A DNA stretch of 64,000 nucleotides from contig CACEMR010000007.1 of NCBI GenBank assembly GCA_902560725.1, positions 1,995 to 65,994 of the forward strand, read 5' to 3'. The notes under the pieces were generated by a model, which was not told the origin of the DNA, did not search any database, and was given only the letters and a program-made list of their open reading frames with translations. Origin of the DNA: an uncultured Alphaproteobacteria bacterium (GTDB lineage: Bacteria > Pseudomonadota > Alphaproteobacteria > HIMB59 > GCA-002718135). The position numbers and the translations under genes are program-made. Shown in pieces: positions 1 through 64,000 of this stretch (position 1 is the stretch's first letter; each line of letters begins with the position of its first letter).

Positions 1-2
1 TA

Positions 3-941
3 ATAACTCATCTTTTAAAAGCACCAGTGCAAGACGGCGGACAATGGGATATGTTTGTTAATTTAATTAATAAATATGGTGCTGTACCTAAAGATGTGAT
101 GCCTGAAACAAATCATAGCAGTAAATCTGGTGCTATGAATTATATTCTTACACACAAATTAAGAGAGTTTGCTTCTATACTAAGAAAGAAACCAGCAAAA
201 AATTCTTCAGCTCTTAAAAAAGACATGATGGAAACAATCTATAATTTACTTGCAATGTTTCTTGGTCAACCGCCTGATGTTATCAATTGGTCCACTAGAA
301 ATAAAGATAATAGACACATTGTCATTTCAGATATGACACCGATTGATTTCTGTAAAAAATATGCTGATATCAATATTAAAAATAAAGTTTGCTTAATTCA
401 TGCCCCAATGAGCAATAAAAAATTTAATACAATGTACACGGTTGAATATCTAGGTAATGTTGTTGAAGGACAAATTATTAAATATCTTAATGTGGATATT
501 AAAGAATTAAAAAAATCTGCAATGGATTCAATAAAAAACAATGAAGCTGTGTGGTTTGGTTGTGATGTTGGTAAACGTTTTAGTCGTGATATGGGTGTGC
601 TTGATATGGGCATTTACGACTATGAAAATGTCTTCCAAACTTCATTTAAAATGAATAAACAGACTCGCTTAGAGTACGGTGATAGTGAAATGACTCATGC
701 CATGCTTTTAACAGGTGTCGATATTAAAAAAAGAAATTCAACTAAATGGAAAATTGAAAATAGCTGGGGGACAAAAGGCGGCAATCAAGGATATATGATG
801 ATGACCGATGAATGGTTTGATGAATATACCTATGAAGTTGTCATTGATAAAAAATATCTAAATAAAAAACTTTTAAAATATTTAGACATGGAACCAGTAG
901 CACTTGCGCCTTGGGATCCAATGGGTGCTTTAGCTAGATAA
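3..941 (+). CDS. pepC: Aminopeptidase C / bleomycin hydrolase (peptidase C1B), 5'-truncated by window edge
   Basis: The frame is open from position 3 (ITHLLKAPVQDGGQWDM). C1B motifs DGGQWDM, VWFGCDV, MTHAM (catalytic His), KIENSWG (catalytic Asn) and the C-terminal WDPMGALA are present. The catalytic Cys lies upstream of the window. Confidence 0.93.
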   Translation: MTHLLKAPVQDGGQWDMFVNLINKYGAVPKDVMPETNHSSKSGAMNYILTHKLREFASILRKKPAKNSSALKKDMMETIYNLLAMFLGQPPDVINWSTRNKDNRHIVISDMTPIDFCKKYADINIKNKVCLIHAPMSNKKFNTMYTVEYLGNVVEGQIIKYLNVDIKELKKSAMDSIKNNEAVWFGCDVGKRFSRDMGVLDMGIYDYENVFQTSFKMNKQTRLEYGDSEMTHAMLLTGVDIKKRNSTKWKIENSWGTKGGNQGYMMMTDEWFDEYTYEVVIDKKYLNKKLLKYLDMEPVALAPWDPMGALAR

Positions 942-942
942 G

Positions 943-1170
943 TTGAATAAAGATAACGCATCTAAAATTTGGAAAATAATTCAAGAAACAGGTGATTTTT
1001 TAAAAGGAAAACTATCTGATCACCCTAATCATCCGAAAGGCAGAAATCCTTATGCTCATGTAGCATTAGAGGTAAAAAATTATTTTGGGATGACCTATAA
1101 AGATATTCCAGATGAAAAATTTAATGATGTTATTAATTATCTTGAAGAAATAAAATCTAATCCTGAGTAG
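943..1170 (+). CDS. Small hypothetical protein (75 aa) with an ORF6C-like C-terminal motif
   Basis: TTG start 1 nt after the pepC stop; globular-looking sequence. FGMTYKDIPDEKFNDVINYL resembles the F-x2-3-[ST]YKDI-x3-F-x2-[AV]-x2-[FY][IL] pattern of ORF6C domains (recalled, not searched). Confidence 0.65.
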   Translation: MNKDNASKIWKIIQETGDFLKGKLSDHPNHPKGRNPYAHVALEVKNYFGMTYKDIPDEKFNDVINYLEEIKSNPE

Positions 1171-2338
1171 TTATTCTTTGATTACTATGAATGGGTAAGA
1201 AAATAATAAAGATTGAAACTACAGCCATCATTATCGCATTAATTAAAAACAAATAAGTAAACTCTAAAGTTATGGAATATATTTCTGAAATTAAGAATAC
1301 CGAAATTGGTCCTGATCCAAATGCAAGAATAAACTTAATTCCATACACAACACCATGATACTTTTGAGGCGTAAACCTCCCAAGTAGCAGATTTTCAGTA
1401 GGAAGAATACTTGCATTAAATACGGCAGCTAGAATACATAACACCACTAAAGAGTAACCAGATATGTAAGCTATACCAAGATAACACGGAAACTGAAAAA
1501 ATATACCAATTATGTAAATTGTTTTTAAATTAAATCTATCAGCAAGTAAGCCTCCGATAAATGTTGTAGCTCCAGAAATTAAATAGATAACAGCTATCAT
1601 AAATCCAATTTGAATAGAGTTTATATTACCAATTCGTATTTCAAAAACTTTAGGTAATGCTGTTTGTGTATTATGAAAAGATAATCCAAGAGCAAACATT
1701 GATAAAAGCATTATTAATGCAATTAAAATCATTTCGTTACGCGAATGATCTTGCTGATCATTTTTAATGAAATAATTTTTGTAAGATATTTTATCAATTA
1801 AGATTAAGTAAATAAGAATAAATCCAATAATAATAGATATTAAACCAGGCAATATAAAAGCTAGTTGCCAAGTTAGTAATTCGGTTAGAGTGCCAGCTAC
1901 AAATGCTCCAGACCCTATCCCTATCCCACCAAAAATACCATTTATACCAAGCGCTCTTCCCTGTTTGTTTGCTGCATGAATAACCCAAGGAATACCAACA
2001 GGGTGATAAATTGAACAGAAAAGTCCTAGTAGTGATAATGAAAAAAATAAAAAAGAAACTGATGTGCTTAAACCACATAATATAGAAGCTAATCCCATTC
2101 CAATAAACATAATTGTCATAGTTCCTGAACGAGACCATTTATCACTTAACCACCCGAAAGGAATTGCCCCTAAGCCAATTAATAAAGCTCCAAGTGACCA
2201 TAAACGAATTAATTGATCATAAGAAATATTCCATTCCTTTTCTATCGTCAGAACGATTACAAAATAAAATGCTGCAAACATATGCATAAGCGCATGACCT
2301 ATTGAAGAAAATAGGAGTGTATAAAAAGTATTATTCAA
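1157..2338 (-). CDS. MFS transporter
   Basis: 393 aa with about 12 hydrophobic segments; MFS motif A variants GWLSDKWSR and GLLADRFNLK. Confidence 0.9.
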   Translation of the reverse strand: MNNTFYTLLFSSIGHALMHMFAAFYFVIVLTIEKEWNISYDQLIRLWSLGALLIGLGAIPFGWLSDKWSRSGTMTIMFIGMGLASILCGLSTSVSFLFFSLSLLGLFCSIYHPVGIPWVIHAANKQGRALGINGIFGGIGIGSGAFVAGTLTELLTWQLAFILPGLISIIIGFILIYLILIDKISYKNYFIKNDQQDHSRNEMILIALIMLLSMFALGLSFHNTQTALPKVFEIRIGNINSIQIGFMIAVIYLISGATTFIGGLLADRFNLKTIYIIGIFFQFPCYLGIAYISGYSLVVLCILAAVFNASILPTENLLLGRFTPQKYHGVVYGIKFILAFGSGPISVFLISEIYSITLEFTYLFLINAIMMAVVSIFIIFLPIHSNQRITTQD

Positions 2339-2726
2339 ACTCTTCGTAATTAATTGAAAGAGAATTTACACAATATCTTTTGCCAGTTGGCTCGGGGCCA
2401 TCATCAAAGACATGGCCTAAATGTGCATCACATTTGGCACACATAATTTCAATACGGACCATTCCATGGGATCTATCAGTCTCTGTTTTAATTGCTTCAG
2501 GTGATATTTGTTCGAAAAAACTTGGCCATCCACAATAAGAGTCATATTTTGTTGAACTATTAAATAATTCATTACCACAGCATTTACATTTAAAAATACC
2601 GCCATTAATAATTTCAAAATTTTTACCAGAGAAAGGAGGTTCTGTACCCTTTTGCCTTGTTACATAATATTCATCTTCTGTTAAAAAAGATTTCCATTCT
2701 GTGTCCGTTTTTGTAATTTTACTCAT
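2331..2726 (-). CDS. msrB: Peptide-methionine (R)-S-oxide reductase
   Basis: GTEPPFSG, Zn ligands CKCC and CAKC, CGWPSF, HLGHVFDDGP, catalytic RYCVNS. Confidence 0.97.
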   Translation of the reverse strand: MSKITKTDTEWKSFLTEDEYYVTRQKGTEPPFSGKNFEIINGGIFKCKCCGNELFNSSTKYDSYCGWPSFFEQISPEAIKTETDRSHGMVRIEIMCAKCDAHLGHVFDDGPEPTGKRYCVNSLSINYEEFE

Positions 2727-3618
2727 TTGATAATTTTATATTGGATAATATAATTCCCGATAGTATAAAAAGTACACCGATAACATGAAAAAATGCAAAT
2801 TTTTCATTTAAAAAAGAAATTGCCCATATTGCACTAAAGACAGGTATTAAATGTAAGAAAAGACTAGCTCTATTTGGCCCAATTATTGAAACACCTTTGT
2901 TCCATGAAAAAAAAGCTACAATACTAGCAAAGACTGCAACATAACTAATTATAGCTAAATCTAATCCAGTTGATGGGAGATAAGTCGAATTAAATGACTC
3001 CATAAAATAAAAAGGTATTATAAATATCACACCTATAATTATCATCACTTCTAAATTTGCTAGTTGTGAAGTTTTACTATCAATTTTTTTTAGCAAAACA
3101 GAATATAAGCACCAAGAAACAACAGCAGCTAACATCCATAAGTCACCAGCAGTGAAATATAAATTATATAAATTGTTTAAGTTACCCTTTAGGACAATAG
3201 CAAAAGCACCAAGCAAAGATAAAACGATACCTGTAAATTGTAGGGTTGTTGTTTTAGTTCTAAATATTAACCAAGAAAAACCTATCATCATAACAGGCGC
3301 AACAGATGCCATTAATGTTGAATTAATAACCATAGTAGTTCGAAGGGAAATATAAGTAAAAGAATTAAAGATTGTGACTCCTAAGATCGAAATTACAGTC
3401 ATTAATAGAATATTTTTTTTATAATATTCTAAATCTTTAATTATTTGAGCATAAGTAAAAGGTAGTAAAATAAGTAATGCAAGTATCCAACGAAAAAAAC
3501 TTAGTTTAAAAGGAGAGAGGTCTGATAAAAATGCTATCTTTCCAGAAAAAAAATTTCCTGACCAAAAAAATGAAGAAGCTATTAATAGAACAATAGCTAA
3601 AACTAAGTTTCTTGACAT
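2719..3618 (-). CDS. DMT/EamA family transporter
   Basis: 299 aa, two EamA-like repeats, about 10 TM; WSGNF, FFRW and WNKGVSIIGPNRASLF motifs. Confidence 0.9.
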   Translation of the reverse strand: MSRNLVLAIVLLIASSFFWSGNFFSGKIAFLSDLSPFKLSFFRWILALLILLPFTYAQIIKDLEYYKKNILLMTVISILGVTIFNSFTYISLRTTMVINSTLMASVAPVMMIGFSWLIFRTKTTTLQFTGIVLSLLGAFAIVLKGNLNNLYNLYFTAGDLWMLAAVVSWCLYSVLLKKIDSKTSQLANLEVMIIIGVIFIIPFYFMESFNSTYLPSTGLDLAIISYVAVFASIVAFFSWNKGVSIIGPNRASLFLHLIPVFSAIWAISFLNEKFAFFHVIGVLFILSGIILSNIKLSNE

Positions 3619-4491
3619 TTACTTGTCGACTAAAATCATAAGTGAAGAGGTGTCAAGCCGATTACCTCCATTTTTTTGCACTTCTTCATAATATTTATCT
3701 ACAATTTCTGTTACAGGTAATGAAGCTCCATTTTTTTTAGCTTCATTAAAACAAATAGATAAATCTTTACGCATCCAATCAACAGCAAAACCATAATCAA
3801 ATTTACCATTTAGCATTGTTCTATATCTATTTTCCATTTGCCAAGACTGAGCAGCACCCTTTGAGATAACATTTAATACTTTTTCCATATCAACTTTTGC
3901 CTTTTTACCAAATGCCATTCCCTCTGATAATCCTTGCACTAGACCTGCAATACAAATTTGATTAATCATTTTAGCAATTTGTCCAGAGCCTGAAGGTCCA
4001 ATTAACTCAATTGCTTTTCCATATGACTCTAAAACTGGCTTTACAACTTCAAAATCTTTTTTTTCACCACCGAGCATAATTGATAAAACACCATTTTCTG
4101 CTCCAGCTTGACCACCTGATACTGGTGCATCTAAAAAAGAAATATTCATTTCTTGAAGTTTTGTAAAATATGTTCTGGCTATTTCCGCAGATGCAGTCGT
4201 ATGATCAACAATAGTTAATCCACCTTTTGCAGAAGAAAGAATGCCATTGTTTCCTTCCATTACTTCAATAATATCTTCATCACGACCAACACACATAAAA
4301 ACAATTTCTGCATTTAAACAAGCTTCATTTGGAGTCTTCCCCATCTTACCACCATATTCTTCAACCCATTTTTTTGCTTTAGACTCAGTACGATTGAAAA
4401 CAGTAACATTGTATCCATTTTTTTGTAGATGACCTGCCATCGGATATCCCATTACACCTAGACCAACAAATGATACATTTTTTATAATCAT
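3619..4491 (-). CDS. NAD(P)-dependent oxidoreductase, beta-hydroxyacid dehydrogenase family (GarR/MmsB-like)
   Basis: FVGLGVMGYPMA Rossmann motif, FLDAPVSGG, catalytic Lys in AKMINQ; substrate not assignable. Confidence 0.9.
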   Translation of the reverse strand: MIIKNVSFVGLGVMGYPMAGHLQKNGYNVTVFNRTESKAKKWVEEYGGKMGKTPNEACLNAEIVFMCVGRDEDIIEVMEGNNGILSSAKGGLTIVDHTTASAEIARTYFTKLQEMNISFLDAPVSGGQAGAENGVLSIMLGGEKKDFEVVKPVLESYGKAIELIGPSGSGQIAKMINQICIAGLVQGLSEGMAFGKKAKVDMEKVLNVISKGAAQSWQMENRYRTMLNGKFDYGFAVDWMRKDLSICFNEAKKNGASLPVTEIVDKYYEEVQKNGGNRLDTSSLMILVDK

Positions 4492-4492
4492 A

Positions 4493-5293
4493 TTAAACTC
4501 CTAATTTATTTAAAATTTGTAAATTAAATTCTTTTGAATTCCCAACTATTAAATTGTTATTTTTTTTTGTAAAATTGTATGGCTGGCGATCAAAATCTAT
4601 GTCTGAGCACCCAGCCTCTCTTATAAATAATACTCCTGGAATATGATCCCATGGTGAAAGCTTGGATAAAATAGCAAAGTTTCTTTGACCTAATCCTATA
4701 TCTAAATATTCATATCCTATACATCTATAAGATTTAACTTCTGCAAATTCATTTTTTAAATTTTTAATTTGATCCCAATATTTTTTATCCCAATATTTAG
4801 TACTAATTGATCCAATTGCTGTATCTAAACTATTTACGCCATTTGTTTTTATTTTCTTATGATTAATAAATGCCCCTTCATTAAAAATTGCATGAGACAT
4901 AACTTTTTCTAAAGGTTTATAGATCCAAGAATAAAGAATTTGTTCTTTTTTTGTTAAAGCAATCATTATAGCAAATTTCTCTCTTCCTTTAACAAAGTTT
5001 GTTGTTCCGTCTATGGGGTCTACTGTCCAACAATAATCATCTTCTTGATATGATTTTAATATATTATGATTAGTTGAATATTCTTCTTCGCCAATAAAAC
5101 TAGAAGATGGAATTATCTTAAGAAGATTTTTTTTTAATTCTTTTTCAGCAGCAATATCAGCAGAGGTTACTAGGTCAGATCCATTCTTATATTTGATATC
5201 TTCTTCTTTAAGATTTTGATATTTTGGTAAAATTATATTTTTACTGATATTAAAACAAATATCATAAATATCTTCTTGTTTTATATTAACCAT
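4493..5293 (-). CDS. Inositol monophosphatase family protein
   Basis: FIGEE, WTVDPIDGTTNF and PWDH metal-binding motifs. Confidence 0.92.
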   Translation of the reverse strand: MVNIKQEDIYDICFNISKNIILPKYQNLKEEDIKYKNGSDLVTSADIAAEKELKKNLLKIIPSSSFIGEEEYSTNHNILKSYQEDDYCWTVDPIDGTTNFVKGREKFAIMIALTKKEQILYSWIYKPLEKVMSHAIFNEGAFINHKKIKTNGVNSLDTAIGSISTKYWDKKYWDQIKNLKNEFAEVKSYRCIGYEYLDIGLGQRNFAILSKLSPWDHIPGVLFIREAGCSDIDFDRQPYNFTKKNNNLIVGNSKEFNLQILNKLGV

Positions 5294-6131
5294 TCATACA
5301 TGATTTAGTGTACATTTCTGCAAGTTTCAAAGTAATATTTCCAATTTTACCATTATTAATTTTCTTTTTATCAATTTTTAGTATTGGAGTAATAAAACTT
5401 CCTGAACTAGTTAAAAAAACCTCGTCAGCATCCAATAATTGCTTATGAGTAAAACTTTTTTCTACTAATTTAAGAGAAGTTTTTTTTATAATTTTTAAAA
5501 TTGATGTTCTTGTTACACCTTTTAAAATATCTGTATTTGCTGGATGAGTTATCAAATTATTTTTTTTAATTATCCATATATTAGAAGATGTACCTTCAGT
5601 TACTTTACCATTTTTCAATAAAATTGCTTCGTAAGCTTTCATTTTTTTTGCTTTGTTTGCAGCAATAATATTTGGTAGAAGATTAACTGTTTTAATGTCT
5701 CTTCTTTTCCAGCGTAAATCTTCATGCGTTACTGTATTTACACCTTTAAAATTTTTACCTGGAAGATTAAATTTTTTATTTCGAGTATAAATTATCAAAG
5801 TTGGCGTTATTTTATCCTCATATTTGTGTTCTCTGTATTGAACACCTCTAGTTACTTGCAAATAAATAATACCATTTAATGTATTATTTTTATTAAGTAA
5901 TTTTAAAAATATTTTTTTTAAATCATTATGATAAAATTTATATTTTATATCAAGCTCTGCTAAAGAATAGCGTAATCTTTTTAAATGGAAATCCAAATCA
6001 ATTAAATTTCCATTAAGAACAGCAATTACTTCATATACGCTATCAGCAAATTGCAAACCTCTATCTTCTATATGAATTTTAGCATTCTTAAAGTTAACAT
6101 ATTTATTGTTAATATAAGCAGTCTTAGGCAT
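5286..6131 (-). CDS. dat: D-amino-acid aminotransferase (PLP class IV)
   Basis: DRGLQFADSVYEV, RWKRRDIKTVNLL (PLP Lys), EGTSSN, ILKGVTR; usual position downstream of ntrX/trkA. Confidence 0.85.
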   Translation of the reverse strand: MPKTAYINNKYVNFKNAKIHIEDRGLQFADSVYEVIAVLNGNLIDLDFHLKRLRYSLAELDIKYKFYHNDLKKIFLKLLNKNNTLNGIIYLQVTRGVQYREHKYEDKITPTLIIYTRNKKFNLPGKNFKGVNTVTHEDLRWKRRDIKTVNLLPNIIAANKAKKMKAYEAILLKNGKVTEGTSSNIWIIKKNNLITHPANTDILKGVTRTSILKIIKKTSLKLVEKSFTHKQLLDADEVFLTSSGSFITPILKIDKKKINNGKIGNITLKLAEMYTKSCMNG

Positions 6132-6139
6132 CTATATCA

Positions 6140-7504
6140 CTAAACTTTAGATAAAAGTTTTTCTAATTTTTTAATACAGTTTGTTTCTGCAAAAAAAACT
6201 ACATCATCATTTTCTTTAAATATTGTTTGGCTATTTGGAATTATAACTTTTTTATCTCTTAAAATAGACCCAATTCTGATACCTTTTGGTAAATTCAATT
6301 CTTTTAAATTTTTATTACATAAAGTAGAGTCTGGTTGAATGTCTGCTTCAATAACTTCACCAAAACCATCTCCTATTGAGTAGTCATTTCTTATCTTAAC
6401 ACCTCTTACTTTTTCTAATATTTTTGAAATTGTAATTATTTTTGGATCAATAGTCATATCAACGCCAATATTTGTTAATAGTGATGAATAATTACTATTA
6501 TTTATAAGAGTTAAAGATACAGATGCTCCTGCCCTTTTTGCAAGTAAAGACGATAATATATTAACTTCGTCATCTTCAGTTACAGAAATACAATATCCAG
6601 CCTCAGAAATATTAACTTCTTCTAAAATTTGATTATCTAGCCCGTCGCCATTTGTTACAGTAACATTTTCTAGGTTTGTTGCTAAAAATTCTGCTCTTTC
6701 TTTATTATATTCAATTAACTCAGTTTTAATGTATGTATCTGATTTTTCTATTAACTGAGCAAGAGAAAAACCTATATTTCCACCCCCAATAATTACCACT
6801 TTTTTTGCCAGAATTTCCTGATGACCAAATTCTAATAAAACATCAGTTAAATTCTCAGTTTCAACAACTAGAAAAATAGAGTCATTCTTTTCAATTTTTG
6901 TAGAAGAATTTACTGTAAATTTTTTATCCCCGCGGATAATAAACATTATATTAGCTAAGTAATTTGGAAATTTTTGAGATAATTCTCTTACGGTCAAACC
7001 AGCGTGAGCAAAATTATCTTCACATTTTAATCCAACTAATTTTAATTTTTTATCTGATAATTCAAGCATATCTATAGTGCCTGGTGAGATTAATCTTCTA
7101 TAAAGTGATTTAGCAACTTCTTGTTCTGGAGAAATTATTGCATCAATAGGAAAATTGTTGTCATTATATAAACTTTGCCATTGATCTCTCAAATAATCTT
7201 GTTGCCTTATTCTTGCAATTTTTTTTGGAATTTTGAATAACGAATGTCCAATTTGACAAGTAACCATGTTTGTTTCATCACTTTTGGTTACTGCAATTAA
7301 AATTTCACAATCTTCAGCACCTGCATCCATTAAAACAGAAGGTAAACTAGGAGTACCATTAATTGTCTTTACATCTAAACTTTCTGAAACTTTTGAAAGT
7401 CTATCATCAGATTCATCAATAACTGTTACTTCAAAATTTTCTTTTGATAATTTATCAGCTATACTATAGCCAACATCGCCTGCACCACAAATAATCGTTT
7501 TCAT
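6140..7504 (-). CDS. trkA: Trk potassium uptake system NAD-binding subunit
   Basis: Two RCK_N/RCK_C repeats with GAGDVG and GGGNIG; 454 aa. Confidence 0.96.
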   Translation of the reverse strand: MKTIICGAGDVGYSIADKLSKENFEVTVIDESDDRLSKVSESLDVKTINGTPSLPSVLMDAGAEDCEILIAVTKSDETNMVTCQIGHSLFKIPKKIARIRQQDYLRDQWQSLYNDNNFPIDAIISPEQEVAKSLYRRLISPGTIDMLELSDKKLKLVGLKCEDNFAHAGLTVRELSQKFPNYLANIMFIIRGDKKFTVNSSTKIEKNDSIFLVVETENLTDVLLEFGHQEILAKKVVIIGGGNIGFSLAQLIEKSDTYIKTELIEYNKERAEFLATNLENVTVTNGDGLDNQILEEVNISEAGYCISVTEDDEVNILSSLLAKRAGASVSLTLINNSNYSSLLTNIGVDMTIDPKIITISKILEKVRGVKIRNDYSIGDGFGEVIEADIQPDSTLCNKNLKELNLPKGIRIGSILRDKKVIIPNSQTIFKENDDVVFFAETNCIKKLEKLLSKV

Positions 7505-7516
7505 ATAATAATTTTA

Positions 7517-8860
7517 TTAATCTATTTTAATATCAAGTGATTTAATTTTTCTATAAAGTGCTGTTCTTTCCATGCCGGTAAAATCAGAAACTTTAGATAT
7601 ATTACCATTAAATCGATTTATTTGCGATATTAAATATTCTTTTTCAAATTCAAATCTAGCTTCTTTTAGTGACTTATCTAAAGATTGATTTGATGAAATA
7701 CTAGAACTATCATCACCCATTTGTAAAGCAAGATCATCAACTTCTAGTTCATTTGAATGATTATTGTCTTGGTTTAATATCAAACTTTTTTCAACATAAT
7801 TTATTAACTGTGATACGTTACCAGGCCAATCATAAGTTTGTAGTTTTGTTAATGCTGATTTAGAAAATTTAAAATTATGTCCACTTCCACTGATTTCTGC
7901 AAGGTAGTGATTTAAAATAGGTAAGATATCATCCCTTCTTTGCGATAATGGAATAGTTTTAATGCTTACTGTTGATATTCTATCTAAGAGTCTTTTTAAA
8001 AAATTACCTTTATCAATTTCTAAATTTAATTTTTTTTCCGATATACTTATAATTTTTAAGTTGAGCTTAATATCATGATTTTCAAAAAAATTTTTATTTT
8101 CTAAAAAAAATATTAATTTTTTTTGATAATGCAATGGAAGATATTCAATATTTAACAAAATTAAAGTGTTATTATTTGATCTTACAAATAAATTTTCATT
8201 TAAATTTTCTTTAGTATCTAAAAATAATTTATCTAGAGCTTCATTAGTTAATTTTCTAAAATCAATTGCAACTGGCAATTTATCTTTAAATTGTGACTTT
8301 TGATGAATAAAGTTAGCTAGGTGTTTTTTACCTGTTCCAAATTCTCCTGATATATACAATCTGGAATTTGAAACAGCTTGTTCATTAATAATCTTTGATA
8401 ATTTTTTAATAAATTGAGAATTACCTACTAGAGGTTTATTAGGAACAACTAGATCTTTTAAATCCTTATTTTCATTTATCAATTGAGAGCTTTCTATTGC
8501 TCTTCTTGCTAATATAATTAACTTGTCACTATTGAATGGTTTTTCCAAAAAATCATAAGCTCCATTTTTAATTGATTTTACAGCAAGATCTACTGTGCCA
8601 TGACCACTGATAATGATAATTGGAATTTTACTATCTAAAGATTTAAATTCTTTTAAAAGCTCAATTCCATCTAATTTACTATTTGAAAGCCACACATCTA
8701 AAATAATAAGATCTGGTTTATTTTCAGAAAATTTCTTAATTGCTTCATCAGAATTAAGCGCACTAATTGTTATATATTTTTCATCTTTTAAAATTTCAGA
8801 AATTAAAAAACAAATATCTTTTTCATCATCTATTATTAATACTTTATGCATTTTGATCAA
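7517..8860 (-). CDS. ntrX: NtrX response regulator (REC, degenerate AAA+, Fis-type HTH)
   Basis: REC domain with LDVW (phospho-Asp), SGHG and EKPF; Walker A GEFGTGK; WPGNVSQL; C-terminal LKEARFEFEKEYL...GMERTALYRK; directly downstream of ntrY. Confidence 0.92.
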   Translation of the reverse strand: MIKMHKVLIIDDEKDICFLISEILKDEKYITISALNSDEAIKKFSENKPDLIILDVWLSNSKLDGIELLKEFKSLDSKIPIIIISGHGTVDLAVKSIKNGAYDFLEKPFNSDKLIILARRAIESSQLINENKDLKDLVVPNKPLVGNSQFIKKLSKIINEQAVSNSRLYISGEFGTGKKHLANFIHQKSQFKDKLPVAIDFRKLTNEALDKLFLDTKENLNENLFVRSNNNTLILLNIEYLPLHYQKKLIFFLENKNFFENHDIKLNLKIISISEKKLNLEIDKGNFLKRLLDRISTVSIKTIPLSQRRDDILPILNHYLAEISGSGHNFKFSKSALTKLQTYDWPGNVSQLINYVEKSLILNQDNNHSNELEVDDLALQMGDDSSSISSNQSLDKSLKEARFEFEKEYLISQINRFNGNISKVSDFTGMERTALYRKIKSLDIKID

Positions 8861-10988
8861 ATATAATTAAAGAAGTTGTCCCTGCCATATTTTTATTCTT
8901 TTCAATTTTAATTTTTCCACCATGATCTTCAATAATTCTTTTTACAATTGATAACCCTAAACCTGTTCCCTTTGATTTAGTAGTAAAATAAGGTTCAAAT
9001 ATTTTACCAATCATTTTATCATCAATTCCAACACCATTATCCTTAATTTCGATAAAAATCTTACTATCATTTGTATAAATTTTTACCTCAACAGCAGGAT
9101 TGGGTATTTTTTCTACTGCCTCTATAGCATTTTTAATTAAATTATTTAAACATCTAGAAATTTGTAGTTTATCAAATTGAAAATAAATATCTTTTTGTGT
9201 ATTTACTAAACTTAGTTTTATATCTTTCCTAGAATTATAATATAATTGAAAAGAGTTATTTAAACATTGAGTTAAGTTATCAAGCTTTATTTCTGCCTCA
9301 GGCATTCTCGCAAAAGATGAAAATTCATCAACAAGTTTTCCAATATCGTCAACTTGCCTTGAAATAGTTTTAGTAAGCAGTGAAATTTCATCTTTTGTAA
9401 AAGTATTATCAAAAAATTTCTTTTCTATTCTTTCTGCAGATAATTTTATTGGGGTTAAAGGATTTTTTACTTCATGAGCAATTTTTCTTGCTATATCAGA
9501 CCAGGCTGCATGTTTTTCTGCAAGAATTAATGAAGTTGTATCATCTAATGCCACAACATAACCCTCAACTTCATTTTCACCAATTTCTTTAATTACTCTA
9601 ATATTAAAATTTCTTTGATCATCAAAGATTGTAAAATCATATTGAAAATTTAATAAAATTTTTTTTGATTTTTTAAAGTTACTAAATATCTCATTCCATT
9701 CAGGAAAGATTGTTAAAAAATTTTCATTAATTTTAAATTTTTTTGTATTTTTAAATAAAATAGACGCAGTTTTGTTGTGTAAAACTATGTTAAAATTTTT
9801 ATCTAACGATAGTACACCGATTGTTAGTAGACTTAAAATTGCCTCAATAAATATTCTTTTATCCTCATCTTGATTACTTTTTGCTATCAACTCATTTTGT
9901 TTATTTTCAATTTCTGAAATCATTTTATTATAAGATGAAAGTAAAATTTTGATTTCATCAAACTGATCATTTTCATTGACTTTCGCGTCAAAATTTCCTT
10001 TTGATATTTTGTTAGCTGATTGAATTAAGTTAGTAATTGGTTTACTTAAATTTGTTGCTAAGTTGAAACCTATTAATATTGCTATTAAAATAAAACAAAT
10101 TGAAAATAAAACAAATATCATTGAATAAGTTACTTGAACGCCTGAACTTTCTTCTTCTTTAGTTGTGTATATTCTATAAGCTTCTTTTGTAGCACTTATG
10201 TGATCCCATATATCAGTATTTAATTCTCGATTAACTTGCATATACACATTATCTAAAAAATTAATTTTTTTGAAAGCTGCAATAGATTTTTTATTAAGTT
10301 GAAAAATATAAACTCGATTTTGATCTAAAATACTATAGGTATCTAGTGATGGGTTAGAAAAATTTTTGTTTTCAACATCTTTTAAACTTAAATATATATT
10401 TCCTTCATTGTTGAATATATAAATGCTTGAAATAGTTCTAAGGTTAATAAATTCACTTAAAGCCTTTTGAATATTATTTATATTTACTTCATTATTTTGA
10501 GATGTTTGAAGTATCTCCCTTGTTATTAATTGAGTATCAGAAATTAATTCTGCTTGAATTTCATTTTCATAATTTTTTGCTACTATATTTGAATTAACAA
10601 CGGCATCTCTCACGGCATCACCATACCAGGTTCGCAGTTCTAAATTAAAAAATAAAGAAGTTATAATTACAAGACCTATAGCGGGACCTAAAGCCATAGC
10701 AGCAAATAAATTAACAAACTTTATATATAACCTTGACTCATCATAGCTTTTTTTTCGTCTAACAAAGATAAGTACAATTTGACGAATAATTATAGATATT
10801 AGTAATATTACAAAAATAATATCTGCTAGTAAAAAGTATTGTAATCTTTGGGGGTCTTTAACTAAATTATTGTTTGGTAGCATTAAATAAAAAGTTATGG
10901 AAAAACTAACCAGTATAAGAAAAATTAAAAAATAGAATGATATCCTTGTTAAATGAAAAGATTTTAAAAACTTTGATAAATCAAACAC
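8844..10988 (-). CDS. ntrY: NtrY sensor histidine kinase
   Basis: N-terminal TM helices, periplasmic domain, HAMP, PAS-like region, HisKA ARKIAHEVKNPLTPI and HATPase (NLIKNA, DNGVG, FEPYFTTK, GTGLGL); GTG start. Confidence 0.93.
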   Translation of the reverse strand: MFDLSKFLKSFHLTRISFYFLIFLILVSFSITFYLMLPNNNLVKDPQRLQYFLLADIIFVILLISIIIRQIVLIFVRRKKSYDESRLYIKFVNLFAAMALGPAIGLVIITSLFFNLELRTWYGDAVRDAVVNSNIVAKNYENEIQAELISDTQLITREILQTSQNNEVNINNIQKALSEFINLRTISSIYIFNNEGNIYLSLKDVENKNFSNPSLDTYSILDQNRVYIFQLNKKSIAAFKKINFLDNVYMQVNRELNTDIWDHISATKEAYRIYTTKEEESSGVQVTYSMIFVLFSICFILIAILIGFNLATNLSKPITNLIQSANKISKGNFDAKVNENDQFDEIKILLSSYNKMISEIENKQNELIAKSNQDEDKRIFIEAILSLLTIGVLSLDKNFNIVLHNKTASILFKNTKKFKINENFLTIFPEWNEIFSNFKKSKKILLNFQYDFTIFDDQRNFNIRVIKEIGENEVEGYVVALDDTTSLILAEKHAAWSDIARKIAHEVKNPLTPIKLSAERIEKKFFDNTFTKDEISLLTKTISRQVDDIGKLVDEFSSFARMPEAEIKLDNLTQCLNNSFQLYYNSRKDIKLSLVNTQKDIYFQFDKLQISRCLNNLIKNAIEAVEKIPNPAVEVKIYTNDSKIFIEIKDNGVGIDDKMIGKIFEPYFTTKSKGTGLGLSIVKRIIEDHGGKIKIEKNKNMAGTTSLIIFDQNA

Positions 10989-11015
10989 TTTTAGACTTTT
11001 GTTAGTACTTAAAAT

Positions 11016-11039
11016 TAATGTAAATATATATATACATTA
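11016..11039. promoter_or_regulatory. Inverted repeat TAATGTA-N10-TACATTA in the ntrY/ispDF divergent spacer (candidate operator)
   Basis: Perfect 7-bp arms seen directly; the core reads TGTAAA-N6-TATACA. Function is inferred only. Confidence 0.35.
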
Positions 11040-11044
11040 TATAA

Positions 11045-12193
11045 ATGAAATTTATGAAAAATGCACTCGTAATTCTAGCAGGAGGAAAAGGAAAGAGATT
11101 TGGTCAAAAAACTCCAAAGCAATTTTATAAAATTGGCAACAATACAATTATTAGTTCATTTTTGGAAAATTTAGATATCAAGCCTTTCAGTGTAATTGTT
11201 CTATCAATAGATAAAAAGTATAGAGATAAAATTAAAGATAATTTTAAATTAATTATACAAAAAAATAAAATTATTTTTTCAGAACCTGGCAAAACTAGAC
11301 AAGAATCATCATTTAATTCTTTAAAAAAAATAAAAAAATATAAAATTAAAAATGTTTTAATTCATGATGCTGCCCGTCCATTTTGTACAAATAAATTAAT
11401 AAAAAAAATATTAATCAAATTAAAACACAATAATAATTGTATACCTTTTGTAGAATACAATGATAGACAAATAAATAAAACCAATAAAAAAGATGAAAAA
11501 GTTATAAATATACATACGCCTCAGGGTTTCGATTATAATTTAATTTATAATGCTCATAAAAAATTTAAAAAAGAAAGATTTTCTGATGATGCTGGGTTGA
11601 TACAAAAATTAAATTTAAAAATTAATTTATTAAAAGGTGAAAAAGAAAATATTAAAATAACTTATCCAGAAGATTTGGTATATTTCAATCTTTTAAAAAA
11701 ACCAACAATAAGAAGCGGTATTGGATATGACATTCATAAAATTGATAAAAAAACAAAAAATGGTTTAAAATTATGTGGAGTAAAATTACCTTTCTCTAAA
11801 TTAATTGGTCATTCCGATGCTGATGTTGGGCTTCATGCAATTTGCGATAGTATTTTTGGAGCATTATCGATGAGAGATATTGGATATTATTTTCCTAATA
11901 CAAAATCAAAATGGAAAAATGCTGATTCTTCGACGTTTATAATTTATTGTAAAAAAAAATTAATAGAAAAAGGATATTACATAACTAATCTTGATATAAA
12001 TATAATTGCAGAAAAACCTAAAATTAATACATTTGTTACATTAATGAAAAAAAGAATTTCTAATTTACTTAATATAGAAAAAAATATTATCTCTATTAAA
12101 GCAACAACAAATGAAAAAATAGGATTTATTGGCAATGGTGAAGGAATAGCAGCAGAGGCAATAGTTCAAATTTCAAATGAAAATATTAACTAA
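11045..12193 (+). CDS. ispDF: Bifunctional IspD/IspF (MEP pathway)
   Basis: LAGGKGKRFG, PKQF, LIHDAARP, TPQGF and KIT (IspD); GIGYDIH, GHSDADV.LHA, KATTNE (IspF). Confidence 0.95.
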   Translation: MKFMKNALVILAGGKGKRFGQKTPKQFYKIGNNTIISSFLENLDIKPFSVIVLSIDKKYRDKIKDNFKLIIQKNKIIFSEPGKTRQESSFNSLKKIKKYKIKNVLIHDAARPFCTNKLIKKILIKLKHNNNCIPFVEYNDRQINKTNKKDEKVINIHTPQGFDYNLIYNAHKKFKKERFSDDAGLIQKLNLKINLLKGEKENIKITYPEDLVYFNLLKKPTIRSGIGYDIHKIDKKTKNGLKLCGVKLPFSKLIGHSDADVGLHAICDSIFGALSMRDIGYYFPNTKSKWKNADSSTFIIYCKKKLIEKGYYITNLDINIIAEKPKINTFVTLMKKRISNLLNIEKNIISIKATTNEKIGFIGNGEGIAAEAIVQISNENIN

Positions 12194-12650
12194 TATTTTT
12201 ATATCATTATTTTATTCTGGCTATGTAAAGAAATGGCCGGGGACGTTTGCCTCATTATTATCTATAGTATTATTATTCCCTATTATAAAGTCAAATATTA
12301 TATCTATAGAAATTTTTATATTAGTTTTTATATTAATTTTTATTTTATCTTTATTTTTTATTAATAAGTTTTCTCAGCTTTCAAAGACTCATGACTCAGG
12401 TATTATTGTAATTGATGAATTTCTTGGAATTTATTTAATATTTATTTTTTATGATTTTATTTATTTTATTAATTCTTATTTAACAATTTTTTTAATCTTT
12501 ATTCTATTTAGATTTTTTGATATTTTAAAAATATTTCCAGCAAATATAATTGATAAAAGAATGAAAAATTCACTTGGTGTATTGCTTGATGATTTAATAG
12601 CAGCAGTGTATACTATAACTATTCTTTATTTATTTAATGTCTACACTTAA
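12177..12650 (+). CDS. pgpA: Phosphatidylglycerophosphatase A
   Basis: PGTFAS, IVIDEFLG, FRFFDILK and GVLLDDLIAA motifs. Confidence 0.92.
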   Translation: MKILTNIFISLFYSGYVKKWPGTFASLLSIVLLFPIIKSNIISIEIFILVFILIFILSLFFINKFSQLSKTHDSGIIVIDEFLGIYLIFIFYDFIYFINSYLTIFLIFILFRFFDILKIFPANIIDKRMKNSLGVLLDDLIAAVYTITILYLFNVYT

Positions 12651-13101
12651 TAAAACTATCTCAAAACTTATTAAGAAAAATATTTCAATTTCTGTAGCAG
12701 AATCTTGTACTGGAGGATTAATTTCATACAATATAACTAAGTATAGTGGAGTTTCAAAAATATTTTCAGGCGGAATAATTTGTTACTCCAATAAAGCAAA
12801 AATAAAATATTTATCAGTACCAAGAAAAACTTTATTAAAATATGGAGCTGTAAGTTCAAATGTTGCAGAAGCAATGATCAATGGTTTATACGATAATGAA
12901 AAAACACAAATATGTGTATCAACTACTGGAATTGCTGGTCCAGATGGTGGCACTAAAAATAAACCGGTAGGTTTGGTATTTATAGGCATAAAATTTAATA
13001 AAAAAAATTTTATTTATAAAAAATTTTATAAAGGTAACAGGCTAGAAATTCAAAGAAAAGCAAAAGAATTTATTTTTAAAACAATTGAAAAACTAATCTA
13101 A
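12637..13101 (+). CDS. cinA: CinA C-terminal domain protein (NMN amidohydrolase PncC-like)
   Basis: SVAESCTGG, YSNKAK, GAVS, STTGIAGPDGG, PVGLVFIG. Confidence 0.93.
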   Translation: MSTLNKTISKLIKKNISISVAESCTGGLISYNITKYSGVSKIFSGGIICYSNKAKIKYLSVPRKTLLKYGAVSSNVAEAMINGLYDNEKTQICVSTTGIAGPDGGTKNKPVGLVFIGIKFNKKNFIYKKFYKGNRLEIQRKAKEFIFKTIEKLI

Positions 13102-13530
13102 TATTTCATCTGCCCTTTCTTTAAAGGATTCAATCATTTTGTTTTCAATTAAAGGAAAAAAAGCTTCAGCAATCTTTTGATGAAAAAATCTTTTAAACTC
13201 AAATTCTACATTAAAACTAATTAAAGTTTGGTTTTTTTTTAGAGATTTAAAAAACCAACTTGTTTTTAAATCTTTTAGAGGGCCTTCAATATAAGTTGTT
13301 TTAATATTTAATTTTTTTTTATCAAATTCAACATGAGATCCAAATTTTTGAGGCATAAAATACTTATACCAAACGATCATATCCGCATAAATTTCGTTAT
13401 CATTTTTAGAATGAACCTTCATTGCAGAACACCATGGGATAAAATACGGATAACTTTCTATATCTAATACTATATCAAATAGTTCTCTAGCATTATGTTC
13501 AACGATTTCTTCACGATTCGATGATTTCAT
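13093..13530 (-). CDS. ratA: SRPBCC/START domain protein, RatA/Coq10 family
   Basis: [33 protein letters not shown]...F..R.; conserved position after lipA. Confidence 0.85.
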
Positions 13531-14462
13531 TGAATAGGATGTAATTTGTTTCTTCTTTTTTGCTGCATAACCTTAAAATCATCTGAAGCATGATAGCTTG
13601 AACGTGTTAATGGAGAAGATGCAACCATTAAGAAACCTTTTGCATAGGCCATTTTTTTATATTCTTCAAATTCTTTTGGTGTAATAAATTTTTCTAACTT
13701 TGCATGTTTAGAGGTTGGAGGAAGATACTGACCTATTGTCAAAAAATCAACATTTGCTGATCTTAAATCATCCATTACCTGGTAAACTTCATCTTTAGTC
13801 TCACCAAGTCCAACCATTAAACCAGATTTAGTAAATATATTTGGATTTTTAATTTTTATCTCGTGTAATAAATTTAAACTTACAAAATAACGAGAACCTG
13901 GTCTTATAGAAGTGTACAATCTTGGAACTGTTTCTAAATTATGATTAAATACATCAGGTAAATTTTTTGATAATATCTCGATTGCATCAGGTTTGTTTTT
14001 AAAATCTGGGGTTAATATTTCAATTGTACATTTTGGATTTAAACTTTTTATTGAGTCTATTACATTTATAAAATGCATAGCTCCTCCATCAATTAAATCA
14101 TCTCTATCTACACTAGTAATAACAACATGCTCCAATTCTAACTGTTGTACCGATTCAGCAATTCGAATTGCTTCACCATGATCTACAAAGTTAGGTTTTC
14201 CTGTCTTTACATTACAAAAAGCACATGCTCTAGTACAAGTATCTCCTAATATCATGAATGTAGCATGTTTTTTTTGCCAACACTCGGCAATATTTGGACA
14301 AGCAGCCTCCTCACATACTGTTACAATTTTTTTATCTTTTAATAATTTGTTTGTAGTTTTGAAAAATTTAGAAGTTGGTGCTTTTACTCTTATCCAAGAA
14401 GGTTTTTTTGGAATGGGATTTTCCTTATTTTTAACTTTTTCTGGGTGTCTTACTGCAGTCAT
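13527..14462 (-). CDS. lipA: Lipoyl synthase
   Basis: [12 protein letters not shown] auxiliary cluster motif, radical [17 protein letters not shown]. Confidence 0.98.
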
Positions 14463-14467
14463 AATTA

Positions 14468-15697
14468 CTAAATAACTTCCATATCGAGGCTATTCAACCA
14501 TATTTGGAAAGGATCTTCTAATATATCACTGAAATCTTTGAGTAATTTTGCCGCAACGGCACCGTCCAAAGCTCTGTGATCAGCAGATATGGTAGATTTC
14601 ATTGTATGACCTATTTCAATAATACCTAAATTAGCAACTGGTTTTTCTACTATTGATCCGACAGCAATAATATTTGATTGTGGAGGATTAATAATTGCTT
14701 GAAATTCTGTAATTCCAAACATGCCTAAGTTTGAAATAGTTGTAGATCCTCCAATATATTCTTCAGGCAATAATTTGTTTTGATTAGCTTTTTTTACAAG
14801 AGATTTAATTTCTGATGATATTTCAACTAAACCTTTTTTATCTGCATTTTTCACAATTGGTGTAATCAAGCCTTCTTTTAATGCAACCGCAATAGCAATA
14901 TCAATATCAACATATTGGTGAATTTTTCCATTTACCCAAGAAATATTTGTTTCTGGGTTTTTAGCTATAGCCATTGCACACGCTTTAACAATTAGATCAT
15001 TAAAAGAAATTTTAATATCACTATTTATATTAATTTTTTTTCTTAAATTTATTAGCTTATCCATTCTTGTTTCAATTGTAAGATAAAAATGAGGAACCTC
15101 ATTTTTGGTTTGAGTTGTTCTTTCAGCAATTATTTTTCTAATACTCGAAGGTTCAATTATAGTAATATTTTCATCATTAATTTGTAATTCAAAGTTTTGA
15201 ATATCTTTTTTTATTATTCTACCATCTGGACCAGAACCTTTGATTAAAGTTAAATCTATATTATTATATTTAGAAAATTTTTTAACAAAAGGTGAAGCAA
15301 AATTAGTATTTTGATCTGTATTTGATTTTGCAATTGTCTCTATAAACTGATTTTTATCTTCACCAGTATTTCTTTGAGATTGTTCTGAAACTTCAATTTT
15401 TTCATTATTGCTTAAAATTTTATCTTGCTCATTATAATCTTCTAATTTTTCATCTTTTTTACCATTAATTAATGCAATAACAGTATTAACAGCAATTTGT
15501 TTATCAGGTTTTGTTTCAATTAAATGAGTAATTTTTCCTTCATCTACTGCCTCAACCTCCATTGTAGCTTTATCAGTTTCAATTTCTGCTAATATATCTC
15601 CAGCCGAAACAGTATCACCAATATTAACTAACCACCTATTAATTACACCTTCTGACATTGTAGGTGATAAGGCAGGCATTAAAACTTTGATTGCCAT
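14468..15697 (-). CDS. pdhC: Pyruvate dehydrogenase E2, dihydrolipoamide acetyltransferase
   Basis: Lipoyl domain ETDKA, subunit-binding domain ASP...GSGPDGRI, catalytic DHRALDG. Confidence 0.96.
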
Positions 15698-17077
15698 TTA
15701 ATTAATATAACTTACTTTTTTTGCTGCATTAATAATATCATCAACTTGAGGAAGATATAATTTCTCAAGGCTAGATGAATATGGCATTGGAACATCAGCA
15801 CTATTAACTTTTAAAATAGGTGAGTCTAAATAATCAAATGCATCCCTTTGAACTATATTTGCAATTTCAGAACCTACGCTACCAAATGGCCAGGACTCTT
15901 CGACAGTAATTAGTCTATTGGTTTTTTTAACTGAATTTATTACTTTTTCTGTGTCCAAAGGTCTTAATGTTTGTAAATCAATAATTTCCACATCTAAATT
16001 ATATTCATCTTTTAATTTTAATGCTGCTTCTTTAGATTTTTGCAGCATAATAGAATAGGTTACTATAGTTAAATCTTTTCCTTCTTTTTCAATATTTGCT
16101 TTACCAATTGGAATTGAGAAGTTAACATCATTATTAACTGGACCTTTCAATCCATAGAGAATTTCATTTTCTAAAAAAATTACAGGGTTTGGATCTAATA
16201 TTGCAGATCTTAACAAACCTTTTGCGTTATAAGGAGTGGATGGTGCAATGACTTTTAAACCTGGTACTTGAGAATACCAAGAAGAAAAATCCTGACTATG
16301 TTGTGCAGCTACTTGTGCTGCTGCACCATTTGGTCCTCTGAAAACAATTGGACAATTAATTTGTCCTCCAGACATGTATAGAGTTTTTGCAGCAGAATTT
16401 ATAATTTGATCAATTGCTTGCATAGAAAAATTAAAGGTCATAAATTCAAGGATTGGTCTTAAGCCCTTAAAAGCTGCACCAACTGCTAATCCAGTAAATC
16501 CATGTTCTGAAATAGGAGTATCTAATACTCTTTTTTTACCAAATTCTTCTAAAAGACCTTGAGTAACTTTATAAGCACCCTGATATTCAGCAACTTCCTC
16601 GCCAAGCAGGAAAACTTTTTTATCTTTTCTCATTTCTTCTGCCATTGTATCTCTTAGAGCCTGTCGCATAGTTATTTCTTCTGAACTTAAGTTTTTATCT
16701 TCTTCTAATTTAGCTGATTGCTTATCAATTTTATCATTCTTTTTAATCTCAACTTTTTTCTCAGTAGTTTTTTCAATTTTGTTTTCTTCAATTACTTTTT
16801 CTTCGGGAGCTTCTTTTTTTACTTCAACTTTTTCATTTGGATCACCAATAATAGCTATGGCTTTATTTACTGGAATATTTGCCTCTCCTTCTTTAAATAA
16901 AAGATCAAGAACAACACCTTCGTCTACCGCTTCTACTTCCATTGTTGCTTTATCAGTTTCAATTTCTGCAATTAAATCACCAGCTTTAACAGTATCCCCT
17001 TTTTTAATTAACCATTTAGACAGGTTCCCTTCCGTCATTGTTGGCGATAATGCAGGCATTAAAATTTCTGTGCTCAT
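15698..17077 (-). CDS. pdhB: Pyruvate dehydrogenase E1 beta with N-terminal lipoyl domain
   Basis: MPALSPTM...ETDKA lipoyl domain; [26 protein letters not shown]. Confidence 0.97.
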
Positions 17078-17080
17078 ATT

Positions 17081-18043
17081 TTATAAATAAACATCCGTAT
17101 AAAGTTCATTTTCCTTTGGAAAAGGACTGTTGGTTGCAAATTCAGCGGCATTTTTAATTTCTTCTACAGTATCTTTATTGATTTTTTCAATTTCATCATT
17201 GGATGCAATTTTTTTCTTTAATATTTCAGATTTAACTATTTCGATAGGATCTGTTTCCTTATAATTATCTAATTCTTCCTTAGTTCTATATTTTGCAGGG
17301 TCTGACATTGAATGCCCTCTGTATCTATATGTTTGTACTTCAATAATATAAGGTCCATTTCCTTCTCTAACATATTTTCCTGCTTTATCTGCTGCTTCTA
17401 TAACAGAAAATACATTCATTCCATCTACCTTCTCACCAGGGATACCGAATGCTTCACCTCTTTTATATAAATCTAATCCTGCTGCAGCCCTATCTACAGA
17501 CGTACCCATTCCATATTTATTATTTTCAATAATATATAATACTGGAAGTTTCCATAAAGCAGCTAGATTAAAAGCTTCAAAAACCTGTCCATTATTCATT
17601 GCACCATCACCGATGTATGTTCTGCATATATTTTTTTCTCCATTGTATTTATGTGTGAATGCAATACCAGTTCCAATAGGTACTTGAGCTCCGACAATAC
17701 CATGACCACCATAAAAATTATTTTGTTTCGAAAACATATGCATTGAACCACCTTTACCAGCGGAATAACCATCTTCTCTTCCAGTCAACTCTGCCATAAT
17801 ACGTTTTGGGTCTAATCCTCTTGCAATCATGTGGCCATGATCTCTATAAGTAGTTACAACTGAGTCATTTTTATCAATTGTCATTAAAATACCTACAACA
17901 ACAGCTTCTTGGCCAATATACAAATGACAAAAGCCACCTATTTTCCCCATACCGTAAAGTTGAGCTGCCCTTTCCTCAAATCTTCTAATTTTGAGCATGT
18001 AGGAATACATTTTAATATAATCTTTTTTTTGAAGTTTTTTCAT
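17081..18043 (-). CDS. pdhA: Pyruvate dehydrogenase E1 alpha
   Basis: GFCHLYIGQEA, GKGGSMH, TPP motif GDGA...ENN, RYRGHSMSDP. Confidence 0.97.
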   Translation of the reverse strand: MKKLQKKDYIKMYSYMLKIRRFEERAAQLYGMGKIGGFCHLYIGQEAVVVGILMTIDKNDSVVTTYRDHGHMIARGLDPKRIMAELTGREDGYSAGKGGSMHMFSKQNNFYGGHGIVGAQVPIGTGIAFTHKYNGEKNICRTYIGDGAMNNGQVFEAFNLAALWKLPVLYIIENNKYGMGTSVDRAAAGLDLYKRGEAFGIPGEKVDGMNVFSVIEAADKAGKYVREGNGPYIIEVQTYRYRGHSMSDPAKYRTKEELDNYKETDPIEIVKSEILKKKIASNDEIEKINKDTVEEIKNAAEFATNSPFPKENELYTDVYL

Positions 18044-18054
18044 ATGATATTCTT

Positions 18055-18083
18055 TAACTATAATTAGGGTGATTTTTTGTCAA
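18055..18083 (-). promoter_or_regulatory. Putative sigma70 promoter of pdhA (TTGACA-N17-TAGTTA)
   Basis: Perfect -35 TTGACA at 18083-18078, 17-nt spacer, then TAGTTA at 18060-18055 (lacks the -7 T, common in alphaproteobacteria); ATG 12 nt downstream. Confidence 0.5.
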
Positions 18084-18093
18084 ATAAATCAAT

Positions 18094-18405
18094 CTACTCT
18101 ATAATTATAACTGTTTCGTTTTCTGCAGTAAATCCGGTAACTTTTCTAAATGTCTCATCTAAATAATCCAAATCTATGGTATTTGGTTGTAATCTTTTTA
18201 TTCTATCTAGATAAAATTCATTTTCCTTTTTGAGAGACAGATATTGCTCATTATATTGAGAATTAAGATTTTTTAGACTGAAATATTTTAATAATCCCCT
18301 CTCCCCGTTTACAAGAAAATAAAGAAGGTAAACAAATAGAAAAAAGGTAAACAAAAAAGAAAAATAAAAATAAAATTTATTTTTTAAAACTAAAGATTTA
18401 TTCAT
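18094..18405 (-). CDS. ftsB: Septum formation initiator FtsB/DivIC
   Basis: One TM helix, GERGL, coiled coil, DLDYLDE; conserved position between eno and pdhA. Confidence 0.85.
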   Translation of the reverse strand: MNKSLVLKNKFYFYFSFLFTFFLFVYLLYFLVNGERGLLKYFSLKNLNSQYNEQYLSLKKENEFYLDRIKRLQPNTIDLDYLDETFRKVTGFTAENETVIIIE

Positions 18406-18440
18406 TTTTTATATAAATAGCATATTTAAGATCGAAACTG

Positions 18441-19721
18441 TCAATTATTATTTAAGATAGAAGATCCAGCATAGCTTGTTTTGTCTTTTAAAGCTTCTTC
18501 AATTCTTAATAATTGATTATATTTTGCTGTTCTATCAGTTCTTGATAATGATCCTGTTTTAATTTGACCTGCTGAAACACCAACTGATAAGTCTGCAATT
18601 GTAGTATCTTCAGTTTCACCAGAGCGATGTGATATTATAGTAGTAAAATTATTTTCTTTAGCAAGTTTAATTGATTCTAAAGTTTCTTTTAAAGTTCCTA
18701 TTTGATTTACTTTAACCAAAATAGAGTTTCCTGCACACTCTGAAATACCTTTTTGTAATCTTTTTTTATTAGTAACAAATAAATCATCACCAACTAATTG
18801 AACTTTTTTTCCTATTGATGATGTTAAATTAGTCCAACCTTCCCAATCATCTTCTGACATTCCATCTTCAATTGAATATATAGGATAAGCATCTACTAAC
18901 TTTTCTAGATATTGAATCATTTCATCAGAAGATAAAATAATTTTTTCACCTTTTAAATCATACTTATTATTTTTGTAAAATTCTGTTGAGGCAACATCAA
19001 GCGAAAGATAAATGTCTTTACCAGGTTTAAAACCAGCATCCTCAACAGATTTCAAAACAGTTTCTATTACTTCACTAGAACTATTTATATTAGGAGCAAA
19101 GCCCCCTTCATCTCCGACGTTTGTATTTAATCCTTTTGATTTTAAAAGTGATTTTAATGAATGAAATATTTCACATCCATATTGAAGTGCTTCTGAAAAG
19201 CTTTTTGCACCAATAGGAGCAACCATAAATTCTTGAATATCAACATCATTATCTGCATGTGATCCACCGTTAACTATATTCATCATTGGAACTGGAAGAC
19301 TCATTGTATTTCCTTTACCAAGAAAAGAGTATAATTCTAGACCTTCAGAAGAAGCTAAACATTTTGCAAAAGCTAAACTAGCTGCAAGAGTTGCATTAGC
19401 TCCTAGGTTTGATTTATTTTCAGTACCATCAAGTTGTATTAAAAAATCATCATAAGAAGATATATCATCGAATGATTTTCCAACTACTTTATTAGAAATT
19501 TTATCATTAATATTTTTTACTGCTTTTAAAACTCCTTTACCTTTGTATTTGGATTTATCATTATCTCTCAATTCTAAAGCCTCATGAATTCCAGTAGAAG
19601 CACCACTTGGAACAGAAGCTCTTCCAAATATAGAATTTTCAAACTCTATATCACATTCAACAGTTGGATTACCTCTACTATCTATTATTTGTCTAGCTGT
19701 TATTTTTTTTATTTTAGGCAT
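18441..19721 (-). CDS. eno: Enolase
   Basis: [40 protein letters not shown]. Confidence 0.99.
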
Positions 19722-20544
19722 TATTTTTTGCTATATCATCAAATTGTTTCAGTTTAATTAATAAATTTTTAACATTTTTTATGTCAATCATGTTTGGTCC
19801 ATCACTAGGTGCATGGTCAGGATCATTATGTGTTTCTAAAAATAAACCAGCAACACCTATAGATATCGCAGCCTTACACAAAGATGGAATATGCTCTCTT
19901 TGACCACCACTTTTATCACCCATTCCTCCAGGTTGCTGAACAGAATGAGTTGCATCAAAAATTATAGGATATTTGTATCTTTTCATAATATCTAATCCTT
20001 TAAAATCATTTATAAGAGTATTATATCCAAAAGATGTTCCTCTTTCTGTAATCATTATATTTTTATTACTTGTAGTTTCTATTTTAACAAAAATATTATT
20101 AACGTCACTTGGTGATAAAAATTGTCCTTTTTTAACATTGATTATTTTTTTTGTTCTACCGGCAGCTAACAATAAATCTGTTTGACGACATAAAAAGGCA
20201 GGAATTTGTAATATATCAATAGTGCTATCTTGATTTAATTGATTACACTGATCTTCATTATGAACATCAGTTAATATTGGCAAATTGAAATGATTTTTAA
20301 TCTTTTCAAATATTTTTATAGCTTGATCAAGTGTAACTCCTCTGTCACTATTGATACTTGATCGATTAGCTTTATCAAAACTAGATTTAAAAATTAAATT
20401 AATGCCAATACTGTCACAAATTTTAAGCAGCTCCTCAGCAATCATTAATGAATGACTTTCATTTTCTATAACGCATGGACCGGCAATTAGGACAAATGGT
20501 TTATCATTTGATATAGAAAAATTTTTAAGATTAATATTTATCAT
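19714..20544 (-). CDS. kdsA: KDO8P synthase
   Basis: [46 protein letters not shown]. Confidence 0.98.
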
Positions 20545-22150
20545 TAATTGCTGCCTTTATAAATGATACAAAAAGAGGATGTGGGTCTAGTGGTCTAGAC
20601 TTTAATTCTGGATGGAATTGAACTCCTATAAACCATTTATGATTTTTACTTTCCAATACTTCTGGTAATAATCCATCTGGTGACATACCACTAAAGTAAT
20701 AACCTTTATTTTCAAATCTTGATAGAAATTTTTGATTGACCTCATATCTATGTCTATGCCTTTCACTAATTTTCGAAGTTTTATAAATAGAATAGATTTT
20801 AGAATATTTTTTCAAAACAGCTTTATATGCTCCTAGACGCATAGTGCCACCTTTGTTACTATTTTTATCTCTTTTTTCAATTTTATTTTTATTTACCCAC
20901 TCTGTCATCAAACCAACAACAGATTTTGAGGTTTTCTTAAATTCTGATGAATGAGCGTTTTTAATTTTGAGAACATTTTGTGCTATTTCAATTACAGCAA
21001 GTTGCATACCAAGACAAATACCAAAAAAAGGAATATTATTTTCTCTTGCAAATTTAATTGCATTAATTTTACCATTAATACCTCTAAACCCAAAACCTCC
21101 TGGAATCAGAATTCCATTACTTCCTCTTAATTTTTTCATCAAGTTTAAGTTACTTTCCTTTTCAGAATTTATCCATTGAATATCTACCTCAGTAAAATTT
21201 TCTATTCCTCCGTGCTCTAATGCTTCATTTAATGACTTATAACTATCTTTAAGATTAGTATATTTTCCAACTACTGCAATTTTTACTTTATGTTTTCTAT
21301 TTTTTATTTTTTTTTGTAAATTAATCCACGGTTTTAAATTAAGCTTATGATTTTTTGATTTATAACCTAAATGTTTTAGAAGTGCCTCGTCTAATCCATA
21401 CTTAGAATATAAAGATGGAACCTCGTAAATTGATTCAGCATTTAAGGCTGGTATAACAGACTCTTTTTTTACATTACAAAATAAAGATATTTTAGAAATC
21501 GAATCTCTGTCTATTTGCTGCTCTGATCTGCACATAATTATATCTGGTTGAATACCAGCATTTAGTAGTTCTTTGACAGAATGCTGTGTAGGTTTTGTTT
21601 TTAACTCTCCTGCTGAACTTAAGTATGGAATATATGTCATATGAATTAAAGCAGAAGATATACTTTTATCATTTCTTATTTGTCTAATTGCTTCCAAGAA
21701 TGGAAGAGACTCAATATCTCCAACAGTTCCTCCAATTTCATAAATAACAATATCTTCATTTTTTAAATCACTATTAATAAAAGATTTGATTTCATTTGTA
21801 ACATGAGGAATAACCTGAATTGTTGAGCCTAGATAGTCACCTTTCCTCTCCTTTAAAAGAACATTGGAGTAAATTTTTCCTGATGAAATGCTATCACTAT
21901 TTTTTGCTGACTGATTTGTGAATCTTTCATAATGTCCAAGATCCAAATCTGTTTCTGCCCCATCATCTGTTACATAAACTTCACCATGTTGATATGGGCT
22001 CATGGTTCCTGGGTCTACATTTAAATAAGGATCTAATTTTCTAATTCTAACTTTAAAATTTCTTGATTTTAGAAGAGTGGCTATTGAAGCTGAGGCTATA
22101 CCTTTACCTAAAGATGAAGCTACACCTCCCGTAATAAAAACATAATGCAT
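20531..22150 (-). CDS. pyrG: CTP synthase
   Basis: ITGGVASSLGKG, DPYLNVDPGTM, KTKPTQHSV, GICLGMQ, QFHPE. Confidence 0.99.
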   Translation of the reverse strand: MHYVFITGGVASSLGKGIASASIATLLKSRNFKVRIRKLDPYLNVDPGTMSPYQHGEVYVTDDGAETDLDLGHYERFTNQSAKNSDSISSGKIYSNVLLKERKGDYLGSTIQVIPHVTNEIKSFINSDLKNEDIVIYEIGGTVGDIESLPFLEAIRQIRNDKSISSALIHMTYIPYLSSAGELKTKPTQHSVKELLNAGIQPDIIMCRSEQQIDRDSISKISLFCNVKKESVIPALNAESIYEVPSLYSKYGLDEALLKHLGYKSKNHKLNLKPWINLQKKIKNRKHKVKIAVVGKYTNLKDSYKSLNEALEHGGIENFTEVDIQWINSEKESNLNLMKKLRGSNGILIPGGFGFRGINGKINAIKFARENNIPFFGICLGMQLAVIEIAQNVLKIKNAHSSEFKKTSKSVVGLMTEWVNKNKIEKRDKNSNKGGTMRLGAYKAVLKKYSKIYSIYKTSKISERHRHRYEVNQKFLSRFENKGYYFSGMSPDGLLPEVLESKNHKWFIGVQFHPELKSRPLDPHPLFVSFIKAAINDKY

Positions 22151-22152
22151 TA

Positions 22153-22190
22153 CGGAATACCCTGATACATAAATGAACTCTTTATAGCAA
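22153..22190 (-). promoter_or_regulatory. Putative pyrG sigma70 promoter TTGCTA-N17-TATCAG with T6-C7-C8-G9 start-site region
   Basis: -35 at 22190-22185, exact 17-nt spacer, -10 at 22167-22162, then GGTATTCCGTA-ATG; no Shine-Dalgarno before the ATG. Confidence 0.6.
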
Positions 22191-22201
22191 GAAATAAATT
22201 A

Positions 22202-22504
22202 TTATTCTGGTATTGATGGTTCTTCAGGAAGTGCTTCTTCTTCATTTAGAGAAGGAAGGGATTCTAAGACATTTTTATCAGAACCAATAGAGGCAGTAAT
22301 TGTAAGAACAACACTCATAACCATAAATAAAGTAGCTGTTAGGGCTGTTAATCTTGATAATAGATTGGCAGAACCACGAGCAGACATCATGCCACCAAAT
22401 GTTCCACCTCCTAAACCTAATCCTTCATTATCTGATCCTTGCAAAAGAACGAGTATTACTAAAGCTAAAGCAAGAACTAGTTGAATTACTATTAGAGTTG
22501 TCAT
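22202..22504 (-). CDS. secG: Preprotein translocase subunit SecG
   Basis: VLLQ...GLG, RGSANLLSRLT, two TM helices; tpiA-secG-pyrG synteny. Confidence 0.93.
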   Translation of the reverse strand: MTTLIVIQLVLALALVILVLLQGSDNEGLGLGGGTFGGMMSARGSANLLSRLTALTATLFMVMSVVLTITASIGSDKNVLESLPSLNEEEALPEEPSIPE

Positions 22505-22538
22505 AACTTTTTTGCTTATATTTAATACATTTCAATTA

Positions 22539-23258
22539 TCAAGATATAATTGTATTGAATTCATTAACTTTCAAAGAAGCACCACCTATTAAACATCCAT
22601 CAACATTTTTTATTTGGTTAATATCTGCTGAATTTGAAGATTTTACTGAGCCTCCATATAATATTTTAAATTTATTAAATTTTTTATCAATATTTCTAAT
22701 ATAAGAATGAACCTCATCAATATCATCAAGTGTCGGTGTTAAACCTGTACCAATTGCCCAAATAGGCTCATAAGCAATTATTGTATTTTGATTATTTGAT
22801 ATTGCAGGAATGCTCTCATTAATTTGTTTTAATAGAACATCTTTTGTGATTTTTTTTTCTTTTTCTTCTAAAGTTTCACCTATGCAAACAACAGGAATAA
22901 TTTTGTTTTTAATCAAATTAATTGATTTTAAATTTACTGCTTTATTACTCTCATTAAAATGTTGTCTTCTTTCTGAATGTCCAACAATACAAAATTTAAT
23001 ATTGTTATCATTTAACATTGCTGCTGATATCTCACCAGTATAAGCACCTTCATTGTAAATCGAAACATCTTGCGCACCTGAGAATAAATTAGAGTTATTG
23101 GTTTTAAGTTGATGTAGAAATATATTTGGTGGGCAGACAACTACACAATTATTGTTACTAGGTATCAATTTTTGATAATATTCTTTTATAAATTGAATAT
23201 CTCCATTTAATTTCCAATTTGCTATAAAAATTGAGGAAAAATTGTCAAAATTCATCAT
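22539..23258 (-). CDS. tpiA: Triosephosphate isomerase
   Basis: ANWKLNG, GAYTGE, VGHSERR, AYEPIWAIGTG, YGGSV, LIGGASL. Confidence 0.97.
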   Translation of the reverse strand: MMNFDNFSSIFIANWKLNGDIQFIKEYYQKLIPSNNNCVVVCPPNIFLHQLKTNNSNLFSGAQDVSIYNEGAYTGEISAAMLNDNNIKFCIVGHSERRQHFNESNKAVNLKSINLIKNKIIPVVCIGETLEEKEKKITKDVLLKQINESIPAISNNQNTIIAYEPIWAIGTGLTPTLDDIDEVHSYIRNIDKKFNKFKILYGGSVKSSNSADINQIKNVDGCLIGGASLKVNEFNTIIS

Positions 23259-23307
23259 AATTACTTTTATTTATAGAAGCTAATAATGTAGAAGCAATCG
23301 AAATTTT

Positions 23308-25131
23308 ATGAGAGCGTTAAATAAAGGCTGGATAGGAATAGCTTTAATCATACTTTTTGGAGCAAGCTTGTTCTTTTTTAGAGGATCATCTAGATATTCC
23401 AATTTGTTCAATTCAGATAATTTCGTAGCTAATGTATCTGGAACTTCAATATCTACTACACAGTTCATGAGATCATTGGAAATGAATATAGGACAATTCG
23501 CACAAATGATTGGTGAAGATCTTACTGGGGATCAGATAAGAGCTTTTCAAATTCATCAATTAGTTCTTCAAAATTTAGTTAATAATGCAATTTTTGAAAA
23601 TGAGTTTGATAATAAAAATTATATTCTTGATGATACAACTATAGCAGAAAGAACACAAAAAAGATTTCCAAATTTATATTTAAAAAATAAAATTAATGAT
23701 GATGCATTAAGCAGCTTTCTTAGACAACAAAGATTAAAAATTCAAGATTTAGTTAATATTGTTGATTATGAAACAAGAGCTGAAGTTTTTGATGATTTAT
23801 TTTTTGAAATAAATTATCCTTCTGAATTATCAGAAAAAATCAGCATGATAAATAATCAATCAAGATTGATAGATCTTTTAAAAGTTCCTTATGATAAAAT
23901 TAAACTACAAGATTATAATATTGACAATCTATCAAAAGATAATGCAGAATTAATCTCTTATTTTGAACAAAATAATAATAATTATATAAGTAAAGAAAAA
24001 AGGGATATATCCTATTTAGTTATCAACAAAAAAAATTATGAAGATAATTTTGTTCCAAATCAAAATGAAATAGTTGATTATTTTAATAACAATAAAAAAA
24101 TTTATATAATTCCTGAAAAAAGGAGCTTTAAGCAATTTAATTTTAAAACTCAAGAGGAAGCTGAAGATTTCAAAATAGAAATTACTGGACTCTCAAATGA
24201 TGAGATTTTAAAACTTATATTAGATAAAAATATAAAATTTAATGAATTTAAAGATGTAAATAGCAATCAAGTTTTAGATGAACTATCAGATGTTATTTTT
24301 GCACTAAACATCGGTCAGATATCTGAAATTGTAAACACAACACTTGCACATCATATTATTATTCTTGATAAAATAGATATTGAAAAAGAACCAATGCTAA
24401 ATGATGTATCTGAAAAAATAAAAACAACACTTACAATGGTAAAATTAGACAATTATTTTAATGATTTAAAATCAAATATTAATCAAAAAATTTTAGATGG
24501 TTTTTCAATAATCGAATTATCAAATGAGTATAATTTATCGATAGAAAATATGAACAATGTTGCTCTTGATTCTGAAAATGAAAATAACTTAGAAAAATAT
24601 GTTATAGATTTATCTTTCTCTCAAAACAAAGATTTTATAAGTGATATTTATGATTTTGATGAAAATATATCTTTAATTATAAATGTAGATAATATTTACC
24701 CTTCAAAAGTAGAAGATTTAGAATCAGTATATGAAATAGTATTAAATGATTTTATTAATTCAAAAAAACTAGAATTTTCTCAAAATCTTTTTGATAACAA
24801 TAAAAATGATAATGATTTAATAGCAATAAATTCTATTTTTAATTTAGAAATTGAAGAATTGAATACTAAATTAAATTCAAATGATATATCCTCAATACTT
24901 AATAATAGTATTGTTAATTCTGAATTAAATAAAATTAATTTTTCTTCTGATGAAAAGAACATTTATTTTTTTAAAGTTAAAAAAATTATAATTCCACAAA
25001 ATATTGATAAAAATCAAAATATAAATTTATTGGCTGATTTAAAAAATGCATTCGGCAACGAGATTATTAAGACTAAAAATATTTCATTTAACGATGAATT
25101 AATTAATGGTCTTTTATCTCAATACAAATGA
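23308..25131 (+). CDS. ppiD: PpiD-like periplasmic chaperone (SurA N-terminal domain plus degenerate parvulin domain)
   Basis: N-terminal TM anchor, VANVSGTSIS, EKRDISY and PEKRSF segments; conserved position divergent from tpiA and upstream of trpE. Confidence 0.75.
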   Translation: MRALNKGWIGIALIILFGASLFFFRGSSRYSNLFNSDNFVANVSGTSISTTQFMRSLEMNIGQFAQMIGEDLTGDQIRAFQIHQLVLQNLVNNAIFENEFDNKNYILDDTTIAERTQKRFPNLYLKNKINDDALSSFLRQQRLKIQDLVNIVDYETRAEVFDDLFFEINYPSELSEKISMINNQSRLIDLLKVPYDKIKLQDYNIDNLSKDNAELISYFEQNNNNYISKEKRDISYLVINKKNYEDNFVPNQNEIVDYFNNNKKIYIIPEKRSFKQFNFKTQEEAEDFKIEITGLSNDEILKLILDKNIKFNEFKDVNSNQVLDELSDVIFALNIGQISEIVNTTLAHHIIILDKIDIEKEPMLNDVSEKIKTTLTMVKLDNYFNDLKSNINQKILDGFSIIELSNEYNLSIENMNNVALDSENENNLEKYVIDLSFSQNKDFISDIYDFDENISLIINVDNIYPSKVEDLESVYEIVLNDFINSKKLEFSQNLFDNNKNDNDLIAINSIFNLEIEELNTKLNSNDISSILNNSIVNSELNKINFSSDEKNIYFFKVKKIIIPQNIDKNQNINLLADLKNAFGNEIIKTKNISFNDELINGLLSQYK

Positions 25132-25583
25132 ATATAGAAAAAAAAAAATTTATCTCAAATTATAAAAAAGGTATTCCTCAGCTATTAAAAAAAAATTTAA
25201 TCGCTGATATTGAAACACCCTTTTCATCATTATTAAAAATTAGTAAAAATGAAAAATATTCATTTCTGCTAGAATCTTTTGGTGGTAAAATTATTAAATG
25301 TAAAGAGATAATGCACGGAAAAGTTGACATAATTAATCACTTTGGTCACTCTATATTTAAAAATGTAGAAAAAAAATTTAAAGCAACTAGGTATCACTCT
25401 CTTATAATTGATAAAAAGTCTATGCCTAAAGATTTTGTGATTACTGCTGAAACAAATAATAAGATTATTATGGGTATTGCTCATAAAAAATTACCAATAT
25501 TTGGTCTACAATTTCATCCAGAGAGCATAGGTACTGATACTGGAAAGATTATTTTAAAAAATTTTTTAAACTTAGCTAAATAA
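25128..25583 (+). pseudogene. trpE/trpG: In-frame TrpE(N-terminal 50 aa)::TrpG(C-terminal ~100 aa) deletion fusion
   Basis: Residues 1-50 (YKKGIPQ..LIADIETPFSSLLK..SFLLES) are a TrpE N-terminus. From ES onward (ESFGGKII..MHGK..TRYHSL..GLQFHPES) it is the TrpG C-terminal half. The chorismate-binding domain and the CLGHQ nucleophile motif are absent. Confidence 0.9.
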
Positions 25584-26581
25584 TGAATCATATTTTAATA
25601 TTAAATAAAATTCTAGAAAAACAAGATCTGAATGTTGAAGAGAGTATGCATATATTCAATAAAATTATGAATGGAGAATTAGATGATATTAAAATTACAT
25701 CCATACTCATTGGATTAAAGTTAAAAGGTGAAACAAAAGAAGAAATTATTGGTGCTGCTAAAGTAATGAGAGAGAAATCTCTAAAAATAAATTCTCCACA
25801 GAATACTATTGATACATGTGGAACTGGAGGAGATATGAAAGATACATTAAACATATCTACAAGTGCAGCAATAGTAGCAGCAAGTGCTGGTGTAACTATA
25901 GCAAAGCATGGTAATCGTTCAGTTAGTTCGAAATCAGGTTCCGCAGATATGCTTGAAAAAATTGGTTATAAGATTTCAAGTAATTTAGAAGAATTAGAAA
26001 ATTCACTATCAAAAAAAAATTTTTGTTTTTTATTTGCTCAAAATCACCACTCAGCAATGAAAAACGTAATTAACGTTCGTAAAAATTTAGGTACACGCAC
26101 AATTTTTAATTTATTAGGCCCACTAACTAATCCAGCTGCAGCAAGTAAACAACTTTTAGGTGTTTATTCTAAAGATTTAGTTTCGATACATTGTAATTGC
26201 CTAAGAGATCTAGGTTCTGAAAAAGCTATGGTTGTTCATGGATTAGATGGTTTAGATGAAGTTAGTTTATCTGATAATACTTATATAAATGAATTGAAGG
26301 ATAATAAGGTTTTCGAATATATTTTCGATCCAAGAGAATATGGATATGATTTAATTAAATTAGAAGATATAAAAGGTGGTGATCCAGAATATAATGCTAG
26401 CTGCTTTAATAAAATGATAAACGGTGATTATAAAAAATTCCAAAATATTGTTGAAATTAATGCTGGCGCAGCAATATATTTATCTAATATAGCAAAAAAC
26501 CTAAAAGAAAGTTTTGAATTAGCAAAAAAAGTTATTGAAGAAGGAATTACAAAAGATTTTGTAAACTCATTAATTGAATGA
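25583..26581 (+). CDS. trpD: Anthranilate phosphoribosyltransferase
   Basis: DTCGTGGD, NIST, AKHGNRSVSSKSGSAD, RTIFNLLGPLTNP, GLDE; full length. Confidence 0.97.
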   Translation: MNHILILNKILEKQDLNVEESMHIFNKIMNGELDDIKITSILIGLKLKGETKEEIIGAAKVMREKSLKINSPQNTIDTCGTGGDMKDTLNISTSAAIVAASAGVTIAKHGNRSVSSKSGSADMLEKIGYKISSNLEELENSLSKKNFCFLFAQNHHSAMKNVINVRKNLGTRTIFNLLGPLTNPAAASKQLLGVYSKDLVSIHCNCLRDLGSEKAMVVHGLDGLDEVSLSDNTYINELKDNKVFEYIFDPREYGYDLIKLEDIKGGDPEYNASCFNKMINGDYKKFQNIVEINAGAAIYLSNIAKNLKESFELAKKVIEEGITKDFVNSLIE

Positions 26582-27378
26582 GTAATATACTACAAAAAAT
26601 TTGTGATGATAAATCTAAGGAATTAGAAGAAACAAAAAAAAGATGTTCTTTTAAGACATTAGAAAAATTAATTTCCCCAAAATTAGAAAAACGCGAATTT
26701 AAAGAAATATTAATTTCTGCTCAAAAGAATAAAAAAAATCTTATAATTGGTGAAGTAAAAAAACAAAGTCCAAGTGCCGGTGAAATAATTTCAGATTATA
26801 TCCCTGAAGATATTGCTATTATTTATGAAAGGTCAGGTATTGAAGCATTGTCAATTTTAACAGAAAATAAATATTTTTTAGGTAATATTGACCATTTATC
26901 TTTAGTTAAAAAGAAAACTAATTTACCAATTTTAAGAAAGGATTTTATTATTGATAAATATCAAATTTTAGAAAGTAAAATTTATCAAGCGGATTGTATA
27001 TTATTGATTTTATCAATATTATCAGATGAGCAAGCAATAGATTTTATTAATTTTGCAAATGAATTAAAGTTAGATTGTATAATTGAAGTACATGATGAAG
27101 AAGAACTTAAAAGAGCTATTAAATTAGATTACCCAATAATTGGAATTAATAATAGAAATCTTAAAAATCTTGAAATAAATTTAAATAATTCAATTAATTT
27201 GAATAAAAATTTAACAAATGATTTTATTTTAATTGCAGAAAGTGGCATAAAAACTTCAGATGATATTAAAAAATTCAATTCAGCAGGAATTTATAATTTT
27301 TTAATAGGAGAAAGTTTGTTAAAATCCAAAGATAAAGAAAAAAAAATTGGAGAATTACTTTTAAATGAATCACATTAA
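26578..27378 (+). CDS. trpC: Indole-3-glycerol phosphate synthase
   Basis: EVKKQSPS, LSILTE, LRKDFI, EVH, GINNRNL, AESGI, LIGESL. Confidence 0.96.
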   Translation: MSNILQKICDDKSKELEETKKRCSFKTLEKLISPKLEKREFKEILISAQKNKKNLIIGEVKKQSPSAGEIISDYIPEDIAIIYERSGIEALSILTENKYFLGNIDHLSLVKKKTNLPILRKDFIIDKYQILESKIYQADCILLILSILSDEQAIDFINFANELKLDCIIEVHDEEELKRAIKLDYPIIGINNRNLKNLEINLNNSINLNKNLTNDFILIAESGIKTSDDIKKFNSAGIYNFLIGESLLKSKDKEKKIGELLLNESH

Positions 27379-27820
27379 TAAAAAAGGCAATCCTTATATA
27401 GTTGATGTATCTAATAAAGATATTACAGAACGAATAGCAATTGCTTCTGGTGAAATAAAATTTGATAAACTAACATACAAAAAGATAAACTCTTTTAAAA
27501 CCAAAAAAGGAAACCTAGAAAAGACTGCTATTGTTGCTGGAATAATGGGGGCAAAAGAAACATCTAGATTAATACCTTTGTGTCATAATATTCCTATTAA
27601 TCATATAAATATTGATGTTAAAAAAAATGATAAAGGATTTAGTTTAATTATTAAAAGTACTGTCAAAACTCATTCAACTACTGGTGTAGAAATGGAGGCT
27701 TTAACTGCAGTTACAATTAGTTGTCTTACAATTTATGACATGTGTAAATATTTAAATAAAAAAATTAAAATACAAAATATACATCTTGTTTCAAAAACTG
27801 GTGGTAAATCTAATATATAA
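27365..27820 (+). CDS. moaC: Cyclic pyranopterin monophosphate synthase
   Basis: VDVS.K, LIPLCH, TGVEMEAL, IYDMCK, KTGGKS. Confidence 0.95.
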   Translation: MNHINKKGNPYIVDVSNKDITERIAIASGEIKFDKLTYKKINSFKTKKGNLEKTAIVAGIMGAKETSRLIPLCHNIPINHINIDVKKNDKGFSLIIKSTVKTHSTTGVEMEALTAVTISCLTIYDMCKYLNKKIKIQNIHLVSKTGGKSNI

Positions 27821-27849
27821 CTAATTGAAATATATATATTTTTATATTT

Positions 27850-27864
27850 GTTCTTGTTTTGATC
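27850..27864. promoter_or_regulatory. Degenerate alphaproteobacterial LexA box GTTC-N7-GATC
   Basis: One mismatch to GTTC-N7-GTTC; 5 nt upstream of a perfect box. Confidence 0.55.
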
Positions 27865-27869
27865 TTAAA

Positions 27870-27884
27870 GAACATATATAGAAC
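27870..27884. promoter_or_regulatory. Alphaproteobacterial LexA (SOS) box GAAC-N7-GAAC
   Basis: GAACATATATAGAAC ends 4 nt before the lexA ATG at 27889; matches the established alphaproteobacterial direct-repeat operator. Confidence 0.88.
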
Positions 27885-27888
27885 AATT

Positions 27889-28509
27889 ATGTTAACAAAA
27901 AAACAAAAAGAATTATTTGATTATTTAAAAGAATATATTTCAAATAACCAAATTTCCCCTTCATTTGAAGAAATGAAAGAAGCCGTTAACCTTAAATCTA
28001 AATCTGGGATTCATAGACTTATTTCGAGTCTTGAAGAAAGAGGATTTATTAAACGTTTGAAACATAAAGCTAGGGCAATGGAAATTGTTGATAAAGAAAT
28101 TAAAAATAATATCTCTATAGATAGTATCAATATTCCATTGATAGGTGCAATTGCTGCAGGTGAAGCAATAGAGGCAATAGAAAATACAAATGACTTTATT
28201 TCTGTCCCTGTTTCTATGACTTCTCCAAATGCAAAATACTTTGGATTAAAAGTAAAAGGGTTGTCAATGATTGATGAAGGTATCTTTGATGGAGACATAG
28301 CTGTAATTCGTAAAACTAATAATGTTGAAAATGGTAAAATTGCTGCAATTTTAACTCAAGATAATGAGGTAACTCTTAAAACTATTAAATTTGATAAAGA
28401 TAAAGTTATTTTAATACCAGCAAACCAATCATATCAAACAAAAGAGTATAAAGTTGGTGAAATACAAGTACAAGGTACTTTATCTGGAATTATAAGAAAA
28501 TATATTTAA
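27889..28509 (+). CDS. lexA: SOS repressor LexA
   Basis: MLTKKQ, SPSFEEM, KSKSGIHRL HTH, AG cleavage site (IAAGEA), catalytic Ser (GLSM) and Lys (VTLK). Start moved from the ORF track's 27859 to ATG 27889. Confidence 0.97.
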   Translation: MLTKKQKELFDYLKEYISNNQISPSFEEMKEAVNLKSKSGIHRLISSLEERGFIKRLKHKARAMEIVDKEIKNNISIDSINIPLIGAIAAGEAIEAIENTNDFISVPVSMTSPNAKYFGLKVKGLSMIDEGIFDGDIAVIRKTNNVENGKIAAILTQDNEVTLKTIKFDKDKVILIPANQSYQTKEYKVGEIQVQGTLSGIIRKYI

Positions 28510-28528
28510 TAGTTATCTTTATAAAAAG

Positions 28529-29929
28529 ATGACACCAATTATTACTCGATTTGCACCATCTCCTACTGGTAACTTGCATATTGGAAGTGCCAGAACAGCT
28601 TTGATTAACTTTATAGTAAATCAACAAAATCCCTTATCAAAATTTTATATCAGAATTGAGGATACCGATAAAGAAAGATCTAGATCTGAATTTAGTCAAA
28701 ATATTCTAAAGGGATTAGAATGGCTAGGTTTAAATTGGGAAAATGAAATACAAATTCAATCAAAAAGAATAAAAAGACATCAAGAAATTGCCAACAAGTT
28801 ATTAGAAAATAAATTTGCTTATAAATGCATTTGTTCAGAGGAAAAGCTTAAAACACAAAGAGAGCTAATTAAATCTAATAAAAATTTATCTAAAAAAATA
28901 TGTACAGAATGTAAAATTAATAGTGAAGTCCAAGATTTGAAAGAAGGTTTTGTTATTAGAATAAAAATTCCTGATGATGGAAGTTTAAAGATAGAAGATA
29001 AAATCCAAGGAAATGTGGAAGTATTAAATAAGGAAATCGATGATTTTATATTATTAAGAAAGGATCATTCACCAACATATATGTTATCAGTTGTGGTTGA
29101 TGACAATGATTTAGGTGTTAATTTTATAATTAGAGGAGACGATCATTTAAATAATACTTTCAGACAAAATTATATATACAAATATTTAAATTGGAATTCA
29201 CCAGTATATGCTCATATACCATTGATACACGGAGAAGATGGTTCAAAGCTTTCAAAAAGGCATGGAGCTGTTGATGTTTTAGATTTTAAAGAAAAGGGAT
29301 ACCTACCTGAAGCTATAATAAATAATTTAATATTACTTGGCTGGTCTCCAGGTAAAGAAAATGAATTAATAGATATAAATGAAATTATAGAAAAATTTGA
29401 AATTACAAAATTATCTAAATCTTCAAGTATATTTAGTTATAAAAAATTGAATTTTTTTAATAATTATTACTTAAGAAACCAATCAGGTTTAAATAAATTC
29501 TTAGAATATTGTAAAAATAATAAAAAATTAAAAGATTTAATTTTAAAAAATGAAAATAAAATAAAAACAATCTTTGAGGTATATAAAAAAGATTTAAATA
29601 ATTTTGCAGAAATTCTTGATATTGTAGATGTCTATTTTGATAAAAACTTCAAACTTGACCAAAATGAAGTATTTAGTGATGAATTTAAAAGTTTATACAA
29701 AGACTTTTTAAACTCCATTTCAAATATTGATAATTGGGATAGAGAAAATATTCAAAATACTATTTCTGATTTTCTGAATTTAAAAAATATTAAATTTCCA
29801 ATTTTGGGCAAACCTATTAGATTTTTAATGACAAACAGCTATAATGGTCCATCTATTTCTGATATTTTTCTTATTTTAGGTAAAAAAGATTCAATAGATA
29901 GGCTAAATCAATATATAGAGAAAAATTAA
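28529..29929 (+). CDS. gltX: Glutamate--tRNA ligase
   Basis: [34 protein letters not shown]. Confidence 0.96.
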
Positions 29930-29931
29930 TT

Positions 29932-31287
29932 ATGGCTGATTTTGAAGATAAAAAAATAGATAATAAACAGTTTACATTATTTAATAATGAAACTGGCAAA
30001 TCTTATCAATTACCAATTATAGATAGTAAAGAAGGGCCAAATGTTATTGATATTAGAAAATTATATGAAGAAACAGGCTTATTTACTTTTGATCCAGGTT
30101 TTACTTCTACAGCTTCATGTGAATCAGGCATTACTTATATAGATGGAAATAAGGGTATACTTCGTCATAGAGGTTATGACATACATGACCTAGCATTAAA
30201 AAGTGATTTCTTGGAAGTTTGTTATCTATTATTACATGGTGAACTTCCCTCTCCAGAGGATAAAAAGAAGTTTAAAGATGTAATTACAAATCACACTATG
30301 CTTCATGAACAGCTTGTTCATTTATATAGAGGCTTTAGACGTGATGCACATCCTATGGCTATTATGGTAGGAGTTGTGGGAGCTTTATCTGCTTTTTATC
30401 ATGATAGTACAGATTTCTCAGATATTAATCAAAGAATGATTGCATGCCACAGATTAATAGCAAAAATTCCAACAATTGGTGCAATGGCATATAAATACTC
30501 TATTGGTCAACCATTTGTATATCCTCGTAATGATTTATCTTATGCTGAAAATTTTTTATACATGACTTTTTCAGTACCATCAGAAGATTTCGAAATAAGT
30601 CCTAAAATTGTAAAAGCAATGGATAGGTTTTTTATGCTCCATGCTGACCATGAACAAAATGCATCTACGTCAACTGTTAGATTAGCTGGATCATCAGGTG
30701 CAAATCCATTTGCTTGTATTGCAGCTGGTATTGCATCACTTTGGGGACCTGCTCATGGCGGAGCTAATGAAGCTGTTATAAAAATGTTAGAAGAAATTGG
30801 TGATGTGTCTAATATTCAAGAATATATTAATAAAGCTAAAGATAAAAATGACCAGTTTAGATTGATGGGATTCGGACACAGAGTATATAAAAATTATGAT
30901 CCAAGAGCAAAAGTAATGAAAGAAAGTGCTCACGAAGTTCTCAAGGAATTAAATAAACTAGACGATCCTTTATTAAAAATAGCAATTGAACTAGAAAAAA
31001 TTGCCTTAAAAGATGAATATTTTATAGAAAAAAAATTGTTTCCTAATGTTGATTTTTACTCTGGAATAATTTTAAAAGCTCTAGGCTTCCCTACAAGTAT
31101 GTTTACTGTATTATTTGCTATAGGAAGAACTGTTGGATGGATTTCACAGTGGAAAGAAATGATTGAAGATCCAATAAATAAAATTGGAAGACCAAGACAA
31201 CTATATACTGGATACAAAAGTAGAGAATATCAAATTGAAGACTCAAGAGAGAAAAAATCTATATTTAACTGGCTTTGGAAAAAATAA
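29932..31287 (+). CDS. gltA: Citrate synthase (type II)
   Basis: [47 protein letters not shown]. Confidence 0.98.
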
Positions 31288-31288
31288 T

Positions 31289-32395
31289 TCAAATTAAAGA
31301 TAATATTCTTTTAACACTAATATCATATGGACTTTGACTGGACTCAATAGAAGCTAGATAATAGTTTATATTTTTTATTTGTGTATTTTGTTCTTGTTCA
31401 TTATTTAATATTTTTTTAAACGCATTTATTAGTTTGCTATTAGTTAGATTAGAATTAACTATTTCAGGAATAATCATCTTATTACTAACAATATTTATTA
31501 TGCATGCATATTTAACTTTTATAAATAATTTAAGAACTATTTCGGTTATAAAATTCAGTTTATAGATTATTATTTGAGGAATATTTCTTTTAGCTATCTC
31601 TAAACTAGCTGTACCAGAACAGGTTATACTTATTAAAACATCATCATAAAAACTATCAAATTTTTCAAATTCATTTGAGATCAAAGTTTCAGTTTTCCAA
31701 TACTTAGTTTTTTTAATAATTATATCTTTAAGATGTGGTAATGTAGGTATAAATATTTTCAAATTAATTTTATTGGTAAAAATATAATTTTCTAGAACAT
31801 CAAAATATTTAAATAATTTATTTATTTCATTCTCTCTACTTCCTGGTAAAAAAGAAATATATTTATATGAATTTTTGTTAATTCTTTTTTTAATATGATA
31901 AATTGGATGGCCAACAAATGTTGTTGAAATATTAGGAAATTGAAAATATTTTTTTTCAAAATCAAATAAAAGAAATATTTCATCATATAGATTTGCAAAT
32001 TTTTTTGCTCTTCCTTGTCTCCATGCCCATACAGTAGGTGCAACAATGTGTATAATTTTTTTTGAATAATTATTCTTTCTTAATGATTTTACTAATTGAT
32101 AATTAAAATCTGGTGAATCTATACAAATAATTAAATCATAATCATTATTTATAATTTGTTTTTTTAAAAATTTTATCATTTTCACATATTTCGAAAGTGA
32201 TAATATTACTTCGACTAATCCAATTGATTTAAAGTTTGAAATATCATAAAATTTTTTATTTAAATATTTTTCAGAACGCTTTCCTGAAACACCATCAACA
32301 TTAATATTTTGCAAATCTAATCTTGAAAGAATATTAAAAGATATATTTTCACCAGATTGTTCTGTGCTGCAAATAAAAATATTCTTTTTTTTCAA
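31289..32395 (-). CDS. lpxB: Lipid-A-disaccharide synthase
   Basis: IDSPDFN, VAPTVWAWR, FVGHP, LPGSR..EI, SGTASLE; position after lpxI. Confidence 0.92.
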   Translation of the reverse strand: MKKKNIFICSTEQSGENISFNILSRLDLQNINVDGVSGKRSEKYLNKKFYDISNFKSIGLVEVILSLSKYVKMIKFLKKQIINNDYDLIICIDSPDFNYQLVKSLRKNNYSKKIIHIVAPTVWAWRQGRAKKFANLYDEIFLLFDFEKKYFQFPNISTTFVGHPIYHIKKRINKNSYKYISFLPGSRENEINKLFKYFDVLENYIFTNKINLKIFIPTLPHLKDIIIKKTKYWKTETLISNEFEKFDSFYDDVLISITCSGTASLEIAKRNIPQIIIYKLNFITEIVLKLFIKVKYACIINIVSNKMIIPEIVNSNLTNSKLINAFKKILNNEQEQNTQIKNINYYLASIESSQSPYDISVKRILSLI

Positions 32396-33207
32396 TTTAA
32401 ATCCATGCTTGATATAAATATTTTATTTTTGTTTGCATAATTAATTACTTCTTTTTTATCAATAATAAGACATTTATTTTTTTCTAAAAAAATGCCTTCA
32501 TAATTAAAACTTTTTATAGCTTTAATTGTGTCTAATCCTATAAGTGGAATATCAATTATGGAACTTTGATTTTTTTTACTAAACTTTACAATAATGCCTT
32601 TATCTCCCTTTCTTTTATAATGAGAACATCTTTCAATTAATTTGTCAGTTCCTTCAATTGCCTCCAACCCTAAAACTAGTTGATTTTGAATTATCATTGA
32701 TTGACCAACATCTATTTTTTTAAAATATTTATAAATTAATTTTGATTTAGCAAAATTTAGTTTTGCTAATTTTGAAGGTTTTATAGAACTTATATATTCA
32801 TCAACAGAAAATAATTCTGAGCAATATTTTGTCCAATTAAAAAATATAAATCCTTTTGATTGAAGATAATTCTTAATTGAAATTAATAAATTATTATCAC
32901 CTTTTTTTTCTAAGAACAATTTTTTTGCTAATTTTATTGTTTCTAAATCAAAACCTAAATCACTAATACTAGGCCTTCTTAAGCTACCTGCAAATATAAT
33001 TTTTTGAATATTATTTTTTTTTAAAATATTAATTATGTTTTTAATAGAAATAATATCGATTATAAAATATTTCTCATTTTTATATATTTCTTTATTTTTA
33101 ATTGATTTCAATAATAAATAAGTAACATCAAAATTATTAGCTTTAAGAATTGTGCCAATATTGATTGGCAAATTTCCATCTCCAGAAATTAGACCTATTT
33201 TATTCAT
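32392..33207 (-). CDS. lpxI: UDP-2,3-diacylglucosamine pyrophosphatase LpxI
   Basis: SGDGNLP, DVGQS, EAIEGTD, IDIPLIG; sits between lpxA and lpxB. Confidence 0.88.
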   Translation of the reverse strand: MNKIGLISGDGNLPINIGTILKANNFDVTYLLLKSIKNKEIYKNEKYFIIDIISIKNIINILKKNNIQKIIFAGSLRRPSISDLGFDLETIKLAKKLFLEKKGDNNLLISIKNYLQSKGFIFFNWTKYCSELFSVDEYISSIKPSKLAKLNFAKSKLIYKYFKKIDVGQSMIIQNQLVLGLEAIEGTDKLIERCSHYKRKGDKGIIVKFSKKNQSSIIDIPLIGLDTIKAIKSFNYEGIFLEKNKCLIIDKKEVINYANKNKIFISSMDLN

Positions 33208-33985
33208 TTTCTAAAGAGCAGAGTCCTCTTTTAGGGCGATCAGTAATAAATTTAATTATTTCTTGAATTTCAATTAATTCTCTATCTTTTTTTTCTAAAT
33301 TTGAAATATTGTTAATTATTGCTTCTTTATTATTAAATATTTTTCTAACTGTTTTATTAATTAAGTTTATTGATGAATTGTCTAAACCTTTTCTTTTCAA
33401 ACCAATTAAATTAATACCTTTTAAATTTTCTCTGATTCCTGTGTACAATCCATAGGGTATTATATCTTTTTCAACACCGCTCATTCCGCCAATCATTGCA
33501 TATTTTCCTATTCTAACAAATTGATGGACAGCTGAATTACCTCCTAAAATTGCATTATTTTCAATATGAACATGACCAGCAAGAGTTGCATTATTAGCCA
33601 AGATAACATTTGAATTTATTTTACAATCATGAGCAACATGTGAGCCAACCATAAATAAACAATTATCTTTTATTGTAGTTTTTAAACCCCCTCCTTCTGT
33701 ACCTGGATTAATTGTTACATTTTCCCTAAACTTATTGTTACTTCCAATTTCAAGATAAGATTTTTCATTATTATATTTTAAATCTTGTGGTGCGGAACCA
33801 ATGGAAGAGAAAGGAAAGAAAGTATTTTGATCTTTTATGAAAGTATTACCAACAATTGAAACATTAGAGATGAGCTTGTTATCTTTGCCAATTTGTACAT
33901 TATCACCTACTATACAGTATGGTCCAATATAAGAACTCTCATCAATTTCAGCACTTTTTGCAATTATTGATGTAGGATGTATCAC
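33200..33985 (-). CDS. lpxA: UDP-N-acetylglucosamine O-acyltransferase
   Basis: Hexapeptide repeats, PQDLKY, HVAHDC, TLAGHV, AVHQF; GTG start. Confidence 0.97.
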   Translation of the reverse strand: MIHPTSIIAKSAEIDESSYIGPYCIVGDNVQIGKDNKLISNVSIVGNTFIKDQNTFFPFSSIGSAPQDLKYNNEKSYLEIGSNNKFRENVTINPGTEGGGLKTTIKDNCLFMVGSHVAHDCKINSNVILANNATLAGHVHIENNAILGGNSAVHQFVRIGKYAMIGGMSGVEKDIIPYGLYTGIRENLKGINLIGLKRKGLDNSSINLINKTVRKIFNNKEAIINNISNLEKKDRELIEIQEIIKFITDRPKRGLCSLENE

Positions 33986-34040
33986 AAATTTCTCTTAAAA
34001 TATTAATAAATTTTTTGAATAATTTATTTATTACAAATTA

Positions 34041-34475
34041 TTACTTATATCTTATCATTGCAGAGAATTCTGATTCACTTAATTTGATATTATTTTTAGA
34101 ACAAATTCCATAAAATTTGTATACATCTCTTACCTTATTCAAGATCTTTACTTCAAACTCAACCTCATCATTTGGTAAAACAGGTTTTCTAAATTTTGCT
34201 TTATTGACACTCATAAATAATACTGACTTTTCTGAATATTCTTTTAAAAGATAAGAAACAACAATACCTGCTGTTTGAGCCATAGCCTCAACTAAAATTA
34301 CACCTGGGACAATAGGATTATTTGGAAAGTGTCCTTTAAAAAAATATTCATTTTCATTAAATTTTTTATAAGAAACACCGTGCTCACCTGGTATTTTTAT
34401 TTCACATTTATCTACAAATAAAAAAGGCTCCCTATGAGGAATTAATTTTTTTATATCATTTACTTCTAATATCAT
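34041..34475 (-). CDS. fabZ: 3-hydroxyacyl-ACP dehydratase
   Basis: IPHREPFLFVD, FKGHFP..PIVPGVILVEAMAQ, FRKPVLP. Confidence 0.97.
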   Translation of the reverse strand: MILEVNDIKKLIPHREPFLFVDKCEIKIPGEHGVSYKKFNENEYFFKGHFPNNPIVPGVILVEAMAQTAGIVVSYLLKEYSEKSVLFMSVNKAKFRKPVLPNDEVEFEVKILNKVRDVYKFYGICSKNNIKLSESEFSAMIRYK

Positions 34476-35457
34476 TTAATTTACCTATTTTTATTATATC
34501 TCTTTTCCATTCATTAATATCCTTAGCTGGAAATCCAGCAACAACTTTATTATCTTCAATATTTTTTGTTACACCACTTTTGCCAGCAATTGTAACATTA
34601 TTACCTATATTTAAGTGTCCGGCTAATCCTGATTGACCACCTATTTTTATATTATTGCCAATTTTTGTGCTCCCAGCAATTCCAACCTGAGCAGCAATAA
34701 TAGCGTGATTACCAATTTCAACATTATGAGCAATTTGAACTAAATTATCTATTTGAGAAAATGCACCAATTTTTGTACTATCAAAAACAGCTCTATCAAT
34801 AGTTGTGTTAGATCCTATTGTAGAGCCTTTAGAAATAATAACATTCCCAATATGTATAATTTTTTTCTTACTTTTTTCTTCAAAACCAAAACCAGCAGAT
34901 CCAATTCGAGCACCAGGTTTTATCTCACAACCCTCTTCAATAATACAATTAGAAATTGTAACATTATTATGGATAATGGAATTATTATTTATCACAACAT
35001 CAGGACCTATATTAACATTTGATCCTATTATTACATCATTAAATATTTCAGTATTAGGTCCGATATTTGTAAATGAGTCAATTTGTACATTTTCATGAAT
35101 TTTACACTTTTTATTTAAATTGACATATTCAGATATAATACCATTTGATTTAATTGTTAAAATATTAAATAGCTCAGTTAAACAAGCAAAAGCAAGATAA
35201 GGATCTTTAACTATTATTGATTTGCAATTATCAGGAAGATATTTTATGTAATTTGAATTTATCAAACAAGCTTTTGCTTTACATATTTTTAAATTATCGA
35301 CATACTTAATATTAGAAAAAAAAGAAATATCTTCTTTTTGAGCATTTAATAATGAGTTTATTCCACTGAATTCTTCATCATCTTTGATATCTGATTTAAC
35401 TTCAATTAAATTTTGATTTAATCTAACAACTATGTCTGAATATTTAATCGTTTTCAA
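34456..35457 (-). CDS. lpxD: UDP-3-O-acyl-glucosamine N-acyltransferase
   Basis: GSAGFGF, IGSNTTIDRA, IDNLVQIAHNV, GQSGLAGHL; hexapeptide repeats. Confidence 0.96.
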   Translation of the reverse strand: MKTIKYSDIVVRLNQNLIEVKSDIKDDEEFSGINSLLNAQKEDISFFSNIKYVDNLKICKAKACLINSNYIKYLPDNCKSIIVKDPYLAFACLTELFNILTIKSNGIISEYVNLNKKCKIHENVQIDSFTNIGPNTEIFNDVIIGSNVNIGPDVVINNNSIIHNNVTISNCIIEEGCEIKPGARIGSAGFGFEEKSKKKIIHIGNVIISKGSTIGSNTTIDRAVFDSTKIGAFSQIDNLVQIAHNVEIGNHAIIAAQVGIAGSTKIGNNIKIGGQSGLAGHLNIGNNVTIAGKSGVTKNIEDNKVVAGFPAKDINEWKRDIIKIGKLNDIRSK

Positions 35458-35977
35458 ATTTTTCGAATTCCAAATTTAAGTTAATTTTTTCTAATTCTTT
35501 TTTTAAAATATTTGTTATATTTATAGCATTTGAAGCAATCAAGTAGCTTGTTGAGTCTAATATCAAATCAATATCATTATTTTTAGCATATTTTTCTGCT
35601 AATACAATTATTTCTTTTAATATTATTTTTCTTATCTCAATAATTTGTACTTGATAGTGCGCATTAAAGGTGTCGATTTGATTTGATAAAGTATCCAATT
35701 CTGTGTTGTAATGAATAATCATTTTATTTATTTCATTTTCATCTAATATAATTTTAGAATCTTCAATTTCTTTACGTAAATAATCTAATTTTTTTTCATT
35801 ATTTAATAAAAAATCAGAATTTTTCTTTTGATCTTCGTCTATTTGTTTATTTATTTTTATATAATACTCATTTAAATTAATTATTTCTTCAATGTCAACT
35901 ACTGCGATATTATTTGAAAATAAACTTTTAGTAAATAAAAGAGAAAATAGAAATACAGATATTAATATTCTGATCAA
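35444..35977 (-). CDS. skp: OmpH/Skp periplasmic chaperone
   Basis: Signal peptide, IAVVD, long coiled coil, IDLILD..NIT; sits between bamA and lpxD. Confidence 0.8.
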   Translation of the reverse strand: MIRILISVFLFSLLFTKSLFSNNIAVVDIEEIINLNEYYIKINKQIDEDQKKNSDFLLNNEKKLDYLRKEIEDSKIILDENEINKMIIHYNTELDTLSNQIDTFNAHYQVQIIEIRKIILKEIIVLAEKYAKNNDIDLILDSTSYLIASNAINITNILKKELEKINLNLEFEKFEND

Positions 35978-38244
35978 TCTATGTTTCCAATTGAAAATAA
36001 AAACATTCTTTTAATATCATATTCTTCATCCATTATTGGGAATCCCCAAGTAAAACCTATTGGTCCAATTGGTGAATAATATTTTATACCAAAACCAGCA
36101 GAGGATCTTAAATTAGAATCATCGTTAGTAGGTTTAGTTTTATTTTCCCATAATAATCCATAATCATTGAATATATTAAAATATAAAGGAAAATCTGAAT
36201 TTAGAGTAATTTCTCTAGAGAAATCAATTTTTGTAACAAATAAATTATTTCCACCCACATATGATGTACGAGAGTTTCTTGGACCAGCGCCATAGGTATC
36301 AAACCCTCTCAACCACTTACCTCCAAGAGAGAATTTATCATCAGTAAGTATATCATTATCACTTAATGAAAAAATATTACCAATTCTAGCTTGAAAAGAG
36401 AGTATATTCTTATCAAAATTTTTAAAATTCTTATAAGTAACAACATTTTTAAAAGATCCATTATTTGAACTTTGAGGTGTTTCTATAAAATTTGAATAAT
36501 TAATATATTGGCCATTTTTTGGAACCATGATTGAATTAAGGGTATTATAAAAAAGATTATTCTTTAAAACAAAACTTGCATTTGCTCCTGAAGATCTTCC
36601 AATTGAGTCTGCTACAGTTGATAGATTAGTGACTTTATAATCTTTTAAAATATAATTAATATCAATTGAATGTCGTAAATTTTGATTTAATTTATATGCA
36701 ATACCTACACCAGTTAAAAAAGTATCAAGTTTATAAGAACTAGCTAATGCAAAATCTTCTTGTTTGAAATTAGTTCTGTAAGTTATATCAACATTATTTT
36801 CCGAATTAAGTCTATCTGTAGTTTCTAATGTTAATTGCGTTTTATTATCGGTGGTATTTAAAAGTGCGTTAACTGATCTACCTGTTCCATAAAAATTTCT
36901 TTCGCTTAATCCAGCAACAAGTCCAAGACCGTCAATAGTTCCTACAGAAAGTCCAGCATTTACTGTTCCAGTTTGTGTTTCTTCAACATTTATTTCAATA
37001 TCAGATAAATTTTCACTTAATTCATTTTCTACAATCTTAACAGATTTAAATAATCTCAATGAGTTTAATTTATTCTGTATTCTTTGTAATTGTGATTTAT
37101 TTATTACATCACCTTCAGCTATCTCTATTTCTCTTCTTATAACATTATCAAAAGTTCTTGAGTTTCCATAAATATTAATTTGATTTGCATATCTAGGTTT
37201 TATTGAGAGTATATTATATAAAATGTTTATTTTTTTATCATCTTTTTTATCTGAAACAGTAATTTCAAATAATTCAATACCATTATTTAAAATTATATCA
37301 GATATAGATTTTTCTAAGTCAAGAACTTTGGTGAAAGAAAAATTTTCATCTTTCTTAATATTTTTATTTATAAGTTGAATAATATCATTTTCAATCGCAT
37401 TATTAAGTATTTTTTTATTATCAAGAATAGAAACTTCATTAAAAGAATATTTATGACCCTCATTAATTTTAAAAAAAATATTTACTTTATTAGACTCTAA
37501 ATATTCAACTGTATAATCAATTTTAATATCGATAAATCCTTTATTTTTATAATGATTATTTAGTAAACGAACATCATTTTCAATTTCAAATAATTTAAAA
37601 TTGTTATTAGCAAATATATTAATTAATGTTTTAGTTTTAGATTTTATTCTTGATTTTAATTCTTGGTTATCTAATGATAAATTACCTTCAAAATAAATAT
37701 TTTTTATTTTTGTAATACTACCCTCATTTATTTCAAAATATAAATCAGCTGTATTTGTATTTTCAAATATCTTTTCTGAGAAATTTATTTGAATATTATT
37801 ATAACCAAATGTTGAGTATATATTTTTAATTTCATCTATATAGTTATTAATTGATATTGGATTAAGATTAATTAAATTTAATTGCTGAGAATAAGTAAGT
37901 AACTCTTCATCTTTCAATCTGTCATTTTTTTTAAAATATATCTTGTTGATATTTGGATATTCCGTTATTGAAATTAAATAAGTATTATCTTCAATATTAA
38001 CTGATACATTTTCAAAAAGCATCGAATTATCTAAAGTTTTAAGAAGATAATTTGAATATGACTCAGAAATAACAACTGGCTTATCCTCAATTAAAGATAA
38101 TATAACATCATCATCAGTAAAATTATTACCTTGGATTTGGATTTGGATTTCATTTGAGAACAGTTTTTGAGAAATAATTAATAAAAATAAAATACTAAAT
38201 ATATTTTTTAAGTAATATTTTAATTTTTTCTTCAATCTGCTCAT
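35974..38244 (-). CDS. bamA: Outer membrane protein assembly factor BamA
   Basis: POTRA repeats (I.F.GN, IRRE), ERNFYGTG, LRGFD..GAGP, SPIGPI.F.WG, C-terminal FSIGNID; exact start uncertain. Confidence 0.93.
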   Translation of the reverse strand: MSRLKKKLKYYLKNIFSILFLLIISQKLFSNEIQIQIQGNNFTDDDVILSLIEDKPVVISESYSNYLLKTLDNSMLFENVSVNIEDNTYLISITEYPNINKIYFKKNDRLKDEELLTYSQQLNLINLNPISINNYIDEIKNIYSTFGYNNIQINFSEKIFENTNTADLYFEINEGSITKIKNIYFEGNLSLDNQELKSRIKSKTKTLINIFANNNFKLFEIENDVRLLNNHYKNKGFIDIKIDYTVEYLESNKVNIFFKINEGHKYSFNEVSILDNKKILNNAIENDIIQLINKNIKKDENFSFTKVLDLEKSISDIILNNGIELFEITVSDKKDDKKINILYNILSIKPRYANQINIYGNSRTFDNVIRREIEIAEGDVINKSQLQRIQNKLNSLRLFKSVKIVENELSENLSDIEINVEETQTGTVNAGLSVGTIDGLGLVAGLSERNFYGTGRSVNALLNTTDNKTQLTLETTDRLNSENNVDITYRTNFKQEDFALASSYKLDTFLTGVGIAYKLNQNLRHSIDINYILKDYKVTNLSTVADSIGRSSGANASFVLKNNLFYNTLNSIMVPKNGQYINYSNFIETPQSSNNGSFKNVVTYKNFKNFDKNILSFQARIGNIFSLSDNDILTDDKFSLGGKWLRGFDTYGAGPRNSRTSYVGGNNLFVTKIDFSREITLNSDFPLYFNIFNDYGLLWENKTKPTNDDSNLRSSAGFGIKYYSPIGPIGFTWGFPIMDEEYDIKRMFLFSIGNID

Positions 38245-39346
38245 GATATTTAATTACATCTTTAATATTGTTTAATGAAGAATACAAATTTAAAGATCCA
38301 ACTTTCTTAATTATTTTGTAAATATCTGTATATTTTATAATATTATTTTTAAATAAATTTACTGCTAATTCATTACCAACATTAAATTTTATTAAATTTG
38401 AAGGATTTGTCTTATCCAAATCATTAAAATATTTATATATTGGAAAATTTTTATTATTAACCTCCATAAAATCAAAATCTGAATATGAAGAAAATAATTT
38501 ATTATTATTAATTTTTTTATAATTATTAGATTTTGATAAAAAGTTTATTATAGGTATGGACATATCATTTTTGAACATATTGAGAGAAATTGTAAAATTA
38601 TCTTTTTCAACTATTGAATGAATTAAAGCTTGGGGATGAATCAAAACATCTATTTTTTTGTAAGGAATATTAAATAAATAATGCGTCTCAATTATTTCTA
38701 AACATTTATTAACTAATGTAGCTGAATCAATACTATTTTTATATCCCATTTTCCATTTGGGATGTTTAATTGCTTCTTGAAATTTAATATTTTTTAAACT
38801 TTTAAAATTTTTCTTATAAAATGGTCCACCAGAAGCAGTAATTATAACTTTATTAATATTTTTAAAATAATTAATAGATTTAAAATTTTCAAATAAAGAA
38901 AAATGCTCTGAGTCTAAAGGAAATATATTGGTTTTATTGAAATATTTTTTTTTTCTAAATAAATGTCCTGCAGATACTATTGCTTCTTTGCTAACTATTC
39001 CTAAATTTTTTGTATTATTAACAATGTCTTCAAGATAATATAAAGATTTATATCCAGACACTGCAAGAATAGAATAATCAGAATTTGATTTTTTCAAATA
39101 ATTTTTAAGTTCATTAAAGTTTAATAATTCAATATTATTTGGTAAATTAGATTTAAGTTTTTTTGCAGCATTTTGATTATCTAAATAAATATAATTAGGT
39201 TTAAATATTTTTATTTGTTTTAATAAAAGTGAAACATTAGAATTTGCACATAATAGGTTAATTTTTAATTGGGGAAAATATTTTTTAATTATATTTAACG
39301 TTTTTTGTCCTATTTGTCCTGTAGATCCATAAAGATTTATATTCAT
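38195..39346 (-). CDS. dxr: 1-deoxy-D-xylulose-5-phosphate reductoisomerase (divergent)
   Basis: GSTGQIG, PLDSEH, TASGGPF, HPKWKMG, IDSAT..NK.LE; position after cdsA. Confidence 0.93.
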   Translation of the reverse strand: MNINLYGSTGQIGQKTLNIIKKYFPQLKINLLCANSNVSLLLKQIKIFKPNYIYLDNQNAAKKLKSNLPNNIELLNFNELKNYLKKSNSDYSILAVSGYKSLYYLEDIVNNTKNLGIVSKEAIVSAGHLFRKKKYFNKTNIFPLDSEHFSLFENFKSINYFKNINKVIITASGGPFYKKNFKSLKNIKFQEAIKHPKWKMGYKNSIDSATLVNKCLEIIETHYLFNIPYKKIDVLIHPQALIHSIVEKDNFTISLNMFKNDMSIPIINFLSKSNNYKKINNNKLFSSYSDFDFMEVNNKNFPIYKYFNDLDKTNPSNLIKFNVGNELAVNLFKNNIIKYTDIYKIIKKVGSLNLYSSLNNIKDVIKYHEQIEEKIKILLKKYI

Positions 39347-39966
39347 ATTATTTTATAAAATATTGAGTATGTAATTATAGACAAAATAAAGCTATCAAAA
39401 CGATCGAAAAAACCACCGTGGCCTAGTAATAAACTGCTAGAGTTTTTAATATTATTTTTTCTTTTAAAATAAGATTCAATTATATCACCTAAAAGTGCTG
39501 AAAAGATAATTAATGAAACGAAAATAAAAATTAAATAAGTAAAATCTAAATGAAAATAATATATATAAATAACACTAATCAAAACAGAAAAACAAATACC
39601 ACCTATTAACCCTTCTAATGTTTTGTTAGGACTAATTTTACCAAATATTTTATTTTTACCAATTGCTTTTCCAATAAAAAAAGAAAAAATATCAAATGAA
39701 ATAATTATCAAAATCATTAAATTAAAATTTACTAAAAATTCTTGTTTAAAATCAATAGAATATAAGAAAAACAATGAAATTATTAAATATAAAGAAATTA
39801 TTAATTTTAATTTAATAAAATTAATTATAACTTCATAAAATATTAGCAAATAAATAGCTAAAGCTAAAAATAAAATATACTCGAATTTTATTAAAGATAA
39901 TAATAAATAAATAAATAAAAAAAAAATTGAAACAAAAAACCTACTTATTAAACTACTGTAAACCAT
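39343..39966 (-). CDS. cdsA: Phosphatidate cytidylyltransferase
   Basis: DIFSFFIGK, KISPNKTLEG, GDIIESYFKR..IKNS...GHGGFFDRFDS. Confidence 0.93.
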   Translation of the reverse strand: MVYSSLISRFFVSIFFLFIYLLLSLIKFEYILFLALAIYLLIFYEVIINFIKLKLIISLYLIISLFFLYSIDFKQEFLVNFNLMILIIISFDIFSFFIGKAIGKNKIFGKISPNKTLEGLIGGICFSVLISVIYIYYFHLDFTYLIFIFVSLIIFSALLGDIIESYFKRKNNIKNSSSLLLGHGGFFDRFDSFILSIITYSIFYKII

Positions 39967-40642
39967 ATTTTCTACTTATATTCGTATAATCTTTAATAAT
40001 ATTATCATATTCATTTATCGAAAATTCTGGCCATAAAGTATTAGTAAAGAATAATTCGGTATACGTTAAATTATACATAATAAAATTACTTAATCTTTTA
40101 TAGCCACCAGTTCTAATTAAAATATCTGGATCGTCAATTAAGCCCAAACTAAACAATTCTTTAATTTCTAATTCATTTTCTAAATTTAATGTATTAATTT
40201 TTTTTTTAAATTCTTTGAGAACTTGTGTTATTTCATCTTTAAAGCCATAATTAAAAGCTATATTTAAATTTAAAGAGTTATTAGTTGAGTGAAAATTTTC
40301 AGCTTCATAAAATATATCTATAATTTTCTTTGGTAGATTTTTTCTAGATCCAAAAATTTTAATTTTAATATTTTTTTTAGTAACTAAATCATCAAATAAT
40401 TTAGAAAAATTATTATAAATAATATCATAAATAATATTCAACGAAGGTCTATTGAAATTTTCTGATGAAAGAGTAAATAGAGTTAGATTTGAAATTTTTA
40501 ATGATAATGTATGGTCAACTATTTTTTTAATATTTTCAAAACCTTTTTTGTATCCTTCTACTTTTGAGTAATTATTTTTTTCTGCCCATCTTTTATTACC
40601 GTCTAAAATAAAAGCAACATGACTTAATTGATTATTACCCAA
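39953..40642 (-). CDS. uppS: Undecaprenyl diphosphate synthase (cis-prenyltransferase)
   Basis: HVAFILDGNKRWA, SSEN..RP, DPDILIRTGG..RLSNF, LWPEF; TTG start. Confidence 0.94.
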   Translation of the reverse strand: MGNNQLSHVAFILDGNKRWAEKNNYSKVEGYKKGFENIKKIVDHTLSLKISNLTLFTLSSENFNRPSLNIIYDIIYNNFSKLFDDLVTKKNIKIKIFGSRKNLPKKIIDIFYEAENFHSTNNSLNLNIAFNYGFKDEITQVLKEFKKKINTLNLENELEIKELFSLGLIDDPDILIRTGGYKRLSNFIMYNLTYTELFFTNTLWPEFSINEYDNIIKDYTNISRKYGLQ

Positions 40643-40644
40643 CT

Positions 40645-41187
40645 CTAGACTTTCAAAATATCATTTTTTTTTGACTCTAAAATTTTATCTATTTTTCCAA
40701 TATTTTCATCCGTATTTTTTTGAATATTATCAAGTGTTTTTTTTAGATCATCTTCAGATAAGTTTAGTTCTTTTTTTTCTTTTTTACTATTTTCTATAAA
40801 ATCTCTTCTTATATTTCTTATTGCGACTTTTGATTTTTCAGCATACTCTGAAGCAATTTTTGTTAATTCCTGTCTTCTTTCTTCACTTAGTTTAGGTACT
40901 GGTAGTCTTATTAATTGTCCATCAATTTGAGGATTGATACCTAAATTTGAATCTACAATTGCATTCTCAATAGTTTTTGTAAGTGTGCTGTCCCAAACTT
41001 GAATAGTTATTGTACTAGAATCTGGTATGGAAATATTACCAAGTTGATTTAATGGAGTTTTTGCACCATATGCATCCACAGTAATATTATCTAACATTGA
41101 AGGGTTAGCTCTAGATGTTCTTAAAGAATTTAGCTCTTTTTCAAAATGAGAGATTGCTGTATTCATTTTTTTTTCAATTTGTTCCAT
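40645..41187 (-). CDS. frr: Ribosome recycling factor
   Basis: LRTSRANP, LGINPQ.DG..IRL..P.LSEERR, AIRNIRR. Confidence 0.97.
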   Translation of the reverse strand: MEQIEKKMNTAISHFEKELNSLRTSRANPSMLDNITVDAYGAKTPLNQLGNISIPDSSTITIQVWDSTLTKTIENAIVDSNLGINPQIDGQLIRLPVPKLSEERRQELTKIASEYAEKSKVAIRNIRRDFIENSKKEKKELNLSEDDLKKTLDNIQKNTDENIGKIDKILESKKNDILKV

Positions 41188-41193
41188 AATTAT

Positions 41194-41895
41194 TTAACTA
41201 ATTTTACTATATGATCCCTTATCATTCAAAACATTAATTAATGAGTTAGGTTTAAAAATATTAGTGATATAAATGGGTATTTTTGTATCTTTTGCTAAAC
41301 TTATTGCTGTTAAGTCCATAACTTTAAGATTTTTGTTAATAACATCGCTATATGAAATTTTTTTAATTAATTTAGCTTTAGAATTTTTTAATGGATCACT
41401 ATCATAAATACCATCAACTTTTGTAGCCTTAATAATAAAGCTGCAATCTAATTCAGAAGCTCGAAGGCTAGCAGCAGTATCCGTTGAGAAAAATGGATTA
41501 CCCGTTCCAGCTGCAAAAATTACTATTCTATTTCTTTCCAAATGCCTAATAGCTCTTCTTCTTATATATGGCTCAGCTATTTGTGACATTGAAATTGCTG
41601 ACTGAACTCTTGTTGGGACTTTAATCTTTTCTAAACTGCTTTGAAGTGAAAGAGCATTCATCACAGTTGCCAACATACCCATATAATCAGATGTAGATCG
41701 ATCTATTCCTTCTGATGCTCCTTTAATTCCTCTAAAAATATTTCCACCACCAATTATAAGACAAATTTGATATTTTTTTTTATAAACCTTTTTTATTTCA
41801 TTTGAGATTTTATTGATTGTTGAAACATCAATTCCATAATCAGCCTTACCCATTAAAGACTCACCAGATATTTTTAATAATATTCTTTTAGACAT
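41194..41895 (-). CDS. pyrH: Uridylate kinase
   Basis: [50 protein letters not shown]. Confidence 0.98.
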
Positions 41896-42750
41896 TTACA
41901 AAGTTACTATTTGGAAAGAAGTAATTTCATAATTATAATCATCAGAAAAATTTTTAATTATTTCTTTAACAGACTTTTCTTGATCAAGTATATATTTTTG
42001 ATTTAGAAGTGTTACTTCTGAATAAAATTTATTCATCTTTCCATCTAGTATCTTTTCAGCTATTTTTTCAGGCTTGCCAGAACTTAAAATTAATTCTTTT
42101 TGTATTTTTTTTTCATTATCTATAATTTTAGTATCTAAATCATATATATCTATTGACTCTGGTTTCATAGCTGCAACATGCATACATAAATTTTTTGATA
42201 AATTTTTAATCTCATCTTTATTATCATCAGTTTTATAAAGAATGAAAGAAACAATTTTTCCAATATTATTTCTATAACTATTATGAATGTAAAAAGAAAA
42301 ATTATTATTCTGGTTAGGAAATATCAATAATTCATTCAAAACTAAGTTTTCACCAATTTTGGCAATCATACTTTTAAAATAATCTGAAACAGAATTATCT
42401 TCAAAATTAAGATTCATTAAATCTTCTCTATTCATGTTTAAATTATTATTTTTAATTACTAAATTACCTAACTGATCTATAAAATTTAAGAATGTATCAC
42501 TTTTTGCTGCAAAGTCTGTTTCGCTATTTACTTTAATAATTGTAATGATTTTATCATTTGAATAAATACCAACAGCGCCCTCGTTAGCTTCTCTTGATGA
42601 TTTTTTAGAAGCTTTAGCTAGTCCTTTTTTTCTAAGGTATTCTATTGCTTCATCTAAATTATTATTTGTTTCTGATAAAGCATTTTTACAATCTAAAAAT
42701 CCAGCACCGGTTTTATTTCTTAAATCTTTTATTAGATTAGCACTTTCCAT
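41896..42750 (-). CDS. tsf: Translation elongation factor Ts
   Basis: LRNKTGAGFLDCK, NSETDFAA, MHVAAMKP, KPEKIAEKI..GK. Confidence 0.97.
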   Translation of the reverse strand: MESANLIKDLRNKTGAGFLDCKNALSETNNNLDEAIEYLRKKGLAKASKKSSREANEGAVGIYSNDKIITIIKVNSETDFAAKSDTFLNFIDQLGNLVIKNNNLNMNREDLMNLNFEDNSVSDYFKSMIAKIGENLVLNELLIFPNQNNNFSFYIHNSYRNNIGKIVSFILYKTDDNKDEIKNLSKNLCMHVAAMKPESIDIYDLDTKIIDNEKKIQKELILSSGKPEKIAEKILDGKMNKFYSEVTLLNQKYILDQEKSVKEIIKNFSDDYNYEITSFQIVTL

Positions 42751-42769
42751 TTATATGAGCTCCTATATT

Positions 42770-43501
42770 TTATTTGTCTTTACTAACTTCGTCTTTAGGA
42801 TTTATATCCTCAAAGTTTGAAGCATCCTCAATAGTTTCAATAAAATATTTTTTATATAAGTTTATTGATCTTAAAGCATCATCATTACCAGGTATAACAT
42901 AATCAATTAAATCAGGATCTGCATTTGAGTCAACAATACCTACTACTGGAATATTTAACTTTTTAGCTTCTAATACTGCAATTCTATCTTTTAAAACATC
43001 AAATACAACTAATAGATCTGGTTTGCCATTTAATTTTCTTATACCACCTATATTTAAATCTAACTTTTGTCTTTCTCTGGAAATATCCAATAATTCTTTT
43101 TTGGATAAATTTCTTGATGAACTTTCGTCATTTAGGAAATTTTCAATTTCCTCAAGTCTTTTTATCGAATTCGATATAGTATTCCAATTAGTTAACGTGC
43201 CACCTAACCATCTTTTATTGACAAAAAAATTATTTTTAATACTTGCGAGTTCTTTAACAGTATCCTCACATTGTTTTTTTGTTCCAACAAATAGTATCTT
43301 TCCAGATCTACTAATTGTTTCATGAACTTTAATTAATGCGTTATTAAGAAGGTCAACGGTAATTCTTAGATCAAAAATATGAATATTTTTTCTTACGCCA
43401 TAAATATACTGGCTCATTTTTGGATTCCATCTTCTAACATTATGTCCAAAATGGACTCCAGATTCTAGTAGATCTTCTATTTTAATTTCTGGTAAATTCA
43501 T
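42770..43501 (-). CDS. rpsB: 30S ribosomal protein S2
   Basis: [33 protein letters not shown]. Start moved from 43525 (inside the leader RNA) to ATG 43501. Confidence 0.98.
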
Positions 43502-43511
43502 TTTATCCTCC

Positions 43512-43556
43512 GGTTCTACCTCCACAGAAACAAAAACACCGGTTTTTTCTGTGTGC
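43512..43556 (-). promoter_or_regulatory. rpsB 5' leader cis-regulatory RNA (S2 autogenous operator, t44-like)
   Basis: The minus strand reads GCACAC-AGAAAAAA-CCGGUG-UUUUUG-UUUCUGUG-GAGGUAGAACC. The CACAGAAA/UUUCUGUG stem, CCGG..GU loop and trailing GUGGAGG.A.AACC follow the known t44/rpsB leader layout (recalled). Confidence 0.75.
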
Positions 43557-43596
43557 TAAATTATTGAAGGTCTCTTATTGGAGAAAAAATATATTT

Positions 43597-46500
43597 TCAA
43601 GATGTTTCTAATGAATAATCGAGTATTTTTGAATTTTTTAGCTCATCTAAAGCTTTATATGATTTAATAGAGTACTTATTAAAATTAAAATTTATCAATT
43701 TATCATCCAGGTTTATAAACAGATCTATATCATGCTTTTTTTCAGATGTTTTTTCAAAAACTCTATCTTTTACTGAAATAATATTTTCAACATTAGAATA
43801 AATGCTAAATTTGAATTTATAGTTTCGAAAGTTATTATCTAAAGATGAAACTTTTTTAATTATATATCGAGTATCGGAATTATTTCTAACTATGTCGATA
43901 TAAAAAATTATTAAATTACCTTCTTTTAATATTGGTCTATATTTATATAAATTCTCTCCAAAAATTGTTAATTCATATTGTGTTTCTATTTCTGAAACTG
44001 TAATAAATGCATATTTTTTTCCATCCTTATTTGATCTTTCTTTAATATCAAGAATAGCTCCTGATATCTTTACAGATTGTATGTCTTTTGTATTAATAAT
44101 ATTTTTAAATTTATTTATTTTTTCAATTTCAAAAAATAGCTTAGGGTAATAGTTTAGAGGATGATCAGAGAAATAAAAACCAATAACTTCTAATTCATTA
44201 GATAAAATATCTAAATTTTTCCATTGTTTATAATTTTGGTTAAATAAATTCTTGTCATCAAAAGTAACTTCTTTTTCTTCAAAAAGTAAGTCTTGGTTTA
44301 AATCTTTTTCTCCACCATAAAGTTCAACAAACTTTGGTACATTATAAAATAACTTTGATCTGTTTTGTTCAATACTATCAAACGCTCCTGCTTGAATCAA
44401 TTTTTCAAGTTGTCTTTTATTTATGACATCTCTATTAACTCTTTTCATAAAATCTATTATATTGTTGAACTTTCCATTTTTTTTCCTTTCATTAACAACA
44501 CTAGAAATTGATTTTATTCCTACACCCTTTATTGCAGCAAGACCAAATCTTATTGATTTATTATTTTCCAAATTTTCAATTGAAAATAAAGGTTCAGAAA
44601 AATTAATATCAGGTTTTAAGAAAGGAATATTTAGTCTTTCAATTTCTTGTTTAAGCAAAATTATCTTATCAGTTCTATCAATTGAATAATTTAAAGTTGC
44701 AGTAATAAATTCATGTGCAAAATTAGCCTTTAAGTAGGCAGTTTGATATGAGATTAGAGCATAAGCTGCAGCGTGGCTTTTATTAAAACCATAACCAGCA
44801 AACTTATCAACTAAATCAAATATTTTTGAAGCTTCTTTTTTATCGATACTATTCTGAACAGCTCCATCTATAAATCTTGACTTTTGTTTATCCATTTCTT
44901 TTTGAATTTTTTTACCCATTGCTCTTCTAAGTAAATCTGCTTCACCTAAAGTATAATTAGACAATACTTGTGCAATTTGCATTACTTGTTCTTGATAAAC
45001 GATTATGCCATAAGTTTCTTTTAAAACACTCTCAAGCATAGAATGGATATAATCAATTTTTTCTCTTCCGTGTTTTCTATTACAAAAAGATGGAATATTG
45101 TCCATTGGTCCTGGCCTAAATAAAGCAACAACAGCAATAATCTCTTCAAATTTATCTGGTTGCAGTTGCCGTAAAACACTTCCCATACCATTACTCTCTA
45201 ATTGAAATATACCTACTGTTTCTCCTTTACTTAATTGATCAAAAGTTTTCTGATCGTCAATAGGGATTTCTTCTATTGAAAAATTAGATTTGTTTGATTT
45301 TATTAATTTGATAGCATCATTAATTATTGATAGTGTTGTTAAACCCAAAAAATCAAATTTAATTAAACCAGCTTTTTCAACATATTTCATAGAAAATTGA
45401 GTAGCATTTGTATTAGTATTTTGATCTTTATATAAAGGTACAACTTTTGATATTTTTTCATGTCCAATAACAACGCCAGCTGCATGAGTAGATGCGTGTC
45501 TATGAGTTCCTTCAATTTTTAAGCTAACATCTATTACATTTGAAATTCTTTCATCATTATTAATTCTCTCTTGCAAACTTCTTTCTGATTTAATTGAGTC
45601 ACTTAATGTTAAAGGATTTGATGGATTAAAAGGAATGAGTTTTGAAAATGAGTCAACCTCACCATATGGAACCTCTAAAACTCTTCCTATATCTTTTACT
45701 ACAGCTCTAGGAGCTAAGGTTCCAAAAGTAATTATATGAGCCACACATTCAGATCCATATTTGCGATTTACATACTCTATAACTTCATCTCGTCTAGTTT
45801 GACAAAAATCAATATCAAAATCAGGCATTGAAACTCTTTCAGGATTTAAGAACCTTTCAAATAATAAATTGTATTTTAGTGGATCAATATCAGTAATTCC
45901 TAAAGACCACGCAGCTAGACTTCCAGCTCCAGAGCCTCTTCCGGGTCCGACAGGAATATTATTATCTTTTGCCCAGTTGACAAAATCTGATACAATTAAG
46001 AAATAGCCAGCAAAACCCATTCTAATTATTATTTCATTTTCATAATTAAGTCTTTCAATATAAGTTTTTGGATCATTTAAATTATTTATTCTAATTATTT
46101 CATCTAGTCTGTTTTTTGAAATTTTTAATAAATAATCCTCTTCAGATAAATTTAATTCATTTTGAAATTTAGGTAATTGAGGTGAAGTTTCCTCTGGAAA
46201 AAATGTACATGAAATAGCTATATTTAAATTATTATTAAAGATTTCTGGAATGTCTGAAAAAACAGATTTCATTTCTTCAGAAGATTTAAAATAAATATTT
46301 TCATTTGATATATCTCTTTGTGAATTATTTATGGTAGATTTTTGAGCTATACAGAGTAAAGCATCGTGTGCAGCAAAATCTTCTTTATCTGCATATTTTA
46401 TATTATTTGAACCTATCAGTGGAATATCATATTTTTTGGAATAATTTATGAAGTTTTTTTCAAAACTATCAATATCAGTGTCATTTATTCTTTGAATTTC

Positions 46501-46995
46501 AAATAAAAAATTATTACCAAAAATATCTTTTAACTTAGTAATTAAATTATCTATATCTTTTTTTTTATTTTCTTTATTTAAAAATAATAAAGGATTATAT
46601 TCCCCTCCAATATAACAAAATAAACCTTTTGAATATTCTGGAATTTGTTCCAAGATAATTCCAATATCTTTGAAATTATTAAGATGCGATAATGAACTTA
46701 AATGTAATAAATTTTTATATCCTATTTCATTTTTAACAAGAAATGTAATTTGTGATATTTTATTATTATACTTTATGTCTATTAAATTAATTGAAGTACC
46801 AATAATAGGTTGTATATTATTTTGTATACATTCCTGGGCAAATTCAAACACTCCAAACATATTGTTATTATCTGTTATAGCAATTGCAGGCATGCCATTC
46901 TTCTTAGCATTTGATACTAAATTACTAATTTTAAGTGTGCTTTCAGATAATGAATAAGACGATAATGATCGTAAATGAATAAAAGTATTATTCAT
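43597..46995 (-). CDS. dnaE: DNA polymerase III alpha subunit
   Basis: PHP domain, GPGRGSGAGS, FERFLNPER.SMPDFDIDF, KFDFLGL, GFNKSH, OB fold; no intein. Confidence 0.98.
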   Translation of the reverse strand: MNNTFIHLRSLSSYSLSESTLKISNLVSNAKKNGMPAIAITDNNNMFGVFEFAQECIQNNIQPIIGTSINLIDIKYNNKISQITFLVKNEIGYKNLLHLSSLSHLNNFKDIGIILEQIPEYSKGLFCYIGGEYNPLLFLNKENKKKDIDNLITKLKDIFGNNFLFEIQRINDTDIDSFEKNFINYSKKYDIPLIGSNNIKYADKEDFAAHDALLCIAQKSTINNSQRDISNENIYFKSSEEMKSVFSDIPEIFNNNLNIAISCTFFPEETSPQLPKFQNELNLSEEDYLLKISKNRLDEIIRINNLNDPKTYIERLNYENEIIIRMGFAGYFLIVSDFVNWAKDNNIPVGPGRGSGAGSLAAWSLGITDIDPLKYNLLFERFLNPERVSMPDFDIDFCQTRRDEVIEYVNRKYGSECVAHIITFGTLAPRAVVKDIGRVLEVPYGEVDSFSKLIPFNPSNPLTLSDSIKSERSLQERINNDERISNVIDVSLKIEGTHRHASTHAAGVVIGHEKISKVVPLYKDQNTNTNATQFSMKYVEKAGLIKFDFLGLTTLSIINDAIKLIKSNKSNFSIEEIPIDDQKTFDQLSKGETVGIFQLESNGMGSVLRQLQPDKFEEIIAVVALFRPGPMDNIPSFCNRKHGREKIDYIHSMLESVLKETYGIIVYQEQVMQIAQVLSNYTLGEADLLRRAMGKKIQKEMDKQKSRFIDGAVQNSIDKKEASKIFDLVDKFAGYGFNKSHAAAYALISYQTAYLKANFAHEFITATLNYSIDRTDKIILLKQEIERLNIPFLKPDINFSEPLFSIENLENNKSIRFGLAAIKGVGIKSISSVVNERKKNGKFNNIIDFMKRVNRDVINKRQLEKLIQAGAFDSIEQNRSKLFYNVPKFVELYGGEKDLNQDLLFEEKEVTFDDKNLFNQNYKQWKNLDILSNELEVIGFYFSDHPLNYYPKLFFEIEKINKFKNIINTKDIQSVKISGAILDIKERSNKDGKKYAFITVSEIETQYELTIFGENLYKYRPILKEGNLIIFYIDIVRNNSDTRYIIKKVSSLDNNFRNYKFKFSIYSNVENIISVKDRVFEKTSEKKHDIDLFINLDDKLINFNFNKYSIKSYKALDELKNSKILDYSLETS

Positions 46996-47680
46996 TATTT
47001 AAATGAAGTTTTTTATTAGTAAAATTATAAATTTCATCAGCAAATAATGTAAGTTTTTTGTTATGTGTAACATATACTAAAGTTTTTTTATTTTGTTCTA
47101 TATAATTTATAAAAAAACTAAAAATATTGTTAGCAGTCTCCTCATCAAGATTGCCTGTCATTTCATCTGCTAATATAACATCTGGATTATTTACTAGAGA
47201 TCTAGCTATTGCAACTCTTTGTTGTTCACCACCAGATAATTTTAGAGGCTTATAATCAATTCTATCTTCTAATCCAAAATCAAATAAAATTTTTTTAGAA
47301 ATTTCATATGCTTTATTGTCATTTCTATTAATCAATATCGGAAGCATAACATTTTCGATTACTGACAACTCTGGAATTAAATGAAAAAATTGGTGAATAA
47401 ATCCTATTGATAATCCTCTAAGTTTATTTTTTTCCAATGTTGAATATGAAGAAATATTTTTACCTTTAAATAAATATAATCCATCAAAATCACTATCAAG
47501 TAATCCAATAATATTTAATAATGTTGTTTTACCAGATCCTGAAGGGCCTGTTATTGATACTTTCGAATTCATTTTTAATTTGAAACTCAAATTTTTTATT
47601 AGTTCAATATTTTTATTGTTTTCTAAGATGAATTTCTTATTTAAATCAGAAATTTCAATTAATAAATTTTTTTTATTCAC
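46988..47680 (-). CDS. lolD: Lipoprotein-releasing ABC transporter ATP-binding protein
   Basis: [32 protein letters not shown]; follows lolC/E. Confidence 0.9.
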
Positions 47681-48923
47681 TTCTTATACTTTGAATTGGA
47701 TCAACTTTAGCAGATCTTAGAGCTGGAAAAATTGTTGAAACTGTTGCTATAATAATAGACGTAATTAATATCAATAATATCTCATTAATACTAATTTTAG
47801 AGGGAAGAGATGACAAATAATATATCTCTTCAGAAAACAATTTAGTATTTAGTATTTTTTCTAAAAATCTTTGAATAGATTGAATATTAACACTAAATAT
47901 AACACCTAGAAATAAACCAAATAAGGAACCAATAAATCCAATTGTTATACCTATTGTGAAAAAAATTTTTACTATGCTATTATTGGTCATCCCCATAGTT
48001 TTTAAAATTCCAATATCTTTATTTTTCTCTTTAACAAATATTATCAAACCTGAAATTATATTTAATGAAGCTACAAGAATAATAAGAGATAATATTATAA
48101 ACATCACATTTTTTTCAACCTTAAGAGCATTCATCAAAGTTCTATTATTTTCCTTCCAAGTTATAGAATAAAAATTATATTTTGATCCTGATATAATTGA
48201 TTTAATCCGTTCATTTAGCTTTTCTATTTCATTAGGTTTTTCTACAAAGAATTCAATTTTATTGTAATGATTATTTTCATATAAAAGTAATTTTCTAACC
48301 AGAGAAGACGATACAAAAATTAAATTTGAGTCATATTCATATAGGCCAAGATCAAATATACCTATAATTTCAAGAGTCTTAAATCTTGGTATATTACCTA
48401 AAATAGTTTTATCAGTTTTAGGTATAGCTATTTTAATTTTATCACCTACTTTCGCATTCATTTGATTGGCTAGAGAGTCACCAATTAATATTTGATTTTT
48501 AGTATTTTTAATTAGAGTCCCATGGATAATAGAATTAAAAAGATAATGATCTTTTTCATAACTATCATACCCCTTAATTAAAACACCTTTAGAATTATTA
48601 TTTTTTATTATTAATCCATTTGTCTCTAATGATTTATAATATTGAACAAATGATGAATCTTTAATTTTTGTCATGATATTAGTTGCATCATTATTATTAA
48701 TTTTTTCATCAAAACTAAAAATATTCAAATGAGAATTTAATCCAATAATTCTATTTGTAAGATCTATCCTAAACCCATTCATTACAGACATAACTATTAT
48801 TACAGCCGCAACACCTAAACTAATACCTATTATAGAGAACCAAGCAAAAATAGATATGTAACCATCGGTTTTCTTTGAAAATAAAAACCTAAAAATCAGT
48901 AATCGTTCTGATTTAGAAAACAT
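47673..48923 (-). CDS. lolC: Lipoprotein-releasing ABC transporter permease LolC/E
   Basis: SIIGISLGVAAVIIVMSVMNGF, EKNVM, KDIGILKTMG, PALRSAKVDP. Confidence 0.92.
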   Translation of the reverse strand: MFSKSERLLIFRFLFSKKTDGYISIFAWFSIIGISLGVAAVIIVMSVMNGFRIDLTNRIIGLNSHLNIFSFDEKINNNDATNIMTKIKDSSFVQYYKSLETNGLIIKNNNSKGVLIKGYDSYEKDHYLFNSIIHGTLIKNTKNQILIGDSLANQMNAKVGDKIKIAIPKTDKTILGNIPRFKTLEIIGIFDLGLYEYDSNLIFVSSSLVRKLLLYENNHYNKIEFFVEKPNEIEKLNERIKSIISGSKYNFYSITWKENNRTLMNALKVEKNVMFIILSLIILVASLNIISGLIIFVKEKNKDIGILKTMGMTNNSIVKIFFTIGITIGFIGSLFGLFLGVIFSVNIQSIQRFLEKILNTKLFSEEIYYLSSLPSKISINEILLILITSIIIATVSTIFPALRSAKVDPIQSIRSE

Positions 48924-50219
48924 TTATATTTTTAATTTATTGTTAATAAAATTGGTTACATCATCTACTTTAATTTTTTCAACTTTATTATTTAGGCGAT
49001 TTTTAAATTCAACAAAACCATTTTTTAAGTCTCTCTTACCTATTATGATCTGAAAGGGAATTCCAATCAATTCATTATCTGATAATTTTTTACCTACACT
49101 ACAAATCCTATCATCTAAAATAACTTCAATCTCATTTTTCATAAAATAATCATAATATTCCATTGATTTTGTGGCACAATCTTGATCATCTGACATTAAA
49201 TTTATAATAGCCAATTTAAAAGGTGCAACTGAAGTTGGCCATTGAATACCTTTTTCATCATGATTAGCTTCAATTATAGCTCCCACAAGTCTAGAAACAC
49301 CAATTCCGTAAGAGCCCATATGCACTGGAATATTTTTTCCATCTTGATCTTGAATATATGCATTTAATTTTTCTGAATATTTAGTTCCAAAGTAAAATAT
49401 ATGCCCTACTTCAATACCTTTTGAAATTTTCAAATCTTTTTTTTGAATTGGGCAGTTTTTTTCATCATGTTGATCGTCAACTGCAGCATAAAATGATTGT
49501 AATTCATTAGGATCAATATTTTCTGGATTTAAAGACTCTAATTTTTTATCATAATATAGAGTACTCTCTCCTGTTTTGGCAAGTATTTGAAATTCATGAC
49601 TTAAGTTTCCCCCAATTGGACCTGTCTCAGCCCTAAGTGAAATTGGTGTGAGACCCATTCTAATAAATGTTTTAATATAAGCTTTAAACATAATATCATA
49701 TGATTTTTTTGCCTCTTCTTCATTAAGATCAAAAGAGTAGTTATCTTTCATTAAAAATTCTCTACCCCTCATAACTCCAAATCTAGGCCTGACTTCATCA
49801 CGAAATTTCCATTGAATATGGTATAAATTTTTAGGGAGATCTTTGTAAGAACTAATATGTGATTGAAATATATCTGTAATTAATTCTTCATTTGTTGGAC
49901 CATAAAGCATTTCTCGTCCACTACGATCAGTTATTCTTAGCATTTCTTTACCATAGTCATCATATCTTCCAGATTTAATCCATAAATCTGAGGATTGAAT
50001 TGTTGGCATAAGTAGCTCTATAGCTCCCGCTCTGTTTTGTTCCTCCCTTACAATATGTTCAATTTTTTTTAAGACTAACAAACCTAATGGAAGCCAAGAA
50101 TAAATACCTGAGCTAGATTGCTTTATCATTCCTGCTCTAATCATTAATTTATGAGATATAATTTCTGCATCTGATGGTACATCCTTAAGAGTTGGAAGAA
50201 AAAAATTTGAATACTTCAT
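48924..50219 (-). CDS. proS: Proline--tRNA ligase (short type lacking the INS editing domain)
   Basis: SHKLMIRAG, GPTNEE, FRDEVRPRFG.MRGREF.MKD, GIEVGHIF, GIGVSRL. Confidence 0.97.
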   Translation of the reverse strand: MKYSNFFLPTLKDVPSDAEIISHKLMIRAGMIKQSSSGIYSWLPLGLLVLKKIEHIVREEQNRAGAIELLMPTIQSSDLWIKSGRYDDYGKEMLRITDRSGREMLYGPTNEELITDIFQSHISSYKDLPKNLYHIQWKFRDEVRPRFGVMRGREFLMKDNYSFDLNEEEAKKSYDIMFKAYIKTFIRMGLTPISLRAETGPIGGNLSHEFQILAKTGESTLYYDKKLESLNPENIDPNELQSFYAAVDDQHDEKNCPIQKKDLKISKGIEVGHIFYFGTKYSEKLNAYIQDQDGKNIPVHMGSYGIGVSRLVGAIIEANHDEKGIQWPTSVAPFKLAIINLMSDDQDCATKSMEYYDYFMKNEIEVILDDRICSVGKKLSDNELIGIPFQIIIGKRDLKNGFVEFKNRLNNKVEKIKVDDVTNFINNKLKI

Positions 50220-50449
50220 TTATTAAATATATTTGATAAATCAAATCCAAATAAAATCAAAAAAAATAAAATTATAACAGTTAATAATGAAGTTATTATA
50301 AATTTTATGAGTAAATATGGTTTATCTGGAGCACTTTTGGCATGTCCAGATTCTATTTTTTTTGGAGATTTAATCTTAAGTGGTAAAAAAATAAAAAATA
50401 AAATCCACCAAATAAGAATAGAAATTAAAAAATAAGTAAAAACTGCCAT
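50216..50449 (-). CDS. DUF1467 family small membrane protein
   Basis: WWILFFIFLP, GHAKSAP..P, two TM helices; conserved alphaproteobacterial position upstream of proS. Confidence 0.8.
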   Translation of the reverse strand: MAVFTYFLISILIWWILFFIFLPLKIKSPKKIESGHAKSAPDKPYLLIKFIITSLLTVIILFFLILFGFDLSNIFNK

Positions 50450-52122
50450 TAAAATCTTATTAAATGAACTTCAATTTCTGGTTTTTTATGGAAGGAATTT
50501 TTCATAATTTTCTTCAAATTGTTTTTAACTATATCAGATACGATTTTATCTGATGATTTTTGATCAGTATTAAGTTTAGTAAAACTATCAATGAATATTA
50601 ATTTGAAATCATGAATTATTTGTTCTTCATCAATATAAGGTAAACCTTTAAAAGTTACTTTAATATTTTTATTAATAGAATTGTCGTTTGAATTAATTAG
50701 TAATGAAATAAGAGCCAATCCTTCAAATGAATATTTTCTTCTTTCTTTTATAAAAGAAGACTCTGAGTCATAAAGTTTTTTACCTTCAACAATAAGTTTG
50801 CCTGTTTCAATTTTTCCAACAACCTTAGGTTCACCTGGTGCAATTTTAAGACATTTTCCATTTTCTAAAATCTTAGTAAAAGGCACCTGTGATGAATAGC
50901 TTAATTGCTTATGCGCTTCTAAATGCATAGGTTCTCCATGAACAGGTATTGATAAATAGGGCTTTGTCCAATTATACATATCTCTTATTTCGTCAGCATA
51001 TCCATGACCTGAAACATGAACAAGGTCATCATCTGCAGTAAGTATTTCAACTCTTTGTCTAATAAGTAAATTTTTTAAATTATTAATTGATTTCTCATTA
51101 CCCGGAATATCTCTAGAGCTAAAAATTACAACATCTTCAGACTCTAAATGTAAATGCTGATGTGAATTATATGAAATTCTGTAAAGCGCAGATCTTTTCT
51201 CACCTTGGCTACCAGTACATATAATAACTAAATTTTCTCTAGGTATAAACGAAGCCTCATCTTCACTAATGAAAACTTCATTATCATCAATGAAACCACA
51301 TTTTCTAGCTGCCTCAATATTTTTCTTAATACTTCTTCCTACAAGAGCAACTTTTCTTTTATTTTTTTTTGCAGCATAAATAATATTTTTCATTCTAGCT
51401 ATATTTGATGAAAAACAAGTAACAACTATTCTATTTGAAAATCTCGAAAATATATTAGCTAACTCTTCTTTAACATCATTTTCTGACTGTGATTTACCTG
51501 GCACATTTGCATTAGTAGAGTCTCCAATAAGAGCTAATAATCCCTCACCTCCAATTTTTTCAAATTTTTTTTTAGAAAAAGAATCTCCCAAAGTAGGTGA
51601 ATAATCTATTTTCCAATCAGCAGTATGAAGTAATGAACCATAAGATGTTGAAATAACAATTGCGCTAGGCTCTGGAATTGAGTGGGTGGTTGGTATAAAA
51701 TCTAGACTAAAATTTTCAAAAGATAATTTTTTATTAAGATTTATTTCAAGTAAATTAAAATTTTCAACTTCATTGAACTCTTTTAATCTATTTTCAATAA
51801 GTAATTTAGCAAATTTTGTTGCATAAACAGGGCATTTAATTTTATTTGCAAAAAAAGCAACGGCACCAGCATGATCTTCGTGACCATGACTAATAATAAT
51901 TGCTTCAAGATTATTCTCTAGACTTTCAATATTATCTATTTTTGGGACCAATAAATCAATACCTGGAAATTTTTCATCGGCAAAAGATAATCCAAGATCA
52001 ATCATAATCCATTTTCCATCACAGCCATATAAATAACAATTAGCTCCAATTTCGCCAATACCACCTAAAGACAAAAAATGAAGTCCATCATTTAAATTAT
52101 TTAATTCAGAAACATTAGTCAT
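50449..52122 (-). CDS. rnj: Ribonuclease J
   Basis: LGGIGEIG.N, SHGHEDH, HSIPE, HTADWK, DSTN, CTGSQGE, HVSGH, PVHGE..H. Confidence 0.96.
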   Translation of the reverse strand: MTNVSELNNLNDGLHFLSLGGIGEIGANCYLYGCDGKWIMIDLGLSFADEKFPGIDLLVPKIDNIESLENNLEAIIISHGHEDHAGAVAFFANKIKCPVYATKFAKLLIENRLKEFNEVENFNLLEINLNKKLSFENFSLDFIPTTHSIPEPSAIVISTSYGSLLHTADWKIDYSPTLGDSFSKKKFEKIGGEGLLALIGDSTNANVPGKSQSENDVKEELANIFSRFSNRIVVTCFSSNIARMKNIIYAAKKNKRKVALVGRSIKKNIEAARKCGFIDDNEVFISEDEASFIPRENLVIICTGSQGEKRSALYRISYNSHQHLHLESEDVVIFSSRDIPGNEKSINNLKNLLIRQRVEILTADDDLVHVSGHGYADEIRDMYNWTKPYLSIPVHGEPMHLEAHKQLSYSSQVPFTKILENGKCLKIAPGEPKVVGKIETGKLIVEGKKLYDSESSFIKERRKYSFEGLALISLLINSNDNSINKNIKVTFKGLPYIDEEQIIHDFKLIFIDSFTKLNTDQKSSDKIVSDIVKNNLKKIMKNSFHKKPEIEVHLIRF

Positions 52123-52877
52123 TATAAATATTTTTTTCCTATTTCTCTTATTCCTTCCAAAGTTAAATTCTCTTTATATATTGGTCTAAAGAGGATTTTA
52201 TCCCTAAATATACTACTCAAACCACCAGTTATAAATATCTTAGGTTTAAAATTATTTTCTTTTATGATTTGCTTTATTATACCATTTATTGCATGCAAGT
52301 AACCAAAATAGAAACCTGATTGTATAGATGCTGAAGTGTTCCTATTTACGACTTTTTTAGATTTAGAAATCTTTGGAGCTTTTAGTAATTCTGCGTTTTT
52401 AATAAGGCTATTCATAGAAAGATTTATGCCAGGAAAAATTAAACCTCCAAAATATTCATTATTTTTAATTACATCAAATGTTGTCGCTGTACCTAAATCA
52501 ATAATTATGCAATTTTTTATTTTTTTGTTAAAAACATAAATAAAGTTTGCCAATCTATCTGAGCCAATTTGATTTAAATTGTAATTAATTTTTATATTAA
52601 ATGGAATATTCTTTGCAGTAATAATATGAAATTTAAATTTATTTTTTAAAAAATAATTTTTTATTGTTGAATTTAGTGAAGGAACAACTGAAGATAAAAT
52701 ACAAAGTTTAGTATCTGATTTATCAAAAAATTTTTTTTTAGATTTTAAAAAATTATTAAGTAATTTATTTTTTTTTGTTATATCTTTCTCAGTATTGAGT
52801 CTAATTATTTTTGTTAATTTTTGGTTATTATAAATCCCAAATACTATATTTGTATTACCTACATCTATAACAATCAT
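52122..52877 (-). CDS. coaX: Type III pantothenate kinase
   Basis: IDVGNT, GSDR, IDLGTATTFD, GGLIFPG, TGG..LTLEG. Confidence 0.95.
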   Translation of the reverse strand: MIVIDVGNTNIVFGIYNNQKLTKIIRLNTEKDITKKNKLLNNFLKSKKKFFDKSDTKLCILSSVVPSLNSTIKNYFLKNKFKFHIITAKNIPFNIKINYNLNQIGSDRLANFIYVFNKKIKNCIIIDLGTATTFDVIKNNEYFGGLIFPGINLSMNSLIKNAELLKAPKISKSKKVVNRNTSASIQSGFYFGYLHAINGIIKQIIKENNFKPKIFITGGLSSIFRDKILFRPIYKENLTLEGIREIGKKYL

Positions 52878-53611
52878 CTTACTATTCTTGCATTATAAAT
52901 ATTCTCTGAATTTGATTTAGATTTTAATATAATCGAACCGTCAGAATTCAAGTCTTCAAATATTCCTTCTTTAAAAAAATTATCATTAATTTGTAATTTT
53001 ATATGCGTACCTAAATATTTTAATCTAGATTTGTAATTTTCTAAAATCATTTTTGAGTTTTCACTTAACATATAAAAATTTTTAAAATAGTTCTCCATTA
53101 ATATTAAAACAAAACTAAAATTATTAATCCCTTTTTTATATTCATTAATATTTGTAGTTAGATAATTATCTAAATTTGGAGATGAAATAATATTAACCCC
53201 AAAACCTGTATTGATAAAAGTATTATTGTTAATATTATATATTTCAGAAATTATTCCAGAAATTTTTTTGTTTTTAATTAATATATCATTTGGCCATTTG
53301 ATTTCAGTCCTCACTTTACATATTGAATCAATGGCATCGCAAATCATATTAGTTGTATAAGCATTATTTAAAAAGTGATTTTGAATATCTATAATATTTT
53401 TGAAAAGTATAGATATATATACATTTCCCTTAGGACTTTCCCAGACTGCACCCCTTCTACCAAAACCTTTTGTTTGTTGATTTGCCATAAGACAAATATT
53501 TCTTTTAAAATTATATTTTTTTATTTCAGACATTGTAGAGTCTACACTTTCCAAAAAATAAAAATCATAATTATTTTTCTCTAATAAAAAATTAATTTTT
53601 TCAAAAGTCAT
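52874..53611 (-). CDS. birA: Biotin--[acetyl-CoA carboxylase] ligase (no N-terminal HTH)
   Basis: STMSE, QTKGFGRRG..W.SP.GN, IKWPND, KISGI; nuoN-birA-coaX synteny. Confidence 0.92.
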   Translation of the reverse strand: MTFEKINFLLEKNNYDFYFLESVDSTMSEIKKYNFKRNICLMANQQTKGFGRRGAVWESPKGNVYISILFKNIIDIQNHFLNNAYTTNMICDAIDSICKVRTEIKWPNDILIKNKKISGIISEIYNINNNTFINTGFGVNIISSPNLDNYLTTNINEYKKGINNFSFVLILMENYFKNFYMLSENSKMILENYKSRLKYLGTHIKLQINDNFFKEGIFEDLNSDGSIILKSKSNSENIYNARIVR

Positions 53612-53614
53612 TAA

Positions 53615-55051
53615 TTATAAAATTAAATTTGATGAAATATTAATTAAAAATGATGGATAAAATATAAAAAAAATAATAATAAATAAACTGATAAAAAGAA
53701 TAATTTTAGCCTGATAAGAGATTTTAAAATAAATATTTATTATTTCAGTATTATCATCAAAATACATAATTTTAATAATTCTAAGATAATAAAATGCAGA
53801 TATAACACTTGCTAAGACACCAAGAATAGAAAGAAGATATAACTCCTGTTGTAATGCTGCAATGAAAACGTAAAACTTTCCAAAAAAACCAATAAACGGA
53901 GGAATGCCTGCCATAGATAACATGATAATAGAAATAGAGAGACTAACGATTGGATTAGACTTACTTAATCCCTTTAATTCATAAATATTAATTAAAAATT
54001 CATTTTTAACTTTAATTGACAGAATTATGGCAAATATTCCAATATTCATTACCATATATGCAAACATATAGATTGATGCTGCTTTAACTGCATTGTCATT
54101 AGCTGCTATTAACGCTATCAGTATGTATCCTATGTGCCCTATAGAACTGTATGCAAGTAATCTTTTTATATTAGTTTGGGCAATAGCTGCAATTGCACCT
54201 AAAAACATTGAAGCAATAGATAGAAAAAATACAATTTGACTCCAATCCAAATAAAAATTTTGAAAAGGAACTAAGCAAAATCTATAAATTAATGCTACAC
54301 CAGCAATCTTTGGAACAATTGCAAAAAAAGCTGTAACTGAATTAGGTGCTCCTTCATAGACATCTGGTGTCCACATATGAAATGGAACTGCTGATACCTT
54401 AAATGCTAAGCCTACCATAACAAAAACTAGACCGAAAATTAAACCCATATTAAGATTTTCATAATTTAAAAGATAAAAATTTATTTCATTAAAATTCATT
54501 GATCCAGTAAATCCATAAATCAATGAGCAGCCGTATAAAAGTATACCAGACGATAATGCTCCTAAAATAAAATATTTAACGCCAGACTCAGCTGAAGTAA
54601 CAGAGTCTCGTTTAATAGCTGCTGCAACGTATAAAGATAAACTTTGCAACTCTATTGCCAAATACATTGACATTAAATTATTTGAAGAAATCATTAACAT
54701 CATTCCAAGAGTTGAAAACAAAAACAGAATAGGAATTTCAAAATTTTTAAGTTTTATTGCTAAAAAATAATCTTTTGTAATTATAATAGTAGAAATTGAC
54801 CCTAAAAGTACTAAAATTTTGAAAAAACTTATAAAAGAAGAATTCTCAAACAAATTCTCGTAATCAGCAAAATTTGAATAATTGTCTAGATAAACAAGAA
54901 TTATTGTAAAAAATAATATTATAACTGCAAAGTTTGAAGTTTGCCTAAATGCATTTTTTTTTACGTATAGACCAAAAATCAAACTAATAAATGAAAATAA
55001 AGCTAAAAAAATTTCTGGAATAAAAATTATATTATTAATGTTATTTAGCAT
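53615..55051 (-). CDS. nuoN: NADH-quinone oxidoreductase subunit N
   Basis: IELQSL, ESGVKYFILGA, FKVSAVPFHMWTPDVYEGAP, KRLLAYSSIGH, AGIPPF.GFFGK; start more likely ATG 55051. Confidence 0.96.
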   Translation of the reverse strand: MLNNINNIIFIPEIFLALFSFISLIFGLYVKKNAFRQTSNFAVIILFFTIILVYLDNYSNFADYENLFENSSFISFFKILVLLGSISTIIITKDYFLAIKLKNFEIPILFLFSTLGMMLMISSNNLMSMYLAIELQSLSLYVAAAIKRDSVTSAESGVKYFILGALSSGILLYGCSLIYGFTGSMNFNEINFYLLNYENLNMGLIFGLVFVMVGLAFKVSAVPFHMWTPDVYEGAPNSVTAFFAIVPKIAGVALIYRFCLVPFQNFYLDWSQIVFFLSIASMFLGAIAAIAQTNIKRLLAYSSIGHIGYILIALIAANDNAVKAASIYMFAYMVMNIGIFAIILSIKVKNEFLINIYELKGLSKSNPIVSLSISIIMLSMAGIPPFIGFFGKFYVFIAALQQELYLLSILGVLASVISAFYYLRIIKIMYFDDNTEIINIYFKISYQAKIILFISLFIIIFFIFYPSFLINISSNLIL

Positions 55052-56525
55052 TTGCCATTTCATAATTTGTGATTATCAATTCTAGTGATAGCCTCATTGG
55101 ATCCAGAAATATGTTTGGGAAAATACCTAAAATTATGACAGATATAGCTAGCGGAATTAGAATGATTTTTTCTCTTGTATTAAGGTCTAATATTTCTAAT
55201 AATTTATTATTGGTAATCGTACCAAAAATAATCCTTTTATAAAGATATAACATATAAACTGCAGATAAAATTATTCCAAAAGCCGCACCAATAACTACAA
55301 AACTTGATAATTGAAAAGCACCAACAATTACTAAAAATTCCCCGACGAAACCACTTGTTCCAGGCAATCCCACTGAGCCAAGCATGAAAATCATAAATAC
55401 AGTGGCATATAATGGCATTCGTTGAACTAGCCCTCCATAAAATTTTATTTCTCTTGTATGCATTCGGTCATAAATTACTCCAACACATAAAAATAAAGCA
55501 GCAGATACTATGCCATGACTAATCATTTGCATCATCGCGCCCTCTAAACCTTGTTGGTTAACTAAAAAAATTCCAATAGTAACAATTCCCATATGTGCAA
55601 CTGAAGAATATGCGATAAGTTTTTTTATATCTGTTTGTGCTAGTGCTACTAAAGAGGTGTAGATAATTGCAATTATACTAAGCATCATAATTAGTGGTAC
55701 AAAAAATTCTGTTGCTTCTGGAAGCATACCAACAGAAAAACGTATAAAACCATATCCACCCATTTTTAAAAGAACACCTGCTAAAATAACAGAGCCTGCG
55801 GTGGGAGCTTCTACATGAGCGTCTGGAAGCCAAGTATGAAAAGGCCACATAGGAATTTTTACAGCAAAAGATGCAAAAAAGGCAAGCCATAAAAAAATTT
55901 GAGTGTTAAAAGAAAAAAAATTTCCCTGAAGAGACTCAATACTCATAGAGTTTGTATTTATGTACATTACTATTATTGCTATTAACATTAAGACTGATCC
56001 TAGAAGTGTGTATAGGAAAAATTTAAATGATGCATATATTCTTCTAGCTCCTCCCCAAATTCCAATAATTAAATACATAGGAATTAAAACAGCTTCAAAA
56101 AAAATATAAAATAAAAGTATATCAATAGATGCAAACATGCCAATCATAACAGTTTCAAGAAATAAGAAAGACAACATATATTCCTTAACTCTCTTTTGAA
56201 TATTACTCCAGCTAGCTAAAATACATAAAGGAGTTAAAAAAGTACTTAGTAAAATCATAAATAGTGAAACACCGTCAATTCCTATATGATAGAAAAAATT
56301 AAAATCATCAAACCATCTAAATTTTTCTTGAAATTGATAAGAGGGATTTAAATAATCAAATTGTAACCATAGAATTAAACTTAAAATGAATGTTCCAATT
56401 GAGGTTAAAAGTGCGGACCATTTTATATTATTCGATGTTACTTCATCTTCTTTAATGAAAAGTATTATCAGCCCTCCTACAAGAGGTAAAAAAATAATTA
56501 CTGATAGTAAAGGCCAATCAATCAT
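55041..56525 (-). CDS. nuoM: NADH-quinone oxidoreductase subunit M
   Basis: GIDGVSL, FFEAVLIPMY, VKIPMWPFHTWLPDAHVEAPT, AYSSVAHMG, GLPGTSGFVGE. Confidence 0.97.
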   Translation of the reverse strand: MIDWPLLSVIIFLPLVGGLIILFIKEDEVTSNNIKWSALLTSIGTFILSLILWLQFDYLNPSYQFQEKFRWFDDFNFFYHIGIDGVSLFMILLSTFLTPLCILASWSNIQKRVKEYMLSFLFLETVMIGMFASIDILLFYIFFEAVLIPMYLIIGIWGGARRIYASFKFFLYTLLGSVLMLIAIIVMYINTNSMSIESLQGNFFSFNTQIFLWLAFFASFAVKIPMWPFHTWLPDAHVEAPTAGSVILAGVLLKMGGYGFIRFSVGMLPEATEFFVPLIMMLSIIAIIYTSLVALAQTDIKKLIAYSSVAHMGIVTIGIFLVNQQGLEGAMMQMISHGIVSAALFLCVGVIYDRMHTREIKFYGGLVQRMPLYATVFMIFMLGSVGLPGTSGFVGEFLVIVGAFQLSSFVVIGAAFGIILSAVYMLYLYKRIIFGTITNNKLLEILDLNTREKIILIPLAISVIILGIFPNIFLDPMRLSLELIITNYEMANAK

Positions 56526-58433
56526 TTAATAATAAATAAACCATGTTAAAAATATTACTAATCCACCAAGCATAGCAAATGCATAATGAAATAAATAACC
56601 AGATTGGAAAATACTAACATAAAAAGATGATTTTGAAATTAACCATGAAATGCCATTTGGTCCAAGTCCATCTATTGTTTTTTCATCACCTCTTTTCCAG
56701 AAAAAATTTGCCAATTTAAAAAAAGTTAATACGAATATTTTATGATAAATTTCATCAACATACCATTTATTTTTAGAAATAGAATATAATGGATCAAGAT
56801 TATATGAGAGATTTTTTGCTCTATCTTTGTTGTTTGTATAAATTAGAATACAAATAAAAATTCCAATAGCCACTGCCAATTTTGATATTAATGATTGAGT
56901 TAAAGGAAGATATTTATGAGAACTTTGAGTTAAAATTATTGCATTATCCCAAAATTCTTTTTTGTAATAACCTATAAAATAGTCAGCGAATAAAATACCT
57001 GAAAAAATTGAACCTATTGCTAAAATAAATAATGGAATTGTCATTACAAATGGTGACTCATGAACTTTATTATACGTTTCTATTCCTGATCTATTTGCAC
57101 CATGAAAAGTTAAAAAAAGCAATCTCCATGAATAAAAAGCTGTAAGTAATGCTGTAAGTATACCAACAATATAAGCAAAGAAAGCTATTCCATTTGATGA
57201 ATAATAAGCATTTTCTAAAATACTTTCTTTAGAATAATAACCAGAAAAATACGGGAAACCAATTATAGCAAGTGATCCAATCCACATCATAGTTGCAGTT
57301 AAAGGTATTTTTTTAAAAAGACCTCCCATCTTTCTCATATCTTGCTCATGATGCATTGCATGTATAACTGAGCCTGCAGATAAAAATAACAATGCTTTAA
57401 AAAAAGCATGTGTAGTTAAATGAAATATAGATGCATTGTAAGCACCTACACCTGCAGCAAAAAACATATATCCTAATTGGCTACATGTTGAGTATGCAAT
57501 TACTCTTTTTATATCATTTTGTGTTAAAGCTATAGAGGCAGCAAAAATAGCTGTGGCTGCACCAATAAATGTAATAAATAAATTAGTAAAATTTGCAAAT
57601 TCATATAGTGGACTCATTCTTGCAACTAAAAATACACCAGCTGTTACCATGGTAGCTGCATGAATTAGTGCAGAAACTGGAGTTGGACCTTCCATTGCGT
57701 CAGGAAGCCAGGTATGCAATCCTAATTGAGCAGATTTGCCCATAGCGCCAATAAATAAAAGAAAGCATAAAAGATCTAAAGTTGGGAAATTTAATGAAAG
57801 GAATTCAATTTGATGATTTTTAAATAAATCAGCTTGTTCAAATATATTATCAAAACTAATTGAGCCAAATACAAAAAATATACCTGCAATGCCTATTGCA
57901 TAGCCAAAATCTCCAACTCTATTTACAACAAAAGCTTTAATTGCAGCATTATTAGCAGTTTCCTTATGATGCCAAAATCCTATTAACAAATACGAAGCTA
58001 GACCTACACCCTCCCAGCCAAAAAACATTTGTAATAAATTATTGCTTGATACAAGAACTAACATAAAAAAAGTAAATAAGCTCAAGTATCCCATAAATCT
58101 TACTTTTGATGTATCTTCCTCCATGTATCCAATAGAATATAAATGTACACAAGCTGAAACAGTAGTAACAACTATAAACATAACTGCTGTTAGAGTGTCT
58201 AATCTTATTGACCAATCAACTATAAAATTACCTGAAGAAATCCAATTAAAGATATATATAATTTCAGGTTCTTTGTTTCCTAAATATTGAAAAAATATTA
58301 TCCATGAAAAAATAGAGCAGGCAAAAAGAATTCCAGTAGTGATAATTTGATAAATTTTAAAATTGAATCTATTACCTAATAAAAAACAAAACAGGAAACT
58401 TAATAGAGGTAAAAAAATTATTGCATTAGCCAT
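56526..58433 (-). CDS. nuoL: NADH-quinone oxidoreductase subunit L
   Basis: GWEGVGL, KAFVVNRVGD, GKSAQLGLHTWLPDAMEGPTPVSALIHAATMV, AYSTCSQLG, HAFFKALLFL. Confidence 0.98.
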   Translation of the reverse strand: MANAIIFLPLLSFLFCFLLGNRFNFKIYQIITTGILFACSIFSWIIFFQYLGNKEPEIIYIFNWISSGNFIVDWSIRLDTLTAVMFIVVTTVSACVHLYSIGYMEEDTSKVRFMGYLSLFTFFMLVLVSSNNLLQMFFGWEGVGLASYLLIGFWHHKETANNAAIKAFVVNRVGDFGYAIGIAGIFFVFGSISFDNIFEQADLFKNHQIEFLSLNFPTLDLLCFLLFIGAMGKSAQLGLHTWLPDAMEGPTPVSALIHAATMVTAGVFLVARMSPLYEFANFTNLFITFIGAATAIFAASIALTQNDIKRVIAYSTCSQLGYMFFAAGVGAYNASIFHLTTHAFFKALLFLSAGSVIHAMHHEQDMRKMGGLFKKIPLTATMMWIGSLAIIGFPYFSGYYSKESILENAYYSSNGIAFFAYIVGILTALLTAFYSWRLLFLTFHGANRSGIETYNKVHESPFVMTIPLFILAIGSIFSGILFADYFIGYYKKEFWDNAIILTQSSHKYLPLTQSLISKLAVAIGIFICILIYTNNKDRAKNLSYNLDPLYSISKNKWYVDEIYHKIFVLTFFKLANFFWKRGDEKTIDGLGPNGISWLISKSSFYVSIFQSGYLFHYAFAMLGGLVIFLTWFIYY

Positions 58434-58436
58434 TAA

Positions 58437-58742
58437 TTATCCCTTAAGCTTATTTATTTTATTAACTTCAATTGAACCTAAATTTCTAAAAAATACTACT
58501 AGTATTGCAAGACCTATTGCAGCCTCTGCAGCTGCAACTGTTAGAGTAAGCATTGCAAAAATTTGTCCCGAAATATCGTTCATATAGGCTGAGAAGGCAA
58601 TAAAATTAATATTTACGGATAATAAAATTAATTCAATGGACATTAAAATTATTATTAAATTTTTCTTATTTAAAAATATACCTAGAACACCTAAAGTAAA
58701 AATAATTGCACCAAGAAATAAATAATGTTCAAGAGTAATCAT
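58437..58742 (-). CDS. nuoK: NADH-quinone oxidoreductase subunit K
   Basis: [24 protein letters not shown]. Confidence 0.97.
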
Positions 58743-59357
58743 TTATTTAATACCCTCACCTAATTTTACTTTTTTCTTTTCAATTGCTTTTGAAGCATCA
58801 AGGGTGTTTTGATTATCTATGTTTTGTTTTTTTACGCCACCTTTGTCTCTTAATGTAAGTGTGATTGAGCCTATCATTGCTACTAATAAAATTATTCCAC
58901 ATATCTGAAATAAATAAAAATATTTAGTATAAAGTAATTGTCCTATCATTTTAGTATTTTCAGTTTCATTTATTTTTGGTTCTAACAGGATTTGACTATT
59001 ATTAAAATTTGAAGAGGTATCAGTTAAATAGAGAATTCCTAGCTCGATTACTAATACTAATCCCAACAATGCACCAAATGGTAAATATTGTAAAAAACCC
59101 TCGCGTAATTTAACAAAGTTAATATCAAGCATCATTACTACAAAAAGGAAAAGAACAGCAACCGCACCAACATAAACAACTATTAATATCATTGCTAAAA
59201 ATTCAGCTCCTAGTAAAACAAAAAGTCCTGCTGCATTTACAAAACTAAAAATTAAAAATAAAACTGAATGAACTGGATTTCTTGCACTAATAACCATTAA
59301 GGCTGACAAAACTGCGATTGTAGAAAAAAGATAAAATGTTAGAGAATAGAGAAACAT
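58743..59357 (-). CDS. nuoJ: NADH-quinone oxidoreductase subunit J
   Basis: NPVHSVLFL, GAEFLA, VYVGAVAVLFLFVVMM, LLVAMIGSI. Confidence 0.96.
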   Translation of the reverse strand: MFLYSLTFYLFSTIAVLSALMVISARNPVHSVLFLIFSFVNAAGLFVLLGAEFLAMILIVVYVGAVAVLFLFVVMMLDINFVKLREGFLQYLPFGALLGLVLVIELGILYLTDTSSNFNNSQILLEPKINETENTKMIGQLLYTKYFYLFQICGIILLVAMIGSITLTLRDKGGVKKQNIDNQNTLDASKAIEKKKVKLGEGIK

Positions 59358-59360
59358 TAT

Positions 59361-59840
59361 TTATCTGTAATTTCTATCAAGATAAATATTTTGAGAAATT
59401 TCTTGTTCCCATCTATCACCATTTTCTAGCAATTTATCTTTATTATAGATTAATTCTTCTCTGGTTTCTGTAGCAAATTCAAAATTAGGACCTTCTACAA
59501 TTGCATCAACTGGGCATGATTCTTCACAAAGACCACAATAAATACACTTAGTCATATCTATATCATATCTTGTTGTTCTCCTACTTCCATCCTCTCTTGG
59601 CTCTGATTCAATTGTTATTGCTTGTGCTGGGCAAACAGCTTCACATAGCTTACATGCGATACATCTTTCTTCTCCACTGGGGTATCTTCTTAATGCATGT
59701 TCTCCTCTAAAACGAGGACTAAGAGGTCCTTTCTCATGAGGATAATTAATTGTAACTTTAGATTTAAAAATATATTTAAATGTTAAAAATAAACCTTGTA
59801 ATAATTCAAATAAAGTAAATGATTTTATAATTTTATACAT
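59361..59840 (-). CDS. nuoI: NADH-quinone oxidoreductase subunit I
   Basis: [12 protein letters not shown] and [12 protein letters not shown] 4Fe-4S motifs; start more likely ATG 59840. Confidence 0.97.
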
Positions 59841-59841
59841 A

Positions 59842-60849
59842 TTAATTTGGCAACATATCAAAATAAACTAAAAAACTAGAAGTTACTACAACCCAAAATA
59901 ATGAAAATGGAAGAAAAACTTTCCATCCTAGTCTCATCAGTTGATCATATCTGTATCTTGGAAAAGTACCTCGAACCCAGATAAATAAAAAAAGTATAAA
60001 TATTATTTTAACTGTAAACCAGATAACGCCTGGAATAGCATTTAAAGGATAAATATCAAAAGGAGGTAACCATCCTCCTAAAAAGAGTATTACCGTCATT
60101 GAACTCATTAAAATCATACTTGCGTATTCGCCTAAAAAGAAAAGAACGAATGATGCTGAGGAATATTCTGTAAAAAAACCAGCAACTAAAGTTGACTCAT
60201 CTTCAGGAAGATCAAATGGTAGTCTATTTGTCTCTGCTAACGCAGATATAAAAAAAATCACAAACATTGGTAATAATGGAATTGCAAACCAAACAGTTTG
60301 TTGAGCTAACACTATTTTTGATAAATTCAATGAACCAACACATAATAGTACTGTGATTATTACAAAACCTATTGAAACTTCATATGAAACCATCTGAGCA
60401 GCAGATCTCAATGCACCAAGAAATGGGTATTGCGAATTACTTGCCCAACCTGCCATAATGACTCCGTATACACTCAGTGATGAGACTGCAAAAAGATACA
60501 TAATACCAACGTTAATATCAGATAGCACCCAACCAGGAGCAAAAGGTATTACTGCCCATCCAGCTAAACTTAGAACCATAGTTATGATTGGTGCAAGTAT
60601 AAATACTATTTTATTTGAACCACTAGGAATAATATTTTCTTTAGTTATTAATTTTAGTGCATCAGCAAAACTTTGAAGTATTCCAAATGGACCAACAATA
60701 TTAGGGCCTCTTCTAAGCTGAATAAGTGCTAAAACTTTTCTTTCAGCATAGACTAAAAAAGCAACAGATATCAAAACTGGCACAACAACTGCTAAAATTT
60801 GTGCAACTATAATAGAACCAGGTATTATAAAATCAGTTATCATATTCAT
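59842..60849 (-). CDS. nuoH: NADH-quinone oxidoreductase subunit H
   Basis: [51 protein letters not shown]. Confidence 0.97.
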
Positions 60850-60850
60850 T

Positions 60851-62890
60851 TTATGCTACCTTCTTTAAAATATCTTTGGTACACAAAGCCATAGTCTCAG
60901 AAGATCTAGATATAGAATCGTTCATATAAAAATTTGAAATGTTATAATTAATTTTAATATCGTTAATTTTATTAATTTTTCCAAAACTAAGATCTTTTTT
61001 TAAATTAAGTTCATTTAAAGATAAAAATTGATTATAATTGTTAGTGAGTTCATTTCTTAACTCTCTAAGATTGTTAAATTTTAGTTTTTGATTAATTAAA
61101 TCACTTAGTACTCTAAATACTTTCCACTCATCTTTAGCTTCACCCAAAGGATTATGACATTTACTTGTCTGTATAACTCTTCCTTCTATGTTCATATATG
61201 TTGAACTTTTTTCAGTATAAGCAGGAGTTGGGAGTATAACGTCTGCTTTGGAGGCTCCTATATCTCCATGATGACCGAGATAAACCACAAAAGCATTTTC
61301 AAGAGTAGAAAAATCAATTTCATCTAAACTCATTAAAAAAACAACTGGCCTATTGTTATCTATATGTTTTTTTAAGCCTAAATTATAATCTTTATCAAAA
61401 TTTTTATTTATAAACTTAAGCTCTAAAGCACCAACTCGGGAAATATCTTGGTGAAGAACATTTAGTGGATTTACATCTTTATTTTTTTGGATTTTTTTTG
61501 CAAGTGCTGCTAAAGTTTCTAAAATTTTAGAACCAAATTGATTATTTATTGCTGAGGTACCAATAATTATAAGTGGATTTTTTGCATTATCTAAAACTTT
61601 GTTAAAGTCTGATTGGTTATTTGAAAGATCATTTAGATATTCTAAAGAATCTGATAGATGTTGATAGTTATAAGTAAGATCTAATTTAGGTCCAATAATT
61701 CCAATTTTACAATCATTCTCAATGTATGCTTTTCGTATTCTTGCATTTAAAACTGCTGCTTCCCACCTAGGATTAGATCCGATTAAAAGAATTGCATCAG
61801 CATTTTCAATTTCTTGTATAGAAGAATTAAATTTAAAACTTTCATTTGATTTTTCAACAAATTGAGCATTATCAAATCTGCAATCATAATATGGTGAATT
61901 TAGAGACTCACTAAATTTTTTAGCAGAATATAAAGTTTCAACATCTGTAAATTTTCCAGATAAAAATACAGTATTTTCTCTTCCTCTATTAATTATTTGA
62001 TCTTTAACTATAGTAAATGCATCATTCCAAGAGGATTTTTTAAGTTTGCCTTCTATTTTAGAATAAACATTATCAAGTCTTTGACTTGAAAGGCCATCAA
62101 TAGCAAACCTTGTTTTATCACTGATCCATTCTTCATTAGTTTCTTCATTAATTCTTGGTAAAACCCTTAAAACTTTTTTTCCCCTGGTATCTATTCTAAT
62201 GCTTGAACCTACACCATCAAATACATCAAAAGTTTCTGTTTTAGTAAGTTCCCAAGGTCTAGATTTAAATGCGTAAGGCTTGCTAGTTAGTGCCCCTACA
62301 GGGCATAAATCTATAACATTTCCTGATAACTCAGACTCAATTGTTTTTTCAAGATAGGTAGTGATTTCTGCACTCTCACCTCTACCAAGCAAACCTATAT
62401 CATCCACTCCTGCCACTTCAGTTGAAAATCTAACACATCTTGTGCAATGAATGCATCTTGTCATTATAGTTTTAACAAGAGGTCCCATATTTTTATTTTG
62501 AACTGCTCTTTTATTTTCCTCATACCTTGTTTTGTCAAAACCGTAATACATAGCTTGATCTTGTAAATCACATTCCCCTCCTTGATCACAAATTGGGCAA
62601 TCTAAAGGATGATTAATAAGTAAAAATTCCATAACTCCTTTTCGTGCTTTTTGTACTGTTTTGGTATTGGTTTTAATAACCATTCCATCGGCTGCTGGCA
62701 TTGCGCATGAAGCAATAGGCTTTGGAGCTTTTTCCATTTCAACTAAACACATTCTACAATTTCCAGCTATTGAAAGTTTTTCATGATAACAGAATCTAGG
62801 AATCTCAGTTCCAGCTAGCTCACATGCTTGCATTACAGTCATGCCATTTTCAAATTCATATTCTTTTTGATCAATAGTTATTTTTGGCAT
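60851..62890 (-). CDS. nuoG: NADH-quinone oxidoreductase subunit G
   Basis: [48 protein letters not shown]. Confidence 0.98.
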
Positions 62891-64000
62891 TATGCGACTC
62901 TTCGCTTTCTTTCTTCAATTCTTTTTTCAATTTCTGGTCTAAAATGCCTAAACAAACCCTGAATAGGCCAAGCCGCAGCATCTCCAAGAGCACATATAGT
63001 GTGCCCTTCTATTTGTTTTGATACATCTAAAAGTTTGTCGATATCTTGATGTTGTACATTTCCATGTATCATTTTTTCCATCATTCGGTACATCCACCCA
63101 GTTCCCTCTCTACAAGGTGTGCACTGACCACAACTTTCATGTTTATAAAAATGAGATAATCTTGCAATAGCTTCTACAATATCAGTAGATTTATTCATTA
63201 CAATTACAGCTGCAGTTCCCAAACCACTTTGAACTTCTTTGAGACTATCAAAATCCATTTTAACTGTGTCACAAATTGACTTAGGCAATAATGGTACGCT
63301 TGCGCCACCTGGTATAACTGCTAATAAATTATCCCATCCTCCAATTACACCGCCTGCATGATTTTCAATAAGTTCTTTGAGAGGAATGCCCATTTCTTCT
63401 TCTATATTACATGGATTATTTACATGGCCTGAAATACTAAATATTTTTGTACCAGTATTATTTGGATTACCTAAACCAGCAAACCACTTTGAGCCACGTC
63501 TTAAGATTGTTGGTGAGACAGCAATTGTTTCAACATTTGTTACAGTAGTTGGGCAACCATATAAACCTGCACCTGCAGGAAAAGGAGGTTTTAACCTAGG
63601 TTGACCCTTTTTACCTTCTAAGCTCTCTAGTAATGCTGTTTCTTCTCCACATATATATGCTCCAGCTCCTCTATGAAGATAAATATCAAAATCCCATCCT
63701 GTGCCACATGCATTTTTACCAATTAAATTATTTGAATAAGCCTCATCTATAGCCTTTTGTAAGTTAGATGATTCAGAATAGTATTCACCTCTTATATAAA
63801 TATAGCAAGAGTGGGCACGCATAGCAAAGCTTGCAACTAAACAACCTTCAAGTAATAGATGTGGATCATTTCTCATAATCTCTCGATCTTTACAAGTTCC
63901 AGGTTCTGACTCATCAGCATTTACAACTAAGTAATGATCTTGCCCAGAATCTTTTGGCATGAAAGACCACTTTAAACCTGCAGGAAAGCCTGCTCCACCT
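62890..64000 (-). CDS. nuoF: NADH-quinone oxidoreductase subunit F, 5'-truncated by window edge
   Basis: The frame continues to the window end ([14 protein letters not shown]); [40 protein letters not shown]. Confidence 0.98.

Follow-up and report, generated by a model that had tools for sequence, protein, structure and literature searches.

A conserved promoter-plus-hairpin module predicted at the start of SAR11 pyrG: a candidate CTP-sensing start-site switch

To our knowledge, the start-site-switch mechanism is known only from the enteric genes pyrC and pyrD. In pyrC of Escherichia coli and Salmonella, for which the mechanism is established, high CTP leads to transcripts that start with C, form a closed hairpin and are not translated (PMC6524683). 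In Bacillus subtilis and Lactococcus, pyrG is reported to be controlled by CTP-sensitive reiterative transcription combined with attenuation, in which the polymerase senses CTP at initiation with no regulatory protein (PMC11109978). In Caulobacter crescentus, initiation that is independent of a Shine–Dalgarno (SD) sequence is common, and the accessibility of the start codon and the length of the leader set its efficiency (PMC8459731).

The window analyzed here, i.e. the whole 64,000-nucleotide stretch of DNA under study, contains a pyrG gene for which an original prediction had proposed a CTP-sensing start-site switch on a nearly leaderless mRNA. As a whole, that interpretation is partly supported by our analysis. 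The stop codon of the upstream gene, secG, is located 51 nt before the pyrG ATG. The elements of the locus, in window coordinates, are as follows:

22202–22504, minus strand: secG, the upstream neighbor, 100 aa (ORF; PF03840 SecG on an identical contig)
22185–22191, minus strand: predicted −35 element CTTGCTA (CTTG[A/C]TA in relatives)
22168–22184, minus strand: promoter spacer, 17 nt here and 16–17 nt among relatives, variable in sequence
22162–22167, minus strand: predicted −10 element TATCAG (TA[T/A]CA[G/C/A] in relatives)
22157–22161, minus strand: discriminator GGTAT, with a purine-rich 5′ end, variable among relatives
22153–22156, minus strand: candidate start-site block T6-C7-C8-G9, 6–9 nt past the −10 element, invariant in 199 of 199 relatives
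22148–22156, minus strand: 5′ arm of the predicted hairpin, U6-C-C-G-U-A-A-U-G14, which contains the whole AUG (22150–22148)
22137–22147, minus strand: loop CAUUAUGUUUU, 11 nt, comprising codons 2–4 and part of codon 5, with five positions variable in relatives
22128–22136, minus strand: 3′ arm of the predicted hairpin, U-A-U-U-A-C-G-G-G, formed by the last base of TTT, by ATT and ACG, and by GG of codon 8
20531–22150, minus strand: pyrG, CTP synthase, 539 aa (ORF; PF06418 CTP_synth_N and PF00117 GATase; 71–93% identity to SAR11 PyrG)

Within the −35 element, TTGCTA corresponds to positions 22190–22185 of the minus strand, and the single positions downstream of the discriminator are T6 (22156), C7 (22155), C8 (22154), G9 (22153), TA (22152–22151) and ATG (22150–22148). 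Every letter of the arrangement on which the prediction had been built (TTGCTA, 17 nt, TATCAG, GGTAT, T6-C7-C8-G9, TA and ATG on the minus strand) was found in place.

The locus resembles E. coli pyrC in several respects. In both, TCCG lies 6–9 nt past the −10 element (TATCCT-TTGTG-TCCGG in pyrC and TATCAG-GGTAT-TCCGT here), and the likeness to pyrC that had been claimed was borne out by the MG1655 sequence, in which T6-C7-C8-G9 has the same register. Two 5′ C residues close a 5′-terminal hairpin, a G start two bases further on loses them, and the predicted free-energy steps are similar. However, the target in SAR11 is pyrG rather than pyrC or pyrD, which would make the signal the product of the regulated enzyme itself, and the host is an alphaproteobacterium rather than an enteric bacterium. 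In SAR11 pyrG, the hidden feature would be the AUG, preceded by a leader of 3–5 nt, whereas pyrC hides the SD sequence in a leader of ∼35 nt; SAR11 pyrG has no SD sequence and the feature predicted to be buried is the start codon, so the type of SD sequestration that is found in pyrC and pyrD is absent, although the outcome would be analogous in function. In addition, unlike in pyrC, one arm of the SAR11 hairpin lies inside the coding sequence, where it forces a rare codon, and no PurR-type box is evident. The pyrC switch is experimentally established, whereas that of SAR11 pyrG is predicted from sequence and folding.

With the pyrG leader of B. subtilis and Lactococcus, the locus shares the gene, the presumed signal (CTP) and the polymerase as the sensor, the latter being a proposal in the case of SAR11. 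The Bacillus/Lactococcus system employs a GGGC initially transcribed sequence, extra Gs, a GCUCCC/GGGAGC terminator hairpin, a long leader and transcription termination, whereas SAR11 pyrG has no such GGGC start, terminator or leader, and its control is predicted to act on translation. In line with this, no GGGC start or GCUCCC/GGGAGC hairpin with a U tract, as in Bacillales and Lactobacillales, was found in positions 22151–22201.

The leaderless mRNAs of Caulobacter begin at the A of the AUG. In SAR11 pyrG, this A is located 12 nt past the conserved −10 element, outside the usual start window, so a leader of 3–5 nt is predicted instead. The alignment of relatives contained no other conserved −10 element at the right distance for a leaderless start. 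In Caulobacter, leaders of 3–5 nt are translated poorly, with a 3-nt or 5-nt leader supporting ∼17% or 10%, respectively, of true leaderless initiation (PMC8459731). Therefore, the ‘on’ state of pyrG transcripts that start at G9 is uncertain and may be weak. The lack of an SD sequence, to which the original prediction had drawn attention, is true but not distinctive, as only 7 of the 60 genes in the window have an SD core (GGAG, GAGG or AGGA) upstream.

The 51-nt secG–pyrG spacer of SAR11 is predicted to carry a dedicated housekeeping promoter (CTTGMTA, 16–17 nt, TAWCAN). In the alignment, the variable columns of the promoter spacer, which is one base shorter in 6 of 150 sequences because of a gap, are flanked by two conserved blocks that bear a promoter signature (CTTG and TA.CA, separated by 16–17 nt of variable sequence and followed by a variable discriminator), which upholds the promoter as originally predicted. 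Among the 150 distinct aligned sequences, each CTTG position is conserved at ≥90% to 100%, and the motif agrees with the CTTG-type −35 element of alphaproteobacteria. In the −10 element, −12T and −11A are invariant and −7T is absent. This absence had been listed as a caveat; it is normal for alphaproteobacterial housekeeping promoters, most of which lack −7T (PMC7703639, PMC8407463). It also accounts for the result of a strict E. coli consensus promoter scan, in which the candidate pyrG promoter was not listed, and this failure was dismissed as counter-evidence since most alphaproteobacterial promoters have no −7T. A reading of the blocks as an RpoH-type promoter (CTTG...TATNT) was rejected, with a spacing of only 12 nt and TAT replaced by TCT in one clade. 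The modal transcription start is located 7 bp past the −10 element, purines preceded by a pyrimidine are preferred as the +1 base, upstream start positions are favored by purine-rich discriminators, and starts >2 bp downstream of modal position 7 are rare (PMC5730371). For the promoter predicted from conservation, a start window of the form pyrimidine-C-C-G is located 6–9 nt past the −10 element.

The hairpin is formed by a perfect inverted repeat, CCGTAAT (22155–22149) and ATTACGG (22135–22129), with 13 nt between the arms. The stem is lengthened to nine pairs by G14·U (22148/22136) and a possible U6·G (22156/22128), and the repeat, the G–U pair and the predicted burial of the AUG were confirmed as first described. 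The invariant T6 is equally explicable by the U6·G pair in longer transcripts. Folded on its own, the hairpin has a predicted free energy of −5.8 kcal/mol when the RNA starts at C7 and of −1.8 kcal/mol when it starts at G9, and the predicted probability that the AUG is unpaired at 37°C is 0.005 for C7, 0.09 for C8 and 0.51 for G9, i.e. a ∼100-fold difference in accessibility between C7 and G9. The 5′-terminal hairpin is thus predicted to be closed by two 5′ C residues and to be unstable from a G start, in agreement with the proposed loss of the closing pairs at G9. SAR11 lives at temperatures nearer 15°C, at which the G9 transcript is predicted to be mostly closed still (P = 0.18). When the 60 genes of the window are ranked by how costly it is predicted to be to make the start codon accessible, pyrG is third.

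Judged from the single sequence, the inverted repeat does not exceed chance expectation: perfect 7-bp inverted repeats with three or more G/C pairs and a loop of 3–15 nt number 15 in the window, compared with 9.9 ± 3.3 in Markov simulations. It is conservation in relatives that raises the repeat above chance. The Rfam 15 covariance models gave no match near the locus (E up to 10) or in the whole window (gathering thresholds), and no tRNA or tmRNA genes were found in the window.

The comparison set consisted of 79 genome-derived and 120 metagenome-derived SAR11 sequences with 71–93% identical PyrG, and the alignment comprised the 150 distinct sequences of the 199 examined. TCCGTAATG and TTTATTACGGG were unchanged in 199 of 199, so the complementarity is kept with invariant arms; its loss in relatives was the outcome that the original prediction had named as its own refutation. 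All nine stem pairs are invariant in 150 of 150 distinct sequences, and the arms are fixed while the loop is variable. At the outer pair 5/28, 116 of the 150 have bases that cannot pair, which indicates that the stem ends there. Covariation between the leader and codons 6–8, which had been proposed as a check, was looked for in the 150 aligned sequences and none was detected, because every stem pair is invariant; we therefore infer the RNA structure from complementarity and constraint.

The reservation that the 3′ arm is partly fixed by the coding of FITGG holds in part, but coding alone is insufficient to explain its invariance. Synonymous sites are saturated across the compared pyrG genes, and TTT, ATT and ACG of the 3′ arm show zero synonymous changes, whereas 27 of 27 other amino-acid-invariant degenerate codons (codons 4–45) vary. 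By our own arithmetic, the odds of the three invariant codons being exactly those of the 3′ arm are 1 in 4060. ACG, rightly described as a GC-rich choice for Thr, accounts for 29 of the 866 Thr codons (3.3%) in the window, the G+C content of which is 26.5%. Among 241 million metagenome records, the ACN pattern at codon 7 was represented by >120 records, and ACA, ACT or ACC (ACH) by none; in the genome collection, 84 ACH matches were obtained, none of them from SAR11 as judged by record title. Seventy of these 84 were pyrG genes from other phyla, which served as a control. With the same N-terminal length, these 70 non-SAR11 genes form only weak AUG hairpins (median −2.0 kcal/mol) that derive from coding, so the C-C/G-G clamp is the addition specific to SAR11. 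A search for loop-length variants gave eight random matches and no pyrG. Together, the comparisons support a nucleotide-level constraint on the 3′ arm beyond the coding of FITGG and, as judged from the aligned sequences, the conserved promoter-plus-hairpin module that precedes SAR11 pyrG appears to be real.

The element is not a general feature of alphaproteobacterial pyrG. When the search was extended beyond L077, the most distant relative, no PyrG of intermediate identity (59% to about 70%) was recovered, and the alphaproteobacterial sequences L133–L140 except L137, with PyrG of 57–59%, have a different upstream region in which the element is absent; L137 is a SAR11-type sequence. Across the sequences compared, the element is restricted to SAR11 (Pelagibacteraceae).

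As the best mechanism for the module, we propose a CTP-sensing start-site switch, a tentative choice to which we give somewhat less than an even chance. Transcription would start within a window on the invariant T6-C7-C8-G9, 3–5 nt ahead of the pyrG AUG. Starts at C7 (or C8) would be positionally favored, and the two 5′ Cs of the resulting RNAs would clamp a hairpin of 8–9 bp, CCGUAAUG / UAUUACGG, in which the start codon is buried, with poor translation of these transcripts as the result. Starts at G9, a purine, would be chemically favored and would yield RNAs with no clamp and a largely free AUG. With C7 winning on position and G9 on chemistry, the competition would make the choice of start sensitive to nucleoside triphosphates. 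The CTP/GTP ratio would set the C7:G9 ratio because a C start needs high CTP, and the output of CTP synthase would consequently go down at plentiful CTP and up at scarce CTP/high GTP. RNA polymerase would be the sensor, and a regulatory protein or a ligand-binding RNA would be dispensable. The steps that we infer are the firing of the promoter, the C7/C8 and G9 starts, the dependence of their ratio on CTP/GTP and the translation of the short transcripts. The link to CTP would rest on analogy and on the function of pyrG, and conservation fits protein-free CTP sensing as in E. coli pyrC without proving it. The 5′ edge of the stem coincides with the predicted start window. Moreover, the G of ACG pairs with C8, so the constraint on this codon would be sensible only if C8-containing RNAs exist and their folding matters.

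SAR11 is the most abundant marine bacterium, with streamlined genomes and few transcription factors. If the proposed switch is true, end-product control of an essential enzyme would consist of a promoter and one hairpin with RNA polymerase as the sensor, the pyrC/pyrD mechanism would be known from a further gene and a further phylum-level lineage, and occlusion of the start codon of a near-leaderless mRNA would be a new mode of control. It is a genuine though still doubtful prospect that ∼60 nt of DNA allow SAR11 to autoregulate CTP synthase without a dedicated sensor. In that case, no earlier start-site switch would have been described beyond the pyr genes of enteric bacteria, for pyrG, or with the AUG instead of the SD sequence as its target. 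The element is short and invariant and hence directly testable. Even if the link to CTP fails, a strongly constrained cis element would overlap the start of pyrG, with relevance to annotation and to analyses of codon usage.

The conservation data would also fit if the promoter and hairpin were real but the full stem were present in all transcripts and no nucleotide were sensed, whether the RNAs share a single fixed start at C7 or upstream of it or arise by read-through from secG. This is rather unlikely, although it has several points in its favor. A scan for terminator-like sites found none in 20400–23500, and so none after secG; closed-hairpin read-through transcripts are therefore probably made and would dilute the effect of any switch. 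The U·G extension at T6 would serve a purpose only in RNAs whose start lies upstream of C7, and in E. coli the ompA mRNA is known to be stabilized by a stem at its very 5′ end. However, a predicted AUG accessibility of 0.005 or less would be an odd design for the mRNA of an essential enzyme if nothing opened the stem, and a permanently closed hairpin leaves unexplained why the edge of the stem falls in the start window and why this window has a pyrC-like Y-C-C-G with a purine at position 9.

Such an opener is provided if the hairpin is a translational operator that is regulated by other means, i.e. an RNA-binding protein or helicase, temperature (as in an RNA thermometer) or read-through ribosomes. 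This explanation, which we regard as improbable, accommodates the same conservation data, and it would suit a hairpin that covers the AUG, is A–U rich outside the clamp and has a predicted opening that depends on temperature. However, the stems of RNA thermometers are usually mismatched or weak and not G–C-clamped at the base, and a ribosome that terminates at the secG stop codon would be too distant to melt the stem. The 51-nt spacer showed no conserved sequence with which either arm could pair instead, no Rfam family matches the region and no candidate protein was identified.

Invariance with no covariation cannot alone separate DNA from RNA function, and a 10-bp palindrome, TAATGCATTA (22152–22143), is present in the window. 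An operator at the DNA level, formed by this palindrome or by the TTGATA...TATCAA symmetry of the promoter blocks, was nevertheless rejected as very improbable: most relatives have TAATGCATTT or TAATGCAATA, so the palindrome is not conserved, and the −35 and −10 elements do not covary as half-sites, CTTGCTA being found with TATCAC. The invariant blocks are instead mutually complementary with variable bases between them, which is the pattern of a stem-loop.

A mini-ORF encoding MYQGIP (ATG TAT CAG GGT ATT CCG TAA, 22170–22150) could in principle act as a leader peptide whose translation opens the stem and is followed by re-initiation at pyrG. The mini-ORF is present, it ends in a Pro codon and a stop codon that overlaps the pyrG start (UAAUG), and its ATG is kept by many members of the clade. 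However, several lineages have ATA in place of this start codon and a whole clade of ∼76% identity has CTG, and this lack of conservation ruled out the peptide; we consider it most improbable. The frame runs into an earlier TAA stop in L077, the codon changes are non-synonymous (Q/H, I/Y) and resemble those of a discriminator, and there is no SD sequence and no A-rich leader. In addition, the mini-ORF overlies the −10 element and would therefore be confined to read-through RNA.

Chance complementarity combined with ordinary constraint at the 5′ end of a coding region would agree with the frequency of such repeats in a single sequence, which is about as expected, and with the weak AUG hairpins that arise as a by-product of MxxVFITGG coding in other phyla, but it is hardly credible for a rare codon that is frozen in 199 of 199 sequences with 0 exceptions in 241 million metagenome records, adjoins saturated sites and has its complement in a non-coding block that is just as frozen.

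The exact PyrG protein of the window was found on one JGI metagenome contig only. In a check for the same module elsewhere in the window, TTGMHW-N16–17-TAWCA occurred at chance frequency and is not a general promoter motif, and pyrH was located within an rpsB-tsf-pyrH-frr cluster, where it lacks a separate spacer. TAWCA-N6-TCCG had one other occurrence in the window, inside a coding region.

On the minus strand of a strongly A+T-rich genome (G+C of the window, 26.5%), the genes are ordered tpiA, secG, pyrG, kdsA and eno, and PyrG shows 71–93% identity to ~80 PyrG proteins from single-cell and metagenome-assembled genomes of Pelagibacteraceae (SAR11). The secG–pyrG spacer is 51 nt long, and its sequence has exactly the layout and coordinates of the original prediction, with T6, C7, C8 and G9 numbered by distance after the −10 block.

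22539-23258, minus strand, tpiA
22202-22504, minus strand, secG
20531-22150, minus strand, pyrG
secG–pyrG spacer, minus strand, aataatttatttC-TTGCTA-taaagagttcatttatg-TATCAG-ggtat-T6-C7-C8-G9-ta-ATG

No terminator was predicted after secG in our scan, so read-through transcripts probably coexist with those from a pyrG promoter. No tRNA genes or Rfam-recognised RNAs were found in the whole window. Genes at 34456-35457, 35444-35977, 39953-40642 and 33200-33985 (minus) have apparent TTG or GTG starts, which is why a list of ATG-start genes seems to have gaps there.

The entire pyrG AUG lies inside a predicted RNA stem. The perfect inverted repeat (CCGTAAT, 22155-22149, and ATTACGG, 22135-22129, minus strand) gives 8–9 RNA pairs, counting G14·U and a possible U6·G, and an 11-nt loop, in agreement with the 8-bp stem proposed originally. 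As one sequence, this repeat is no more than chance would provide: simulations give 9.9 ± 3.3 perfect 7-bp inverted repeats with ≥3 G/C pairs and 3–15 nt loops, and the window has 15. By the energy predicted to be needed to free its AUG (4.9 kcal/mol in a −30..+50 context, versus 6.9 for gltX and 6.3 for dnaE), pyrG ranks third of the 60 window genes.

28529-29929, plus strand, gltX
43597-46995, minus strand, dnaE

The absence of a Shine-Dalgarno (SD) sequence at pyrG was correctly noted but is not special, being the rule here (53/60 genes). A GGAG, GAGG or AGGA core is found ≤20 nt upstream in only 7 of the 60 ATG-start genes and most starts follow A/T-rich sequence, so SD-independent initiation is the norm in the window; pyrG is exceptional in being G/C-rich before its ATG.

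It is comparative evidence, not single-sequence statistics, that makes the feature real. The region was extracted from 78 genome loci, and 120 metagenome contigs, among the matches listed, were collected with a pattern that specified M-(H/Q)-(Y/F)-V-F-I-T-G-G-V solely at the amino-acid level, with every synonymous site and the entire upstream region left free. TCCGTAATG and TTTATTACGGG are identical in every one of these sequences. The complementarity on which the original prediction depended is conserved in relatives, with nine stem pairs invariant across 150 distinct aligned sequences; the covariation between leader and codons 6–8 that it proposed to look for is absent from this alignment, all pairs being invariant. 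The two bases just outside do not pair in 116/150 sequences, which puts the end of the stem at T6. Five loop positions are variable, and the genome collection contains no loop-length variant.

The 3′ arm had been expected to be partly fixed by the FITGG coding sequence. These residues are indeed shared in other phyla, and among 70 such pyrG genes that begin with MxxVFITGG weak hairpins between AUG and CAU are common (median −2.0 kcal/mol), as a by-product of the coding sequence. However, the SAR11 codons TTT, ATT and ACG of the 3′ arm show zero synonymous variation, whereas among the rest of codons 4–45 each of the 27 that are degenerate, amino-acid-invariant and outside the stem varies synonymously, most four-fold ones using all four. 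By our own arithmetic, the chance of three invariant codons being exactly TTT, ATT and ACG is 1 in 4060. ACG, noted originally as a GC-rich choice, makes up 3.3% of window Thr codons. The same-context metagenome scan with any Thr codon (ACN) gave at least 120 matches, ACA, ACT and ACC were found 0 times in 241 million metagenome records, and no SAR11 sequence in the genome collection departs from ACG. C8 is the pairing partner of the third base of this codon, and selection on that base implies that C8-containing RNAs are made and that their pairing has consequences. In other alphaproteobacterial pyrG genes (57–59% identity) the upstream regions are unrelated, which indicates that the element is a SAR11 invention, on the subclades sampled.

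The conserved upstream pattern has the shape of a predicted promoter: a −35-like block CTTG[A/C]TA, a spacer of 16–17 nt and variable sequence, a −10 block TA[T/A]CA in which −12T and −11A never change, a five-base discriminator that is purine-rich and variable in sequence, and invariant TCCG. A strict E. coli promoter scan misses this candidate because −7T is absent. In three alphaproteobacteria, −7T is present in only 30–43% of promoters, and the promoters that lack it are enriched for those of essential genes (PMC7703639, PMC8407463). Bacterial transcription starts modally at position 7 and rarely >2 bp beyond it; the favoured +1 base is a purine that follows a pyrimidine, and the selected site moves with NTP levels (PMC5730371). 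Counted from the −10 block here, C7 occupies position 7 and G9 position 9, so location would favour C7 and base chemistry G9. The invariance of T6 is equally explained by a U·G pair in longer RNAs. Computed folds of transcripts that include 51 nt of coding sequence bear out the proposed loss of the clamp from G9.

Predicted probability that the AUG is free
C7 start, 0.005 at 37 °C, 0.001 at 15 °C
C8 start, 0.09 at 37 °C, 0.03 at 15 °C
G9 start, 0.51 at 37 °C, 0.18 at 15 °C

The start-site switch is, tentatively, the best-supported reading of these sequences and folds. A dedicated promoter with dual start sites would produce near-leaderless pyrG transcripts, and the identity of the 5′ nucleotide would decide whether the AUG is locked; a start at C requires CTP, so translation of CTP synthase from the short RNAs would decrease when CTP is high. 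Support for a conserved promoter-hairpin module is strong; CTP sensing by it is plausible. The model system invoked originally, control of pyrC through C versus G starts, is established: when CTP is high, transcripts begin with C, their hairpin closes and they are not translated (PMC6524683). Read directly in E. coli MG1655, pyrC has the same T6-C7-C8-G9 layout (TATCCT-TTGTG-T6-C7-C8-G9-G), its CCGG pairs with a CCGG overlapping its SD, and the free-energy steps computed for it are near those of SAR11 pyrG. Promoter register, C–C clamp and predicted logic are common to pyrC/pyrD and SAR11 pyrG. However, the latter does not simply belong to that family, as it occludes the AUG, on a 3–5 nt leader, rather than an SD, concerns another gene in another lineage, and has a start-site behaviour that is predicted. 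Two points weigh against the switch. In Caulobacter, leaders of 3–5 nt support initiation at ~10–17% of the leaderless level (PMC8459731), and at 15 °C, which is nearer SAR11 living temperatures, even the G9 RNA is predicted to stay mostly folded. The SAR11 element differs from the Bacillus-type pyrG attenuator in having neither GGGC nor a terminator; no Rfam family matches it, and our literature search found no description of pyrG regulation in Pelagibacter.

The secG read-through RNA is also predicted to be closed (probability of a free AUG, 0.002), and a hairpin that constitutively damps expression or stabilises the RNA is possible, if unlikely. That temperature or some further factor opens the hairpin is doubtful. 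A DNA operator is improbable, as neither the perfect 10-bp palindrome over the start codon (TAATGCATTA, 22143-22152) nor the TTGATA/TATCAA symmetry is conserved or covarying; the palindrome is replaced by TAATGCATTT or TAATGCAATA in most relatives and is probably incidental. A leader peptide of six codons, MYQGIP, with a stop codon that overlaps the pyrG AUG, is very improbable, its start being ATG, ATA or CTG depending on the clade, and chance complementarity is hardly credible.

Elsewhere in the window, a promoter-like TTGATT-N16-TATCAA precedes proS (48924-50260, minus), its −10 ending 13 nt before the ATG, and very short leaders may be common in this genome; the window has about as many motifs of this type as chance predicts (10 observed versus 8.9 expected). 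The 95-nt spacer of rpsB (42770-43501) at 43502-43596 (minus) is unusually G/C-rich, contains two SD-like cores and ends GGAGGTAGAACCGGAGGATAAA-ATG; it matches no Rfam family at gathering score and may be an S2 autoregulatory leader. Four pyrG loci of Rhodospirillaceae-type and other alphaproteobacteria (L133, L135, L138 and L140) carry a conserved block of their own, unlike the SAR11 element, ~10 nt before the ATG (GTGGATGAAT..CCTTTG..(G/C-rich)..AAATTGrGTACAAG, loci positions ~520–600), which resembles a conserved promoter or leader in its own right. Locus L137 (PASJ01000001.1), labelled as a Pseudobdellovibrionaceae MAG, has a SAR11-type secG–pyrG junction identical to SAR11 locus L048 across the stretch compared (80 nt upstream plus 45 nt of pyrG from its start), and its assignment is probably a binning error.
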